NCBI GenBank assembly: GCA_002269645.1
Contig: NIVC01001294.1
Coordinates: 1 to 64,000, forward strand
Direction of reading: 5' to 3'
DNA length: 64,000 bases
Source: Macrostomum lignano
Lineage: Eukaryota
The translations under genes and the position numbers were made by a program. This document shows, one piece after another, positions 1 to 64,000 of this stretch. The notes under the pieces are model-generated. The model was not told the DNA's origin and ran no database searches. It saw only the letters and a list, made by a program, of their open reading frames with translations. How positions within the stretch are numbered: position 1 is the first letter of the stretch; each line of letters opens with the position of its first letter.

Positions 1-750
1 TGCGCACTCTCGGCCAATCTCAGTTGTGGCTGTGCACTCTTGGCCAATCTCAGTTGTGGCTGCGCACTCTCAGCCATCTCAGTTGTGGCTGTGCACTCTT
101 GCCAATCTCAGTTGTGGCTGCGCACTCTTGGCCAATCTCAGTTATGGCTGCGCACTCTTGGCCAATCTCAGTTGTGGCTGCGCACTCTGGCCAATCTCAG
201 TTATGGCTGGCGCACTCTTGGCCAATCTCAGTTGTGGCTGTGCACTCTGCGCCAATCTCAGTTGTGGCTGCGCACTCTTGGCCAATCCAGTTGTGGCTGC
301 GCACTCTGGCCAATCTCAGTTGTGGCTGTGCACTCTTGGCCAATCTCAGTTATGGCTGCGCACTCTTGGCCAATCTCAGTTGTGGCTGCGCACTCTGGCC
401 AATCTCAGTTGTGGCTGCGCACTCTCGCAATCTCAGTTGTGGCTGCGCACTCTGGCCAATCTCAGTTGTGGCTGCGCACTCTTGGCCAATCTCAGTTGTG
501 GCTGTGCACTCTTGCCAATCTCAGTTATGGCTGCGCACTCTTTGCCAATCTCAGTTGTGGCTGCGCACTCTCGGCCAATCTCAGTTGTGGCTGCGCACTC
601 TCGGCCAATCTCAGTTGTGGCTGCGCACTCTCGGCCAATCTCAGTTGTGGCTGCGCACTCTCGGCCAATCTCAGTTGTGGCTGCGCACTCTTGGCCAATC
701 TCAGTTGTGGCTGCGCACTCTCGGCCAATCTCAGTTTTGGCGCAGTCTCG
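1..750. repeat. 30-bp tandem minisatellite (TCGGCCAATCTCAGTTGTGGCTGCGCACTC)n, continues past the window start
   Basis: Exact 30-bp periodicity at 571-720; units further left carry 1-bp indels; about 25 units. Confidence 0.97.
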
Positions 751-2875
751 GCGTATGAAAACGCAACCTCTGTAGACGGATTTGATCTCTTCGCCGCAGT
801 TATCTGCCTTAACAGTAATAAAAGTATTCTTGGAAAGAGTGGCAGGCGGACTTAGTGCACACGTTGGAGTTTCAGATTTCGGAGCAAATCGGTGCTCTGA
901 TTTTCTTGCAGGACGCAGTTGGCTGCACTTAAACGGTAGCTTTGAGGCAATTTTCCCGCCTAAGTAAGAGGGTTTTGAAACTCTGGAGGCCCAAGGGTCC
1001 CCTTTGGGAACGTGAGGTGCCTCTTCATTTACCTTGCGACGTCTTGGTCGCCGAGGTGGAAGAACAGTCTGCTGATTCTTTTTGACTCGACTAATGCGCT
1101 CTAGTACACATTCGAGTTGTGCCCGTAGAAAGTTTCCAATCAACAAACGCGTGCCACTTTTACGACGCACTCTAGCTTTTACCCAACGAAACCAGGATTC
1201 AACAGGTGCGTTCGTTAGGTGCGTGCTAATAGGCGTTCCTTTGAAAACACACACACGCTCCAAATCGGCAGAAGCGGTAGATAAAGTTTAAAGACTTTTT
1301 GCATAGCCTCTAGAGAAAAGTTAGGATTCAACTCTTTTGCCTCGGTATTGATTGGCTCAGGAACACCGAAAATTCCTGAAAAGGGTGAACTTGATCGTAG
1401 TGTTGTAGCAGCTTCCGAATCTGGAGGATCAACTGAAATTCCTGATTGATTTTCCTCTTCAGGATCCGGCATTTCATTCACAAATTCATGACAGCTAGAT
1501 GGCAAGGAAGCATTGTACTGATGAAGCACTTCGAAAGCGTCTTGCACAACGGACGTTACATACTGGCTGCAAAATAGACGAAGCATGGTCTCCCAGACCG
1601 ACTTCGCTGTTTCTAAACTATCAGCAGTAATAAGATTGGCAAAAAAGATAAGAAAGTTTTTTTTCGTTTCTCTGTTTTTGATAGCGATCGTCATTGCAAC
1701 ACGATGCATTAGATGCGAACTGCAAATGAATACAAGTGGGTACGATGGAGGTTTAACGTCCCATGAGGTTAGTCGCTTGAATTGCTTTCTTAAATACGTT
1801 CCTAGATCCATTATGGCAGCAGCACGAAGAACGCCATGGAGAAAGACCCAGCTGAAGTCGATAACATAAATACGCGGGCCAACCTTTGACACTTCCCAAA
1901 CACCTCGGTCTTGAAACCGGGCAAAATTGAGCAGAAAGGATTCAATCCACGCGGATATATCTTCGGTCTTCGTGGACTCCAATACCGCCTCTGCTATTGG
2001 CGTTGCCACAACAGATTCAGATTCAGAACTAACAACTGCGCTGCAGAGCAGCACATTTTCAGGTATAAGTTCCGATTTTCGTACGAGCCCACCAGTTGCG
2101 TCGATGTGGACTGGAGCGTAGGGATTCCTGGCAAGTAATTGGCGCAAAAGAAATTGTTGTTCGCGCAATAAATAACGACTCCAAATGGAGCCGTACTGAT
2201 ACGCTGAATAAATCCAGATACAGCGTCTTCCGATACTAGCGATATTTTCCAATCTAACATTTGCTTGCGCAAATCTTCGTGCTCGTTTTGGCTTCTTCTA
2301 GAAGCATTCTGAATACGACTACATGCTTGTCGCACTGACGCTAAGGAACATATTTTACCTGACTTAAAATGCTGCAGGCTTCCCTCGTAAATTTCAGTCG
2401 GTCTTGCGTCTTTGCATGCCGCCTTACTCGCGACAAATTCTCGACACTCTTGTGAACCATGCTCCCACAGATGGCGGACATTGTCGTTTGGAAGAATCAC
2501 TCTGTGGCCGCTGTGCTCGTTTTTCTTTTGCAACCTTAAGTTAACACTGTCAATCAGAGGCAAATCTGCCATCGACAACGTAATAACTGTCTTGCAGCCT
2601 GCTGATTCAGCGCAAACTAGTCGTAATAAATAACTGTTGCTGCCCTTCCTACGAAGACTTGTTCGAATGATCTCTTTGTTAACATGAAATATTCCGAATT
2701 CATTTATTTCTCGCAACTGAGGAAATACGACTTCGTGAAGCCATCTGCGATCGAGTTGACCAGTTTCTTTACAAAAATATGTAGAAAATACGGCAGCAGT
2801 AATTGCGATTGTGACTTCTTGATCCTGAAAAAGGGCTTTCATAGTAAAATTCGTAATATGATATCGTCTAGGCAA
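433..2875 (-). pseudogene. Mutator-superfamily (NOF/Foldback-like) DDE transposase split by two frameshifts
   Basis: Three overlapping minus ORFs join: 2875-~2165 (N-terminal Cys/His motif CAESAGC...EHSGH), ~2165-~1250 (HIDATGG, VIDFSW, CSSH = CxxH) and ~1250-433 (TNAPVESWF). One shift is at ~2165 (GVVIY/EQQF), the other in a (GT)5 run at ~1246-1256. Family resemblance recalled, not searched. Confidence 0.7.
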
Positions 2876-3251
2876 AGATACCGACGATTAAGTTCATTAA
2901 ATAATACTTTAAAAAATTTAAACCTGAATGTAAAATGACACTAAAACCTGCTCAGGAAGATTTTAGTCTCCTTAGAATTTAGTTATCACTTGTGTGATTA
3001 CCTTGGCAGTGTCGTAGGGTTGTTTAAAAAGATTTGGCAGCCCCATTACCCTCTATTCAGGTAGATACAATTATCTTTCTTAAATGCCTACTTCATCCAT
3101 AATGGCTAATCCTTCGTCTTAAAATAATAATTTGTTTGATTCTCGAATATTTGGGTATTGCCTTAAGCTGCAGGGAATTGCAGGGAATCCTCATTAAGCT
3201 CCATTAAGGGGATTGCTGAGATGTCAGGCTTATGGGGGGATTGCTGACATA

Positions 3252-3410
3252 CATGCGCAACCTCTGAAATTACACTGGCCGTGTGACTTAGTTTTCTATC
3301 AAAAAATGCGACGTACCCATGAAAGAAAGCTAAGAAAATAAACGTACTTTTAGGTAAACAGCAGGAGTAACTATCACCTTATTTTTAAGGCTAAATGCCT
3401 CGCCAGCTAG
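3252..3410 (+). mobile_element. Partial MITE with TA|CATGCGCAAC terminus, same family as 57057-57314
   Basis: Aligns by eye to the reverse complement of 57164-57316 (TACATGCGCAAC...TACACTGGCC...AAAATGCGAC...GGTAAAC.GCAGGAGTAA...AAATGCCTCG). The other end was not found. Confidence 0.7.
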
Positions 3411-4399
3411 TTTTTTTACATAGTCTGTGCAGATTGTTTTAACAGCTAATCACTATGCCCTCTAGTGGCGGCCTGTGAGACAATTTGTAAATTGTCTTAA
3501 TACACTGTAGTGAGCATACACAGTACTACACAAGTCATGATTCTTGAATGCCTAGAAGTAAAAGTGAGGTGAATACAGTATGATACAATTCACAACGTAT
3601 TCACCAATAGCTCAAGAATAATTCCACTTGCTAGATGATTTGGCATGGAAGATGAGAGTCCTGATTTAGATGGCTCATCAGATGCAGGATACGAATCCAG
3701 TAGAATAGTAGAATCCAGTATAATAATAATTCCAAGTCTGCTTTACAATGATCCTAGGTCTAGTTTTCAATGGTTTTAAGTTGTTAAAAATCCCACTTAT
3801 GGTTTTCAATTAGATAAAGTTAGGTTTACCCACATATACCATAGTTAATTAGACTGTGCAATACAATACAACTAACTCATTTTTGTATTAAAATCACTGT
3901 ATATGCCTTTCCAAGAGAAAGAGAGATAGTGTTTTCAGAGCTTTTTAGAAGTTTGCATATATTTGAAGTGCAGACTTTTCCATCTCTATAGAATTACTGG
4001 CTAGCATTTCCATTTAATACAATTTCAAGTATAAGATTAAATTCATAAGCTAAAAAGATCTATTTAAGTTAGAGAAGCACTATGCAACTCACTGCTAGTT
4101 TTCTAGAATTCTTCTAGTTAGCAACCTTGTTTGGCCTCTGGTATAATAGGTGAATAATCTAGCTTTTATGTTTTTTCTTTATAAAATGGAGCAATCCCTT
4201 TGAAAGATGTCAATAATAATACTATATTGCAAAAATTTGATTGAATGATTCAAGTCAGAAGAAAATCTATTCATGTGTTCTTTTTCTTATTAATTTCCAC
4301 CGTGGCTACATTGGCTTAACCTTCAGTCTATAAAAGTTTTACTTTAAGGCTGGAAGTGCTTTTTATTCTAGGCTAGAATATTTTTCTTCACTAATTCTT

Positions 4400-5040
4400 C
4401 TCTTCTCTCTCGTCTGCTCTTTCATCTCTTCTTTTTTTCTTTTATTTTTTCTCTCTTATCTCTTCTCGTTTCTATCTGCTCTGCACTTTCTCTCTCTCTC
4501 TCTCTCCCTCTCTCTCTCCTCTCCAATCTCTCTTCTCCTCTCTACTCACTCCCCTCTTCATTCTCCTATTTCCTCTTCTCTCTTCCTGTCTCTCCTCTCT
4601 CCTCTAGTCTCTGTAATCTCTTCTCTCTTATCTCTCCTTTGTTCTCTGTACTCTCCCATCTCTTGTCTGTTCATCTGCTTTCTTATCTGTCATCTTTACT
4701 CTCTTATACGTTCACTCACTTATCTCCTCTGTATTCTTCTCTTTCACCTGTTCTGACTCCTCTCTTTCCTCTGTTATCTTCTTTCTGCTTTCTCATCTCT
4801 ACTCTCTTCTCACTCTTCTCTACTCTCCTCTCATCGATCCTCTGTCTCATCTCTCCCCTCTTCTTACCTTTACTCTTTCCTCTCCCTCCTTTCTCCCCTC
4901 CTCCTCCCTTCTTCTCTGCTCTCTCCTCCCCACTTGTCTCTCCTCTTATATTCAATGTTTTCTCATATCCCCCTCTTGCCTTTCATCTCTTCTATTCCTT
5001 CTATTCCGTCTATTCCTTCTCCTTTCCACTCTTATCTGGC
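4400..5040. repeat. CT-rich low-complexity tract
   Basis: Near-pure pyrimidine plus strand with no fixed period. Confidence 0.9.
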
Positions 5041-6959
5041 CTGCACATAAGCTGGATACTGGATTCTTTATCTGGCTTTTGAAGTAAAAGTCTGCCCATT
5101 CGCCATTCCTGCTTGGAAAGCCAGTTTGTGAGACGTAGTACTCTCATGGCTGTTCTCATACTTTGATCATGTCATCTTTCTTGCCAATTTGCAGTCCTGA
5201 AAAGAATTGTGTATTTTCAGCTCCATTGCAGTCTGCATCAGTCTAACAACCAAGGAAATATGCATTTTTAGGACATTTAAAATTTAAAGTACTTTGAGGA
5301 GAAACCTAAAATTTCCATGGTGTGACTAATTTAATAGGGTTGTATTGCATTGCATTGCCTTTTCATAAATCTTTCGCTTATACAAACCATGCTGGATTCC
5401 CTTGATTTGCCATCCACTGTTAAACTGCTGCAGAGTTTGCCAATACATAGGACAGTGGTTAGAATTTCTCACTAAACTGTCATGGCTAAACGTAGCCTCT
5501 CCACACGCGGGGTACAGAGAAGGCTATTAAAAAGTTATTCCAAAACACTGTACATTTGCTATGTACATTGAGCCCTATCGCCTGACCCTTTGTCTGGGCT
5601 GGGGGAATGAGTGAGTGAGTGGAACAAACAACAGAAAAAGCAGACAGACTTCACATGCCTACAGTTTCTGTTCTGATTGAGATACAGAGTTGAGACTTTA
5701 CAATTAGACAGAGAATGAGTCAATAAAGAATTGTGTCAAATTTGAAGTCAATTGCTTCATGTGGAGCAAACTTATGGCAGCCAAAAGTTAGTCAATTTTG
5801 AAACCCCTTTTACACATCTGGGCCCAGATCAGGATCGGGAAAGAGAGGCAGGTGGGCGGAGGTTGGGGTGGTTGCTACACTGAAAAAAACAGCCTAACTT
5901 TAAAAGTGCACAGCGCCGTTTAGGATTAACTTTAAGACTCAAAATTTTACACAATTGTGTCAAAATAGTTGAAGATTGAGTGTGTCCAATTTGAAGAGAA
6001 TCGGTGGAAGTAGAGTGGTGCTATAGAGGATTTAGTGAAAAAATTGCGCATTTTGAGCAGTTTATTGCACTTTAAGGTGGGAAGACTCAAATTTAGGAAA
6101 TTTTAAGGTAGTCTATAAGGTAGTGAATTTAGGGTGGGTGCAAAATTTGGTGTAATTTGGTTGAGCGGTTTGGGAGTCTATACAGCGAAGTAATTTGTAC
6201 ACAGACAGACACACAGAGTTTTGATTTTTATAGTTGGAGATTATCTTATATATTTACCTTGCATTAAAATTCTTTTAGCAATTAACTGCTTATGCCATAG
6301 CTTACAAATAGACAATAGAATTCTATATCTTTTATTGTTTTTGCCTAAAGGTTTTTGCAAACTTTGTAAAGAACTTTTTAGTTAGATTAATTTCTTTTTA
6401 GTTTACTTTACTGTTCTATTTTGCCAAAATTACTTTTCTATTTAGCCAAAACAATTTTCTATTTAATCTTACTTTTAAGGCTATACCATTTTGTTTTATA
6501 TTATGATACTTTCTTTTTAGAATAAGATATTTTTAAACTATGTATAAATGTTTTCTTTTTACTAGAATTATTTTCTTTTTGCTATAATATACAATTTTCT
6601 ATCAAGTTAGAATTGCTTATTCTTTCTATCCATAAATTTTTTCTTTAAAGGTAATTACAATTGTAATAGGCTTTGATTTTAGTAAGTAGTTTTACATTTC
6701 TTAGAGACATATAAATTCAAACGCTATTGTTATACTACGCGAATATTTCATATATTTTGCATATTTTCTATATTTTTTGTATAATATTTTGTTTGAAACA
6801 ATAAGAAGTTTTTACTATAAATAGAGGCCACTTGGGAGCCTGGCAAAGTAACTTCTGTTCCTGAACAACTTTAATACTCTCATTTGAGAAGAAATCAGCC
6901 TTGGGCTCATATTTGCTCGTGTTACTTATTTCGAGTAGTGGATAGTAGTTTAGGAGTTG

Positions 6960-7300
6960 CCCCAAGATTGGGAGTCCAGTCTGTTTTCAGAGAACGAGAA
7001 ATCCTAAACTTAGGAGTCTAGTAACCCGCCTTTAGGAGGCAGAGATCCTACCACAGGGTAGAGAAATCCAGGCTTAGAGTCTGAGAAACCCACCTCAGGG
7101 CAGAATACCCAGCAAAGTGCGCTGTAACCCTCTGATCCCGGGAATGCCTAGGACTAAGAATAATATCTTTAGAGTATAGGAATAGGATAGACAATGCCTA
7201 AAAGACCACTCAGGCCAGAAAGTACAATAGAGGTATAGATGCTACCAATAAAAGTACATATGCTACCAATAGAAATATATGCGCTACTAGTAGCAAGACA
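6960..7300 (+). repeat. Dispersed repeat of unknown class; second copy inverted at ~61040-61330
   Basis: CTGATCCCGGGAATGCCTAGGACTAAG...GCTACCAAT here versus CTAATCTTAGGAATGCCCAGGACTAAG...GCTACCAAT on the minus strand near 61200. Confidence 0.7.
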
Positions 7301-7399
7301 ATTAATAATCAGTAGAATTGTTAAGGAGAAATAGCTCTATTACAACTTTGGTGGCAGCTAGTACGGCTAGCAAAAGAATAATTGAGAGCCCTGGGACCA

Positions 7400-7930
7400 G
7401 GTTGCGGATGGTATGCATGTACGCCGGAACTTTTCCGGCGTACAAAACGGCCACCCTCAGTCCTTGGCGTACACAATCGGCGTACACAACCCCTGGCGCA
7501 CTTTGTTGGCGTACAAATTTTGGTGAATCAATTCATGCCGTGCATGAAAATTGTAATGTAAATTAATGTTTTTACGTAAAGTAAAGGAAAATTTATATCG
7601 TCAGTGATAAACTTTTTGCTTATTTTAAGTTAAAAAAAAATTAAACTAGTGTAAAATTTTGCTGAAAGTATTAACTTTGCATGATATTTTTTGTAGGTGT
7701 TATTTAAGTTTGTTTAAACTGACAATATTCGTAATATTTTAAAGACACTTTTCATACGAAAGCCTTTCCTAGAAAACTCTACTCGTGAAAACCGAATGAC
7801 CCTTTTTTGGAATTTTTAGTGTACATTTGAGTGCAACTTTTTGTTTTTGGCGTACACTGGCGTACAAAGTCCTTGACGCCCGAATTTTTTCCGGCGTACA
7901 CGGGTACATGATCCGCACACTGGCCCTGGG
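7400..7930 (-). mobile_element. Non-autonomous element with reiterated GTACGCC motifs (copy A, least eroded)
   Basis: At least 7 GGCGTACA motifs and a perfect 12-bp hairpin at 7418-7444. The core aligns to 37070-37283 plus 38776-38830 and to 45870-46320. Confidence 0.7.
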
Positions 7931-10900
7931 ACACAATTTGACTTGAAAATTTTTTTTGTTGATACAAAACATATATAACACCATGTATTAAATTTATATA
8001 TGATCTATATTTTTCTACCTAATTTTCTAAGATAAAAACAAAAACTTTGTCATCCTAATATTACTTTTTATTGAATTTTATATTATATGCACATATATTA
8101 TGTGTTTATATTATACACATATTTACTTTTTGTTAACTACATTAGATAGCTATGCTTATAGCTAGTTTTTATCTAAAAAAACTAAGTTACTAGTTAGATA
8201 ATTGAAAAAAAGAAAAAAACTAGTTAATGAAGACAAAGTCTTTTCGCCCCAGTGAGCTTTGGGGTTGGAATTTTATAATACCTAGTGTTGTATCGATTAT
8301 TTAAAGACTTTCAAGGCATTATTAACGCTGATGCTCCTAATATTTTGCGTCGTGTCATACATAAAGTTAGCCTAATAGATAAAGTAGGGCGAGAGTTGTA
8401 AAATGTCTCTAACGTCAAATGATTTATAGGAAGGGAATTAGGGATGTCGATTCCCCAGGGAATTATCTTATCGGGGACCCCGGTGAAAAGAAAAAATAAG
8501 TAAAAACGGCGGATCACTTAAATTGTAAGTGGAATTTTTTAAACTTTGATTTAAGCTTTGTACTACATGTTCAAGGCGCAGGGGTAAAAATTTTAAACAA
8601 TGTTTTTTTAAACTGTATTTGACAATGTGGCATCACGAAATCGTGCGCGCACCTTTATCGGAAAAGTGCATTTGTTGGAATGCATGCTAAACAGCTACGC
8701 TCGTGAGAGGATAATTAATGAATGAGACTGTTTTTATAATCGGAATTTTATTTCTTGCATATATATGTAAATCACCATTTTGTCCTTGTCTAATAGGGAG
8801 TATATGTATGACACCCCCCTATGCGTCAGTGCCTGACGCATGACGCAGCGCTGCGCCTGCGTCAAGCCGTCAACGCAGACCAGCACAGCAGTCACTAGTC
8901 AGTAAGGCTTCTTTTTCCTGACGGGTTTCTTTTCTACGTGCAATTTGCTTGATTGAATGACTTATTAGTGAAAAAACAATCAAACGTGTGTTGTGTTTCA
9001 AATTATACATGTAATGCATTGAAATAAGCAATTATGCGGTAAAAGAGCATAGACAGAGTTTCAATCAGCTTTCTGTGAATCAGTTTCTTATTTTAATGGC
9101 AAAAATTAAGTTACAAATGCATTTTTTCATATTTTTTCTCCCCAGGGTCCCCGGTTAAATTCCCCGGAGAGTATTCCCCGACAAGCTCCCCGGGGAGCAC
9201 TCCCGGGGTCAACATCCCTAGAAGGGAAACTACGAGCATAAGTTCTGCAACACATATACAAGTAGCTAAGCATTAATAGACGCACTGCACCGATAAAATG
9301 TAATGGAATTGCTCGAATCACCGACACCAAGACCCATAAAACTGGAGAAACTGGCAGGATATAGTAGATACATGTAGGTCAGAATCAGAAGTGATCATGG
9401 GTGGGTGGGTCAAGTGATCATGGGTTCGACCTCGATTGTATTATTCCTTCTTAATCTTATGCAATTAATTGTAAATTAGGTATGAAGTAACAGTAATTAT
9501 CCTTGACCATGCTAGAGTAAAGACAAGTCAAAGTCAAGTTAATAAAAATAGACACACAGTGTAACAATAACAATGGTTTTTAGAGCCATTTTTCTTGTCT
9601 GTGTTTGTCTTTGTACATACATGTACATTTGGGAAGACTTATCTGGACCCAATCCCTTCTTATTCTACATGTACGCTGTTTTGGGTATGGGGGTTAGAGT
9701 TGGGCCGTCTGACACCCCCCTCCCCCCCCTACCATAGTGGACTGGAGAGAAAGAAGCACATGCTATCGCTATTGGCTAGCCTGTCGTTCTCTTTTTCTTT
9801 ACCTTCTGTCTTGTGTAGCGTACACTATCCAATGCACAAGGCCCAACTTTCCACTAAAGGAAGGTTCATATAGTCCGCCCATGGGCTTCCTCTTGCTTTC
9901 GCGTACACTCAAGGCCACTCACTCTCAACACCAGCCACTAGAGGCTTGTTTTAAATAATCGATCGATAATATTAAATGTACACTTGAAAGCTTGCTTTGG
10001 ATCCTAGCAGAAGGGGGAGAAAGTGGCCAAGGCCACCACACCCCACAAGGCAGGCAGGCCGGCCCGAGTGCGATAACGAATGACAAAAAAATAGAAAAGT
10101 ACAATTTACACATCAACTTTCAATACAATAAATACAATAATAGGTACGGTATTAATGACAGTGTATTTTCGCACAAAGTAGCTACGTTCAAACCACCAGC
10201 ACGTAAACAGCTAAAATTTCACTGTTTATGAAATTTTATAAAATTTAACACATCATTTTAGATATTGAAAACTTTTAAAGGAGGGTATTACTGTTGCATG
10301 TGACTATAAAATCGTGGTAGGTATAGCTGATGATGAAACTGGTGATTAGTATCTAGCTTTTTTGATAACTTAGCCGGTTAGACCCCGAAATAGCTATTGT
10401 AATTTGTAACGCTGGAGCCAAATACAAATACAATGGAGCAATTAGTTTCTCTCAAATCTGTCTCTGCCAGTGCCAGTTTAGTCCATAGTAAGTAACCAAA
10501 GTAAAATACCCATTAGTGGTCCCGTTTCTAATGTTTATAAATATTAAGCTTCAGTTTACTTTTGGCACAGTATGCAATTTTGAAAATTCACCCTAATAAC
10601 GGTTTGCACCAGCAGGAAAGCAACTATTTTGTTGTTGGAAATCGGATTAAGCAGTCAAAAGAGTGTATTTCTATGAAAAAAGGTACTTTTTTTCCATTTT
10701 TTCAAATATTTCAACAGGTTTCGCTCTTTCAATAAAAAAATCATCGCAGTACCTTAAAGTACAGTTAGTTTGGAATTAGATGACGGCGTTGAATTGTTTC
10801 TTCCATATTCCAAAAATTATAATGAGCACTTTTCCTCAAATCAGTTTGAGATCATGATTTTTAGTCTTTCGTCGATAACTTTCTGATTTCAAATGTTTAA

Positions 10901-11391
10901 GAATTGAAAACTTCCACACTTGTGTATCTTTGAATTGCGCATCAATTGGTGCATAGTATGTATGCTTAACTATTAGCAGTATAGAAAAAAATGCAAAAAA
11001 CTGTAAAAGTACATTTTCAATTTTTGCATTTTTTGCAACCAAAGTGCCAACTTTTTGATACAATTGAAAAAAACAACCCAATAATGTTATGCATCTTAGT
11101 AAGGCGCACCTATAACCCTCGAACATTTTTAGCTCGAGTTTTAATGTGCATGAGGAAATGCACTTTTGTAAAGACATAATCTTAAGACAAACATTTCAAC
11201 TGAAGCCTGTTCCTTTTCTCCGCAGTGAATCCATACAAAACTATACTCGTTAAATAGATCAGATTCTTCTCTTTAAAATGACACCTCACTTGTGAAATTC
11301 GCACTTGTAGTTTTGAAGTTACAGCAGTTTTTGTGAGATTTTTCTTGTCATTTTTTCGATGCACACGTCTCATATTATTATATTCGTCACA

Positions 11392-11582
11392 AGCCAGACC
11401 ACCCAATGCGCTTCGCGCATTGGCTGGCTGTTTGTTCCTCATGCTCGGCACTTTGTGCCTCGCGCGTTCGCTCCGCTCACCCCACAAACCCAAGGACACG
11501 CGCTTCGCGCGTGTCCTTGGGTTTGTGGGTTTCGCGGAGCTCACTGGGAACTAGGCCTATGTATCTTTTTTTATATAGGCCT
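11392..11582. other. Cluster of GC-rich hairpins with TTC/TTT loops; possible Helitron/Helentron-type element end
   Basis: Perfect 23-bp stem 11481-11503/11507-11529 with TTC loop; 9-bp stem 11403-11411/11415-11423 with TTC loop; GGCAC-TTT-GTGCC near 11447; AGGCCTAT...ATAGGCCT near 11553-11582. Confidence 0.5.
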
Positions 11583-14500
11583 TTAGCCTGGTGGGCCTAA
11601 AATGGAATAGGTAAGTCAACTAGACTAGATATACTATATGCTATGCAACAAACTTGCTAGAGCACAGGGGCCTATATATAAGTCAGGACTAGAATACTAT
11701 AGTCATAGAGTATACTAGAGAGTATAATAGAGTATAATAGAGAATTAGAATTGCCAAGCAAACAATGTAAAGCATCTGCATAAAGAAGAGAAAATAACTG
11801 CTGCACCTATTTTTTGCTTAAAATATTAAGCTAGTTAATTAGTAAACAAATGTCAAAGGCAACTTTATTAGCTAAATAGCGATAAAAATAATTTTATTAA
11901 TGCTAGGCCTACACTAGCCTTAATAATGAATCTCTTGAGGTCTACCAAAAAGTAGTGATAATAAAAAGACGATTTAAGTAAGATTGCAGCATAAAAATGA
12001 GCATTTCATATTGGCCTACACAAAAGAAGAAATCGCTGCATGATATTCAATGCACATTGTGAGGAAAATCGAAACTATTTTGTTTTTTTACATGTGTTTC
12101 ATATAAAAATATCGGTCGGAATATCGATAGGAATATCGATCGGAATATCGGTCGGTAAATGTTATACACGTGTCGTTCGCAAATTCTAGGAGGAGCAAAA
12201 ATTTTAACAATTTTCCGAACATTTACTATTGTTACTGCCATATTGAAAATAATAGGACACTTTTATCTGTGAATAAAGATAATTTTTGGGTTAAACTTTA
12301 TCATGCAAAAGTGTTTTTTAATCATCTGGCGGTATTAAGCGATAATTAGCGATGAAAAAATTCAAATTCAATCATTTCACCGATGTTAATTTTTGGTACT
12401 ACAAGATGTCTGTAGCTAAAAAAAAGTTGTTGTTGTGTTGAAACCTTGCTATATTACATTTAAAATTAAAGCTTATATAAATTTAATTTAAGATTTTTTT
12501 AAAGCTCAATAAACTGCACTATAAATGATTTTATAGACGCTTAACTGTACGCCTAGCATTTCCGGTGGGATAGCCTCTTTGCGTCTCACAAAATGTATTT
12601 TTTCAGCTGACGTCTAGAATGTGCGCTTAAAATGATACATTTTGATGCAGATAATTAGAAAAACATGTCTTTTTATCTTTTTGTAAAAAATTGTTATGAA
12701 ATAGAGCACTATTGTTGATAAAAATAATTAAAAGCAACCATGCATCGCAATAAACTCCTACTTTGAAGCACAAAATAAATATCCTGTAACCACACTAGCA
12801 TTCTCCATGGAGCACCTTTTGAGCTGAAATTTTACACAGATATCCAGTAAAGTAAACTGAGCAAATGATTTTTTTTTGTTTTTGAAAATACTTCAATTTG
12901 GCTATGTATCAGTTAGTACATTGGACATATTTATTATATTTTTATTAAAATCCTTGTAACCAAGCTACAGAGAAACATGTGCAAAACTGGACCTTGAAAT
13001 TTGACCTGAATGATCAGCAAATGTGTATCTCGAAATGATTTTTTTTGTTTTCATCAAGTCATTCTATGCTAATTTTTTCTGAAGGTAAAGATACCATATA
13101 TTTAGAGTCAATAGGGGAAGCATTTAGACTTATTCAATAGTCATTAAAATTGCAACTATATTATTATAATATAGTAATAATATTATACATGTATTATATA
13201 GTAATATTAACTTCTAAGATGCCCTTATAAATTTAAGTAAAGACAACAGGCCTTAATTAATTAATCAGCATTTTGAAGAAACTGACCTTATACAGATGGG
13301 CTCCAAGCTAAGAAATGAATGTAGAGCTTATTTCGTGTAAGGTATAAAAATCAATTTATTAAAATATTAAATACTTCTAATAAATTGGTTAAATTAGTTA
13401 TTTACCTTGAATTAATTTAATTTTAATAATTAAATATATAAATTTGTTTCACTTCTTACTGCATTTAAATAGAGTACCTCTCTACTATACTATAGAAGTA
13501 TAGTAAAAGTACATGGTAAAAAAGTATAGTAAAAAATTTTCTTTGGTTTAATCCCAGCTTGCCTCAGTTTTTTAGTCTTAATACGAGCTAGATAGTAAGT
13601 GTTGATTAATTTGCTCCATCACCTTTTGCCACGGAAACAGCACATGTCGGACATGCAACACTCTTCCTGATCCCTGGATTCAAGATGACTGCTTCTGCTT
13701 CTTCAATGCTTGAAAACTGAGCTCATGGAGCTTTAGGTTATGCTGTCAGAGTGCTGCTGCCGGTGCTGTGTGTGTATGTGTGTGTCTTCTGCGGGTAGGT
13801 TCCATGTCCCTCAGTTTAGCCACTGTTGTGGGCTAACTGGAGGAATTGCCGTTGTCGGTGCTGCAGGTGGCACTGCATGGTAGTATTGACGCTGTCAGTG
13901 ACGCTGGCAAAGGCTTGGACGAAGCTAGGTGCCGTCATTGTCAGAAGGACATGCGTGTGCTGCTTAGACCAGTGCGCACATTCGACTGGACTCGTATCTG
14001 GTGCAGTCTGGTGTATTCACTGAGATTGTGTGGATCTGCCTCCTCGCATCACCTCAACCAGGCTCAATTTCTTTTGTAGAATTTTCGTGCGCTGCTTAAC
14101 TGCATCTTGTGCCTGCTGAGTGATGCCAAGAATTGTGCCACACAATAATTTGGCCCATAAACTACTCGTATATTATACATATGTATGCACAGCACACACA
14201 CACGCAGTTCATTCATATTAAATGTACTAGTTAATGGAATTCTCATCTCATGAGCTCTAGTCTATGGACAAACCTGAAATTACTAGAATATCTAGATAGA
14301 TCTAAACTTCTTTGAGCAGCGCGTTGCGCTGCGAGCAAAATACATGTAGATTCTTTAGCGCAACTAATTAATAGTGTAGTACAGTCTACAGCCTGAAGTA
14401 GCCTGTGTAAGATGCGGAGGGATGATTTTTGCATAGGAAGCCACTACGGTAAGGTTGATGGAACTATGGGGAGGTGAGAGATTCAAAGCGAGGGACGGAA

Positions 14501-16779
14501 GCCATGCATAGTTCGATCATAAGTTTGATTATTCCATGAGTCTGGGGATGCATTAACGAGAGGCGGACGAGAGCATAGAAATAAAGCGGGCTAAATATAT
14601 TAATACACAAAATTACATGTACTAGCTAGTAATTTCAGAATGGTCAGCGACTCCTCCGATTTGTATCCGCGACCGCGTGCCCACAAATCCCCCGGCAGAC
14701 CCTGTCGCAGTTGGTGGTTGTGCACAGAATACAATGTTAATTTTCGAGCTTCTCTGCAAAAAATGCGTGATGCACTCAAGATGCGTGCTATAGTCTACTT
14801 CTTTGATTGATGGCTGGGTTTTGCCTTTTCGCTTGTGATCATCAAAAGCTTGGGCGTCATTGCTACTGGTGTTTCAGTGTGCGCATTATGTCTGGTTATC
14901 ATATTATGTGCATGTGCAGTGTCTTTTACCTACATTTTTGTTTGTCTCTGTTTCCTGCATGCTCTTTCGCATTTTTACACCTCGCACACCCTCATTTTTC
15001 TCAATTAACAATTGAAATCTTTTTTTAAAGACTAACTGCTATTTTAGTTAAGCTAGTAGGTTTTTGGTAATTAAATAATTCAATTTTGTCTATTTTCCAA
15101 AAAGTTTCAAAAAATGAATTGATTAAAATAAATTTGAATTATTTTAAGTTAATTGGAGTAAAATGTCTAATAAGTAACTATAATTTTTTATTTTAAGTAC
15201 ATGCAGCTTTGGTATAAGTATTAATGTAATAAGTACTTAAAGTAAAATCAAGCAAGTTATAGTTTTCAGAAATTATGCTACAAATAATCAAATATATACT
15301 AGAATCCGAATTCCTTTATTAAGGAACATGCAGTTGATATTAAATCCACAATGTGCTTTTTGGTGTTCAAGGATAGTTCCCTGACTTTTTCTATTATTAG
15401 TTAGATTTTATTATATTTAATGTAAAAATGAACAATTCTATTCACCGTAAAAATGAACATTCTTTATTTGTCGAATCATCTTGACTTTGAAAAGATACAT
15501 AGTGAAAACTTGATTTTTAATTCAACTTTTCAAGACTTATTTAGACTTCTTAATTCAGTGATTAGTTAAACTGATCGAAGTCCTTTCGAGTGCATGCTAT
15601 AATAATTTCGCACTTTTTCGCACACGATAATTTTAAATGTCTGGGATTTAGAGCAGAGTAACAAAATGCTGTGCTCAAAAACATTTCCTTTGTCAATTTC
15701 TTGTTCTTTTATTTTTGCAAAAGAAATTTAACTGCATATTTAAAATAAAAATAGAAGAAAATTTTATTTTCTCTTTAATATTTTTGTCGTTTATTTTCCG
15801 CAACAAAGAATAACAAATAGCCTTGATTTCTTCTCAATTTCAAGTTTTCTTGTGGTTTTAGTAGCAGCTTCTTACAGAAATTGTCGAAATAATTTTTTTT
15901 GTACGATTATTGGTCGATGTATAAACTTTTTTTGCAATAACAAAAAGTTGTGACCTAGCTTTGAGAACGACCCCGGCGCCATTAAGTTACGAAATAATTT
16001 ATAATACGCGGTTGTTTTTTCGCCGTGTAACGATGTTGATACTAATATGTCATAAGATTATTGCTTTGGTACTTTTTAATTATTGTATTAGTTAATTTTT
16101 TTAACTCTTATGAAAACTGAAAATGACTTCAGCTCTAATCTACTTAGAAATTTAGTTTTACCGAATGTTTCTTAGAAATGGCGTACTTATGAAAACGATC
16201 GCTATTTTACTCCTATACTGACTAGACTCTGTTTTCCGATTTCCATGTAAGGTGTCGGTAACTATTATCTCTGCCTTTGCATCTAAACGTATTATTTATA
16301 ATATTTAACCATTTATCACTTGTCAGCCATGCATCACCATACCGAACTCTCAGAGAGGATGATCACATCGATATCAGTTAATCAAAATTTATAGATCAGA
16401 TTGCGTCGCTTTAAACGAATTAAGTTATACGCAGATGGGCAGTATCCGCCTGCTGACTTCTTCGAGCTAAGAAGGTAGTTGTGGTCGAAGAGGTCGAAGC
16501 TAAATAATTCAAATTGATTCCTCTCCTTTTAGGGAGATTTTTTTAAGTTGTCGAGGACGGGAGAAGGCTGGAATACTTCATGCATGTATAAACACGCACA
16601 AAAGTTAGTAGTACATATTACGGCGTCTGTTCTAACAAAAACTGCAGCCGGGCAATAGGGCAAAAAGGCAAAGGGTATGAAAATAACAAATGCCGTGGAC
16701 AGGCTTGGACATTGTCATTTACATGTAAATGTAATTTAGTGGGAAAAAAACGTCAACAAAAACATAAAATAAAATTTTT

Positions 16780-17860
16780 CTTTCTAGCCAACGCGTTTCG
16801 TCAAACATAAGACGTCGTCAGGGCAAATTCAACTAATCATAATTTTCAGCACCAATATATTTAAGCAAAACAAACTCTACAGTCCAAAGGCAAGTCGAAA
16901 CAGTCCGGTAGAAGTTCAAAAGTGCCAAGTACATAACGAAGGGAGAGAGAAAAATAGGCATGGCTCTGCTCACAGTACTCTTAGCTCACCCCATTGCCAG
17001 CAAGCTGCACATTCAAGTTGGGTTTGTGCATTCTGATATAAGAAGTTTCAATAATCTTAAGCTTATGGTCAAATTTGCACCCATCCAGCACTTTAAAGAG
17101 CTGAATCGGTTCACTGTCACAACATTTTTTACAAGCAAGTAGATGGTCATTAATCGCAGAGCTTTTTAGCCAATGTTCCCTAGCTCTAGTGTGCAGGTGT
17201 CGCTTCGTTTTTCCAATGTAGGAAACGCTCTGATCCTCAGAGCAGCAAAATTGGTAAACAACACCAGCCCTTAGAGCAAGTGGAACAGCTGACTTGAGCC
17301 TGCTAGCATAGCGACCGATCTTTTCAGTGCGAAAAACAATCCTAACGGTGCACTTAAGCCATTTGTTAAATGTTTTCTCAAGTTTTTTCCTGAAGTCAAG
17401 CGAAACGTTACCAAAAATGGGAGAACCAACAGAGCGTCCCAAGAATCTATATCCGATTGCCTGGATCTCACATCGCTGAAAACTTTCTTGGTGACAAACG
17501 CATTGATAATGTGGCTTAGAAAACTGTGAGGGTAACCGTTGGATCTGAGGATTTTAGTCAGGGCACGAACCTCATGGTGGAATAAACTCCAAGAACTGCT
17601 CACCTCGTAGGCTCTGTGATAACAATAAATAAATGTAATTTGTTTACAGCTGACCGGACAAACTTCGCCAATTGGAAGCTGGCGCTCCAAGCCCGAAATT
17701 TGACTGCCATTATTGTTGCCATTCGTGTTGAGTAAAGAAGACCATCGGCTTATTGGTAAAAAAACTTGACGAGCAAATACCGCTCCAGTATATTTGTATT
17801 TCAGTGTACATGTGTATACCTGTTCGGCTGCATGGGTCGCCTTGATGTACATGCACTGGC
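16780..17860 (-). mobile_element. Penelope-like retroelement, 3' fragment (RT C-terminal domain + GIY-YIG endonuclease), frameshifted near 17440
   Basis: HRAYEVSSSWSLFHHEV...NGYP, then GVVYQF...SYIGKTKRHLHTRAREH...ETSYIRMHKPNLNVQ; hammerhead motif downstream. Confidence 0.9.
16787..16824 (-). ncRNA. Minimal hammerhead ribozyme motif of Penelope pseudo-LTR type
   Basis: Minus strand reads GCC-CUGACGA-C-GUC(UUAUGUUU)GAC-GAAA-CGCG-UU-GGC: conserved cores, palindromic stem III (ACGCGU) and a GUU triplet, about 160 bp downstream of a Penelope GIY-YIG ORF. Confidence 0.75.
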
Positions 17861-17934
17861 AGAATCTATAATTTTAGGCACAAATACAGTTTAAATGTAG
17901 CATTTCCTGATACTACTTGACTTTCTTGATCCGT

Positions 17935-20530
17935 CAATGGGCCTGACTTGGTTCGTTCGCTGCTCCACTGAGTTTGGAGGACTGCGTTTTTTGTTGAATA
18001 CCTACAGTAAAATTAGCAGACAATATAACACCAAAATGCATTGCCAGCCAGTCTAGGCGTGAGACAATGTCACAGGGCGCGCTAAGAACCTGGGGGCGAA
18101 CGTAGGCAGCACCGCCGGCAGTGTCCGGGACGCCGGCATCAGCCAACAGACAGTCGACAAAATTCCAAGTGCGCGCCTGTCCTCGCCGGTAGGGTGACTG
18201 CAGCGTCAGCATCAGCAACTCCTGCATCGGTTGTGGGCAGTACGACTCGTCTCGGATGATCATGCATGGCCTGCCAGCTAGGGATTCGCCGATGGCGCAA
18301 CAGTTCGCTGGGACGGGACAGGCCGGCGCGGCGATAGAGTGCCGGATTGGGTGACTCGCTCGTAGCCGATCTTGAAGGCGGCGCACAGCAGGCCAGCGTT
18401 TGCCGCATCGACCTGCTGTTCAAGCGATTCCGTCAGCATCCCCGTCTCGGCGTTATACAACAGGACGGTCTCGATCACCGCGAACAACAACGCTCTCTGG
18501 CGGTCAGGCACGGCCTCGCGCAGACTGCAGGACAGCCCTCACAGAACGGAAGCCAGCCCAGGAAATCCACGGCGACGTCGCAGGTCCTCGCGAACGTCAG
18601 GCACCAGAGGTAGACAAACTGCTGATAGCGCAGAAACCTCGTCACTTGCCTGTCAGCGCCTCGGCAGAAAATAGCAGCCTCAATGTCGTCCGGCACGCAG
18701 AGCACGACGGTCTTCTGCATGTTGACCACCAGGGCCGACACTCGCTGCAATGCTCACTAGCCGGTCCAGCTGGCGCTGGGCGCCCTCGAAGGTCGAGGAC
18801 AGGAGGGCGAGATCGTCGGCGTAGCCAAGCACACTGAGCCACCTCTAAAGATGGCGTTGACTCGCTCGTCGTTGCAACAGAAAGCCGTCGTCATTGGTAG
18901 AAAGAGTGGTTCGCAGCACCGAGTCAATCACCAGACAAAACCTGAACGGCGCTAGCGTATCTCCCAGAAGCACCCCGGAGGATGTCTCAAAGAAGTCTAA
19001 TAGACCGTCCGGTGTTGAAACAGCAGCTTTCGTATCGCGGTACATCGCCATGATGGCGGAGCAAAGCTGCTCTGGCACGTTGTACGCACGGAGCACCTTT
19101 GGGAGCACAGACCTGACGACCGGGTCGAATGCCTTATTGAAGTCTATGAAGATAACAACTCTCAGGATCGATTGGCAGGTGACAGGTCCGCGCCTCCTCA
19201 ATGACTCTAGGAGGTATAGGATCTGTGTCAGTGGTGAAGGTACGATGGGCGCAGTGGTCCATTCGTTCGGTGCCTCCTCACCGAAGAGCACGCGATTCAT
19301 CACTCTGGTGACCTCACTAGCCACTGGATGCGCAGTGCCTCGATGGGCACCTAGTCCGGACCCAGCGCTTTCCCGCCTGGTGACTGTTGGGCGAGAATCA
19401 CAACGTCGGCTGTACTGACTGGTGCTAGGCTGAAGCTCTCCTCTGCCGGAAACGGCATTACCGGCGGCAGCGTCAGACTGTCTGGCAGCAGGGGTGGCGG
19501 CGAGATGACAACGGCGGCAAAGAACTCACACAGCTCGTTCCTGCGCTCGTCCGCAGAGCCACCTGTCAGGTTTAGCCGAATGCGCCGCTTTCGCCCCCTG
19601 CACCGTCAGAGCGTTGATAGCCGACCATGCAGGCCAAGCAAACTCTGGCATCGGGCCCAGCGGTAGAGACGGCTTGAATGGCGTCATCAACAGCAGCCTG
19701 GTGGCGCTGCAGATAGACAGAGCCGCCAAGGCCTCCTCTGCCTCGCGTGTTGGTCGTCTGTTCAAACTAAGCCTCTCCAGCTCTTCCCTCGCTTGCTCCC
19801 GCTTGCTCTTAGCCGCGGTCGCATCAGCGGGACTGCTCGTTCCGCGGCGGTTCGAACTGGCTTGCCGCTGAGCGCAGCGATGAAAGCGCTTGTGCGTATC
19901 GGCGTCCTTGAGCGCGCGGTAGTAAGCACCGCGGTGGCCGCTTTGGCGGACGGTAGAGCGGATTGCAAAGACGAAGGTCGCAGACGAGGAGTCGATGATC
20001 GGACCGCAGAGCCAGTGGCGTGATGGCGCGGCAATTGATGTCGCGGCGGCGCTCGTTGAAGCGCAACAGCACATGATCGAGCTGTTCCTGCCTCCGTGTT
20101 GCGTCCCGGCCACGCGCGTTCCGCCGCCTCCGCTTGCAGCCCACAAAGGTTACGAGCCCGCCCCGTGGCTTGCAGAAGCGGGTGTCGACACCATGTCCTG
20201 CCTCTCTAGGAAGTCCTAGCGCTCCGGTGGTGCCGCTCTCACGCGTTGTCACGAACAGTGGCCGCTCGGACCTCGGACCTACGCAGAACCGCGTTCAGTC
20301 TACAAGGATAATCCCTGTGTCGCCCTGCACCGTTGCCTCTACCCGAACCGAGAGCTGCTCGAAGAAATCTTGAGCCTCATCAGGACGCGTACGCAGGGGG
20401 CGGTGTGGCAGGGGGCGCGTACGTGCAGAACAGGCCAGCGTTCCGGCCGCGAAGCCGGACGTCGACCCGAAGCAGCCGAGGGGACAGAGAGACGCAGCGA
20501 CAGCTCTGCTGCAGCCTCGGTCTGACCAAT
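17935..20530 (-). mobile_element. Degenerate non-LTR retrotransposon (RTE-like) with frameshifts and internal deletions
   Basis: AP-endonuclease tail SDHRLL; RT motifs FIDFNKAFD, SGVLLGDTLAP, LGYADDL (~18810-18830) and VNMQKT. Boundaries approximate. Confidence 0.85.
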
Positions 20531-21544
20531 CAAAATTAGCATATTATTACTCATACAAAATTACAAAATCCGTAACAAAATCTAAAACCTTCGCCAAAAA
20601 CACTTATTTTACGACTCCTAGAAAAATAATTTGAGATCATTTCTGTCTCATTTGCTTCAGTCGAGCATTCGAAGTAGTCAGTATTTAACTTTGCTAAGCT
20701 TAGCTTAGATCGCCTTTGCTAAGATCGAAGATTTTGTAATAACATAAGCATAATAAAATAACAGGTTGGAGGTTGTCGTGTGGCTGCTTAGGTTTTAAAC
20801 CTCGAAGAGTTTGTGTGCATCGGAGGTTTTACCTTAATGCCATACGATCCAATTCGTCATTCAATGAGTTGCTCTGCTGCTCGTTCCTTTCTGCTGTCCT
20901 CCAAGTTCTGCTGTTTCTGTCTTCGTTACTTCTCCCAACCCCTTACTGTACATTCGATGGGTCCTGCTCGGAGGAGAATACAGGAAGTTTGATTTCATTT
21001 GAAAGCCAAAAGCCGATTTCGCCATGGAATAAATGTTTTTTTCAAGTGCAAACAAAGCTGCACGGCCTATAGTCAGTGGGCTTGGCAAACAATCGCACGC
21101 TTCTATACTACTGCATGCATGTATATACATGTACAGCTTCACAGCATTGGAAAGGAATGAAGAACTGCAGATGGCGTATTGATTCTGCATCTCTTTACTG
21201 CATCGATCGATCGGCATTGCTTATTTTATTAACATTCTCACGGCCGCTTTGTTTGCGCACCCGAGTTCGTGCGCGGAACAATTATTTGATTAGCAAAATG
21301 CTGGATTAAGCGAGCTGGTTGCCATGGCAGATGCATCAACAAGGGTTTTTGTTGTCTCAGTGTGCGTGGCGTGGCTTGCCACGAGGACTCAATTAAACAA
21401 GCGCGTGGCAGTTAAGTTGTTGGCAACAAGTCGGGAGCATTGGACACAATGCAAACAGAAGATTGCTTATAAAAGCTTTGAAGGTGCTTAATTGTGCTTC
21501 TGTCTCTTGTTTCTCGGTTTAACACGGAAATTTTGAATGTAAAA

Positions 21545-22706
21545 ATGTCGGCTATCATAGGCCTGCAAGCATACGTTCTCTTGGCTTCTGCGTGCACTAC
21601 TGCCCTGTCGGAAAGTTCGCGTATGTATACTGCTAAAGTTTTTTTACATACTTTTATAATCTGCAAATGTGAAAATTCTACGTGTAACTATTTAACTCAG
21701 AGATATTTAGATATACAGCGTTATATCACGCACACAATTCCCACAGTGTTCACTTCGAAATGGTTGACTTCCGCCGGTACAGTCTCTGCGCTGACTGAGG
21801 CCTCAGGTCATAGCCCCGTGCACTGCGTCATTCAGTGCTATAATGCTGGAGCCTCCGCTTGCTCAGCGGCTTCGTTCCTGCCCAATGAGAAACTCTGTCG
21901 GTTCTCTGCTGAACAAAAAGCCCACTTCAAGTCAACTGGTCCGGTCAGCAGTGTGTACCGCAGGCAGCCGGAAGCTGGAAGCGATGGTAAGCACAACTTC
22001 TGCTTGGAGTTTTCCATGCGAGCTGGAGTCAAATGAGCATTATATTTTTCAATTTCAGCTGACGCAAGCTCCCCACCGGTACAACTCCTCGGACCGTATC
22101 GCGTAATTATGAATCGCTCGAACGGCAGTCTCAGCTTTGCCCGAAGCTGGTCGGAATACGAGACCGGATTTGGTGACGGATCGGACTTTTGGATCGGTAA
22201 GCTGGACGCATTGTGCTGACGCTATCGAACCACCATATAACCCAAGAAGTATGCATGTGTAAAACTGGCACGCTCCTTCAGGTCTTCGGACTATCAATGA
22301 ACTGTGCGGCAGCACGCCAAGACTACTCAGGATGGAAGCTGTCTCTTGGTCAAACGTTTTTTACGCCTCTGAATTCTCTGGCTTCTCGGTGGCGAACGCC
22401 AGCACCAGCTACACCATGACTCTGAGCTCGTATCTTGCAGCCAGATCCAACACCAGTGGCGACTCGCTGACCTATCATAAGGGTATGAAGTTCTCCACCA
22501 TGGATCGAGATAACGACCTGTCTGGCTCATCCTGCTCACAAAGTAGCGGCGGCAACGGCGGCTGGTGGTTCAATAGCTGTTCTATGAGCAACCCCAGTGG
22601 CGTCTACTACACGTCGGCAGTAACCAGCCGCGGGCGCATGTGCTGGCCACACACGGACGGCAACAATGCGCTGAAGAGTATTCGTCTGATGCTGCTGATG
22701 ACTTGA
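21545..22706 (+). CDS. Secreted PAN/apple + fibrinogen C-terminal domain protein (FReD), ~304 aa
   Basis: Exons 21545-21620, 21711-21986, 22059-22196 and 22282-22706 with GT-AG and consistent phase; the first intron is optional because it is in frame. Hydrophobic N-terminus; HCVIQC...CSAASF...LCRFS; NGSLSFARSWSEYETGFG...FWIG; FSTMDRDND; GGWWFNSC. Confidence 0.88.
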
Positions 22707-23445
22707 ACCGGATCGCGTTTGTGGCATCCGATTGATTGCATCGATTAAATAAAGGGAGCACGAGAATCGACCGCAGACGAATTGCCACTTGAGAGATGCC
22801 CCCAATGCTTATAAAGTCTTAGTAGCTAAGGAGACTTAGGGGGACATAGCGACGTTACATTTGTATGTAGCTCGTATTTATAACTCACCGATGTACATGA
22901 ACCGCTCGGCTTCTATATATATATAGAAATGAAAACCTCTCCCACAAGAAAAATGCTTTGATAAGCCGTTATTTACTAGCGTACCGGAACGTTTTGATTA
23001 GGTTAATCGATTTATTAAAATTTACTAAGTGTTGGAGGCTAAATTCATTGAAGAAGAAAACCATGGCGGGAAAATCTCAGCGGGCAAATCTGGACGGGCA
23101 ATTTGTCTGCACGTGACATGCCAGTGGATTAGAGGGATTGGGAATTCGCTAGCTTTGCTCACAATCATCTACTGAATGTCTCACACGCAGTGAGACACTG
23201 CGTGTGTACTGAATATAGTTTATTGATAAAAAGAAATCAGTCACATGATATCTGTTAGAACGACTTTAAGTCCAGTGTTAAGGAAGTTTGGAACAAGCAA
23301 ATTGTTGTTTCAATGATTAAATCTTGACGTGTCCTATAACTCTACTCACACGAGGTATTCTTGAATCAAATGCGACTATGGTACAAAAATTGATGACACG
23401 CATTGACGGTGCTCAACAACAGCAAGCAAGCTTTGTCAGAAAGAA

Positions 23446-26400
23446 TCACACCATGGCTGAACGACTCGTTTCAGTTACAGCTAAAGAAATAGCAGAAGTT
23501 TCAGGACAAGTATCAGAAGGTACATTCCGGTCTTGAAGCTGAGGGCCCTGTCGTTGAACAAAACCACGGTAGAGATCGCCAATCAGCTCAGAGGTGAACA
23601 GTTCGCCAGCATTGATCAGTATCATGTGCAGCAAGAACAGCCCGTTTGTACCAAGAAAGTTGCTGTCAAGGCTGCGCAGAGTGCGGCGCTTCTGGAAAAT
23701 TCGGCAAAGCAACTTGCATTGCTTTTCTTCTACGAGTGTAGGAGAAGTGCCTGCGGGCTTTCCCGGTGCTTTCAGTTGTCAAATTCTCAAATTGCTCTCA
23801 AACTGTTTCTGGAGTCTGAAGACAGTGTTCGTGTTGGTAGTGCTTGTGCTGTACCTGAGGACTGCACTTTGATGATTGCGCTGTGTCTGAGGACTGTAAA
23901 TGAATGATGTTGCTGTGTCGGGGACTGTTAGTTAATGACTTACTGACTTAATGTTAACGAATGGTTTTACCTTTTTATTGTATTGATAAAGAAAACCGGC
24001 TTGATTTGTCTAAGACAGGGTCGGCTGGCTCTTTTACATCAAAATCATGGCTGTGGGACAGCTGAGAGAGGAAAGGAGAAGGAATGGAAAATGGGAGATG
24101 AGAGAAGAGGAGGGGCGAGAGATGGGTTGAGAGAAGAGGTAAGAGGAGAGAAGAGGGGAGACAGGTAAGAGAAGAGAAGAGGGGTGATGAGAGAGAAGAG
24201 GGGAGAAAGGCGAAGAGAAGAGAAGAGAAGAGGAGACGAGAGAGGAGAGAAGAGAGAGAGCTGAGAAGAGACAGAAACCTTGAGCGGGCCGGATTGCTAT
24301 CGTGAAGTTTCAAAGGACCCGAGGGCCGGATAGAGAGGCTACACGGGCTGCAGGTGGCCCGCTAGCCGCAGTTTGCCGACCCCTGGTTTAACACCACACA
24401 ATCACCTCAAGCAGATATTTCCAGACAGCTTACATGCTTTTTATAATCGCTATTGATATTGCCAGCGACGCAACACTTGTCAATTGAAGCGAACTTGGCC
24501 AAAAATCGGTAACGACAAACCGTCAAGCGGTAGATCCACAACAACAGGCTGAGAGTGCAGATCGCCAGCACAATGGGCAGGTAGATGCTAAGCAGCAGGG
24601 CCACCTTTTCCGTTAGCACGTTGGTTGATATGGTGCAGAATGCGACAATCGACTGCAAGTGAGTGAGCGCCTGGTACTGCAGCTTGCAGATGCCGACACT
24701 TGAAGCAGGGAATTAAAGATAATCTGATTTTAATTCAAACGGAATTCCATGTTTAAAACCAAGCAGCACAGATAATCTCTTATTTGGTGTCTAATGCTCA
24801 TGTCATGCCACCAATTACAGACTCCGCGGTAGATAAAGTAGTCTCAAGTCTCACCTTGGAAAAGCTGTTTCTTCCCAATGCGACCACGCGGTCAGGTCGA
24901 GCCCAAAAAATTGACGTAGAATTATGAGCTGAAAGTGCGAAGTGAAACAATGAAGTTAACTAATACAATGAAATAGTAGGTTTTGAATGAGCTGAAAGTG
25001 CGAAGTGAAACAATGAAGTTAACTAATACAATGAAATAGTAGGTTTTGAATGAGCTGAAAGTGCGAAGTGAAACAATGAAGTTAACTAATACAATGAAAT
25101 AGTAGGTTTTGAATGAGCTGAAAGTGCGAAGTGAAACAATGAAGTTAACTAATACAATGAAATAGTAGGTTTTGAATGAGCTGAAAGTGCGAAGTGAAAC
25201 AATGAAGTTAACTAATACAATGAAATAGTAGGTTTTGAATGAGCTGAAAGTGCGAAGTGAAACAGTGAAGTTAACTAATACAATGAAATAGTAGGTTTTG
25301 AATGAGCTGAAAGTGCGAAGTGAAACAGTGAAGTTAACTAATACAATGAAATAGTAGGTTTTGAACGACTTCAGTCACCAGCCTCGTTAGTCTTTCCTTC
25401 AAGTACAGTACCATCTTGAAATCAGATCTGCACTGTTGTGCCGGGGTGCATCTGCGCTGCTTACCCAGAGCTTAGCCGGCTAGAACAGATATATATTTTG
25501 GCGTGTGCGACAGTATGGGAGGCCACCTCCGTGCCGACCTGCAGGGCTCAGCGTACTATTGTTTCATTAAACGAGCGAAAATCAGTCTGGAATTCACGAC
25601 ATTCTCTACCAGAGTGGAGAGACCTCCCCTACCGCCGCCACTGCCACGGCTGTATTGAAGTTCAAAGAGTGAGTCGCGTATCTTGTTTTTTGCGGGTCTG
25701 GCTGGGTTTGAATTGTGCCATAGGGACGGGCTGACAAAGTCTCTTGACGTGATTCCACGCGCGGAGTCAGCAGTCAGGCCGGCCAGCTGACTGACACCAC
25801 CTCCGTGCTCGTCGGAACTAGAGTTACGATCAGGCCTATCGCAACAGTACTCAAATCTATAGACCTTTTGAGCTCACCTGGAGTACAACATTGGCCATTC
25901 CAATCAGTTTCACCAGCAGGTAGGAAGGTAGCAAAGTGATTGACCAGCGACAGTCCGCGCGCTTCTGCTTGCACTGCATGCAGCAACATCTCCCGCAGCG
26001 GAAGCAGCAGGAGCAGCCGCCGTTGAGCGTTCGCCGCATCACGTCGGCTACCGTGGTCACCTCGTCGCGCCGCCAAGCTCTGTCTCGATGGGCGGAGCCG
26101 CGCACCAGACGGAGCAGCTCGGCCGGGTCGACGCCGAGTCCGCCGAAGCTGGCGAGGTCCCACAGCAGCTTGGGCAGGTGGGCCAGGATTGCCAGCGCGG
26201 CCAGCAGTAGAGGCACCCACATGTAGTAGTCTGAGTGCGGTTTGGGTAATTGTGTAGTAGCCAATGGTAAAACTGGAGATAACTACTGGTGTACCATAGT
26301 TGACTGCCAACCAACCCACCCTATCCTATATTTTCAGCAGTCCAATTCACAAAGTACCCTGAGCCCCGCTAGGCACGCACTTATCTGGGGCAAATCGCGC

Positions 26401-26699
26401 CACTCCTGCTCGTCGTCCGGAACTGGCTTATCCGGATGGAACAGGCGCAGTCCCTGCACCCAGCAGAATCCCTCGAGCATGCTCTCGTCCTGGTAATCAA
26501 TGTGAAAAGTCTTGTGCGGCGCCATGCAGGCCAGAGGCTTTGAGAACAGTTCACGCAGGCCGATGCACAGTGAGCAGGAGAGCAGCACTACAGGCGTGAG
26601 CAGGTAACTGACTTTGTCGGCAAAGTCCAGCACCCCTGTGGCGTCAATAATGTTGAATGACTTCAGCTGCTTTAGGAGGATGTTGATGAAGGTCAGCAT
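23446..26699 (-). CDS. inx: Innexin (gap-junction/hemichannel protein), ~418 aa, 5 exons
   Basis: Exons 26699-26381, 26230-25878, 24928-24855, 24698-24434 and 23691-23446; phases 1,0,2,0 close exactly (1257 nt). YYMWVP (YYQWV motif), paired extracellular cysteines, FPSVGIC, TNVLTEKV, NGLFLLHMILINAG. The last acceptor is less certain. Confidence 0.92.
24016..24385 (-). mobile_element. hAT-type MITE with GA-rich core in innexin intron 4
   Basis: Ends CAGGGTCGGC...GTTTGCCGACCCCTG; flanks GTCTAAGA/GTTTAACA (imperfect 8-bp TSD); about 90 bp shared with 52118-52220. Confidence 0.7.
24924..25365. repeat. Seven tandem 63-bp units spanning the 3' splice site of innexin intron 2
   Basis: Units start at 24924, 24987, 25050, 25113, 25176, 25239 and 25302; identical except an A/G variant in the last two. 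Confidence 0.97.
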
Positions 26700-27563
26700 G
26701 TTGTCTGTGTGGTTGCGTATCGCCTAAATCAATGCTCTGTTGCTGAAGGTGATAAGCTATGAGCTGGACAGCATACTTTTTGTCAGTGATAAATGAGGTA
26801 TCTATATAGTTTTTTTGAGGACAGACATTGGCCAATGCTTACTAAAACAACAATTGGCTACATCTAATCATCAAACATGCGTGTTAACAGGTAAAAAGTA
26901 GCAAAATTACTCTTCGATGATGCCCATGCCATGAAAACTATTTGCTCCAACTGAGGGCACGATAATGCAACTTTCGTTTTGCTACTTTCTTACCCCAGCA
27001 GCAAATTTTCTAATAATGTAACCCATAACAGCTCCACAGTAATGGCGGCTTCATGCGACAGGAGAGCCGCTTTGTTGTGATTAGAAGTGCCTGAACTGAA
27101 CGTCAAGTCCTCTTGTTTAGGGTAGATGCTAAAAAGCCTATCAAAATAATTTGAAGAAAAGCAAAATTCAAGCAGCGTGAACAAAAACTTCACAAAAATA
27201 AGTTTGTATTTAAATTTTTATTACGCCATAAAGAGATGGAAAGAAATTATTGCTCGAACTAATATTGAGTAATTTGCAATTTCAGGCAAGGTCTGTCCCT
27301 TTATTCAAAATATACTTAGCAGCAAAGACCCCAGATTAACGCTTTCACGTGGTCAGCTGCCCCAAAAGTTCATCAAGCGGTTGGTGATCATGATGCCACG
27401 ACGAGTAACGGTACTTTTGCGGTTCCTTCACACGTGACTCATCAATGATGCTGCTTCACTTCTGCGCCACGTGACAGCTCGAGTTAGAAGGGGTTTTGCT
27501 GTTACTGGGTGTAACCTTCTCGATGGCTTCAATCCATTGTGCGGCTCCTCAAGTTGAAACCGC

Positions 27564-29189
27564 TCAGTCAAGCAGCTGAAACCGGACGCCCACTGCCGGT
27601 GGCTTGTTGCAACTGCCGGTTTCGTTAACATTTCGCGGCACAGTCGAGCTGTTGAGAAGCGGAGGCAGCCTGCTGGGATGTCCGACTGCCTGATGCTGCA
27701 TACGCAGCATGGGCAGGTCATGATGCTGCAACCAGCTGCCACCGCCGCCATTGCCGCTGCCGTTTTGCATGCTCCGCGATGTGAGCTTGGCCACCGCGTC
27801 GTTAGCCAGCTTCTTCAGGTGGATGAGTTCGGGTTTGGTGCATTTTAAATCGAGAGAATTAACACAAGCCCCAGATGTTTGATAGATCTGATCAATTGTG
27901 AGCTATCAAGCCGTCACTGCAGCCTATCCTATTACCTGTACGTGGCTGTACTTCTAAAGCCCATTACGGATGAAGGAACATACACGTATGAATGAAAGGC
28001 TGTGACGCCCTCAGCCCCTGACTACATGGGATAACAGGTTATAGTTTTAATGTGGTTTCATAGCTGTCACACCTGGTTTTGGACCAGTCCTCTGTCGTAG
28101 GCCGCAAAAGAAGTCTGGCTGACACTGCCGCCGTCGGTCTGGTCGATCGACGAACTCCAGCTGGCGTCCATGAGCAGCCGCGACGTGTCGCGCATTGGCG
28201 GATAAACAAACGGCCGGCCGTACTTCTCCGGCCGATAGTCGCGGCGGTAGACGCTGAGATCGGCAGCTCGGTCGTCACTCTGCTGTTAGAAAAGTTCGTA
28301 GTTTCATCAAATAATAATAATTTATAATTTATTACACCTGCCCTAATAGGCAGATGTAGCTCGTACAACCAACAGCTCAGCCGCAGCTATTGCTCAGGCG
28401 CATCTGAAGGCTGCGTACGGCTGTTCAGTCCAAGGACTGAAGGGTCGCCACACACCTTCAGTTACTCCAGCTAATACTGGTACCCATTTTACAGCTAGGT
28501 GAACTGAAACAGTGCAAAGTTGTTCCAAAGTTGTCACAAATTGTTCGATTGGAATCGGGAATCGAACACCCAAATTTCCAGTCGTGAGCCCGACGCTCTA
28601 ACTACTAGTCTCCGACCCCCTCATCAAAAGAAGCTTATTAACTCGAGCAGCTCGTTGCAGGCAGCTTCAGTTTGAATACTAATTAGGACAGCCCAGCAGC
28701 TGTGCATGGAAACAAACTAATGCAATGCAAAGCAAAGCGAAAGTTTGCCTCCTGTTCATACGTGACAAACATGCGTCGCTTTGACCGCAAACGTACGAGT
28801 GCCCAGCCTATACGTACATGTGCGCGCATAAAAAGCCAAGAACTTCATGGTCCTTTCAGAGAATTACAGCTATCCCTACAGCTTACCAGCCACACAGGTC
28901 GCAATGACCGACCAGGTGGTAGCTTAGGAGCTATCGGCTTTGACAGAGACACGGGTGACGGCGACAACAGTTGAGGCAATGGCTTCACACTGGCTTGCTG
29001 CTGCTGCTTCTGTTTCTGCTTCGATTTAGGTCGTTTCCGGTGCTGCCTGATCGTTGAAAAATTTCGTTGGCCGTCCAGCGGTTGGCCGTCGGCCAAGCTG
29101 AAGCTGCTAATCCAGTGCGCGTGCCAGGGACAGAAGGACGACCGGGCCTGGCCACCAGTTGGTCGAGGAAATCTGGGCTCGCTCAGCAT
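27564..29189 (-). CDS. Hypothetical protein, ~278 aa, 3 exons
   Basis: Exons 29189-28887, 28282-28073 and 27887-27564, all phase 0 with GT-AG; GC/CpG-rich, coding-like composition; contains SVYRRDY. No family recognised. Confidence 0.55.
28385..28620 (-). mobile_element. tRNA-derived SINE with conserved central domain
   Basis: Minus strand: A-box-like CTAGTAGTTAGAGCG, B box GTTCGATTCC, then TTCACCTAGCTGTAAAATGGGTACC, which resembles CORE/Meta-type SINE domains. Confidence 0.7.
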
Positions 29190-30333
29190 GCCGGCTACCC
29201 TTAGCTATTTTATGTAGATGATGAATTAGGGCGTGAGCTGCGACGAACTGTGATTTTTTGGAAACCGATTGCACATCTTTATTCTGCATTAAGTCACTGA
29301 CAGGTACATGCAGTGTTAAATACCCATGCACACATACGCTCGTAAAACACTCTGAGAAATCTCAATCAAGGATCAATGAAGACAAGGAGGTATATACTTG
29401 CAAATACCTTAAGGCTTAGTTTCCGGTTCAGTTCAAACGCATTTGAAAGTAGCTAGCTGAAACTATACATGTATTTCGCTCGCAAATTTACGCGATGAAG
29501 GCTGGCGATCACTTAACAATCATACCGAAAGAGGAATTTCCTTTTTACTCTGATCAACTCAAGTCGCCAATCTGTGGCTGCTTGAAAGGCGCGTGCACCA
29601 AAAGCAGGCAAATAACACTTCGAAGCAGCACTCTATAAAGCAGCCAAAAATTTTGGAGGACCGCGTGGGTCATTTCGCCCATATACGAGTACACATAATA
29701 ACAGCACGTACAAGCGTACCAGACGTACAACTTACAGATACGAGCGTATAAGTTACTCGAAGTGATGAATTTCCTCAACAATGTAGATTGCCACAATTCA
29801 GTTCAAACTTCTTATTCCTTGGTGCCTACCATCCTCGAGTAAGGCCCTTTTTGAGAGCGCAAAGCAAATCCATTGTGTGCGCCTTGCGTTGCCATGGGCA
29901 ACAATCACTGTGGTGAATTGCAGTTAACATGCATCCCGCATTAGACACTCCATTCAGACAGTCCTGACAGGAGGACAAAGAAGTCCCGTCTAGCTGTTTA
30001 AGTGCAGCCACATACGACGCAGCCTTCTAGTGAATTAATTTACAACACAGAACAGGAAAAAGTCTTCAAGTTGCACAAAGAACTCACATGATGACTGATG
30101 AGTGAAAAGGTGCGTAACAATGCGCAATGCGACAATGCATGCAATACAGTGGAATAAACTCCAGTCAGGTAAAGGTGAGTCCATGAAGATCCGCACCCGT
30201 GGCGTTAGTAAAGCGACATACACTGCCCTCGCGGCACGGTGAATTCCTCCAGGGTACAAATTTTATGCGGAAGCGAGAGTTTAAAGGAAACGACCAGAAA
30301 ATTGACTCGCAAAATCATTCGGCATCTGCTTTT

Positions 30334-30586
30334 TGTGACATAGTGACACGATGAACTTTGCTATAGGTTGCATGCACTGTAGTGTTGACTCACTAGCAGT
30401 GGAGTTGTTATTGATCGGCTTAGAGATTGTATTTTATTCCACCCCACCCCATGCGCGCGTTTGAATCTGTCTGCACCCACCACCTCAGTGCTAAATAATA
30501 AATGTGAACAGCCTAGCTCTCAAACGAGCACCTTTTACTCACTCCTGCAATTCCACATTTCTGCCTCGCTTAACAAAGTCATCACA
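30334..30586 (+). repeat. 5' LTR
   Basis: Direct repeat of 32859-33111. Confidence 0.97.
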
Positions 30587-32836
30587 ATGGCGACGAGTCT
30601 GCCCACGCTGGGCCAACTGCTACCATCTACAAACATCGAGATCTTCCTAGAGCGTCTCGAGCAGTACTTCATCTGCAAGGAGGTGAAGGATGAGGCAAAA
30701 GTGGCAACTCTGATCACGTCGATTGGAGAGGAGGCTTACATCACACTGCGGAGTCTGTGCCAGCCGGTCCAAGTGGCGCAGAAGTCTTACGCTGACCTGA
30801 AGAAGCTGCTGACAACGCACTTCGCACCCAAGCCTTCGGAGCTAGCTGCGAGGTTCCGTTTCCAACAACGAACTCAGCAAGCAGGCGAGAGCTTCACGGC
30901 ATTCATCGCGGGGCTCCAGGCTCTGTCAGCTGACTGCAATTTCGGTGAGTCGCTAAATGAGCGGCTCCGAGACCAACTCGTGTTCGGCCTTCGAAGCGAC
31001 GCCTATCGAGCCAAGCTGCTGGAAGTCGTTGAGCCGACTTTCGAATCCCTGCAAACAAAGGCTATGTCGCTGGAGTCTGCAGAGCGTTCGTCCCTGGAGA
31101 TGTCACAAAGGGCATCGGAGTCTGTTGCCAATCTGCAATTTGTCAGCAAGAGAGGTAGCCGCAAGCAGGTGACACCCTCAGCGCACCACAGAGGGCATCG
31201 GGTCAGCGGCAGCGACAACGGCGGCAGCGGCAACGGCGGCAGCGGCAACGGCAGCGGCAACGGCAGCGGCAACGGTGGCGGTGGCAGCTCATGCAAAAGC
31301 TGTGGCGGTTCCCACGAGCGTCATTCATGCAAGTTCAGGGACGCCAAGTGCCATGCATGCGGCAAGGTCGGCCATATCCGCAAGGTCTGCCAGTCCACCA
31401 AGCAGGCCAAGCTACACATGTTACAAGAGGAGCGGATGGCACCTACTGTCGAAGGCGCGTGTGACACCCAGGTGCCCATCTTCGCAGTCCGACCAACAGG
31501 CAGAAACGCTGGACCGACAGTCATGCTGCTCGTCAACGGCCAGGAATGCCAGTTTGTCATCGACACCGGCTCTGCAGTCACGCTGATGCCGCAGCAGCTG
31601 CAGCAGAAGTTGCTCCCTCTGCTACAACTGGCTCCATCGGCTGCAGTGCTGCGAACCTTCACCAATGAACGCTTTCATCCGCGAGGCCAAGCCACAGTCT
31701 GCGTCCAGCACAACGCCCAGCAGCTACAGCTACCGCTGCTTGTAGTCGACAAAGGAGACACGGCACTGCTGGGACGAGACTGGCTGGCTCACCTTGGGCT
31801 GGACTGGCCGACAATAATGGCCCAGGTGCACGCAGTGTCCACCGATTACGACATCAGCGACCTGCATGAAAGATTCGCTGCGGTGTTCGAGAACCGACTT
31901 GGCAAATTTCGACACAATCAAGGCTCCGCCCCGGTACAGCCATGGCCATTCCCGACTGAGCCATGGGAGCGGTTGCACATCGACTACGCGGGACCTGTGG
32001 ACGGCCGCACTTACCTGGTCCTGGTCGACGCGCACAGCAAGTGGCCAGAGGTGCACAGGATGAGCAGCACCACTGCAACTGCGACGATCAGCTGCCTGCG
32101 AGAAATCTTCGCTCGTCTCGGCCTACCGAGAACCTTGGTGTCGGACAACGGGCCACAATTCGCTTCGGCCGAGTTCGCTGAGTTCGTCAGTTCCAACGGC
32201 ATCCGGCACATCTTCTCGGCGCCATTCCACCCGGCGACCAACGGCCAGGCCGAGCGCTTCGTCCAGGTGCTGAAGTGGCATCTGAGTAAGTGCGGTCACT
32301 CCGACGCGCAACTTCAACGACTGCTTATGGCCTATCGCAACACTCCGCACAGCGTCAGTGGCACCGCGCCGAGTCAGCTGCTCATTGGCCGCCAGCTGCG
32401 CAGCCGGCTGGACCTCCTGACACCATCGTTGACTTCGGCCATGCAACAGCGACAGCAGCATCAGCTTCAGCAGCAGCGGCCAGCGCGCCAGTTCCAGCCT
32501 GGAGATCGTGTGCTCTACCGCGATTTCAGCACTGCTGCTCGTGCAGGAGAAAGCAGCCGCTGGGCCGAAGGTGTCATTGTCAATGCCGGCACTCGCAACT
32601 GCACAGTCGATTCTGGGCGCGGCGTACAAGCGCGACACGCTGACCAGCTGCTGGCGGCTCCTGCTGGGTTGGCCGAGTCGAATAGCAGCACAACCCCGGC
32701 CGAGGACTGCGCGGCACCTGACGCTGGCGGCACGCCAGCCTCGCCGCAGGCAGACACGGCTGACTCTGCTAACGAGGCACCCCGGCGCTACCCGACTCGA
32801 GTTCGAGCACCACCTGACAGATTGATGCTGCAGTGA
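30587..32836 (+). CDS. Gag-protease-integrase(core) polyprotein, 749 aa, no RT/RNase H
   Basis: Gag with CCHC knuckle (CHACGKVGHIRKVC); aspartic protease (VIDTGS); integrase DDE (HIDYAG, VSDNG, AERFV) and GPY/F-like tail. ATG placed immediately after the LTR. Confidence 0.92.
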   Translation: MATSLPTLGQLLPSTNIEIFLERLEQYFICKEVKDEAKVATLITSIGEEAYITLRSLCQPVQVAQKSYADLKKLLTTHFAPKPSELAARFRFQQRTQQAGESFTAFIAGLQALSADCNFGESLNERLRDQLVFGLRSDAYRAKLLEVVEPTFESLQTKAMSLESAERSSLEMSQRASESVANLQFVSKRGSRKQVTPSAHHRGHRVSGSDNGGSGNGGSGNGSGNGSGNGGGGSSCKSCGGSHERHSCKFRDAKCHACGKVGHIRKVCQSTKQAKLHMLQEERMAPTVEGACDTQVPIFAVRPTGRNAGPTVMLLVNGQECQFVIDTGSAVTLMPQQLQQKLLPLLQLAPSAAVLRTFTNERFHPRGQATVCVQHNAQQLQLPLLVVDKGDTALLGRDWLAHLGLDWPTIMAQVHAVSTDYDISDLHERFAAVFENRLGKFRHNQGSAPVQPWPFPTEPWERLHIDYAGPVDGRTYLVLVDAHSKWPEVHRMSSTTATATISCLREIFARLGLPRTLVSDNGPQFASAEFAEFVSSNGIRHIFSAPFHPATNGQAERFVQVLKWHLSKCGHSDAQLQRLLMAYRNTPHSVSGTAPSQLLIGRQLRSRLDLLTPSLTSAMQQRQQHQLQQQRPARQFQPGDRVLYRDFSTAARAGESSRWAEGVIVNAGTRNCTVDSGRGVQARHADQLLAAPAGLAESNSSTTPAEDCAAPDAGGTPASPQADTADSANEAPRRYPTRVRAPPDRLMLQ

Positions 32837-32858
32837 GGGTGTTAACTAAGGGGGGAGA

Positions 32859-33111
32859 TGTGACATAGTGACACGATGAACTTTGCTATAGGTTGCATGC
32901 ACTGTAGTGTTGACTCACTAGCAGTGGAGTTGTTATTGATCGGCTTAGAGATTGTATTTTATTCCACCCCACCCCATGCGCGCGTTTGAATCTGTCTGCA
33001 CCCACCACCTCAGTGCTAAATAATAAATGTGAACAGCCTAGCTCTCAAACGAGCACCTTTTACTCACTCCTGCAATTTCACATTTCTGCCTCGCTTAACA
33101 AAGTCATCACA
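32859..33111 (+). repeat. 3' LTR
   Basis: Direct repeat of 30334-30586. Confidence 0.97.
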
Positions 33112-33319
33112 CTTTTTAACCCCTTTTTCTTACCAAACAGTCTTCTTTCAAGGCAGCCCCTGGCGTGGTTCCAACGCATTCTTTTACTAGCCAACCAAGA
33201 GTGCGCGAGACTTGACGCGTTTTTAGTTTACGCGAATAGAAATCAAAATCAAGTCACAGTTAAGGCAAGCGAAAGGACACACGAAAACAAACTAGGCTGC
33301 ACAAAAGCAACCCTTCTTA

Positions 33320-35075
33320 GGATACAGACCGACCGACAATTGTATCAGACTCAGACCGACCATTATATCAGACGTAGACCGACCATTATATCTGGACGTA
33401 GACCGACCATTATATCAGACACAGATCGACCATTATTTCAGGACACAGACCGACCATTATATCTGGACGTAGACCGACCATTATATCTGGACGTAGACCG
33501 ACCATTATATCAGACACAGATCGACCATTATATTAGGACACAGACTATTAATTCAGGACACAGACCGACTATTATTTCAGGACACAGACCTAGGCATTCC
33601 AATCCAGGGATCTCGGGATTTAGCCTCAAAACACGGGATTTCAATCCCGGGATTTTTTGGGACTTGAAATTTCGGGATTTATGATCCTCGGGATTACAAC
33701 AGTGCGGGATTGGGATCCTGGGATTGTAAGGCTTTAATCCCGGGATTGTTTCGGGATTCAAACTGATTTTAATTCTCTTTTTTTCAACTAAAATAATCAT
33801 GTAAAATTTGAAAAAAGTTTCAACTTTAAAAAATATGAAATAATACAAATGCAGCCTGCATGTCTGTATCGAAATCACACATAAAAAGCAGCAAAATTTG
33901 TTAGAGCAGTTTGTTAAGCAGAAATTTAATGTTTTTCGTTTTCGTAATGTGTAATTTAATTTCACATGTTCGTCAGTTGCGTGATGTCTAACACTGTAAC
34001 GTGGCATTAACATGACATTCACTTTGATAATTTACACTGATATTGCATAGCTAGCTATATAACCTATATTAAAACAAGTTATTATTGTTGTAATCAATTA
34101 TTATCAATTATCTTTTATTGATAAATATTATTTATTATTATCAAGCAATTTTCTACTTCTACTTGTACAATAACTAAGCAAAGAGAAGTTTATTGCATAA
34201 ATATACCAGTTTGGACCATTAGCTATCATTATAAATATCATAATTATACTTTGTGGTCGTGGTGGAAGCTGGATGCAGATGTTTCAATACATTTGATATC
34301 GGGATCCCGGGATTTTTTTGAACTTCGAAGCGGGATCCCGGGATTACTCTCAGTCGGGATTTTCCAGGATTAGTGATCCCGGGATTTTAAACCATCGGGA
34401 TTTCAAGATGTCTCAATCCCGGGATTGTAAATTGTCGGGATTTAGGAATCCCTACACAGACCGACTATTATTTCAGGACACAGACCGACTATTATTTCAG
34501 GACACAGACCGACTATTATATCAGGACACAGACCGATCATTATATCAGGACACAGACCGACTATTATATCAGGACACAGACCGACCATTATATCAGGACA
34601 CAGACCGACCATTATATCAGGACACAGACCGACCGTTATATCAGGACACAGACCGACCGTTATATCAGGACACAGACCGACCGTTATATTAGGACACAGA
34701 CCGACCATTATATCAGGACACAGACCGACCATTATATCAGGACACAGACCGACCGTTATATCAGGACACAGACCGACCGTTATATTAGGACACAGACCGA
34801 CCATTATATCAGGACACAGACCGACCATTATATCAGGACACAGACCGACCATTATATCAGGACACAGACCGACCATTATATCAGGACACAGACCGATCAT
34901 TATATCAGGACACAGACCGACCATTACATGTATATCAGGACATAGATCAACCATTACCGGCTTTTCCCTTTTATATCAAGACACAGTTGGTCCATTATAT
35001 CAGACTCAGACCAACCATTGTAACAGGATACAAAGATCAACCATTACCGGTATATCAATCAGGACACAGACCAGC
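33320..35075. repeat. 24-bp minisatellite (ATCAGGACACAGACCGACCATTAT)n interrupted by a MITE
   Basis: Clear 24-bp period at 34460-34940; more divergent units at both edges. Confidence 0.95.
33591..34454. mobile_element. hAT-type MITE (864 bp) with CGGGAT/ATCCCG subterminal repeats
   Basis: Perfect 8-bp TSD CACAGACC (33583-33590 and 34455-34462); imperfect TIRs TAGG(C/G)ATTCC. Confidence 0.88.
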
Positions 35076-35571
35076 CAAGGGACTCTTAGCAACATTTAAA
35101 ACAAATGAGTTTATATTTTGCAAATAACAGAGACGAAATAACAAAAACGAAATGAATCATTTAATGTTTAACTTTGAATCTGAAATTAAAAATTCACTAA
35201 TGCAATAGAAACAGAAACTGTAGATTTAAGAATGTACCGAGTCATGTATTTGATTAAATCAAACTTAACAGGACAATAAATCTGAATTGAAGAGAACAAT
35301 CGCATGGGCTAAAATTCTGCAATTATGTACTACACTGGGAGAATCAAGCACGTGTCAGAGAGAGAATAAGACTGAAACCAGGCACTAAAGCGAATGTTTG
35401 AGCACTGACTGGATTCGAAAAAAATTGCATTCGGGAACAAAAACCTAAGTCAATGAACTCGCACTTAATTAGAGCACTAATAAGCACACACTATTACTAA
35501 TTAAATAGTAGTATTCAAGACATGACATTGAACTCATGTTCAATAAAATATTAGCGCAACACTGTCACAGT

Positions 35572-38500
35572 TCACAGCACATACTTGTAGATCAGATAGG
35601 CTGCCAGAAGTACGCCAATCGGGATGATGAAGCCAGTCCAGGAGCCGCCGTTGCCGCTGGCTCCGGCACCCTTGGACTCGGGACCAACAGCTGTTAGGCT
35701 GCTTTTCTTTTCCTTCTCGAGCACCTCGCCAATGAGGTACTTTTCCATCATCTCGCGCGCATCGGTGGAATGGCCGACATCTTCGAATGCCTCGGTGGAA
35801 TAGCCGCCACCTTGTTCGAGAATCACCTCCTCGCCGCCAGGATGCTTGGAATGGGTTGATGGAGATCTCAGATAATATATAAAAACTAGAACGGTAAATT
35901 AATACCTTTGCTGCCTGCTCAGACTAGTGCTACAGCCTATTCTCTCAGAGTAACTGGCTGTACAATCTAGCAAAATGTCTATTTAACAAAGGTATTTTCA
36001 ACTAACTAAAAAGCTAAGGCCTTAGAGACAAATATGGATATGAGATTTCTCAGTCTATAGACTACTTTGCATATTTAAAGGCCATAGAGCATTCTATACA
36101 ATGGCTATATATATATAGCTTTGTACAGAAATTGCAATTCATTTTTGCATTACAAAATAAACTAGAAAATTATGAAGTGCAAACATTTGCACATGCTAGT
36201 TGCCTTATAAAAAACATTTATAGTGCTTGTTTTAAAAAATGTAGGCTTTATTTTAGTATAGTTTCTAACTAAATAGGCCTATATATAGCTCTATAAGAGT
36301 TAGAAATCTGAAAAACAGATAACAGGACAACAAAGGAGCCAGAGCTAAAAGTAGACACAAGTTCAACTGGCACTAGCAGGAATGATGAGGAAAGCCCTAC
36401 CCAGTCATCCATTGAAGTGAGAAATCTGGCCTAGACAAGCAAGAACTGGCCCAGAGGGACAAAAGTCTTGGTTGGCTACAATCCCCAGTTTATGACAACA
36501 GCAGGAAGGCAAGAGGGACCTGGGGACGGCCTGGACAGATCGAGGAAGGCCCAGACCCTGCACAAAGATGGCCAGAAGAGGCTGATAAGGAAAAGTAACA
36601 CTAGACCTAATGTGCAGAAGGGAATAGAAATGGGGACTGGGATAGAACAAATTGGGGTTGCATCCCCACTTTTCACTAAATAAAAAGAGGAGTGGTCGAG
36701 CGGAGCACAATTTTGTGCTACTTCCTTCCTTCCTGCCAGGCTCAAGGCTTACTTTGATGCAATAGAATATATTAACCAATACTTTGTATTAAACAACTCA
36801 CTTGACTAAACTCTGGCAGCTCAGATTTACTTAAGACTAGCCATCTCATTTAGGCATAGCTAGTTAAATAGTAGGATATACAGTTATAATCTCCATAGTG
36901 CACCTAGATTGCAACTAGGCTAGACCTTATACCAAACCCATACCAAGTTACACGCCATGGTCAGAAAGGTGGCACAGTGTGCGCCAGAATAATTTTTTGG
37001 GACAATTTGTGCGCTGTCTATGCGACATTTATGCACCATTTGTGCATTGTCTGTGCGCCGTCTGTGTGCCACTCTTCACAAGTAGAGTTTTCTAAGAAAG
37101 GCCTTTGTACAAAAAGTCTTAAAAATCTTATGCATATTTTCATTTTAAACAAACTTAAATTATACCTACAAATAGAATAATGTAAAATTGACCTTCTTAG
37201 CGATAATTTATACTAATTTTATTTACTGTTAATTTTAAAGAAGCAAAAAGTTTAGCACTGACTTTCTAGACTATACAAATCTCAGCAATAGTGCAGTTTC
37301 ATTCGCGAAATTATTTTTCATTTAAATTTGAAAGTTCAAAACCAGAAAACAATAACAATAATAAAAATTGATGTTTTAAACCATTCTAACGATTTTGGCA
37401 GAGTTTTTAGCTCCCTGGTTGCCAAACTTTCCAACTTGTCATTGTGTTCTAGTGGCAGATACAGAGCTTGTCACTGGGCACTGTAGTGGTGGCGAATCCA
37501 GAAAAGCATGTTTCCAAAAGCTCTGTTTGCTCCAAACAGTCAGCGCCACATAAACTCCTAGATGTGGCTCTTGAAGAGGGCATTGCTTGTTCCATGCATG
37601 GCCCTGAATTTGGCTTTGCAATGCGCCCACATTCCCTTAATTGTGTTGGTATGGAAAGTCGCACCATTTGGGTCCACGAAATGGAGTCGATGGTTCACGA
37701 CACCGTGGTCTCCATGGCCACCAACTACATTCGCCACTTGGTTGTAGGCTTGCCAACCATCAGTCAAGATCCGTGTGCCAAGCAGGACAAACTGCTAGAT
37801 TATAGGAAACAGTGTCTGAGCAGACCTGTTGGGCACAACAACCATCACACACTTGGGGCTACCCCTTTCTACCATGCCAAGGACCCAATGACCCTCACAG
37901 TATGCACCCTGCTAGTATTTGCGATGAAAAAATTTGCTTTCATCGATTTCAATAGTAGTGCTAGGTCCACCAAGTTGCATTGGGTGGTCAATGAAATACT
38001 GGCAGCAAATGTCCCTGACAAAGTTGAGCCAGTCCACGGCCATATGATCGCTAACGCAACATTTGTGCATCACTGCCATCTTGGTCTCATTCCTAGCCCA
38101 GCAGTACAGCAAGGTGACAAGCTGCTGCAGTGTCAGATGACTACGCTTGAAGAAAGAGTCCTTCCTGATGCTTTGCTGACTGCGGCAAGTCTTGCAGTCC
38201 TTCTACGCAGCCATCTACGAAGCGCGACACTGCAGGTTCATGGGGGTCTGGGCTAGATAGGAGCATGTATGTTGGTTGCCGATAAGCCCAACCTTGGCCA
38301 TCCAGCGCATTGTATCCTCTAGCGTTGCCGTGGCAACCATCAGGTTGCACACATTTAGCTCTAGTTGCAATAGAGCATTCTTTGGCAACACTTCATTCAG
38401 CGGAATTATCCACGAGGGTCTTGGTGGTCGTCTAGCCATGATACAATATGTTGTCCAAAAGAAAAAGCAGATATTAGCAGCTTCTCAGCTAAAGGGAAAC

Positions 38501-39815
38501 AGTTCAAGCCCCCCTTACTTGAGCCCCTTTCAATTTTTTAAACTATTTTTTTCCATAGACAAGTTGCGTTTCAAGTAGCATTTGAGTGTGGCACAGATTT
38601 AATGAAAAAGTATATTAATAGAGCGCCCATTTGCTTTAAAGTTCCGTGACTAGTGAGCACTGGCACAGTCACTAGAATGGTTTAAAACATTGTTGTTATT
38701 GTTTTCTGCTTTCGAACTTTCAAATTTAAAGAAAAATTAATTTCGCGAACGAAACTGCACTATTGCCCAAATCTCCTTTATTTTACATAAAATTGTTAAT
38801 TTGCATTACAATTTTCATGCATATAAGGGACCTTATATGCTGCAATTATGCGCCACATGCGCTAGGAACCTCAGTGTGTGCTATGATTGTGCACTGCATG
38901 CGCCAGGGACCTTAGTGTGCACCATGGTTGTGTGCCAAATGCCCCAAGGACCCCTTGTGTACGCTGGAATTTTCTATGGCAAAGGCCACCTTCCTGACTA
39001 TGGGTTACACGTAAAGTATAGGAGCTTATAAGCTCAAAGCCAACTATAAGAGCATGAGAAATGGAAGTTCCAGGCTCTAAGATAAGGAGATTTTTCATAG
39101 GGATTGATTTTGTCAACCTAAACTTGAATAAAGACATAGAGACCTATTCAAGATTAGGTATTTATATATATTATTTAGTCTATAAAAATAATAAATAATT
39201 ATAGATATTAAATACATATAGTTAAGCTAACAAAGTCTATAGAGTTCAACAAAAAACAGCAGCACTTTGTTTTGCATTTCTTACATTATATTTTTATATT
39301 GGATGCCTAGTGTTTATTAAAAATTTTCAAACTAAACCTAAAAAATTATAATTTTGTTTTTGATTTTAATATCTAATAATGACTTTATAATAGTTAGATA
39401 TAATAGATAAACCTAGGTGAAATCTATTTTTTACTTAAAATAATTTTTAGGCCCCTGTATTTTTTCAATAGCTAGCTCTTTCAATTAGGTCTTAAACTTG
39501 AAGTGTTTTGATATGACATTTATTGTTGGCTAAAATAACTATGAGCTGAGCAATGATAATTTCTGTTCTTATTTTTAATCTTAGGCCTACTCCCAAATGT
39601 GACTGTGACATTTAGATTTATCTTTTTAATTTCGATAGGCCTAGTATCATATCATCTAGTCCTACTCATGATTCATGAATAATTTCCAAAAATGGTCTTA
39701 CCTCTGTTAGAAATTTTGTAACATCATAGACTTTGTCATGTATTATGATCCAACAGCTCTCTGGTGTTTTGTGTTCCTCAACTTCTTTTTTGGATATCTG
39801 GCGCAAGATGGACAT
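35572..39815 (-). CDS. CYB5: Cytochrome b5, tail-anchored, 128 aa, 2 exons
   Basis: Exon 39815-39702 ([38 protein letters not shown]) joins exon 35844-35572 (HPGGEEV...[11 protein letters not shown]...C-terminal TM); both heme-ligand His present; phase 0. Confidence 0.93.
36950..37283 (+). repeat. Copy B of the 7400-7930 family, interrupted by the Merlin element and resuming at 38776-38830
   Basis: TTCACAAGTAGAGTTTTCTAAGAAAGG...AAACAAACTT matches copies A and C. Confidence 0.75.
37284..38767 (-). mobile_element. Full-length Merlin (IS1016/ISXO2-like) DNA transposon, inactivated, in the cytochrome b5 intron
   Basis: 8-bp TSD CAAATCTC (37276-37283 and 38768-38775); ~100-bp TIRs starting (G/A)GCAATAGTGCAGTTTC; motifs [38 protein letters not shown]; internal stops. 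Confidence 0.93.
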
Positions 39816-42034
39816 TTTTTTGCAAAACAATAGAAGTAAGGTTAGTTATGAATTATGATATTCGCTAGCTTTAGCCTACAGAAATGCTGTACACTAGCTA
39901 GAATTAAGGCTGCAGGAAAAGGTAAGTATTTCTCTTACAAAGTACAATGGCAAATGCAAAAATACTGTATTGAAAAACACACCCGATTATAATAAATGGA
40001 ATGGAATACTTTAATTTTTAAAGAACACGTAACTCGTTCTTCATCTAAAATTTGCGAAACGTAGTGGTCGAGTGATTTTAAAATAGCACATATTTAGGAA
40101 ACGTAAAATAAAATGTGTAAGTTTTTAGAAGTGTTGGAGTACTTTTAATACAATTGCTGAAAGCATAAAAATGAGAAATAAATTTTACTGCAAAGAAAAT
40201 AACTATCACGTTATGCTTTGTTTTTCTATACTTTTTTCACATTAATATTAACTTTAATCTAACCTTAAAAGCTGCTTGCAAGCTATAAGTCATTCAGCAG
40301 CTTAAGGTCCTCATTAGTACTTACGAAAGTCGTGGGGTTCAAACTTGGCGTAATAAAAAAGACCACTCTGGACTTTCACATAAGAAAATCTCGTACACAT
40401 GTATAATTTTTTTACCACTTGCAGCTTAGCTATTACACTTTACAAAATAGAAAGTTTTTACTTGTATTTGCTCTTTTGTTGATGATTTTTATGTGATCTA
40501 CAGCTTTTAAACCATTTAATGCGATGAAATAGATGGTGTTGCTTTGCTTTGTAATTTCCATTTTTAGTTTATCGTAAAGAAGAGATTTAATGGAATGAAG
40601 GCTAGCGTGATGTTTTAAAACTCTAATAGTACAATCTGTACAATTTGTAGCAATTGCATATACTTGACCAGCCAAATGGAATTATTTAAATTCTCCACAA
40701 CGGCGCAACAGGTCGCTTGGACGGATCAGGCAGGTGTGAGTGGCGATAGAGTGGCCGTATGGTATTTGCATGGTAACTCGCTCACCACCAATCTACTGCA
40801 TGTACATTTAGATCTTGCTCTTGGAACGCAGAACGCAGCAGGGCCAGCGTCGCCATGTCAACATCATGCTGTTTGAGGTTGTTTCAGCGTCAAGTCTCTA
40901 GTGCTCTTGGGTCAGGACGTTTTAGGCCGGCAGGATGATCTCGATCGCGTACATAATGTATAGTTAGCTGCATGGAACTAACGCAGTCCTAACAGCTGTA
41001 CTCTATATTGGATGTCTGGTAGGGCCTCGGACTGCAGTCAGGACTGCAACCCTCACAGAAAGAAAAGCAGCCCAGGTGGTACATGTACAAGTACAAGTAA
41101 GCCCCTCTCCGGCGGACGCCACAGGTCCTTGTGGGTGGGGCGTTGAACCAGACCGAGGACGAACTGCTGCCAACGCGACCTTCGATCTGTACTAATTATT
41201 TTCCGTCAGTAAATAAAAGCCTCGATGTCGTCCATCACGTAAAACACAATTTATTACAGTCTTCCGCGGCACAATAACTGTCGCAACAATAACCAGTCTG
41301 TCCAGGCCAGCTGTCGGTGGGGCGTCAAGCGCGCTGATCGCTGTTGTCTTTCCACTGGGCGTCGATCCACGCGACACAAAAAATTAAACGGAAAAATTGA
41401 CTGCTTGTAAAAATGATGAATGATGATTAAAATGTATAATCTTACATGTACAATAAGAAGTGTAAAATATTTATTATATTAAAAATAATATTTATTATCT
41501 ATATAATAATAAATAATATTATCATATTATACTATTTGTTTCCTTTATTATATTTCTATATTTATATTAATAGAGCTTTTTGTCTCGAAAATTCGGATTC
41601 TTTAATTCTGAATGTACATCATGCGTACATGTCCTGCGCCCAAAAACCATAAACTTTTTTTACAGAATGTTAACTAATATCGAGCTAGTTATAACAAACG
41701 CTATAAAGATCAACAATCATTTTTGTGCTTAAAAACGAAAACCTTCATTCTCGTAATGTACGATTTTTCAATCTGCGTTCTAAAATTTTTCACGAAATGT
41801 AGTTTCCCGTCATTTTAATTAAGTACTCCTTGGCTCGTACATCTCTATAAAATGCCATCACACAGTAAAGGCTGAGGCTGTTTCTGTAAGAGGGTTGAAA
41901 AATCGTTTCAAATAACCTTCAGATTAACAAAACAGGGCGGAACGACACCCTTTAGATTTTTAGCTCTTTTTTATAACTACGCTCGTAATTAATTGATTTC
42001 GAACACTTCAGCTCGGATAGTTTTGAAATGAGAG

Positions 42035-43922
42035 TTAAAAGCAGGGGTCGACGGTTCTGTCTTCAATTTGACTTCCACTCTCTGCAGTCGCGGAGGCTGT
42101 CGCCGCTCGCAGAAGTGCTTCCGGCCTTCGGATGAACAACTCAAGCCGGGCCGCTGCGGCCAGACGCTCGCGTCTGGTCAGGCCTGCCAGCAAGTTGACG
42201 CGCACGTTGAAGTAGTGCGACAGCTGGCCCTCGGTCACGCGGTTGCGCAGTCGCGCCAGCAGCCTGCCGGTGCACTCGGCAGAGTCCGCCAGCTGCCAGG
42301 CAGGCCGGCCATGCGACAAGCCGCTGTCGACCTCAGCGTCGGCCAGCTCCAGCAGGCAGTGCTCGACTAAGGCGCGCCTGTCGCCGAGTTCGCGTCGGCA
42401 CAGCTCGAAGACGCCGCGGCAGACTCGCATTCGCAGGCCTCGGTCGGCCCGGGCTAGGGAGGCCAGCACGGCCACCTCTTGCTTCGGATGGCGCAGCGCC
42501 CAGCGACAAGCTTTCAGGGGATCCTCGGCGTCCGGCGTTGATGCTGCAGCAATTGGCATGCCGCTGGATGTCCCTGGCGGCGCGGCATAGGCGGAGTCGT
42601 CCACATTGTCCCCGCTGCTGCCTTCGCTACTCATGCCGCTGCAACTGTCGAACGGCAGCCGCAGAGCCGGCGTGAAGCGCAGGTTGATTTTGCGAGGACC
42701 GTCGGCTTCGTCCACTATCGGGGACTGCGGCTGCTGAAGTGCAGCAGCAAAGCAGCCAGGGAAACTACTTTAACAAAATTGCACGCGAATAATATACAGT
42801 GCCGAGATAGGAATCAAGTACTCGTTTTTAATTTGACATCCCTGGTTTTTGATTCTTTGATTGATATAAAGGTTGGTACCATTTTTTCAGGTCCAAAGTC
42901 GAGATATACTGACAATGACCCAGCATGGTTTTCTATTCATTGCGGCTATTGATTGAACTTCTAAGAAACGAACTTTTTATGCTTCCAAAGTCGTCCGTGA
43001 AGATAATAGTACATCAGAACGAGATTAAAGAAGGGCAATAATTCTTCATTGTAATTCTGTAATTCTGTAATTCTGTAATTCTGCAATTATGTAATTCTTC
43101 ATACCTCGTCATTGACAGAGTCTTCATCTTCAGCTGCCTGCAAAGGAAATGAGAACGACACGAGCCGTTCGCATGCGTCTGTCTGCGGCTCGGCAGAGCC
43201 CCCGGCCTCGTTGATGCTTCGCAATTTCAGCTCCTCCTCGGCCTGAGAAAATCCCGGCCAAGCCTCGATTGCCGCGCGGACTGTGCCGTACTCCCTGTCC
43301 AGCCGGACATTGTGCAACACTAGTGAGTCTGCGTGCTCGGACGCGACCTGCTGGAGCGCCTGTCTCACCAGCCTCAGGGTAGCCTTGAGAGCGCAGCCAG
43401 GCGTCAGAAACTGACTGTCGGGCGGCTTCAGATGGTCCAGTGGGTTCTTGTCAGAAGCTCCTCTTTTGTGCTTCTTTTCTTTGCTCTGTTTTGCTTTATT
43501 TTCTTTTCTGCCAACGGACTTCTTAGGCTTCGGAGCTTCTTTGCCGGTCCTTCGAGATCGCAGCTTCGGCACCGCCGCTGCCTGGCTCTCCAGAACTCGG
43601 ATGACCACGAAGCCCGGGTCCTCGATGGAGAACTGGAGATCAGCAGGCACCGCTTCACGGGGGCCGATCGGCTGCTTGATTGGCAGGAAGATTTCGCAGC
43701 ACTCTGCTTCTCCCCACACCAGATTGCTGGCGCTGGAGGACACGAACGGCTGCTCAAAGCAGATCCGGTAGGGGTTCTTGTGCAGCCGGGCGTGCAGCTC
43801 CCGGCAGAGTTTGTCCACGCAGGACCGGTTCGCCAGGAAGCTGGACTCGCTTCTTTCATGTCGAATGGCGGATAAGCTCGGTCAAGGGACTCGGAGCTCA
43901 CTTCAGAACCACTGGAGTCCAT
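42035..43922 (-). CDS. Mab-21/cGAS-like nucleotidyltransferase-fold protein with degenerate active site, ~500 aa
   Basis: Exon ~43922-43105 (one apparent 1-bp frameshift near 43880) and exon 42733-42035, phase 0. Motifs DPGFVVI, TPALRL, WALRHPKQE, WQLAD and LSHYFNVRVNLL match the Mab-21 C-lobe pattern. Confidence 0.72.
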
Positions 43923-44292
43923 ATCAAGTCGATGTTGAACGTCAAAACTGTCCTTTTTGGTTTGCAGAAAAATTTGGAATCAGATTGAAGAAATAACGAA
44001 AATCGTTTTGAGTGCATAAAGTAAAAGTATTATAGGCGTAGCTGGCACAGAAGCAGTAAAAGTTGTACCTTCAGTCAGACTAAAAGAAGATAAGCAAATG
44101 TTTTTACGCTTTTTTGCACTCACGGGCTCTGCAGCCAAACAACCGCCAAACACGCAGAGCTGCAAATATTTGAAAAGATTTGTCCCATAGCATATAGCAC
44201 ACAAGCCACGGCGTAGGGCATTATCGCATAACAGACGAACCTGAGGCCGGGAAAGATTAGCTAGCCCCATTGGCTCTTAATAATACTAACTT

Positions 44293-47200
44293 CCCAGTAA
44301 AAAAGGGTAGTCGGAATCCGATCGGAATGTCCGGTCGGAATTTGTCAGCAAAGTGGCTCGTGCAATCCGGTCGTTTTCTAGTCGGAGTTTTCCGATCGGA
44401 ATGTGACGCTAATATCCGACTAAATTACGATTAGGTTGTATTTTTCAGAATTTGCTTTTGCATCGGCTAGCTTGCGTAAAAAATAAACAAATCGGTTTTC
44501 AAAGTGCTTAGCAAAATAATACATTATTTAAAATATTATTCTGCTTGAAGAGTGAAGCACAATAATGATTGGCTATTTAATTTACTCAATGCATTGTATA
44601 TTATGCAATTATAAAGATTACAGTAAGCAATTTCTGCACAACACGTCAAGAGAGTAACTGTATTACACGTGGATGCAAGGAAACATCAAGAAAGAGCATA
44701 ATAATAATGCAATATATGCAGAAAATGAGTGCCGAAAACAAATAATAAAATACAGAAAACAAATGCAGAATAATACAATAATATGATTGATGAACAACAC
44801 ACGAATGCAAAAAGCTAGCTAGCTAGATAAATGTTGTGAACCAAACGGCTGCATTATCAGTCAGCGAACTTACAGCCAGAGTCAGCACATGGTTTGTCAT
44901 CACAGGTGGCGGCAGAGGCGCTTCATTGTCGCAATTGCTTCCCCCACTGACACTCCACAAATGTTGGTCTGGAGCTCTTGCACTTTCAGACGCCATCGCA
45001 GAAGCTCTAAATGGCCTTTGATGCAATCCAGAGAACTCGGAGGATAGGGTCCTGCATTGAGTAATTTAGAGAGTTAATGGCATGATCAGCAGACCAGTTG
45101 GGCACCTTCACTGTCATTAGAAAGATTTGGAAATAAAAAATAAGGAGAATAGTTGTCTTCAGGCAAGGCAAGAAAAAACTTAACATTTGCAATCTTTAAA
45201 ACTGGTATAAAAGCAATTGGATATACTATATATACTATAAGAATAAAAACACAAAGAACACATACCCTTGAAGATCTCGCCAAAGTATGCTTGTACATAT
45301 TCAAAGACAATTTGATCTTTGATCCTTGTTAGCTAGGCCTAGTCAGCTCTTCCAGGATCCTTTTCCCCAGTCTTGAACTGAACCTAGAGATCCCATCCAT
45401 TATGTAGCAAACAGACTGTGGCACCTTTGCACTAATGCACCACATCTAGACCAGCAGTGTCTGAAATAGAAGCAGAAGCCATTGATAAGATAATAATACA
45501 AGCTATAGCATGCTTAGTAAAGCTAGAACTAGGGGCCTAGTCTTAGTCTAACAGTGCTCTATGATAACTAAGAGAAATAATATAAACAATAAAAAATTAA
45601 TACTAGCATAATCAAAATGCACAATCATATTTACTATTATGAATAATGTATTCTAAGGATATAATGTCCTGAGTATTTTTTATCTTATTGACCTGTTGTC
45701 TATTTGAACTTTCATTTGACATTGAGATATATAGTACTTTATTTATCTAAATATACTAAATCTTAATATTTCTAAAGGCAAAATTAGAAGACCAAATTAT
45801 TCTAAGTCTTAGCTAGGGTCCGGATTGTGTAATAGTGTATGCTAGAACAAGAATCTTATCTTAGCTAAATGTATGCCAGTGTATGCCAAAAACAAAAAAA
45901 TCATTAAAATGTAAACTAAAAAAGCCTCCTAAAAAGGTCATTTGGTTTTCACAAGTTGAGTTTCCTAAGAAAGGTTTTTGTATGAAAAGTATTCTTTAAA
46001 ATATTATACATATTTTCATTTTAGACAAACTTGATTGTACCTATAAAAATAATGATGCAACATTTACATTTTAATAATAATTTTACTACTCTAAATCATT
46101 TTTAATTATAAAGAAGTAGAAAGTTTATTATTAATTTCTTGAGTATACAAATATTTCTTTATTTTACATAAAAACATTAATTTACATTGAAATTTTCATG
46201 CTCAACATAAATTTATTCACCAAAAGTTGTAGGCCAAAAATGGATGTGAATTTGTATACCAAAATTTGTATGCCAAAAAATGTATAAATTATACACCAAA
46301 ATTTGTATGCCAACTTTAAAATGAGTCAGTTGACATTTGCATATCCAAATTTTCTGACATACATGTAACATTCCAGGGTCTAGAGTCTTAGTTTAATTAG
46401 AGTTCTAGAGTTCTAAGCATAGAAATGTTTTATAAGCAAGTGTAAATAGCTATTGACATGTGGCCTATATTATTTACTTACTAGGCCTAGTCTATAAATA
46501 ATAAGTTAATAATTCTTCATTATAATACTAAAAAGAAAGTCTTATCTAATAGCAAATTATAATATACAATTGTAAACTATAGACATTATTCAATTACTTT
46601 GCTTAAATGCCTTAGCCTAAACAAATGTCTATTGATTGTTAGGTATATTGAGTAAACCTAATAAGACACACTAAATGTCTAAAGTAAGTTTAACTAGGGC
46701 CTGGCCAAGGCCTTATATTTTTAGATTCAATGACTAAAAGCCTAAAACTAGGTAGTATTAATTTCATATATAAGAAAAACAAGGTATAAGTTGTAGTTGT
46801 AGTTAAATGAAAATACTGCTTTAAAGACAATCTTGAGAAAAATGTGTAGCAAAATAGGCTAGGCCTAGGCCCTAGTAAAGTAGGAATTGCAATAGGAGTA
46901 GGCCTAGGAGTATTGCAATTAGCAATAATTAATAAGATAGTGGTTAGGCATTAAGTAGGTTTTTAATAACAAGGTTTTTAATTTTAATTTAGTAATATTT
47001 TTGCCAGGGCCAGTGCTAGTGCCAGTGGAAAGACGCTATAAGCAAAAATATAACGAAAAGGTTATATAGAGAGGAAGGTAAAAAATAAATCGCTTTTTAA
47101 ATACTTTCGATATAAATTGGATGGCCAGCATTTTTTTGTGGCATCAAAACAAAAACTGAATTATTGTAGTAATTTTTTGTATCATAAAGGTATATTCTGC

Positions 47201-47513
47201 ACATTCTGGCAATACATAAAAGCAAGAAAACACGTTTAGTACAGCACATGCGTTATGAATATGGCTGTATCAGAAAGTAGGAAGAAAAATGAGTACAAAT
47301 TCCGATCGGAAGAAGAAGAGATGGTTTCCGACTATTTTCCGATTGCGCAAATATAGCTCGAAAAACATTTTCTTGTATTTTTTATGCTTATTATCATAGT
47401 AACGTGTTATATAAAACAAAATATTGTGGTTTAAACCTTTTCCGGCAAATTCCGACTGCCGATTAAATTCCGATCAGATTCCAATCGAATTCCGACTACC
47501 CTTTTTTACTGGG
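44293..47513. mobile_element. 3.2-kb non-autonomous DNA element with CCCAG termini (CMC/EnSpm-like)
   Basis: TIR CCCAGTAAAAAAGGGTAGTCGGAAT at 44293, inverted at 47489-47513; TT dinucleotide on both flanks; TCGGAA-type subterminal repeats at both ends. Confidence 0.8.
45820..46320 (+). repeat. Copy C of the 7400-7930 family (most eroded), carrying the empty Merlin site
   Basis: GTATGCCAGTGTATGCCAAAAACAAAAA versus GTACGCCAGTGTACGCCAAAAACAAAAA in copy A; TATACAAATATTTCTTTATTTTACATAAAA near 46144. Confidence 0.75.
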
Positions 47514-47563
47514 TTCAGGAGGGCTGCCTGTACATGTACCCAGCAGATCACACTTCAACTTAC

Positions 47564-49200
47564 GCGGTGTGAAGAGGCGCGACTGCTGACTGCTTTGTGT
47601 AGGTTGCCAGCACAACTTGGACTCTGTCTCGAAATTCCTGCAATCGACGAAGGATTTCTTATAAAGTCTGAGATGGCCATCAGACGCCCAGGCAGATAGC
47701 ACTGCGCAGGCATTAAGTCTTCCATTGCCAGCCCCGCTCGCCAGTTGAGTTTACACTCCGGCCTATAGAAGCAGCTGCAGCCAAAGCAAGCAAGCGGGGC
47801 TGGGAAAACATTGGGTGAAATTTCATTCCCAAGCGCCACCAGGCCAGGGATGTCCTGCATGGCCCGGCGCGGGTGTTGGTTGGCAAGCGGCTTCTTGCCA
47901 GCCTTAGACCTGACTGCAGTCTCACTGCTCTATACAGTAGTTGCCCGTCCATAAAAATCCCACAGCTGAGGGGAGAGGGAGCTGGAGGCTAAGAAGAGAG
48001 GACCAGACAATAATTTGGCGAACACGGCTGCTAGTAGTTCTGCACTCATTACCACTGAGGGCAATGGAGTGGCAAAGCAAATTGCAATATAGTTAATTTT
48101 ATAGCAATAATAAAAAGGTGAATGCATGTCATCACTACATGTTAAATATTGGACAAAATGCAGAGAGCCGCGCCCTGTGGCTGTATTAAATGGAGTAACA
48201 ATATTTCAAAATGCTGTACTTTAACAGGAGTGTATACTGCATACAATCGATGAAGCACCATGCATGCAACCCGCCAAGCTCCTGCATGGTAGCTGAGAGG
48301 TGAGGAAAAGAATTAAGTCGCTTAAAAAGCCAGACGACAGAAGATTTCCTATACACCTCAACCCATTTTGGGAGCCTCTCAATGCCTCTGTTCGGCTGCG
48401 CATCTTCCGCTCCTCACCCGCATTCACAACAGCAAGCGGCATTGTTAGCGCACAATGAATTTGGAATTATTGTACCAAGAACAAGCTGCAGAATCGATTA
48501 TGAAAAGGGAGCAGCTGAATGGCTTGAGCCCATGCAGTTTCTTTAGCTGCACGAAACCAACCATATTTCGTTAAGGGATAAACTGGAACTTTTGCCTGGA
48601 TTTCCGGTATGCTTGTAAGTTGTATTACAGAGTCAGCAGCCAATTGTCCGGTAAAACAGCTGTGTGATATTCATGCAGAGGACAGCTCTTCTCTGCCCAA
48701 TATTACGACTGCAGTGCAGTTGAAATCGGGATTATATTGTAGTTTCGCTTTGTTGTATAGATCAACTCGTGCAATATGGCCACTTAATTGTCAATCATAT
48801 GAGGGTACAGCTTACCGGCTTATAGTAGTTTATGAAATGTACGCAAAGGGCGCGCCTGCTGATGCGGCCTTCTGGCCTGCTGCGCGGGCGGCGATTCGAC
48901 TGGCTATGGCCACGTCATCAGGTCGGAGTCTCGCTGCCCTGAGCCGCTTCACGAAGTGCTGCTGCTCAAGCTGCAGGGGACCACGCAGGCGAGAAATCCT
49001 GACAGGCTTTTGACCGATGCTGGCGCCCCGGACCAAGCTTGGGGTGTGAATTTTTTAGGGCCATGGCCCTGCAGAGACTCGCTCTGCTGACTTCTCCCCC
49101 CTTTCTGGTCACTGCGTGGCAGGCGGGTGAAGTACATGTAACATGCGTGCCGTATACAGTTTACCATGATTTTATCGCGACCCTGCTGATAATTGAACAT
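47564..49200 (-). other. Possible exons of an unidentified gene
   Basis: GC-rich open stretches with a donor GTAAG at ~47563. One frame gives WD40-like fragments (MKFHP...RLLALA; SAWASDGHLRLY). No consistent gene model could be built. Confidence 0.25.
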
Positions 49201-49569
49201 CGCAATATCAGTTAGTCAATTTTAATTTGGATCTGAACTTACTGTACAGTGTACATTGATTTGAGCAATCCTTGACAAGCGGAGTTACATGTACATGACA
49301 TGCACTCGCGGTAATCTGCACCGGCTTTATGATTTTATGTGAAGACTCAAGACAATCAAAATTGAACTCAAGGATTGACATGTAATTTTTCCTAATCAGG
49401 ACTATCTAAACATTTACTACTTAGCCAATTGCCATTTAAGTAGCATTGAAAGGATTTTAAATGTACATAAGCAAAAAACTACGAGCCATGTCCCGACGCA
49501 AACACTGTTTTGCACATTTTGGCAGTGGTTAGTCGTGGTTTCAAAATAGACCAACGTGGTAGAATGTTG

Positions 49570-50465
49570 GTAGGTGATTAATTAACGGTGGTTAGATAAC
49601 CGGTGATAGATTCGCGACTGATGGTGGTAGGTTGACTATTGACGGTGGTGGACTGGCAATGGTAGATTGACGGGGTAGGTTTGCAATGGTAGACTGGCGA
49701 TGGTAGATTGGCGGCGGTAGGTTGGCGGTGTTAGATTGATGATTGACGGTGGTAGATTGATGATTGACGATGGTAGGTTGAGTAACGATGGTAGATTGAC
49801 GATTGAAGGTGATAAATTGACGGTGGTAGATTGGCAATGGTAGACTGGCGATAGTAGATTGGCGGTGGTAGGTTGATGATTGACGGTGGTAGGTTGGCTA
49901 TTGACGGTCGTAGAGTGGCGGTGGTAGATTGGCAGTGGTGGATTGGCGGTGGTAGATTGGCGGTGGTAGATTGACGGGGGTAGGTTGGCGGTGTTAGATT
50001 GATGATTGACGATGGTAGATTGATTAACGATGGTAGATTGACGATTGAAGATGATAAATTGACGGTGGTAGATTGACGGTGGTAGACTGGCGATGGTAGA
50101 TTGACGGTGGTACATTGGCAATGGTAGATTGACGGTGGTAGATTGACGGTGGTAGACTGGCGATGGTAGATTGACGGTGGTAGATTGACGGTGGTAGACT
50201 GGCAATGGTAGATTGACGATGGTAGACTGGCGATGGTAGATTGACGGTGATGATTGACGGTGGTAGACTGGCAATGGTAGATTGACGATGGTAGACTGGC
50301 GATGGTAGATTGGCAATGGTAGACTGGCGATGGTAGATTGACGGTGGTAGATTGGCGGTGGTAGGTTGATGATTGACGGTGGTAGGTTGGCTATTGACGG
50401 TGGTAGAGTGGCGGTGGTAGATTAGCGGTGGTGGATTGGCGGTGGTAGATTGGCGGTAGTAGATC
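49570..50465. repeat. Degenerate ~14-bp minisatellite (GGTAGAYTGRCGRT)n with higher-order block duplications
   Basis: GGTAGATTGACGGT / GGTAGACTGGCGAT units; the block GGTTGATGATTGACGGTGGTAGGTTGGCTATTGACGG occurs at ~49871 and ~50363. Confidence 0.92.
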
Positions 50466-51166
50466 GGTGTCATCCCGCATCACGCGACACGCAGCTTTTG
50501 CTGCATCATCTGCCACTTGTTAGCAGCATAAAGACAGTACACAATGCCAAGTCACAATTATTCGTAAGCCGTTCTGACTGTATTGTAACACAGCTACAAC
50601 TTGAGTAAAACGGCAAGAAGATGTCCCTTTCTATAAGTCAACTCCCTCAGCTTAAAGGATCCCCAGTCATGCAGTGTGGCCCCGTCAGTCATAAAAGTTA
50701 GGACACCTTTGAGTGCCAGATATTTGACAGTCAAAGATTTATCGGCTTCTAGGGTTATTAAAGTCAGTCAACTTGCTGCAGTGTCAAACAAAATGAAAAA
50801 GAAACAAAAAAGCGCATCTCCCAAAGCAAGCAGTTAAACATTTACAATCAGAAAATATGCACGACATCGATACGTTCACAACACATTTATAATAAAGATA
50901 TTTAAAAGCGGGTCAAACCGACCAAGCCTATACTAAATCATGCACAATTAAACAGTTTTAATGAAAGATAAAAAAAATCAAAGCCGGATACTGAACACAA
51001 TATGGCGTCAAGCAAAAGGGGTTACAGGCAGCTTGGACAGCACCAGCTTCGAGAAGACAGCTTCTCCAATGTTGTTTGATGTTCTTCCTTAATAGAAATG
51101 TAACCGGCATTGCAGCATTAACAACTCGGACACAGGCTTGGAGAATGAATGTCTACGCCAGTCAAA

Positions 51167-54100
51167 TCAGAAGAACTTTGTCCTATTCAGCGCCTGATCT
51201 GCCACAACGCTGTCGTCAGACATCAGCTTGTCCCAGTCGGTGCCGCAGGCCACAAAACCCAGCCGTTTCCGCTTGGCCTGTTCGCGCAGTTCCTCCAGAT
51301 CTGCCCAGCGAACTCGCTTCCTACCGGCGGCCGCACCGGAGTCCTTGCCGGCAGCTGGCATGCTCATGTATTCCATCAGTAACTCGCGCGCCGATGTAGC
51401 CTTCTGCTGCTGCGACTGCGCACCCTGCTGATGCCGCAGGCCGTCCAGTCGTTCCAGCTGGGCGTCCCGATCGGCCTCGGACTCCCACTTGCTGGGCACG
51501 AACAGCCGGCCGTCTCCGGCCACCGCATCTGGCTCAGCGTCCTCCTCATTGTTGACCTCAGCGTTCCCCGCCTTGCCGCTGTCCCCGGCCTCCGCGTCGC
51601 TGGCATCGGCTTCGTCCATTTCAACCAGGGTGATGTCTGACTCCTGCAGCAGCGAGCTGGCGTCTAAACGGCGATAGCCGCACCCGCCAACCGATGTTGT
51701 CATTGGCAACGGTTGCCAGAACTGGGCGACGGCCTCTACTTCGGCCAGACTGCGGCCGTGGATGCCGCGCTGGGCGCAGACAGCCGGCGAGGCGCCGGAA
51801 ACGTCCAGAGCGAATGGCGAGTAGCCGCAGCGACTGGCAGCGCTGATGAATGGCGTCAGCTGGTCCAGCGTCTCCAGCGGGCAATCCACAATGATGAAGG
51901 GGAACAGGCCAGTCTCCAGCTGCTTGCTGAACGCTTTCAGCAGGCTGGCCCTGTACATTGGCTCTGCTTCGGCGTCGTATTCGTAGCGACCGTCCATGGT
52001 GAAATAGTCATCGATGCTGAGGATTCGAGGAGGCTGACCGCCCTGTTAGATGTTGGGTGTTGACGCGTTTGCACTCTTAAGTTCAAAGCTGTGCCTTTTC
52101 TGCGCCTTCACCTTATGAAGGGGTCAGCAAACTTCGGCCCGCGAAGCCTCCTATCCGGCCCTCGGGTCCTTTGACACTTCATAATACGAAGTAGCAATCC
52201 GGCCCGCTCAAGGTTTGCGTCTTCCTATCCACTTCACTCCCTTCTCTTCTCTCCTCTCCATTCTCTCATCTCCTCTTCCAATCTCTCGTCTCCTATTAAA
52301 TTCTCTAATCTCCTCTTCCATTCTCTCGTCTCCTATTCAATTCTCTAATCTTCTCTTCAATTCTCTTATCTCCTCTCCATTCTCTTCTCTCCTCTCCATT
52401 CTCTCGTCTCCTATTCAATTCTCTCATCTCCTCTTCCATTCTCTCGTCTCCTATTCAATTCTCTAATCTCCTCTTCAATTCTCTTATCTCCTCTCCATTC
52501 TCTCATCTCCTCTCCATTCTCTTCTCTCCTCTCCATTCTCTCACTCCTCTCCATTCTCTCACTCCTCTCCATTCTCTCATCTCCTCTCCATTCTCTTCTC
52601 TCCTCTCCATTCTCTCATCTCCTCTCCATTCTCTCACTCCTCTTCAATTCTTTCATCTCCTCTCCATTCTCTCATCTCCTCTCCATTCTCTCACTCCTCT
52701 CCATTCTCTTATCTCCTCTCCAATCTCTATTCTTTCTATTCTATCTCCTCTCCATTCTCTTCACTATTTTTCTCTTCTCTCCTCTCTATGTTTTTTTCTC
52801 TCTTCACTACTCTGGTCCGCAGTTATGCAATAGATTCGCAATCTGGCCACGGGGGTAAAAAAGTTTGCCGACACCCGGCATACAGTTACACCTGTGGTGC
52901 ACTTTAGAAATCATAAGCCAAGCAACAAACCGGTGCTTAAAACTCGCTATGGATCACCGCTTCTATTTGAGAAGCTTGAGCCATATGGAGCTCCTATTTT
53001 TCCCGATGGAGGGAGTTTGGTCAAGAAAAGGCTTTTGTCATCATCCATAGGGTCGAAAACTCTTTTCACTTTGCTGAAATTTAGTTTTCCACCAAGTTGA
53101 TCACTTAAAGTAGAAAGGTCTGAAATTATTTAAAAGAAAAACAAACCTGTTGCATCTCTTTCTCTTTGATGAGGCGGGCCAATCTGCTTTTCCCTGCGCC
53201 AGGCAGTCCGCGCAGCAAAATGCACAGATTGTGCGGCCGGCTCTGCCTACCGGGCTGGCACAGCAAGCTTAACAGGTCCACTGGTGGCTCCAGAGCCGGC
53301 TGCGACGCTTCTTTCAACGAACGAGCCGCAGCTGAAGCGAATAGCGGCTTCGGTTTTGACTGTTGCTGCGACGGCGGAGGATGCTGCTGCTGCGGAGACT
53401 GCAACTGCTGGATCTGCATCAGAGGCTGCACAGCTGGCTGCTGATCAGGCTTTGAGATCTGGTGCTGCATCAAAGGCACTGGTTGCGACTGCCGGGAAGG
53501 GCCGGCAAAGCCTTGCGCCTGGTAAGGACGACCTTGGGATTGCCAATCCTGGCGCTGGGGAGGCTGCCTACTTTGATTTGGTTGGTGGTAAGACTGATGT
53601 AGCTTATTTTGCTGTGGAGGCTGGAAGTTTGAGAAACTGCGCTGCTGCTGAGTTACTTGAGCTTGTTGAAAATTCTGGTAACCTCTGTGCGGTTCTTCAC
53701 GTTTTTCACGCTCAAGCTGAACAATCCCATATGGCAAGCCTTGCTGCTTCGGTACCGGCTGAATTCCATATGGAATTTGCCTCTCTTCCTGTCTAGGATT
53801 CCATAATTCAGATTGTTGCTGGTTATGCTCCTGTGGCTGATCAAGATTTTGGTATTGATTATCGGAATGCTCTACACTGCTTTTATTCTCTTCCTGATGG
53901 CGTTGGTACAGGTGTTCTTGCTGTTGCTGGCTTAGCTGGAATGACCCCTGTAGTGTTGGACGCTTCTGGTAATGCTGCTGATCTACATGATGCTGTTGTC
54001 CTAAATCATGCTGCTGGAACTTCTGCTCTGCATGCTGTTGTTGGAACCGCGGTTGTCCTGGATGCTGTTGTTGGAACTGATGTTGTCCTGCATGATGCTG

Positions 54101-55498
54101 TTGGAACTGCTGTTGTCCCGTTTGATGCTGTCGGTACTGATCATCATAATGCTGATATTGTTGATCGTATTGCTCTTGCAGCTCATGTTCCGAATTGCCT
54201 TGCGGGTAACGATCATGGTGTTCATAGTGCTGCTGATATTGCTCATACTGTGCATGCTGCTGCGGACGATGCTGTGCATAACGCTCTTGCTGTTCATAGT
54301 GCTGCTGGTAAGGCTTGTTCTGAATCTGGTGGTGTTGGTAATTCTGCGCTTGCTGTGCAATCTGCTGGTACTGATCTGACTGTACCTGGCGTTCATGGTA
54401 TTGATCTTTTTGTGACTGGCGTTGCTGATACTTCTGTTCTGGAACACTACGCTGTTGTTGTTCCTGATCTCTATGAAACTGCTGCTGACGTTGCCCGATG
54501 CTTTGCTGATTCTGCTGGAAGCCTTGCTGCCTTTGCTGGAAGCCTTGATGCTTCTGCCGAAAACCTTGCTGATCTTGCTGGAAACCTTGCTGATCTTGCT
54601 GGAAACCTTGCTGATCTTGCTGGAAACCTTGCTGGAAATCTTGCTGATCTTGCTGGAAACTCTGATGCTTCTGCTGGAAACCTTGCTGATCTTGCTGGAA
54701 ACCTTGCTGATCTTGCTGGAAACCTTGCTGATCTTGCTGGAAACCTTGCTGATCTTGCTGGAAATCTTGCTGGAAACCCTGATACTTCTGCTGGAAACCT
54801 TGCTGATCTTGCTGGAAACCCTGATGCTTCTGCTGGAAACCTTGCTGATCTTGCTGGAAACCCTGATGCTTCTGCTGGAAACCTTGCTGATCTTGCTGGA
54901 AACCTTGCTGATCTTGCTGGAAACCCGGATGCTTCTGCTGGAAACCTTGCTGCCTTTGCAGGAAACCCTGTTGATTTTGCAGATTTTTTTGCTGAAACTG
55001 TTGATCTTGATGTGCATAGAAGTCTTGCTGTTGCGAATTTTGCTCTGCACTAAGAAACTCTTGTTCACTCTGCTTGCCCAATGGATTTGACATAGATAGT
55101 TGCTTCTGTTGCGTGCCAAAAGCAGCTGCAGGGGCTGGAGGCCGAAGTTCCATCAGTGGAACAGGCTGCTGCCTCTGCTGCAGCTGCTGCAGTGATGCAG
55201 GTGATGGCCTAGCAGCAAACTGAGCACTACCTATAGGCCTTAACTGGGCTGCAGGATTCTGCTGCGTTTCAAATAAGCCTCGCTTAGGCACCGCACCAAT
55301 GCCAGATGCATTTCCGCTGGCGCCTCCAGCAATTCCCACAGGAGGATTTGGCTGCACTTGGGGGCCATCCCACTGCCGTTTCCGATTGGGCATAAGAGGA
55401 GGAACAACCTGTTGGCCTGGGTTGGCTGGCCTTGCAGCATTAGCAAAAGCGCCAATGCCAACTCCCTGCACAGAGCCAATGGCAGCAGGAAATCCAGG
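51167..55498 (-). CDS. YLPM1: YLP motif-containing protein 1 (ZAP3) orthologue, last two exons; 5' exons not located
   Basis: Exon 55498-53147 (Q-rich region, then PGRQSRP...LRGLPGAGKS P-loop) and exon 52042-51167 (PRILSIDDYF, FPFIIVD, PSKWE, LERLDGL, RKRVRWADLEE, TDWDK, ALNRTKFF), phase 0. These motifs match the YLPM1 C-terminus as recalled. Confidence 0.93.
52118..52877 (+). mobile_element. hAT-type MITE with CT-rich core in the last YLPM1 intron
   Basis: AGGGGTCAGCAAAC...GTTTGCCGACACCCG termini; left arm homologous to 24277-24385; no TSD visible. Confidence 0.7.
54530..54965 (-). repeat. 21-bp coding tandem repeat giving (GFQQDQQ/GFQQKHQ)n within YLPM1
   Basis: CTTGCTGATCTTGCTGGAAAC units, about 20 copies, frame preserved. 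Confidence 0.95.
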
Positions 55499-56689
55499 CT
55501 GTAATGGAGGTCGCCAATCCAGCAATTGAAGGGTAGAAGCAAGAATAATAAGCATCAGCATTGCTACACAAAATTAAGAGACCATTGTGATGAAAACATT
55601 GTCTACCAATATTTAAAGAACAAAGAAAAAAATAGCAAATTAAAAATTGTGCAGACACAAACATAAAATTAGGATCCTGAATTATATTAATAACCCTTAC
55701 CTTAAATCTATATTAAAGATCATAATCAAGAAGAGGTTATTTTCAGTATACAATAAGTAGATCTAGGTTATTCCAATAAAATCTGAAATTTGTGAGACAT
55801 TTTTTCCAAGTCTATAGGCCTTCTTGTAGATCCTAATGATAGGTTATATCAAAAGGTTAGTCAATAAATTAAAAAATAGAAGGTGCTTATTGGCCTTAGC
55901 TTTTATATAAAATTGATTTTGAAGTTTTAAATAAAATTTAAGAAAGTTTAATAGTAAACTGATCTATTTCAATAAAAAAGGTTTTTTATATTTATAATAT
56001 ATTCTTTTCAAAAATTTTTCAATAATCTTATTATCTTCTTTGAAAAGCTATTTTTGGTATTTAAGTTAGTCAAGTGTCTATTTTGGCCTAGGCCATAGAA
56101 TAAAGTATCTATAAATCCATTTCTATAGTACTATAATAGATAGCACCTTGATAACTGCTAATAGACCAAAAAATTCTCTAATATTATAAAATGATAATGC
56201 TTATTTTAATACTATTTTTAATGTTTAATTTTATTTAATCTTTTTTAATTATGTCTAAACATATTTTGATAAAAATTCAAATGTTTATCTAATAAGGAAA
56301 CCTTGATTAATTATTTTAATTGGTATTTATAAAGGCCTTCATTTGTAAAATTATTTGACTCTAGAAAAGTATTGTACAGACTATTTTAAGTATAAATAAC
56401 TACTTTTAAGAGACTTAATCTTAATCAGGCACAAATTCTATACTTCAAAACTTGTTATAATGTATCTGACACCAGAAAGCTGCAATAGTCTATGGCCAAA
56501 ACATTAACAAGTTTTAAAGCATAGAATTAGTGCTTTAAAATCAGGCTTAAATCTCTTAAAAGTATTCATTTGCACTTAAAATAGTTCATAGATTACTTTT
56601 CTGGAGTCAAAATAATTTAACAAATGAAACTTGACAATTGCCAATTTGGTCTTTGCTAATTCTTTTCTTGGCTAAAGGCATATGGCATA

Positions 56690-57650
56690 AGGGCGCATGA
56701 CCAAGATAGCCACATACTAAGATAGCCACAGCTCTAAATGTCTAAATAGATAATAATAAACCTTGGTCTATATATTCAATTTATTTCCTACTAGTAGCAA
56801 TTTTTATTAGGTGTAGATCTCCAAGTCTTGGAGAGAGATAGATGCTATTATAATGGAATTATATTATATGATAAACATTCTCTTCAGCTTTGGCTTCAAT
56901 TGTAGCCTGACCTATAGATATTTATCCACTAAATAATATAAATAGTCTAGTATAAAATAAAACCCTATTGCATATTTATTACATTTTTTTGCACAGCATT
57001 ACCATTATCAATGATTTCTTGATAAACTGATAATAATAGATTTGATAGATATCATACATGCGCAACTGCTGGCCGACCTGGCCGATCTGGCCACCGTAAA
57101 TTGTGGTGGACCAGGGGTAAGTCGCAAAAATTCCCAGCCTGAAGAATACGGACATAGTACTAATTAGATGACGAGGCATTTATACCTTATAAGACAGTCA
57201 TAATTACTCCTGCCGTTTACCCAAAATTGCGTTAGGGTTTCTTTTACAGGTAAGTCGCATTTTTGGTCAAAAAGTAAGTCGCATGGCCAGTGTAAATCAG
57301 GGGGGTTGCGCATGTATAATAGATATAATGATGGGGGCCTAAGGAAAAATGGCATAAACATTGAAAAAGATTAGTTTTTATATTATAGATAATTATTAGT
57401 TTCAAATCTTAGATTGATTTTTAAATTAATATTTTATAAATATGATTAATTAAACATAAAAATTAATAACAATATCCATATACTAAAAATGGTCTATTGG
57501 TAGGTATGTATGTGATTAATTTTAGAAAAAATAATAATAGCTATAAGTTGCAAATTAATAATGAAAAGAGAAAAGGTATAATAATAAACATTCAATGTTG
57601 TGGCCATCTTGGTATGTGGCTATCTTGTTCTTATATCAGCATAAGGCCCT
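56690..57650. mobile_element. Eroded MITE with AAGATAGCCACA subterminal inverted repeats
   Basis: CCAAGATAGCCACATACTAAGATAGCCACA at ~56701 is inverted at ~57599-57628; exact ends not resolved. Confidence 0.55.
57057..57314. mobile_element. 258-bp MITE, TA|CATGCGCAAC...GTTGCGCATG|TA
   Basis: Perfect 10-bp TIR, TA on both flanks, three internal GTAAGTCGCA motifs; retains CpGs. Confidence 0.85.
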
Positions 57651-57857
57651 ATGCTATAGAAGGTTAAAGATCTTTAATAAATAAGTTTTTTATAGACCTA
57701 GACTAAAACATAAGATAAGAGAAAATTTTATGTTCTAAAGGATCTTAAAAAAACTTAACAAAAATTCTATTATATTTAAAACAAGGTATTTTGTAAAATG
57801 AATTGGATTTATACTAGGCTTTACACCTTTATCTTAGGTCTAACAAAAGGCTAAGAC

Positions 57858-58397
57858 TAGGGATTACAATCCCAGGATCCTAGGATCCTGAAATCCTAAG
57901 ATTGGGCCTACGATTTCTAGTCCCAGGATTTGGGGTCCTAAATCCCAGGATTATTTTTTGTCATTAAGCCGTTAAGCATTATAATATAAACATAATTGGG
58001 CCTACAACTAGTTTATTATGCTGCCCTAATTTCCATTAAAGTTCTTTATGTTGCATGGTACCTTTTTAAACCCCATGGCCTATATAATAAATTAAAATAT
58101 GAAATTTATTCCTACATAAATTTTGATATATGATTAGCTTTTTTACTACTAATTAGTACTTTTATATTAATTTCTTAAATATGCCACAAGATAATGTTGT
58201 TTCTCATCTACAAAAGGATCTTTCTCTTTATAACAATCAAAAATAGAAGCAAAAATATGTTTAATGAACATTTTGCCTTGAAATTTTAACCCAAAAGCTT
58301 AAAAATCTATATATTTTTCAAAATTTAACCCAAAATTCTGGCTAAATTCTGGGATTAAATCCTGAGATTGCAAAAAACCAGGATTTTGCCATCCTTA
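57858..58397. mobile_element. Eroded hAT-type MITE related to 33591-34454
   Basis: Perfect 8-bp TSD GCTAAGAC (57850-57857 and 58398-58405); ends TAGGGATT...CATCCTTA; subterminal CCCAGGAT/CCTAGGAT motifs. Confidence 0.82.
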
Positions 58398-60377
58398 GCT
58401 AAGACAGTCAAAGAACAAAATCTTTTTAAAACTTAGATCTTATTTAGTATATTGATTTGATTTTTTCCTTGGTCTATACCTATAGAGTATAAAGTTCTAT
58501 ATTGCAAGTATTATATTTATTTGGAATTGCTATAAATAAAAAACTAGATTAAAATAAGGCCTATAAAGTACTAGTAAGGTCTACTAGAAAGCAATAGAAG
58601 ACTTTATTTATTATTAGGCCTAGTAAAGTCTTAAGATATAATGTTAGAATATAGATATTTTCAATAAAATATATGGCTAGGCCCTATCCTGCAGAATCAT
58701 TCATTAAATTCATTGTACGCACATTTTTTAGCTATTAGGGCCTAACATGAAACTTGCCAAAAATGAATACTTTTATTATCCCAATGTTTTAGAAGTGTTT
58801 TGGCATTAAAATAAAAATAGATTAGATTAGATTAGCTTTTATGTTAATTAAATCTGAGGCCTATTTTAATCAAATTAAATATAGAATTTAGGCTTTGCTA
58901 GGAGTTAGTCATTTACGACATTTAATAGGCCTAACTGTATATTAGGGCACCTAAAATTCTAAAAAAGCCTTTACAAATATATCAGGATAAAAACTTAAAA
59001 GATAACTAAATAACACGTTATTTAAAGTATTAGTTTAAAAATAGATAATTTTTTATCTACGAATAGGGCCTATGTTCTATGGCCATGGGCCGCCATGCCC
59101 ATGATGAGAATATGCTATGGTTCTCACGGATTATATTGATCGTTTGTTTGCTGTGTCACCTGTGTGGGTGAGTTTAGACTTAAGTTTTCTTTATTATTTT
59201 ATTTTTACTGATGACTTGGTGTCTGGGGCGTATAGGAGTGTAGCCTTAAATTACGTAAGGGTACAAGCCTACAAGGCCTATTTAATTTTTCAAAATTACG
59301 TTGTAAGCGTTGATATTAATTTACAAGTGTTGGACCGTTGATGCGGCATTCAAACACAAGAACAAGAGTTGGACATAGGCGCCGTATCGGATTTTCGGAT
59401 GATAAAATATGATAACAAAAACAAAAGTTTCTACTTTTCGACCTAAGCAACTAAAATGTTTAGATTGTTATACTTAAATATGAAATTCCTGTACCAAATT
59501 TTTGTCTTCAGATATCAAAACAATCGCAGGATTGTTTTTGGCCAAAACATAGCTAACTAAATTCAAATTTTAAACAAGAATGCAAGTTTGTTTGGTTATC
59601 ATCATCAATTGTGCAGCAAGCAAAAAGAGATTCGTAACCAGTTAATAAGTCTAGCCTTAAATGTTACAATCTCTATACAATCTCTAAAAGTATTGCATAA
59701 TTAATTGTATTTATTGTATTATATTTCCCGAATGTCTTAGTCTTATTTGCATTTAAAAAAATAAATTTGCTATAGGGTATAGCCTATTTGCCTATTTCAC
59801 TTTTTTTACTATTCAGAATTTCAGATCAGATGATTATTCCTGTGCTGTAGTGTACTGTATCAGAATATACTAAAAATGAAAATAGTATACTATAAAAAGT
59901 TTAAATTGAATTTTTCTGACAAGAACTGTGTAATTGATAATTTTTAATTGATTTTTTAATTAGGCTTATTTTCCTTCCAAATAAATGTGTCATTTTGATG
60001 ACATAAGGCCTAGGCCTAATGCAAAAAATGCAAGAAGTTAGGCCTAGCCTTAGGCCTAGTTTAGTGTTATGTTTTTTTAATCTAAAAAATGGCATACTAT
60101 ATGAGTGACAATCCTACATTTTTGTTCAATAATTTTTTTTGGCTTAAAATTTGTACTTAGCTTAGCAAACAGTTTTAAGAATTCCCAAAATACATTTTGA
60201 AATAATAAATTATAACCTAATTAAGGAGACCTGATTGCAGCGCATAGGCATTTTGGCAAAAGGCAAGAAGTGGCAGGAGATATAATATTGTATGATAAGT
60301 TAGTTGAAGGCAACAAGAGATGCAATACTAGTTAAATAATATAACATATCAAAGCAAAGAGCTCCCCCCTTAGTCTA

Positions 60378-62612
60378 CTGGGTTGTGCAAAAAAATGTAA
60401 AGCAGTTTTATTATAATAAAATGTAATTATATATTCATTCGTTCAGTTTCTAACTTTCTAAAACAATACAAATGTAACATAATATTTAACAAGTGTGTTC
60501 AATCAATATAGCCACCTTCAACATTGAGGACCTGCTCTACATGACCTTTGAAGCTAGAGCATACCTTGATGATATATTCTTTGTCTATCTTGGCCCAGGC
60601 TAAATTAGGCCTAATAGCAGCCTTCAAAATGTCTATATTTGGGTGTCATATAGTGTAGGCCTAGCTAGAGATATGCTACCAGATATTATAATCCAATGGA
60701 TCAATATCTAGACTCTATGGCAGCCAGAAATTTTTTGGCCAGAATTTCATGTAACCCTCCATCCAGTTTTGCACAACATTTGCCATGTATGTAGGTGCCC
60801 TATCCTGCTAAAACAGATAGTTTTCATCTAGGTAGATTCTCCATATCTATTTGTAACAGGCTTTTTGGTTTTATAAAAATCCCAATTGCTGATACCAAAT
60901 TGATGTAAAGGTTACTCCTATCCCTTAAAAAAATCTTAGCAATGTCACCTAGTTGTTACAGGGTTAATTTGCTATGTTTTCCTATTGATATTAATTAATG
61001 TACTTTTACATATATACTTATTTTTATTAATAGCATGACTACTTCTCTCTCTACTTTTGTATAGGTAGCATATATTTATCTATTGGTAGCGTATATATAT
61101 ATATATATGTATTGTACTTTTGGCCTAAGCAGTCTAATGGCACTGTCTATTCTTACTATTGACTCTTATAGAAGTTTTCTCTTAGTCCTGGGCATTCCTA
61201 AGATTAGAAGGTCATCGCCTTTATGTGCTTTTCCTTGCCCTGAGGCAACTTTCCTGCCCTAAGGCAATTCTATTCTTTTAGTGATTTCTTGCCCTGAGGT
61301 GATTCTTGCTTCTAGTGGATCTCTGATATTCCCAATATGGGACTTGATACTTCTAAGAAAAAGAATAAGTCTTTTGAATACTAGTGGTTTTACTACAAGA
61401 ACAATTGTATTAATTATGCTAAGCATAGTGCATAAGCATAATTACCCTATTAATTACCTTATCTCATATTCTAAGATAGCATTTTCCTGATTAGGATTTG
61501 CTTGTAACGTGCTACATCTAGTCTATTGCCTTGGTCAACTACACTGGTGGCATCTTAGTGCCATTTGAAGCAACAATGTCAAGCATCATGATTCATGACT
61601 GATACTAGATGCTTGGTAATGGTGATAGTCAAGGGGGCCATAGCCCAATGGTCTAGCTTAGGCTCTGGTGTGCCAGCAACCCAGGCTCAATTCCAAGTGC
61701 AGTCATATTAATTTGGGGCTGAATTGGAATCTTGGCTTGGCTCTGCTTATGCAATTAACGGCCTTGAGAGCCAACTCCCCAAGGCGCAGTGAAGTGTACA
61801 TGCCTAACAATAAAATAAAGTTAGGGCCACTGTATATTCCTATGTGCTTGTATGCCTGCTTAGGAGAGTTGGCAAATATGCAGTAATGCCTTTCGCTGGT
61901 TGTGTGCCTATGTTGCTTAAAGTGCACCAATGTGCACACAACCCCCCACCTCTAATAAAAAAAGTGATAGTCTGGCTGGCTCTGTCATCAATATTGAAAG
62001 ACACAATGATCATTTTGCCTATTGTACATAGGATTGACTGTGAAATTTTTCTCATCCAAGAAATGGTGACTTGACTAGCTGGAGCATGCTTCAATGAGTT
62101 CAAGAATGCTCTCGCTTACTCATCATATATCCTGCTAAGTTTAGGACAAACTACTCACATTGTTATAAAAAAATTCCACCAGCTCTTTTCACTGCTTGTG
62201 ATATTGTTGACTGACTAACACTGTTCTGCTTGGCCACACTGCTTATGGAGGCAGTTAGATTATCCTCAAATTGATCCTTGATAGCATTCAGGTCAAGTTT
62301 TGCTGGCCAGCCAAATCTTGCACACTTTTCCAAGCTTTCTCTATCAGAAATCAGTTATTTTACTCACCAGACAATCATAGTTGAACATCCAACAAGCTTG
62401 GAGATTTCTTTATTATGCTCTCTGGTGCCAACTAAGAATTCAATCTGTTTTTTCTTAGACATTTCATAAAGCTGGAAGTGAATTGAGTCAAGAGTGGTAT
62501 CAATTGAGAGCTTATATGGCATTCTTTAGGCAATGTCAGATTCTAATAGTTCTGAGAAATACCCTTCATATTAACAAACATTTTCTAACATTATATTTTT
62601 TGCATAGCCTGG
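60378..62612 (-). mobile_element. Full-length Tc1/mariner of maT (DD37D)-like type, hypermutated, with nested insertions
   Basis: TA on both flanks; TIRs CTGGGTTGTGCAAAAAA and CCAGGCTATGCAAAAAA; ATG at 62462, stop at 60499. HTH region; FLDEKNFTV..NRQND; TKHLVSVM...VASNG.KMPPV; F*QDRAP...WLP*SLDIDPLDY; GGYID. Interrupted by a SINE and by repeats at ~60840-61430. Confidence 0.9.
61631..61963 (+). mobile_element. tRNA-derived SINE inserted in the maT transposase
   Basis: GGGGCCATAGCCCAATGG A box, eroded B box GGCTCAATTCC, AATAAAAAAA tail, 9-bp TSD GTGATAGTC (61622-61630 and 61964-61972). Confidence 0.88.
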
Positions 62613-63487
62613 TATATATAATCCTTTCTTAGGTGCCACTGCAATGTAGTTGGGGTAGATATCTTGTGCACCTAAGCCACTTGCTGCAATAGAGTAAGCC
62701 ATAGTCCCAAGTATTCACCATGCATATGAGATTTCTTTGCTCTATACATTGAATGCAGGCCATAGTTTGAATCATATATTAGTGTATGTCAGGTTTAATG
62801 CCAGAAAAATGATGAGACCTCATTTGTATACCAGGTTTGTGTACCAATACAAAAATATCTCATTTGACACAATGTATCCACTATGTCATATACGCCAGGA
62901 TATCATATGCTAAAAATGGTAAGACCCTTGTTGTATACGAGGAAATCCCGGTATATATTTTGCCTTCTAAACTATGGCACATGGGAAGGTTGGATCAAAT
63001 CCAATGAGTGTGCATTTTAGTAATAACACATTATCTATATGTCTTACAGTTTAAAAACAATACTCACTTCAAAAATAACAACTAACACATCATGTTTTAA
63101 ACTATTAAAAATTTTCTATGTGGCATAGCTAGGCCTACTGCAAAGCTCTGACTATGGTGCCATGCATTTTTACCTTTTTATATGTAGTGCTATTGCGTAA
63201 GCATGCCAAAAAATGTTGCAAACTCCTTGATGCACACAATGCATGCAGTATTAGACTGCTTAGGACCTTGTTGCATGTGAGAATTTCTACTAAAAACAGT
63301 ATCTTTAGGAGTATAGAGAGTAAAAAGGTAGTGCTTATCCTTTAGTAGGAATAATTTCTTTTTTATTCTTATAGTACTATGGTAATATAGTAGTCTGCCA
63401 TATTAGTGTGCCATGTAGATAAGCAAAAATTATTCCCTTAGTACTGTATAAATAAGACAAAATTTATTCTTATAATATAATACTAAA

Positions 63488-63844
63488 AGGGGGCCGTAGC
63501 CCAGCAGTCTAGCACAGGCTCTGGTGTGCCAGCAACCTAGGCTTGATTCCAAGTGCAGTCACATTAATTTGGGGCTGAATTGGAATCTTGGCTTGGCTCT
63601 GCTCGTGCAATTAATGGCCTTGAGAGCACCCCCCAAGGCATAGTAAAGTGTATATGCCTAACGATAAAATAAAGGTAGGGCTGCTATATATTCCTGTATG
63701 AGTGTGTGCCTGCGTATGTATCCGCGCACTTGTATGCCTGCTCAGGGGAGTTGGCGGAATGGGCAGCAATGCCTCTTGCTAGTTATATGTTGATGTTGCT
63801 TAAAGTGTGCCATGGTACATACAACCCCTTGCCTCTAATAAAAA
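63488..63844 (+). mobile_element. Second copy of the same tRNA-derived SINE
   Basis: Colinear with 61631-61963; 11-bp TSD ATAATACTAAA (63477-63487 and 63845-63855). Confidence 0.88.
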
Positions 63845-64000
63845 ATAATACTAAAGGAGATAAGCACTGCAATTAAAGAAGAATAAACTATAAACTAGAT
63901 CAATAATAATTAAATAGTACTTGTCAGTCAAAGTAAAAAAAACAATTAGCAAAGTGGATAATAGTATACTTACTAAAAGAAGAGTCTTAAAGTTGAACCC

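Follow-up and report, generated by a model that had tools for sequence, protein, structure and literature searches.

Excision footprints are textbook knowledge, usually met singly in genetic revertants, and that of Minos, a Tc1-like element, consists of TA, four terminal nucleotides (CGAG/CTCG) and TA. Tc1/mariner-type elements are cleaved at the 3′ end and 2–3 nt inside the 5′ end, duplicate a TA target and leave footprints through end joining (PMC2170065, PMC3878927, PMC2874221). In Macrostomum lignano, Tc1/mariner elements with TA target-site duplications are present, the one published family being DD37E/MS with CTGGG termini (PMC10379824 supplement). Outside the classic Tc1 and Minos papers, our literature searches recovered the general mechanism only, with no description of TACATGTA as a footprint, no report of a genome-wide footprint enrichment and nothing specific on DNA transposons of M. 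lignano.

Here we analysed the first 64 kb of M. lignano contig NIVC01001294.1 (hereafter the window), in an assembly where most loci are represented by three paralogues (PMC10733133). Two paralogous genome copies (L003 and L004), together with about 19 neighbouring units of a tandem array, served as empty-site references, and a second, independent paralogue pair (L005/L006) brought the comparison to 3 + 2 copies. These data revealed short palindromic octamers, TACATGTA and TAGGCCTA, which are probably non-functional scars of IS630/Tc1/mariner-type excision; on our best reading, the mechanism is already known and it is the abundance that is unusual here.

Insertions at TA in the 24-bp array

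The array has the consensus ACACAGACCGACCATTATATCAGG (19.7 copies, 96% identity). It is interrupted by an 863-bp transposon at 33591–34453, overlooked in the first-pass annotation. The degenerate 3′ tail is conserved in the paralogues. The features concerned are the following.

33331–33590, + strand: opening segment of the 24-bp tandem array (empty-site series), joined without a break to the next segment in L003 and L004
34454–35090, + strand: second part of the array, with 19 regular units, the insertion-bearing unit and the degenerate 3′ tail
34925–34932, unstranded: TACATGTA, a duplicated TA plus CATG, an exact 6-bp insertion of CATGTA (34927–34932) in one 24-bp unit
34955–34973, unstranded: TA-CCGG-CTTTTCCCTTT-TA, where unit 34940 has 17 nt inserted at the same TA, in all three paralogues
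35045–35052, unstranded: TACCGGTA, with CCGGTA inserted into a terminal, degenerate unit; old and common to the paralogues

One unit, beginning at 34910, has the sequence ACACAGACCGACCAT-TA-CATG-TA-TATCAGG (CCAT from 34921) and is 30 bp long, the rest being identical to the consensus. At the orthologous position, L003 and L004 have ...CCATTA------TATCAGG, with the same single TA as in the ~19 neighbouring units. The insertion is therefore young and sits at a TA with duplication of that TA, and its polarity is fixed since the 6 bp are extra relative to both the paralogues and the neighbouring units; because of the TA, the placement of the gap slides by 2 nt, here as in the 35045 unit. The first-pass annotation had described TA plus a 4-nt palindrome inserted as exactly 6 bp at this position, which the unit sequence bears out. 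Its use of neighbouring units as empty-site controls also holds at 34925, where the paralogous copies, which it had not used, agree.

At 35045, where the same annotation had reported a TA and a CCGG palindrome, the sequence is as claimed: ...GATCAACCAT-TA-CCGG-TA-TATCAATCAGG in the unit that begins at 35028 (CCAT from 35041). L003 and L004 carry this insertion too, as CCATTGCCGGTATATCAGG, with a single A/G change (TTGCCGGTA in the two paralogues). Unit 34940 reads CCAT-TA-CCGG-CTTTTCCCTTT-TA-TATCAAG and has in common with unit 35028 the derived GATCAACC and TATCAA, which had previously been overlooked, as well as GATCAACCATTACCGG and TATATCAA. These common derived bases indicate that the CCGG insertion was one old event, later duplicated. 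As an excision scar, TACCGGTA thus has the right architecture, but it is single, old, present in all paralogues, tied to the 17-nt variant and unenriched (1 copy in the window vs 0.24–0.48 expected), which makes it a weaker and non-independent case. It is quite possible that TACCGGTA is no canonical footprint and instead derives by deletion from a larger, unrelated insertion TA-CCGGCTTTTCCCTTT-TA, or the reverse, as the derived bases common to the two sister units, the CCGG insertion among them, the lack of enrichment and the absence of a CCGG donor from the ~130 kb searched would all suggest. The TA duplication and the 4-nt palindrome nevertheless occupy the same TA as in the demonstrated CATG and GGCC cases, and the extra 11-nt piece of unit 34940 is explicable as a later insertion.

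Octamer enrichment and differences between paralogues

The first-pass annotation had further made an enrichment of TA-w-TA octamers a test of its reading. Such enrichment is strong for w = CATG and w = GGCC, with 17 copies each in the window against 1.0–2.6 expected for TACATGTA and 0.9–1.9 for TAGGCCTA (Poisson P ≤ 3e-9), but not for other w, CCGG included. With tandem arrays masked, the two octamers rank first and third among 8-mers, the second belonging to subterminal repeats of the 863-bp element, and no other TA-NNNN-TA word stands out as they do. Of the 16 palindromic cores that could lie between the TAs, only these two show enrichment. CATG and GGCC both have TA..TA as their most frequent flank, and half-sites show no enrichment beyond the full octamers. 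The excess shrinks to ~2-fold under a fifth-order background, to which the octamers themselves contribute in part.

9006, 9369, 9618, 9666, 13186, 14341, 14614, 16720, 21126, 29466, 34925, 41080, 41443, 46360, 47531, 49133, 49286: TACATGTA sites (n = 17)
29466–29473, unstranded: example of a TACATGTA site, conserved in the paralogues, as is 49286
11552, 11904, 36274, 39582, 39636, 45334, 46482, 46860, 46899, 58615, 58926, 60011, 60039, 60051, 60606, 60656, 63130: TAGGCCTA sites (n = 17)
36274–36281, unstranded: example of a TAGGCCTA site, conserved in L003 and L004, as are 39582 and 39636
22823–22828, unstranded: TAGCTA, with a 4-bp indel (TA[GCTA]) that is specific to the window and falls at a single TA
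41978–41987, unstranded: TACGCTCGTA, a window-specific 8-bp indel (CGCTCGTA following TA) at a single TA

The sequences around TACATGTA and TAGGCCTA sites are unrelated, with a symmetric flank preference for TAGGCCTA (AC before, GT after) and an A/T-rich one for TACATGTA (AT. before,.AT after). Two pairs of TACATGTA sites have a further 10–11 nt in common on one side, a feature that a bare footprint does not predict.

Functional motifs, for example selected palindromic protein-binding sites created or copied by array insertions, could account for two perfect palindromes whose one-mismatch variants are only slightly over-represented (47 vs 30 and 28 vs 22) and which the paralogues have in common at half of the sites that could be aligned. 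This conservation nevertheless matches neutral decay at 4–12% divergence ((1 − d)^8 = 0.36–0.72), the sites are scattered in AT-rich intergenic and intronic DNA and in satellite, several are present or absent between paralogues, and a binding site leaves the single-TA empty allele unexplained. We consider a functional origin extremely improbable.

Between paralogues, the octamers were expected by the first-pass annotation to align as 6-bp insertions, and the comparison favours its reading: the octamer differences comprise 4 exact 6-bp gaps at a single TA, one more probable gap, and about 5 single-base differences, as decay would give. The octamer enrichment is seen again in L005/L006, with exact 6-bp presence/absence at a single TA at L005:10601, L006:10435 and L006:4398. 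Among the 12 clean non-duplication insertions between the window and L003/L004, 4 have TA as flanking repeat (0.06 expected). Insertion polarity is proven in the array only, since elsewhere, for want of an outgroup, an insertion is indistinguishable from a precise 6-bp deletion. The comparison of L003 with L004 (99.1–99.9% identity) held no informative indels, and internal repeats were too few for a presence/absence comparison of the window with itself. Searches for further paralogues of the 52–64 kb region, with a 276-aa exon and with a reconstructed 1070-aa gene model, gave no match in the searched collection. Among the 3 + 2 copies, no occupied allele, with an element at the octamer TA in a paralogue, was found at the tested sites, and none of the large indels that separate paralogues is a TA-flanked element placed at an octamer; with so few copies this is weak evidence.

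Other recurrent indels have the same TA-X-TA form, with X = GC, GCTCG or CGCTCG, and additional cases lie at 22915, 23030 and 41978. TAGCTA occurs 31 times against 11.5 expected, TACGCTCGTA with its reverse complement 3 times against 0.02, and TA-CGAG-TA, TA-CGAGC-TA and TA-CGAGCG-TA are enriched and also seen as presence/absence indels. The chains TA-GC-TA-GGCC-TA and (TACATG)2TA would fit re-insertion into footprint TAs.

Ordinary double-strand-break repair could in principle produce such insertions as filler DNA, templated DNA or slippage products, palindromic by accident and with no transposon involved. The paralogues do differ by 378 gaps of many kinds, 4–8 bp tandem duplications are common among them, and a hexamer unit has expanded at 41063–41100. 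At 34925, however, the CATGTA insert neither repeats the adjacent bases nor copies nearby sequence, as a tandem duplication or a polymerase-theta templated insertion would, and CATG is absent from the rest of the array and from its immediate flanks, which leaves no local template. A random 6-nt insertion would begin with a 4-nt palindrome and end in TA with a chance of ~1/256 per event; only 2 of 16 palindromic cores are enriched, and the same two inserts are met at 17 unrelated places apiece, in addition to the exact indels of L005/L006. Repair insertion is thus already hard to hold, and we regard it as very unlikely.

Candidate donors and proposed mechanism

Under the excision reading, a TA-targeting IS630/Tc1/mariner-like element would have inserted itself into one 24-bp unit, at the first TA of its TATAT core, duplicating that TA. 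Its transposase would then have excised it by staggered breaks, a few terminal nucleotides staying on the flanking DNA as 3′ overhangs, and end joining would have closed the gap to give TA, terminal nucleotides and TA. The central 4 nt may comprise either 2 nt from each end (CA + TG) or one self-complementary 4-nt overhang (CATG) that re-annealed. The retained nucleotides would be palindromic because the ends are inverted repeats, and the same process at many TAs would make TACATGTA and TAGGCCTA the top non-satellite octamers and TA-X-TA a dominant class of small indels between paralogues. We infer a former element at each site, its superfamily and the size of the stagger.

The first-pass annotation had also taken the central 4 nt as a record of the donor termini (CA..TG, CC..GG). 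For CATG, a TA-flanked, CATG-ended TIR family is present in the window, its 12-mer TACATGCGCAAC having exactly three occurrences there; no CC..GG element was found.

57055–57316, unstranded: candidate donor type, a TA-flanked MITE of 262 bp with 10-bp TIR CATGCGCAAC and termini CATG...CATG
3250–3523, − strand: second, older copy of the CATGCGCAAC-TIR MITE family, whose similarity to the first copy stops at the boundary between ...GTTGCGCATG and TA

The ~130 kb of M. lignano sequence covered by the donor search contained no TA-flanked element ending in GG..CC, CC..GG, GGCC, CCGG or CGAG, and no Tc1/mariner transposase was detected when 18 ORFs were scanned against Pfam. From the CTGGG termini of the published DD37E/MS family a footprint TACTAGTA is expected, and this word occurs only 3 times (~0.9 expected). 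The excision reading as first proposed is partly supported: the enrichment, the 6-bp gaps and the CATG-ended family favour it, and the weakness of TACCGGTA and the absence of CC..GG or GG..CC donors from the ~130 kb keep the support from being full.

The TIR scans (exact 10-mer seeds, and scored TIRs with heads TACA, TAGG, TACC, TACGAG and TAGC) gave mostly false leads. The inverted repeat of 56707–57622 (GCCACATAC...) continues beyond the TA, 56980–60399 amounts to a 14-nt T-rich match, and 60656/63137 are two composite footprints that match each other merely from being palindromes. The candidate at L004:731–1612 sits on a rearrangement junction, and the 3.2-kb TIR element at 44297–47513, seemingly flanked by TA, has a 3-bp TTC duplication by the evidence of the empty site in L004.

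A sequence-specific process of another source would be an unlikely alternative in our view, whether a different transposon superfamily, a domesticated enzyme (transposase or nuclease) with TA as its site of action, or short terminal remnants left after internal deletion. In its favour, the superfamily assignment has the TA duplication as its sole basis, GGCC and CCGG donors were not found, a hAT-like element within the array itself has the termini TAGG...CCTA, and the extra nucleotides common to the two pairs of TACATGTA sites resemble element ends. Duplications of the hAT (8-bp) or PIF/Harbinger (3-bp) kind, however, surround only 1 of the 34 octamers, itself a tandem duplication (46899), and no other direct repeats of 8, 3, 4, 5 or 9 bp were found around them. 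The T..A outer flanks of a TWA target are unenriched, and a PIF/Harbinger remnant with GGCC termini, which would have T-TA...TA-A flanks, was rejected on the outer flanks of TAGGCCTA (C in 7/17, G in 9/17). Empty alleles carry a single TA, a TA target-site duplication is characteristic of IS630/Tc1/mariner elements (PMC2170065) and so counts against another source, and the TA-flanked, CATG-ended family is present in the window.

Significance and comparison with known systems

Taken together, and more tentatively, the M. lignano genome may carry a dense fossil trail of excisions from families with self-complementary 4-mer ends, most of them now rare or extinct. If this is true and the window is typical, TA-CATG-TA and TA-GGCC-TA would each be present in the order of 10^5 copies, footprints would rank among the main sources of the small insertions that followed the recent genome duplication, and the octamer spectrum would be a record of the termini and activity history of vanished elements. 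Owing to their self-complementary 4-mer ends, excision sites would re-anneal like restriction fragments. The footprints are readable here straight from the genome, with array units and three subgenomes as built-in controls by which the departures of transposons, and not their arrivals alone, could be dated relative to the recent genome duplication. They could help to infer the ends of lost families and permit estimating the cut-and-paste share of the small-indel load in this regeneration model. Searches for motifs are also misled by such scars, which pass for palindromic "motifs". In addition, the CATG-ended MITE hints that an endogenous TA transposon system might be active in a species for which transgenesis tools are wanted.

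The octamers resemble the footprints of IS630/Tc1/mariner elements (Tc1/Tc3, Sleeping Beauty with C(A/T)GTA, the TATATA junction of ISY100; PMC2170065, PMC3878927) in their duplicated TA target, the few symmetric nucleotides between the TAs, the same insert at unrelated sites and, for CATG, a candidate TIR family with matching ends. No GGCC donors were found in the ~130 kb searched. Unlike the documented Tc1/mariner staggers of 2–3 nt, the centre here is exactly 4 nt and self-complementary (2 + 2 or 4-nt cohesive). With Minos the likeness is a lead: the CGAG series is enriched here, although no CGAG-ended element was found, and a 4-nt overhang would cover CATG and GGCC as well as the CGAG series. 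In contrast to reported Tc1/mariner cases, the scars here top the regional octamer spectrum, for which our literature searches found no such description. Hairpin footprints of hAT, V(D)J-type and Transib systems likewise leave palindromic nucleotides at a repaired break. Their P nucleotides are palindromic to the flank and hAT keeps an 8-bp duplication, whereas here, with no duplication longer than the TA, the palindrome is centred on a foreign CA/TG and the empty site is a single TA.

Two insertions in a 24-bp array and their empty sites

The two insertions lie in a tandem array of 24-bp units (33331-33590 and 34454-35090; consensus ACACAGACCGACCATTATATCAGG), named here by start coordinate. 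The observation is confirmed: the first-pass annotation had placed and read both octamers (a 4-nt palindrome between two TA) exactly as they stand on the raw array; it had missed unit 34940.

Array units carrying insertions
Unit 34910: six extra bases, otherwise consensus; ACCAT-TA-CATG-TA-TATCAGG, octamer at 34925
Unit 34940: ACCAT-TA-CCGG-CTTTTCCCTTT-TA-TATCAAG
Unit 35028: degenerate; ACCAT-TA-CCGG-TA-TATCA, octamer at 35045

Units 34940 and 35028 have the derived bases GATCAACC and TATCAA in common, so the CCGG insertion had a single origin and was later copied along with its unit. Most loci of assembly Mlig_3_7 exist in three paralogous copies (S, L1, L2) following a recent genome duplication (PMC10733133), which makes these copies the main resource for testing the finding. 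The cytochrome b5 gene next to the array (35572-35844, minus strand) led, through its 90%-identity cluster, to two paralogous loci, L003 (NIVC01002009.1) and L004 (NIVC01000566.1), 99.1-99.9% identical to each other and aligned to 21.1-52 kb of the window at 88-96% identity. In both, the array is uninterrupted, a plain ACACAGACCGACCATTATATCAGG is the unit directly before the conserved degenerate tail, and a clean 6-bp gap stands opposite the CATGTA of the window. Together with the plain neighbouring units, this gap fixes the polarity of the change at 34925, which is, as first proposed, a 6-bp insertion at a duplicated TA, in the window lineage only. The degenerate tail with both CCGG-bearing units is found in all three copies, so the CCGG insertion is older than the paralogue divergence; its site reads TTGCCGGTA in L003 and L004 and TTACCGGTA in the window.

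Array copy number across the three paralogues is 31+, 38 and 14 units, and the surroundings hold various other elements and repeats.

Elements and repeats around the sites (window coordinates unless stated; TIR, terminal inverted repeat)
33591-34453: 863-bp non-autonomous, hAT-like element interrupting the array, absent in L003 and L004; TIR TAGG(C/G)ATTCC, 8-bp target duplication (CACAGACC), many CGGGATT / ATCCCGGGAT subterminal repeats; ATCCCGGG 13 times (0.5 expected)
30334-33111: internally deleted LTR retrotransposon, gag-protease-integrase ORF without reverse transcriptase, near-identical 253-bp LTRs; inserted in the window copy only
L003:2085-7498: different 5.4-kb LTR element, identical 300-bp LTRs, L003 alone
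44297-47513: 3.2-kb TIR element, termini CCAGTAAAAAAGGG, TCGGAAT subterminal repeats, TTC 3-bp target duplication; empty site in L004, five octamer sites inside
37285-38766: 1.48-kb element, TIRs ~117 bp (91% complementary), 8-bp duplication (CAAATCTC), 262-aa ORF with no Pfam match; within a 2.1-kb window-specific segment (36937-39021)
~16900-20300, minus strand: Penelope-like retroelement, its reverse-transcriptase and GIY-YIG endonuclease domains in broken ORFs
1-741, 24924-25365, 49638-50464, 52237-52805, 54503-54980: repeat regions
Other tandem arrays in these regions: repeat lengths 30, 63 (7 copies, 99% identity), 14/21 and 19 bp
51167-55561, minus strand: YLPM1-like P-loop gene with a Q-rich 21-bp coding repeat
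L004:1057-1583: 527-bp piece of this gene, 99% identical to window 51512-52038, ~2.5 kb off its expected collinear position inside an 810-bp insertion; due to a minor rearrangement or to misassembly

Excess of two octamers in the window

The 16 palindromic TA-w-TA octamers were counted in the window only, against expectations from Markov orders 1-4.

Octamers observed and expected
TACATGTA (CATG core): 17 observed, 1.0-2.6 expected
TAGGCCTA (GGCC core): 17 observed, 0.9-1.9 expected
TACCGGTA (CCGG core): 1 observed, 0.24-0.48 expected

The enrichment anticipated by the first-pass annotation thus holds for TACATGTA and TAGGCCTA (Poisson P 3e-9 or lower) and not for TACCGGTA. These two are the only outliers among the 136 strand-collapsed TA-NNNN-TA words and, with tandem arrays masked, take ranks 1 and 3 among 8-mers, rank 2 being ATCCCGGG from the subterminal repeats of the 863-bp element. 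Both CATG (17/255) and GGCC (17/252) are flanked by TA..TA far more often than by anything else, and the half-words CATGTA and GGCCTA show no excess beyond the full octamers' own contribution. Against a fifth-order background, itself largely built from the octamers, the excess falls to ~2-fold. Variants with one mismatch exceed expectation only slightly (47 vs 30; 28 vs 22), which suggests an average age corresponding to a few percent divergence.

The flanks of the 34 sites are unrelated. On small numbers, TAGGCCTA sites favour symmetric flanking bases (A/G-C / G-T) and TACATGTA sites A/T-rich ones (A-T-A /.-A-T), a pattern that a dimeric transposase with weak target preference would give. Origins by hAT or PIF elements or from P-nucleotides failed the flank tests. 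Two TACATGTA pairs (29466/14341 and 41443/9666) share 10-11 extra bases on one side (TACATGTATTTYGCTCGCA; TACATGTASAATAAGAAG) and nothing further out, which is beyond chance and is not accounted for by a bare footprint.

Presence and absence between paralogues

In sequence aligned with L003 and L004, five window octamers are conserved, one (34925) faces a 6-bp gap, three differ by one substitution and one is complex. Conversely, one L003/L004 octamer lies opposite a slightly diverged window site (~40802) 6 bp shorter, and another opposite TACACGTA. A second cytochrome b5 gene gave access to L005 and L006, paralogues of each other and independent of the first set, with TACATGTA 2 and 3 times (0.35 expected) and TAGGCCTA 1 and 2 times (0.12 expected). 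At three of their octamers, one locus has exactly 6 bp more than the other, which reads a single TA there; each case was verified on raw sequence.

Exact presence/absence of the bracketed bases
L005:10601, TA[GGCCTA]
L006:10435, TA[GGCCTA]
L006:4398, TA[CATGTA]

The expectation that octamers align as 6-bp insertions was therefore borne out in part: about half of the paralogue differences are exact 6-bp indels at TA, which, outside the array and judged from paralogues alone, may be either insertions or precise deletions, and the remainder are single-base changes, of the kind expected of decay at 4-12% divergence. Chance insertions during repair do not explain a pattern in which two specific inserts recur and the empty allele is a single TA every time. 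A functional palindromic motif is not supported either, since octamers are conserved at the neutral level, scattered, and in several cases simply present or absent between paralogues. At 41063-41100, the window reads TACATGTA-CAAGTA-CAAGTA where L003 and L004 have (TACATG)2TA; the hexamer appears to derive from a footprint and to expand like a microsatellite.

The window differs from L003/L004 by 19 clean indels of 4-20 bp, of which 7 are full or partial duplications; TA is the flanking repeat in 4 of the other 12 (0.06 expected; P = 5e-7).

Wider TA-X-TA class in the window
22825, TA[GCTA]; 28319, TA[GCTCGTA]; 23217, (A)TA[TTTAGACCAATA]; 34927, TA[CATGTA]: clean indels with TA flanking repeat
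22915, TA-CGAG-TA; 23030, TA-CGCTCG-TA: further indels, by inspection
41978, TA[CGCTCGTA]: window-specific indel, by inspection
TAGCTA: 31 observed, 11.5 expected
TACGAGCGTA and reverse complement: 3 observed, 0.02 expected
TACGAGCTA and reverse complement: 3 observed, 0.18 expected
TAGGCCCTA / TAGGGCCTA: 4 observed, 0.3 expected

Composite chains, such as TA-GC-TA-GGCC-TA (45330, 63126, 60656) and (TACATG)2TA, resemble the outcome of re-insertion at a TA left by an older scar. Eight sites of the TA-CGAG(C)(G)-TA type fall within 7 kb at 22800-29800 (22868, 22915, 23030, 28319, 28357, 29335, 29684, 29739), three of them in L003/L004 only; this cluster may be the local-hopping trail of a CGAG-ended element.

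Candidate donors and proposed excision mechanism

Most TIR scans of M. lignano sequence returned nothing or false leads. One detected a 262-bp GC-richer island at 57055-57316, with TA at both sides and perfect 10-bp inverted termini (CATGCGCAAC...GTTGCGCATG). The window holds the 12-mer TACATGCGCAAC three times and no more; the third occurrence (3250) marks the terminus of another, older copy, whose similarity to the first stops at ...GCGCATG/TA. These copies form a TA-flanked MITE family ending in CA..TG or CATG, as a TA-CATG-TA footprint predicts. The proposed matching of palindromes to TA-flanked TIR families gave a candidate for CATG; families ending in GG/GGCC, CC/CCGG or CGAG were not found in ~130 kb of M. 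lignano sequence, and none of the large indels that separate the paralogues is an element at an octamer. A sequence-specific source other than Tc1/mariner is a less likely alternative, favoured by the search for GGCC donors coming up empty in that sequence. The sole published M. lignano Tc1/mariner family, DD37E/MS, has 35 copies, a TA duplication and a CTGGG end (PMC10379824 supplement).

Tc1/mariner/IS630 transposases insert only at TA, which is duplicated, and cleave precisely at the 3' ends of the element and 2-3 nt in from its 5' ends, so that joining of the donor ends leaves the overhang nucleotides between two TAs; re-ligated ISY100 donors carry the predicted TATATA junction (PMC2170065, PMC3878927, PMC2874221). 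For a Tc1/mariner-like donor, CA...TG ends with a 2-nt stagger would yield TA-CA-TG-TA. Alternatively, CATG...CATG ends with a 4-nt stagger would give self-complementary overhangs closing by plain re-annealing, which would leave the palindromic inserts (CATG, GGCC, GC) very uniform, hence very enriched, and the non-palindromic CGAG series heterogeneous (CGAG, CGAGC, CGAGCG).

The excision-scar reading of the first-pass annotation is well supported for TACATGTA and, by extension, for TAGGCCTA; for TACCGGTA, neither enriched nor matched by a donor, it is plausible but weak. The footprint mechanism is already known; what is new is the density of scars in the M. lignano genome and the empty-site controls built in through three paralogous copies. 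The footprint of Minos consists of TA plus 4 terminal nucleotides, consistent with the 4-nt stagger considered here.
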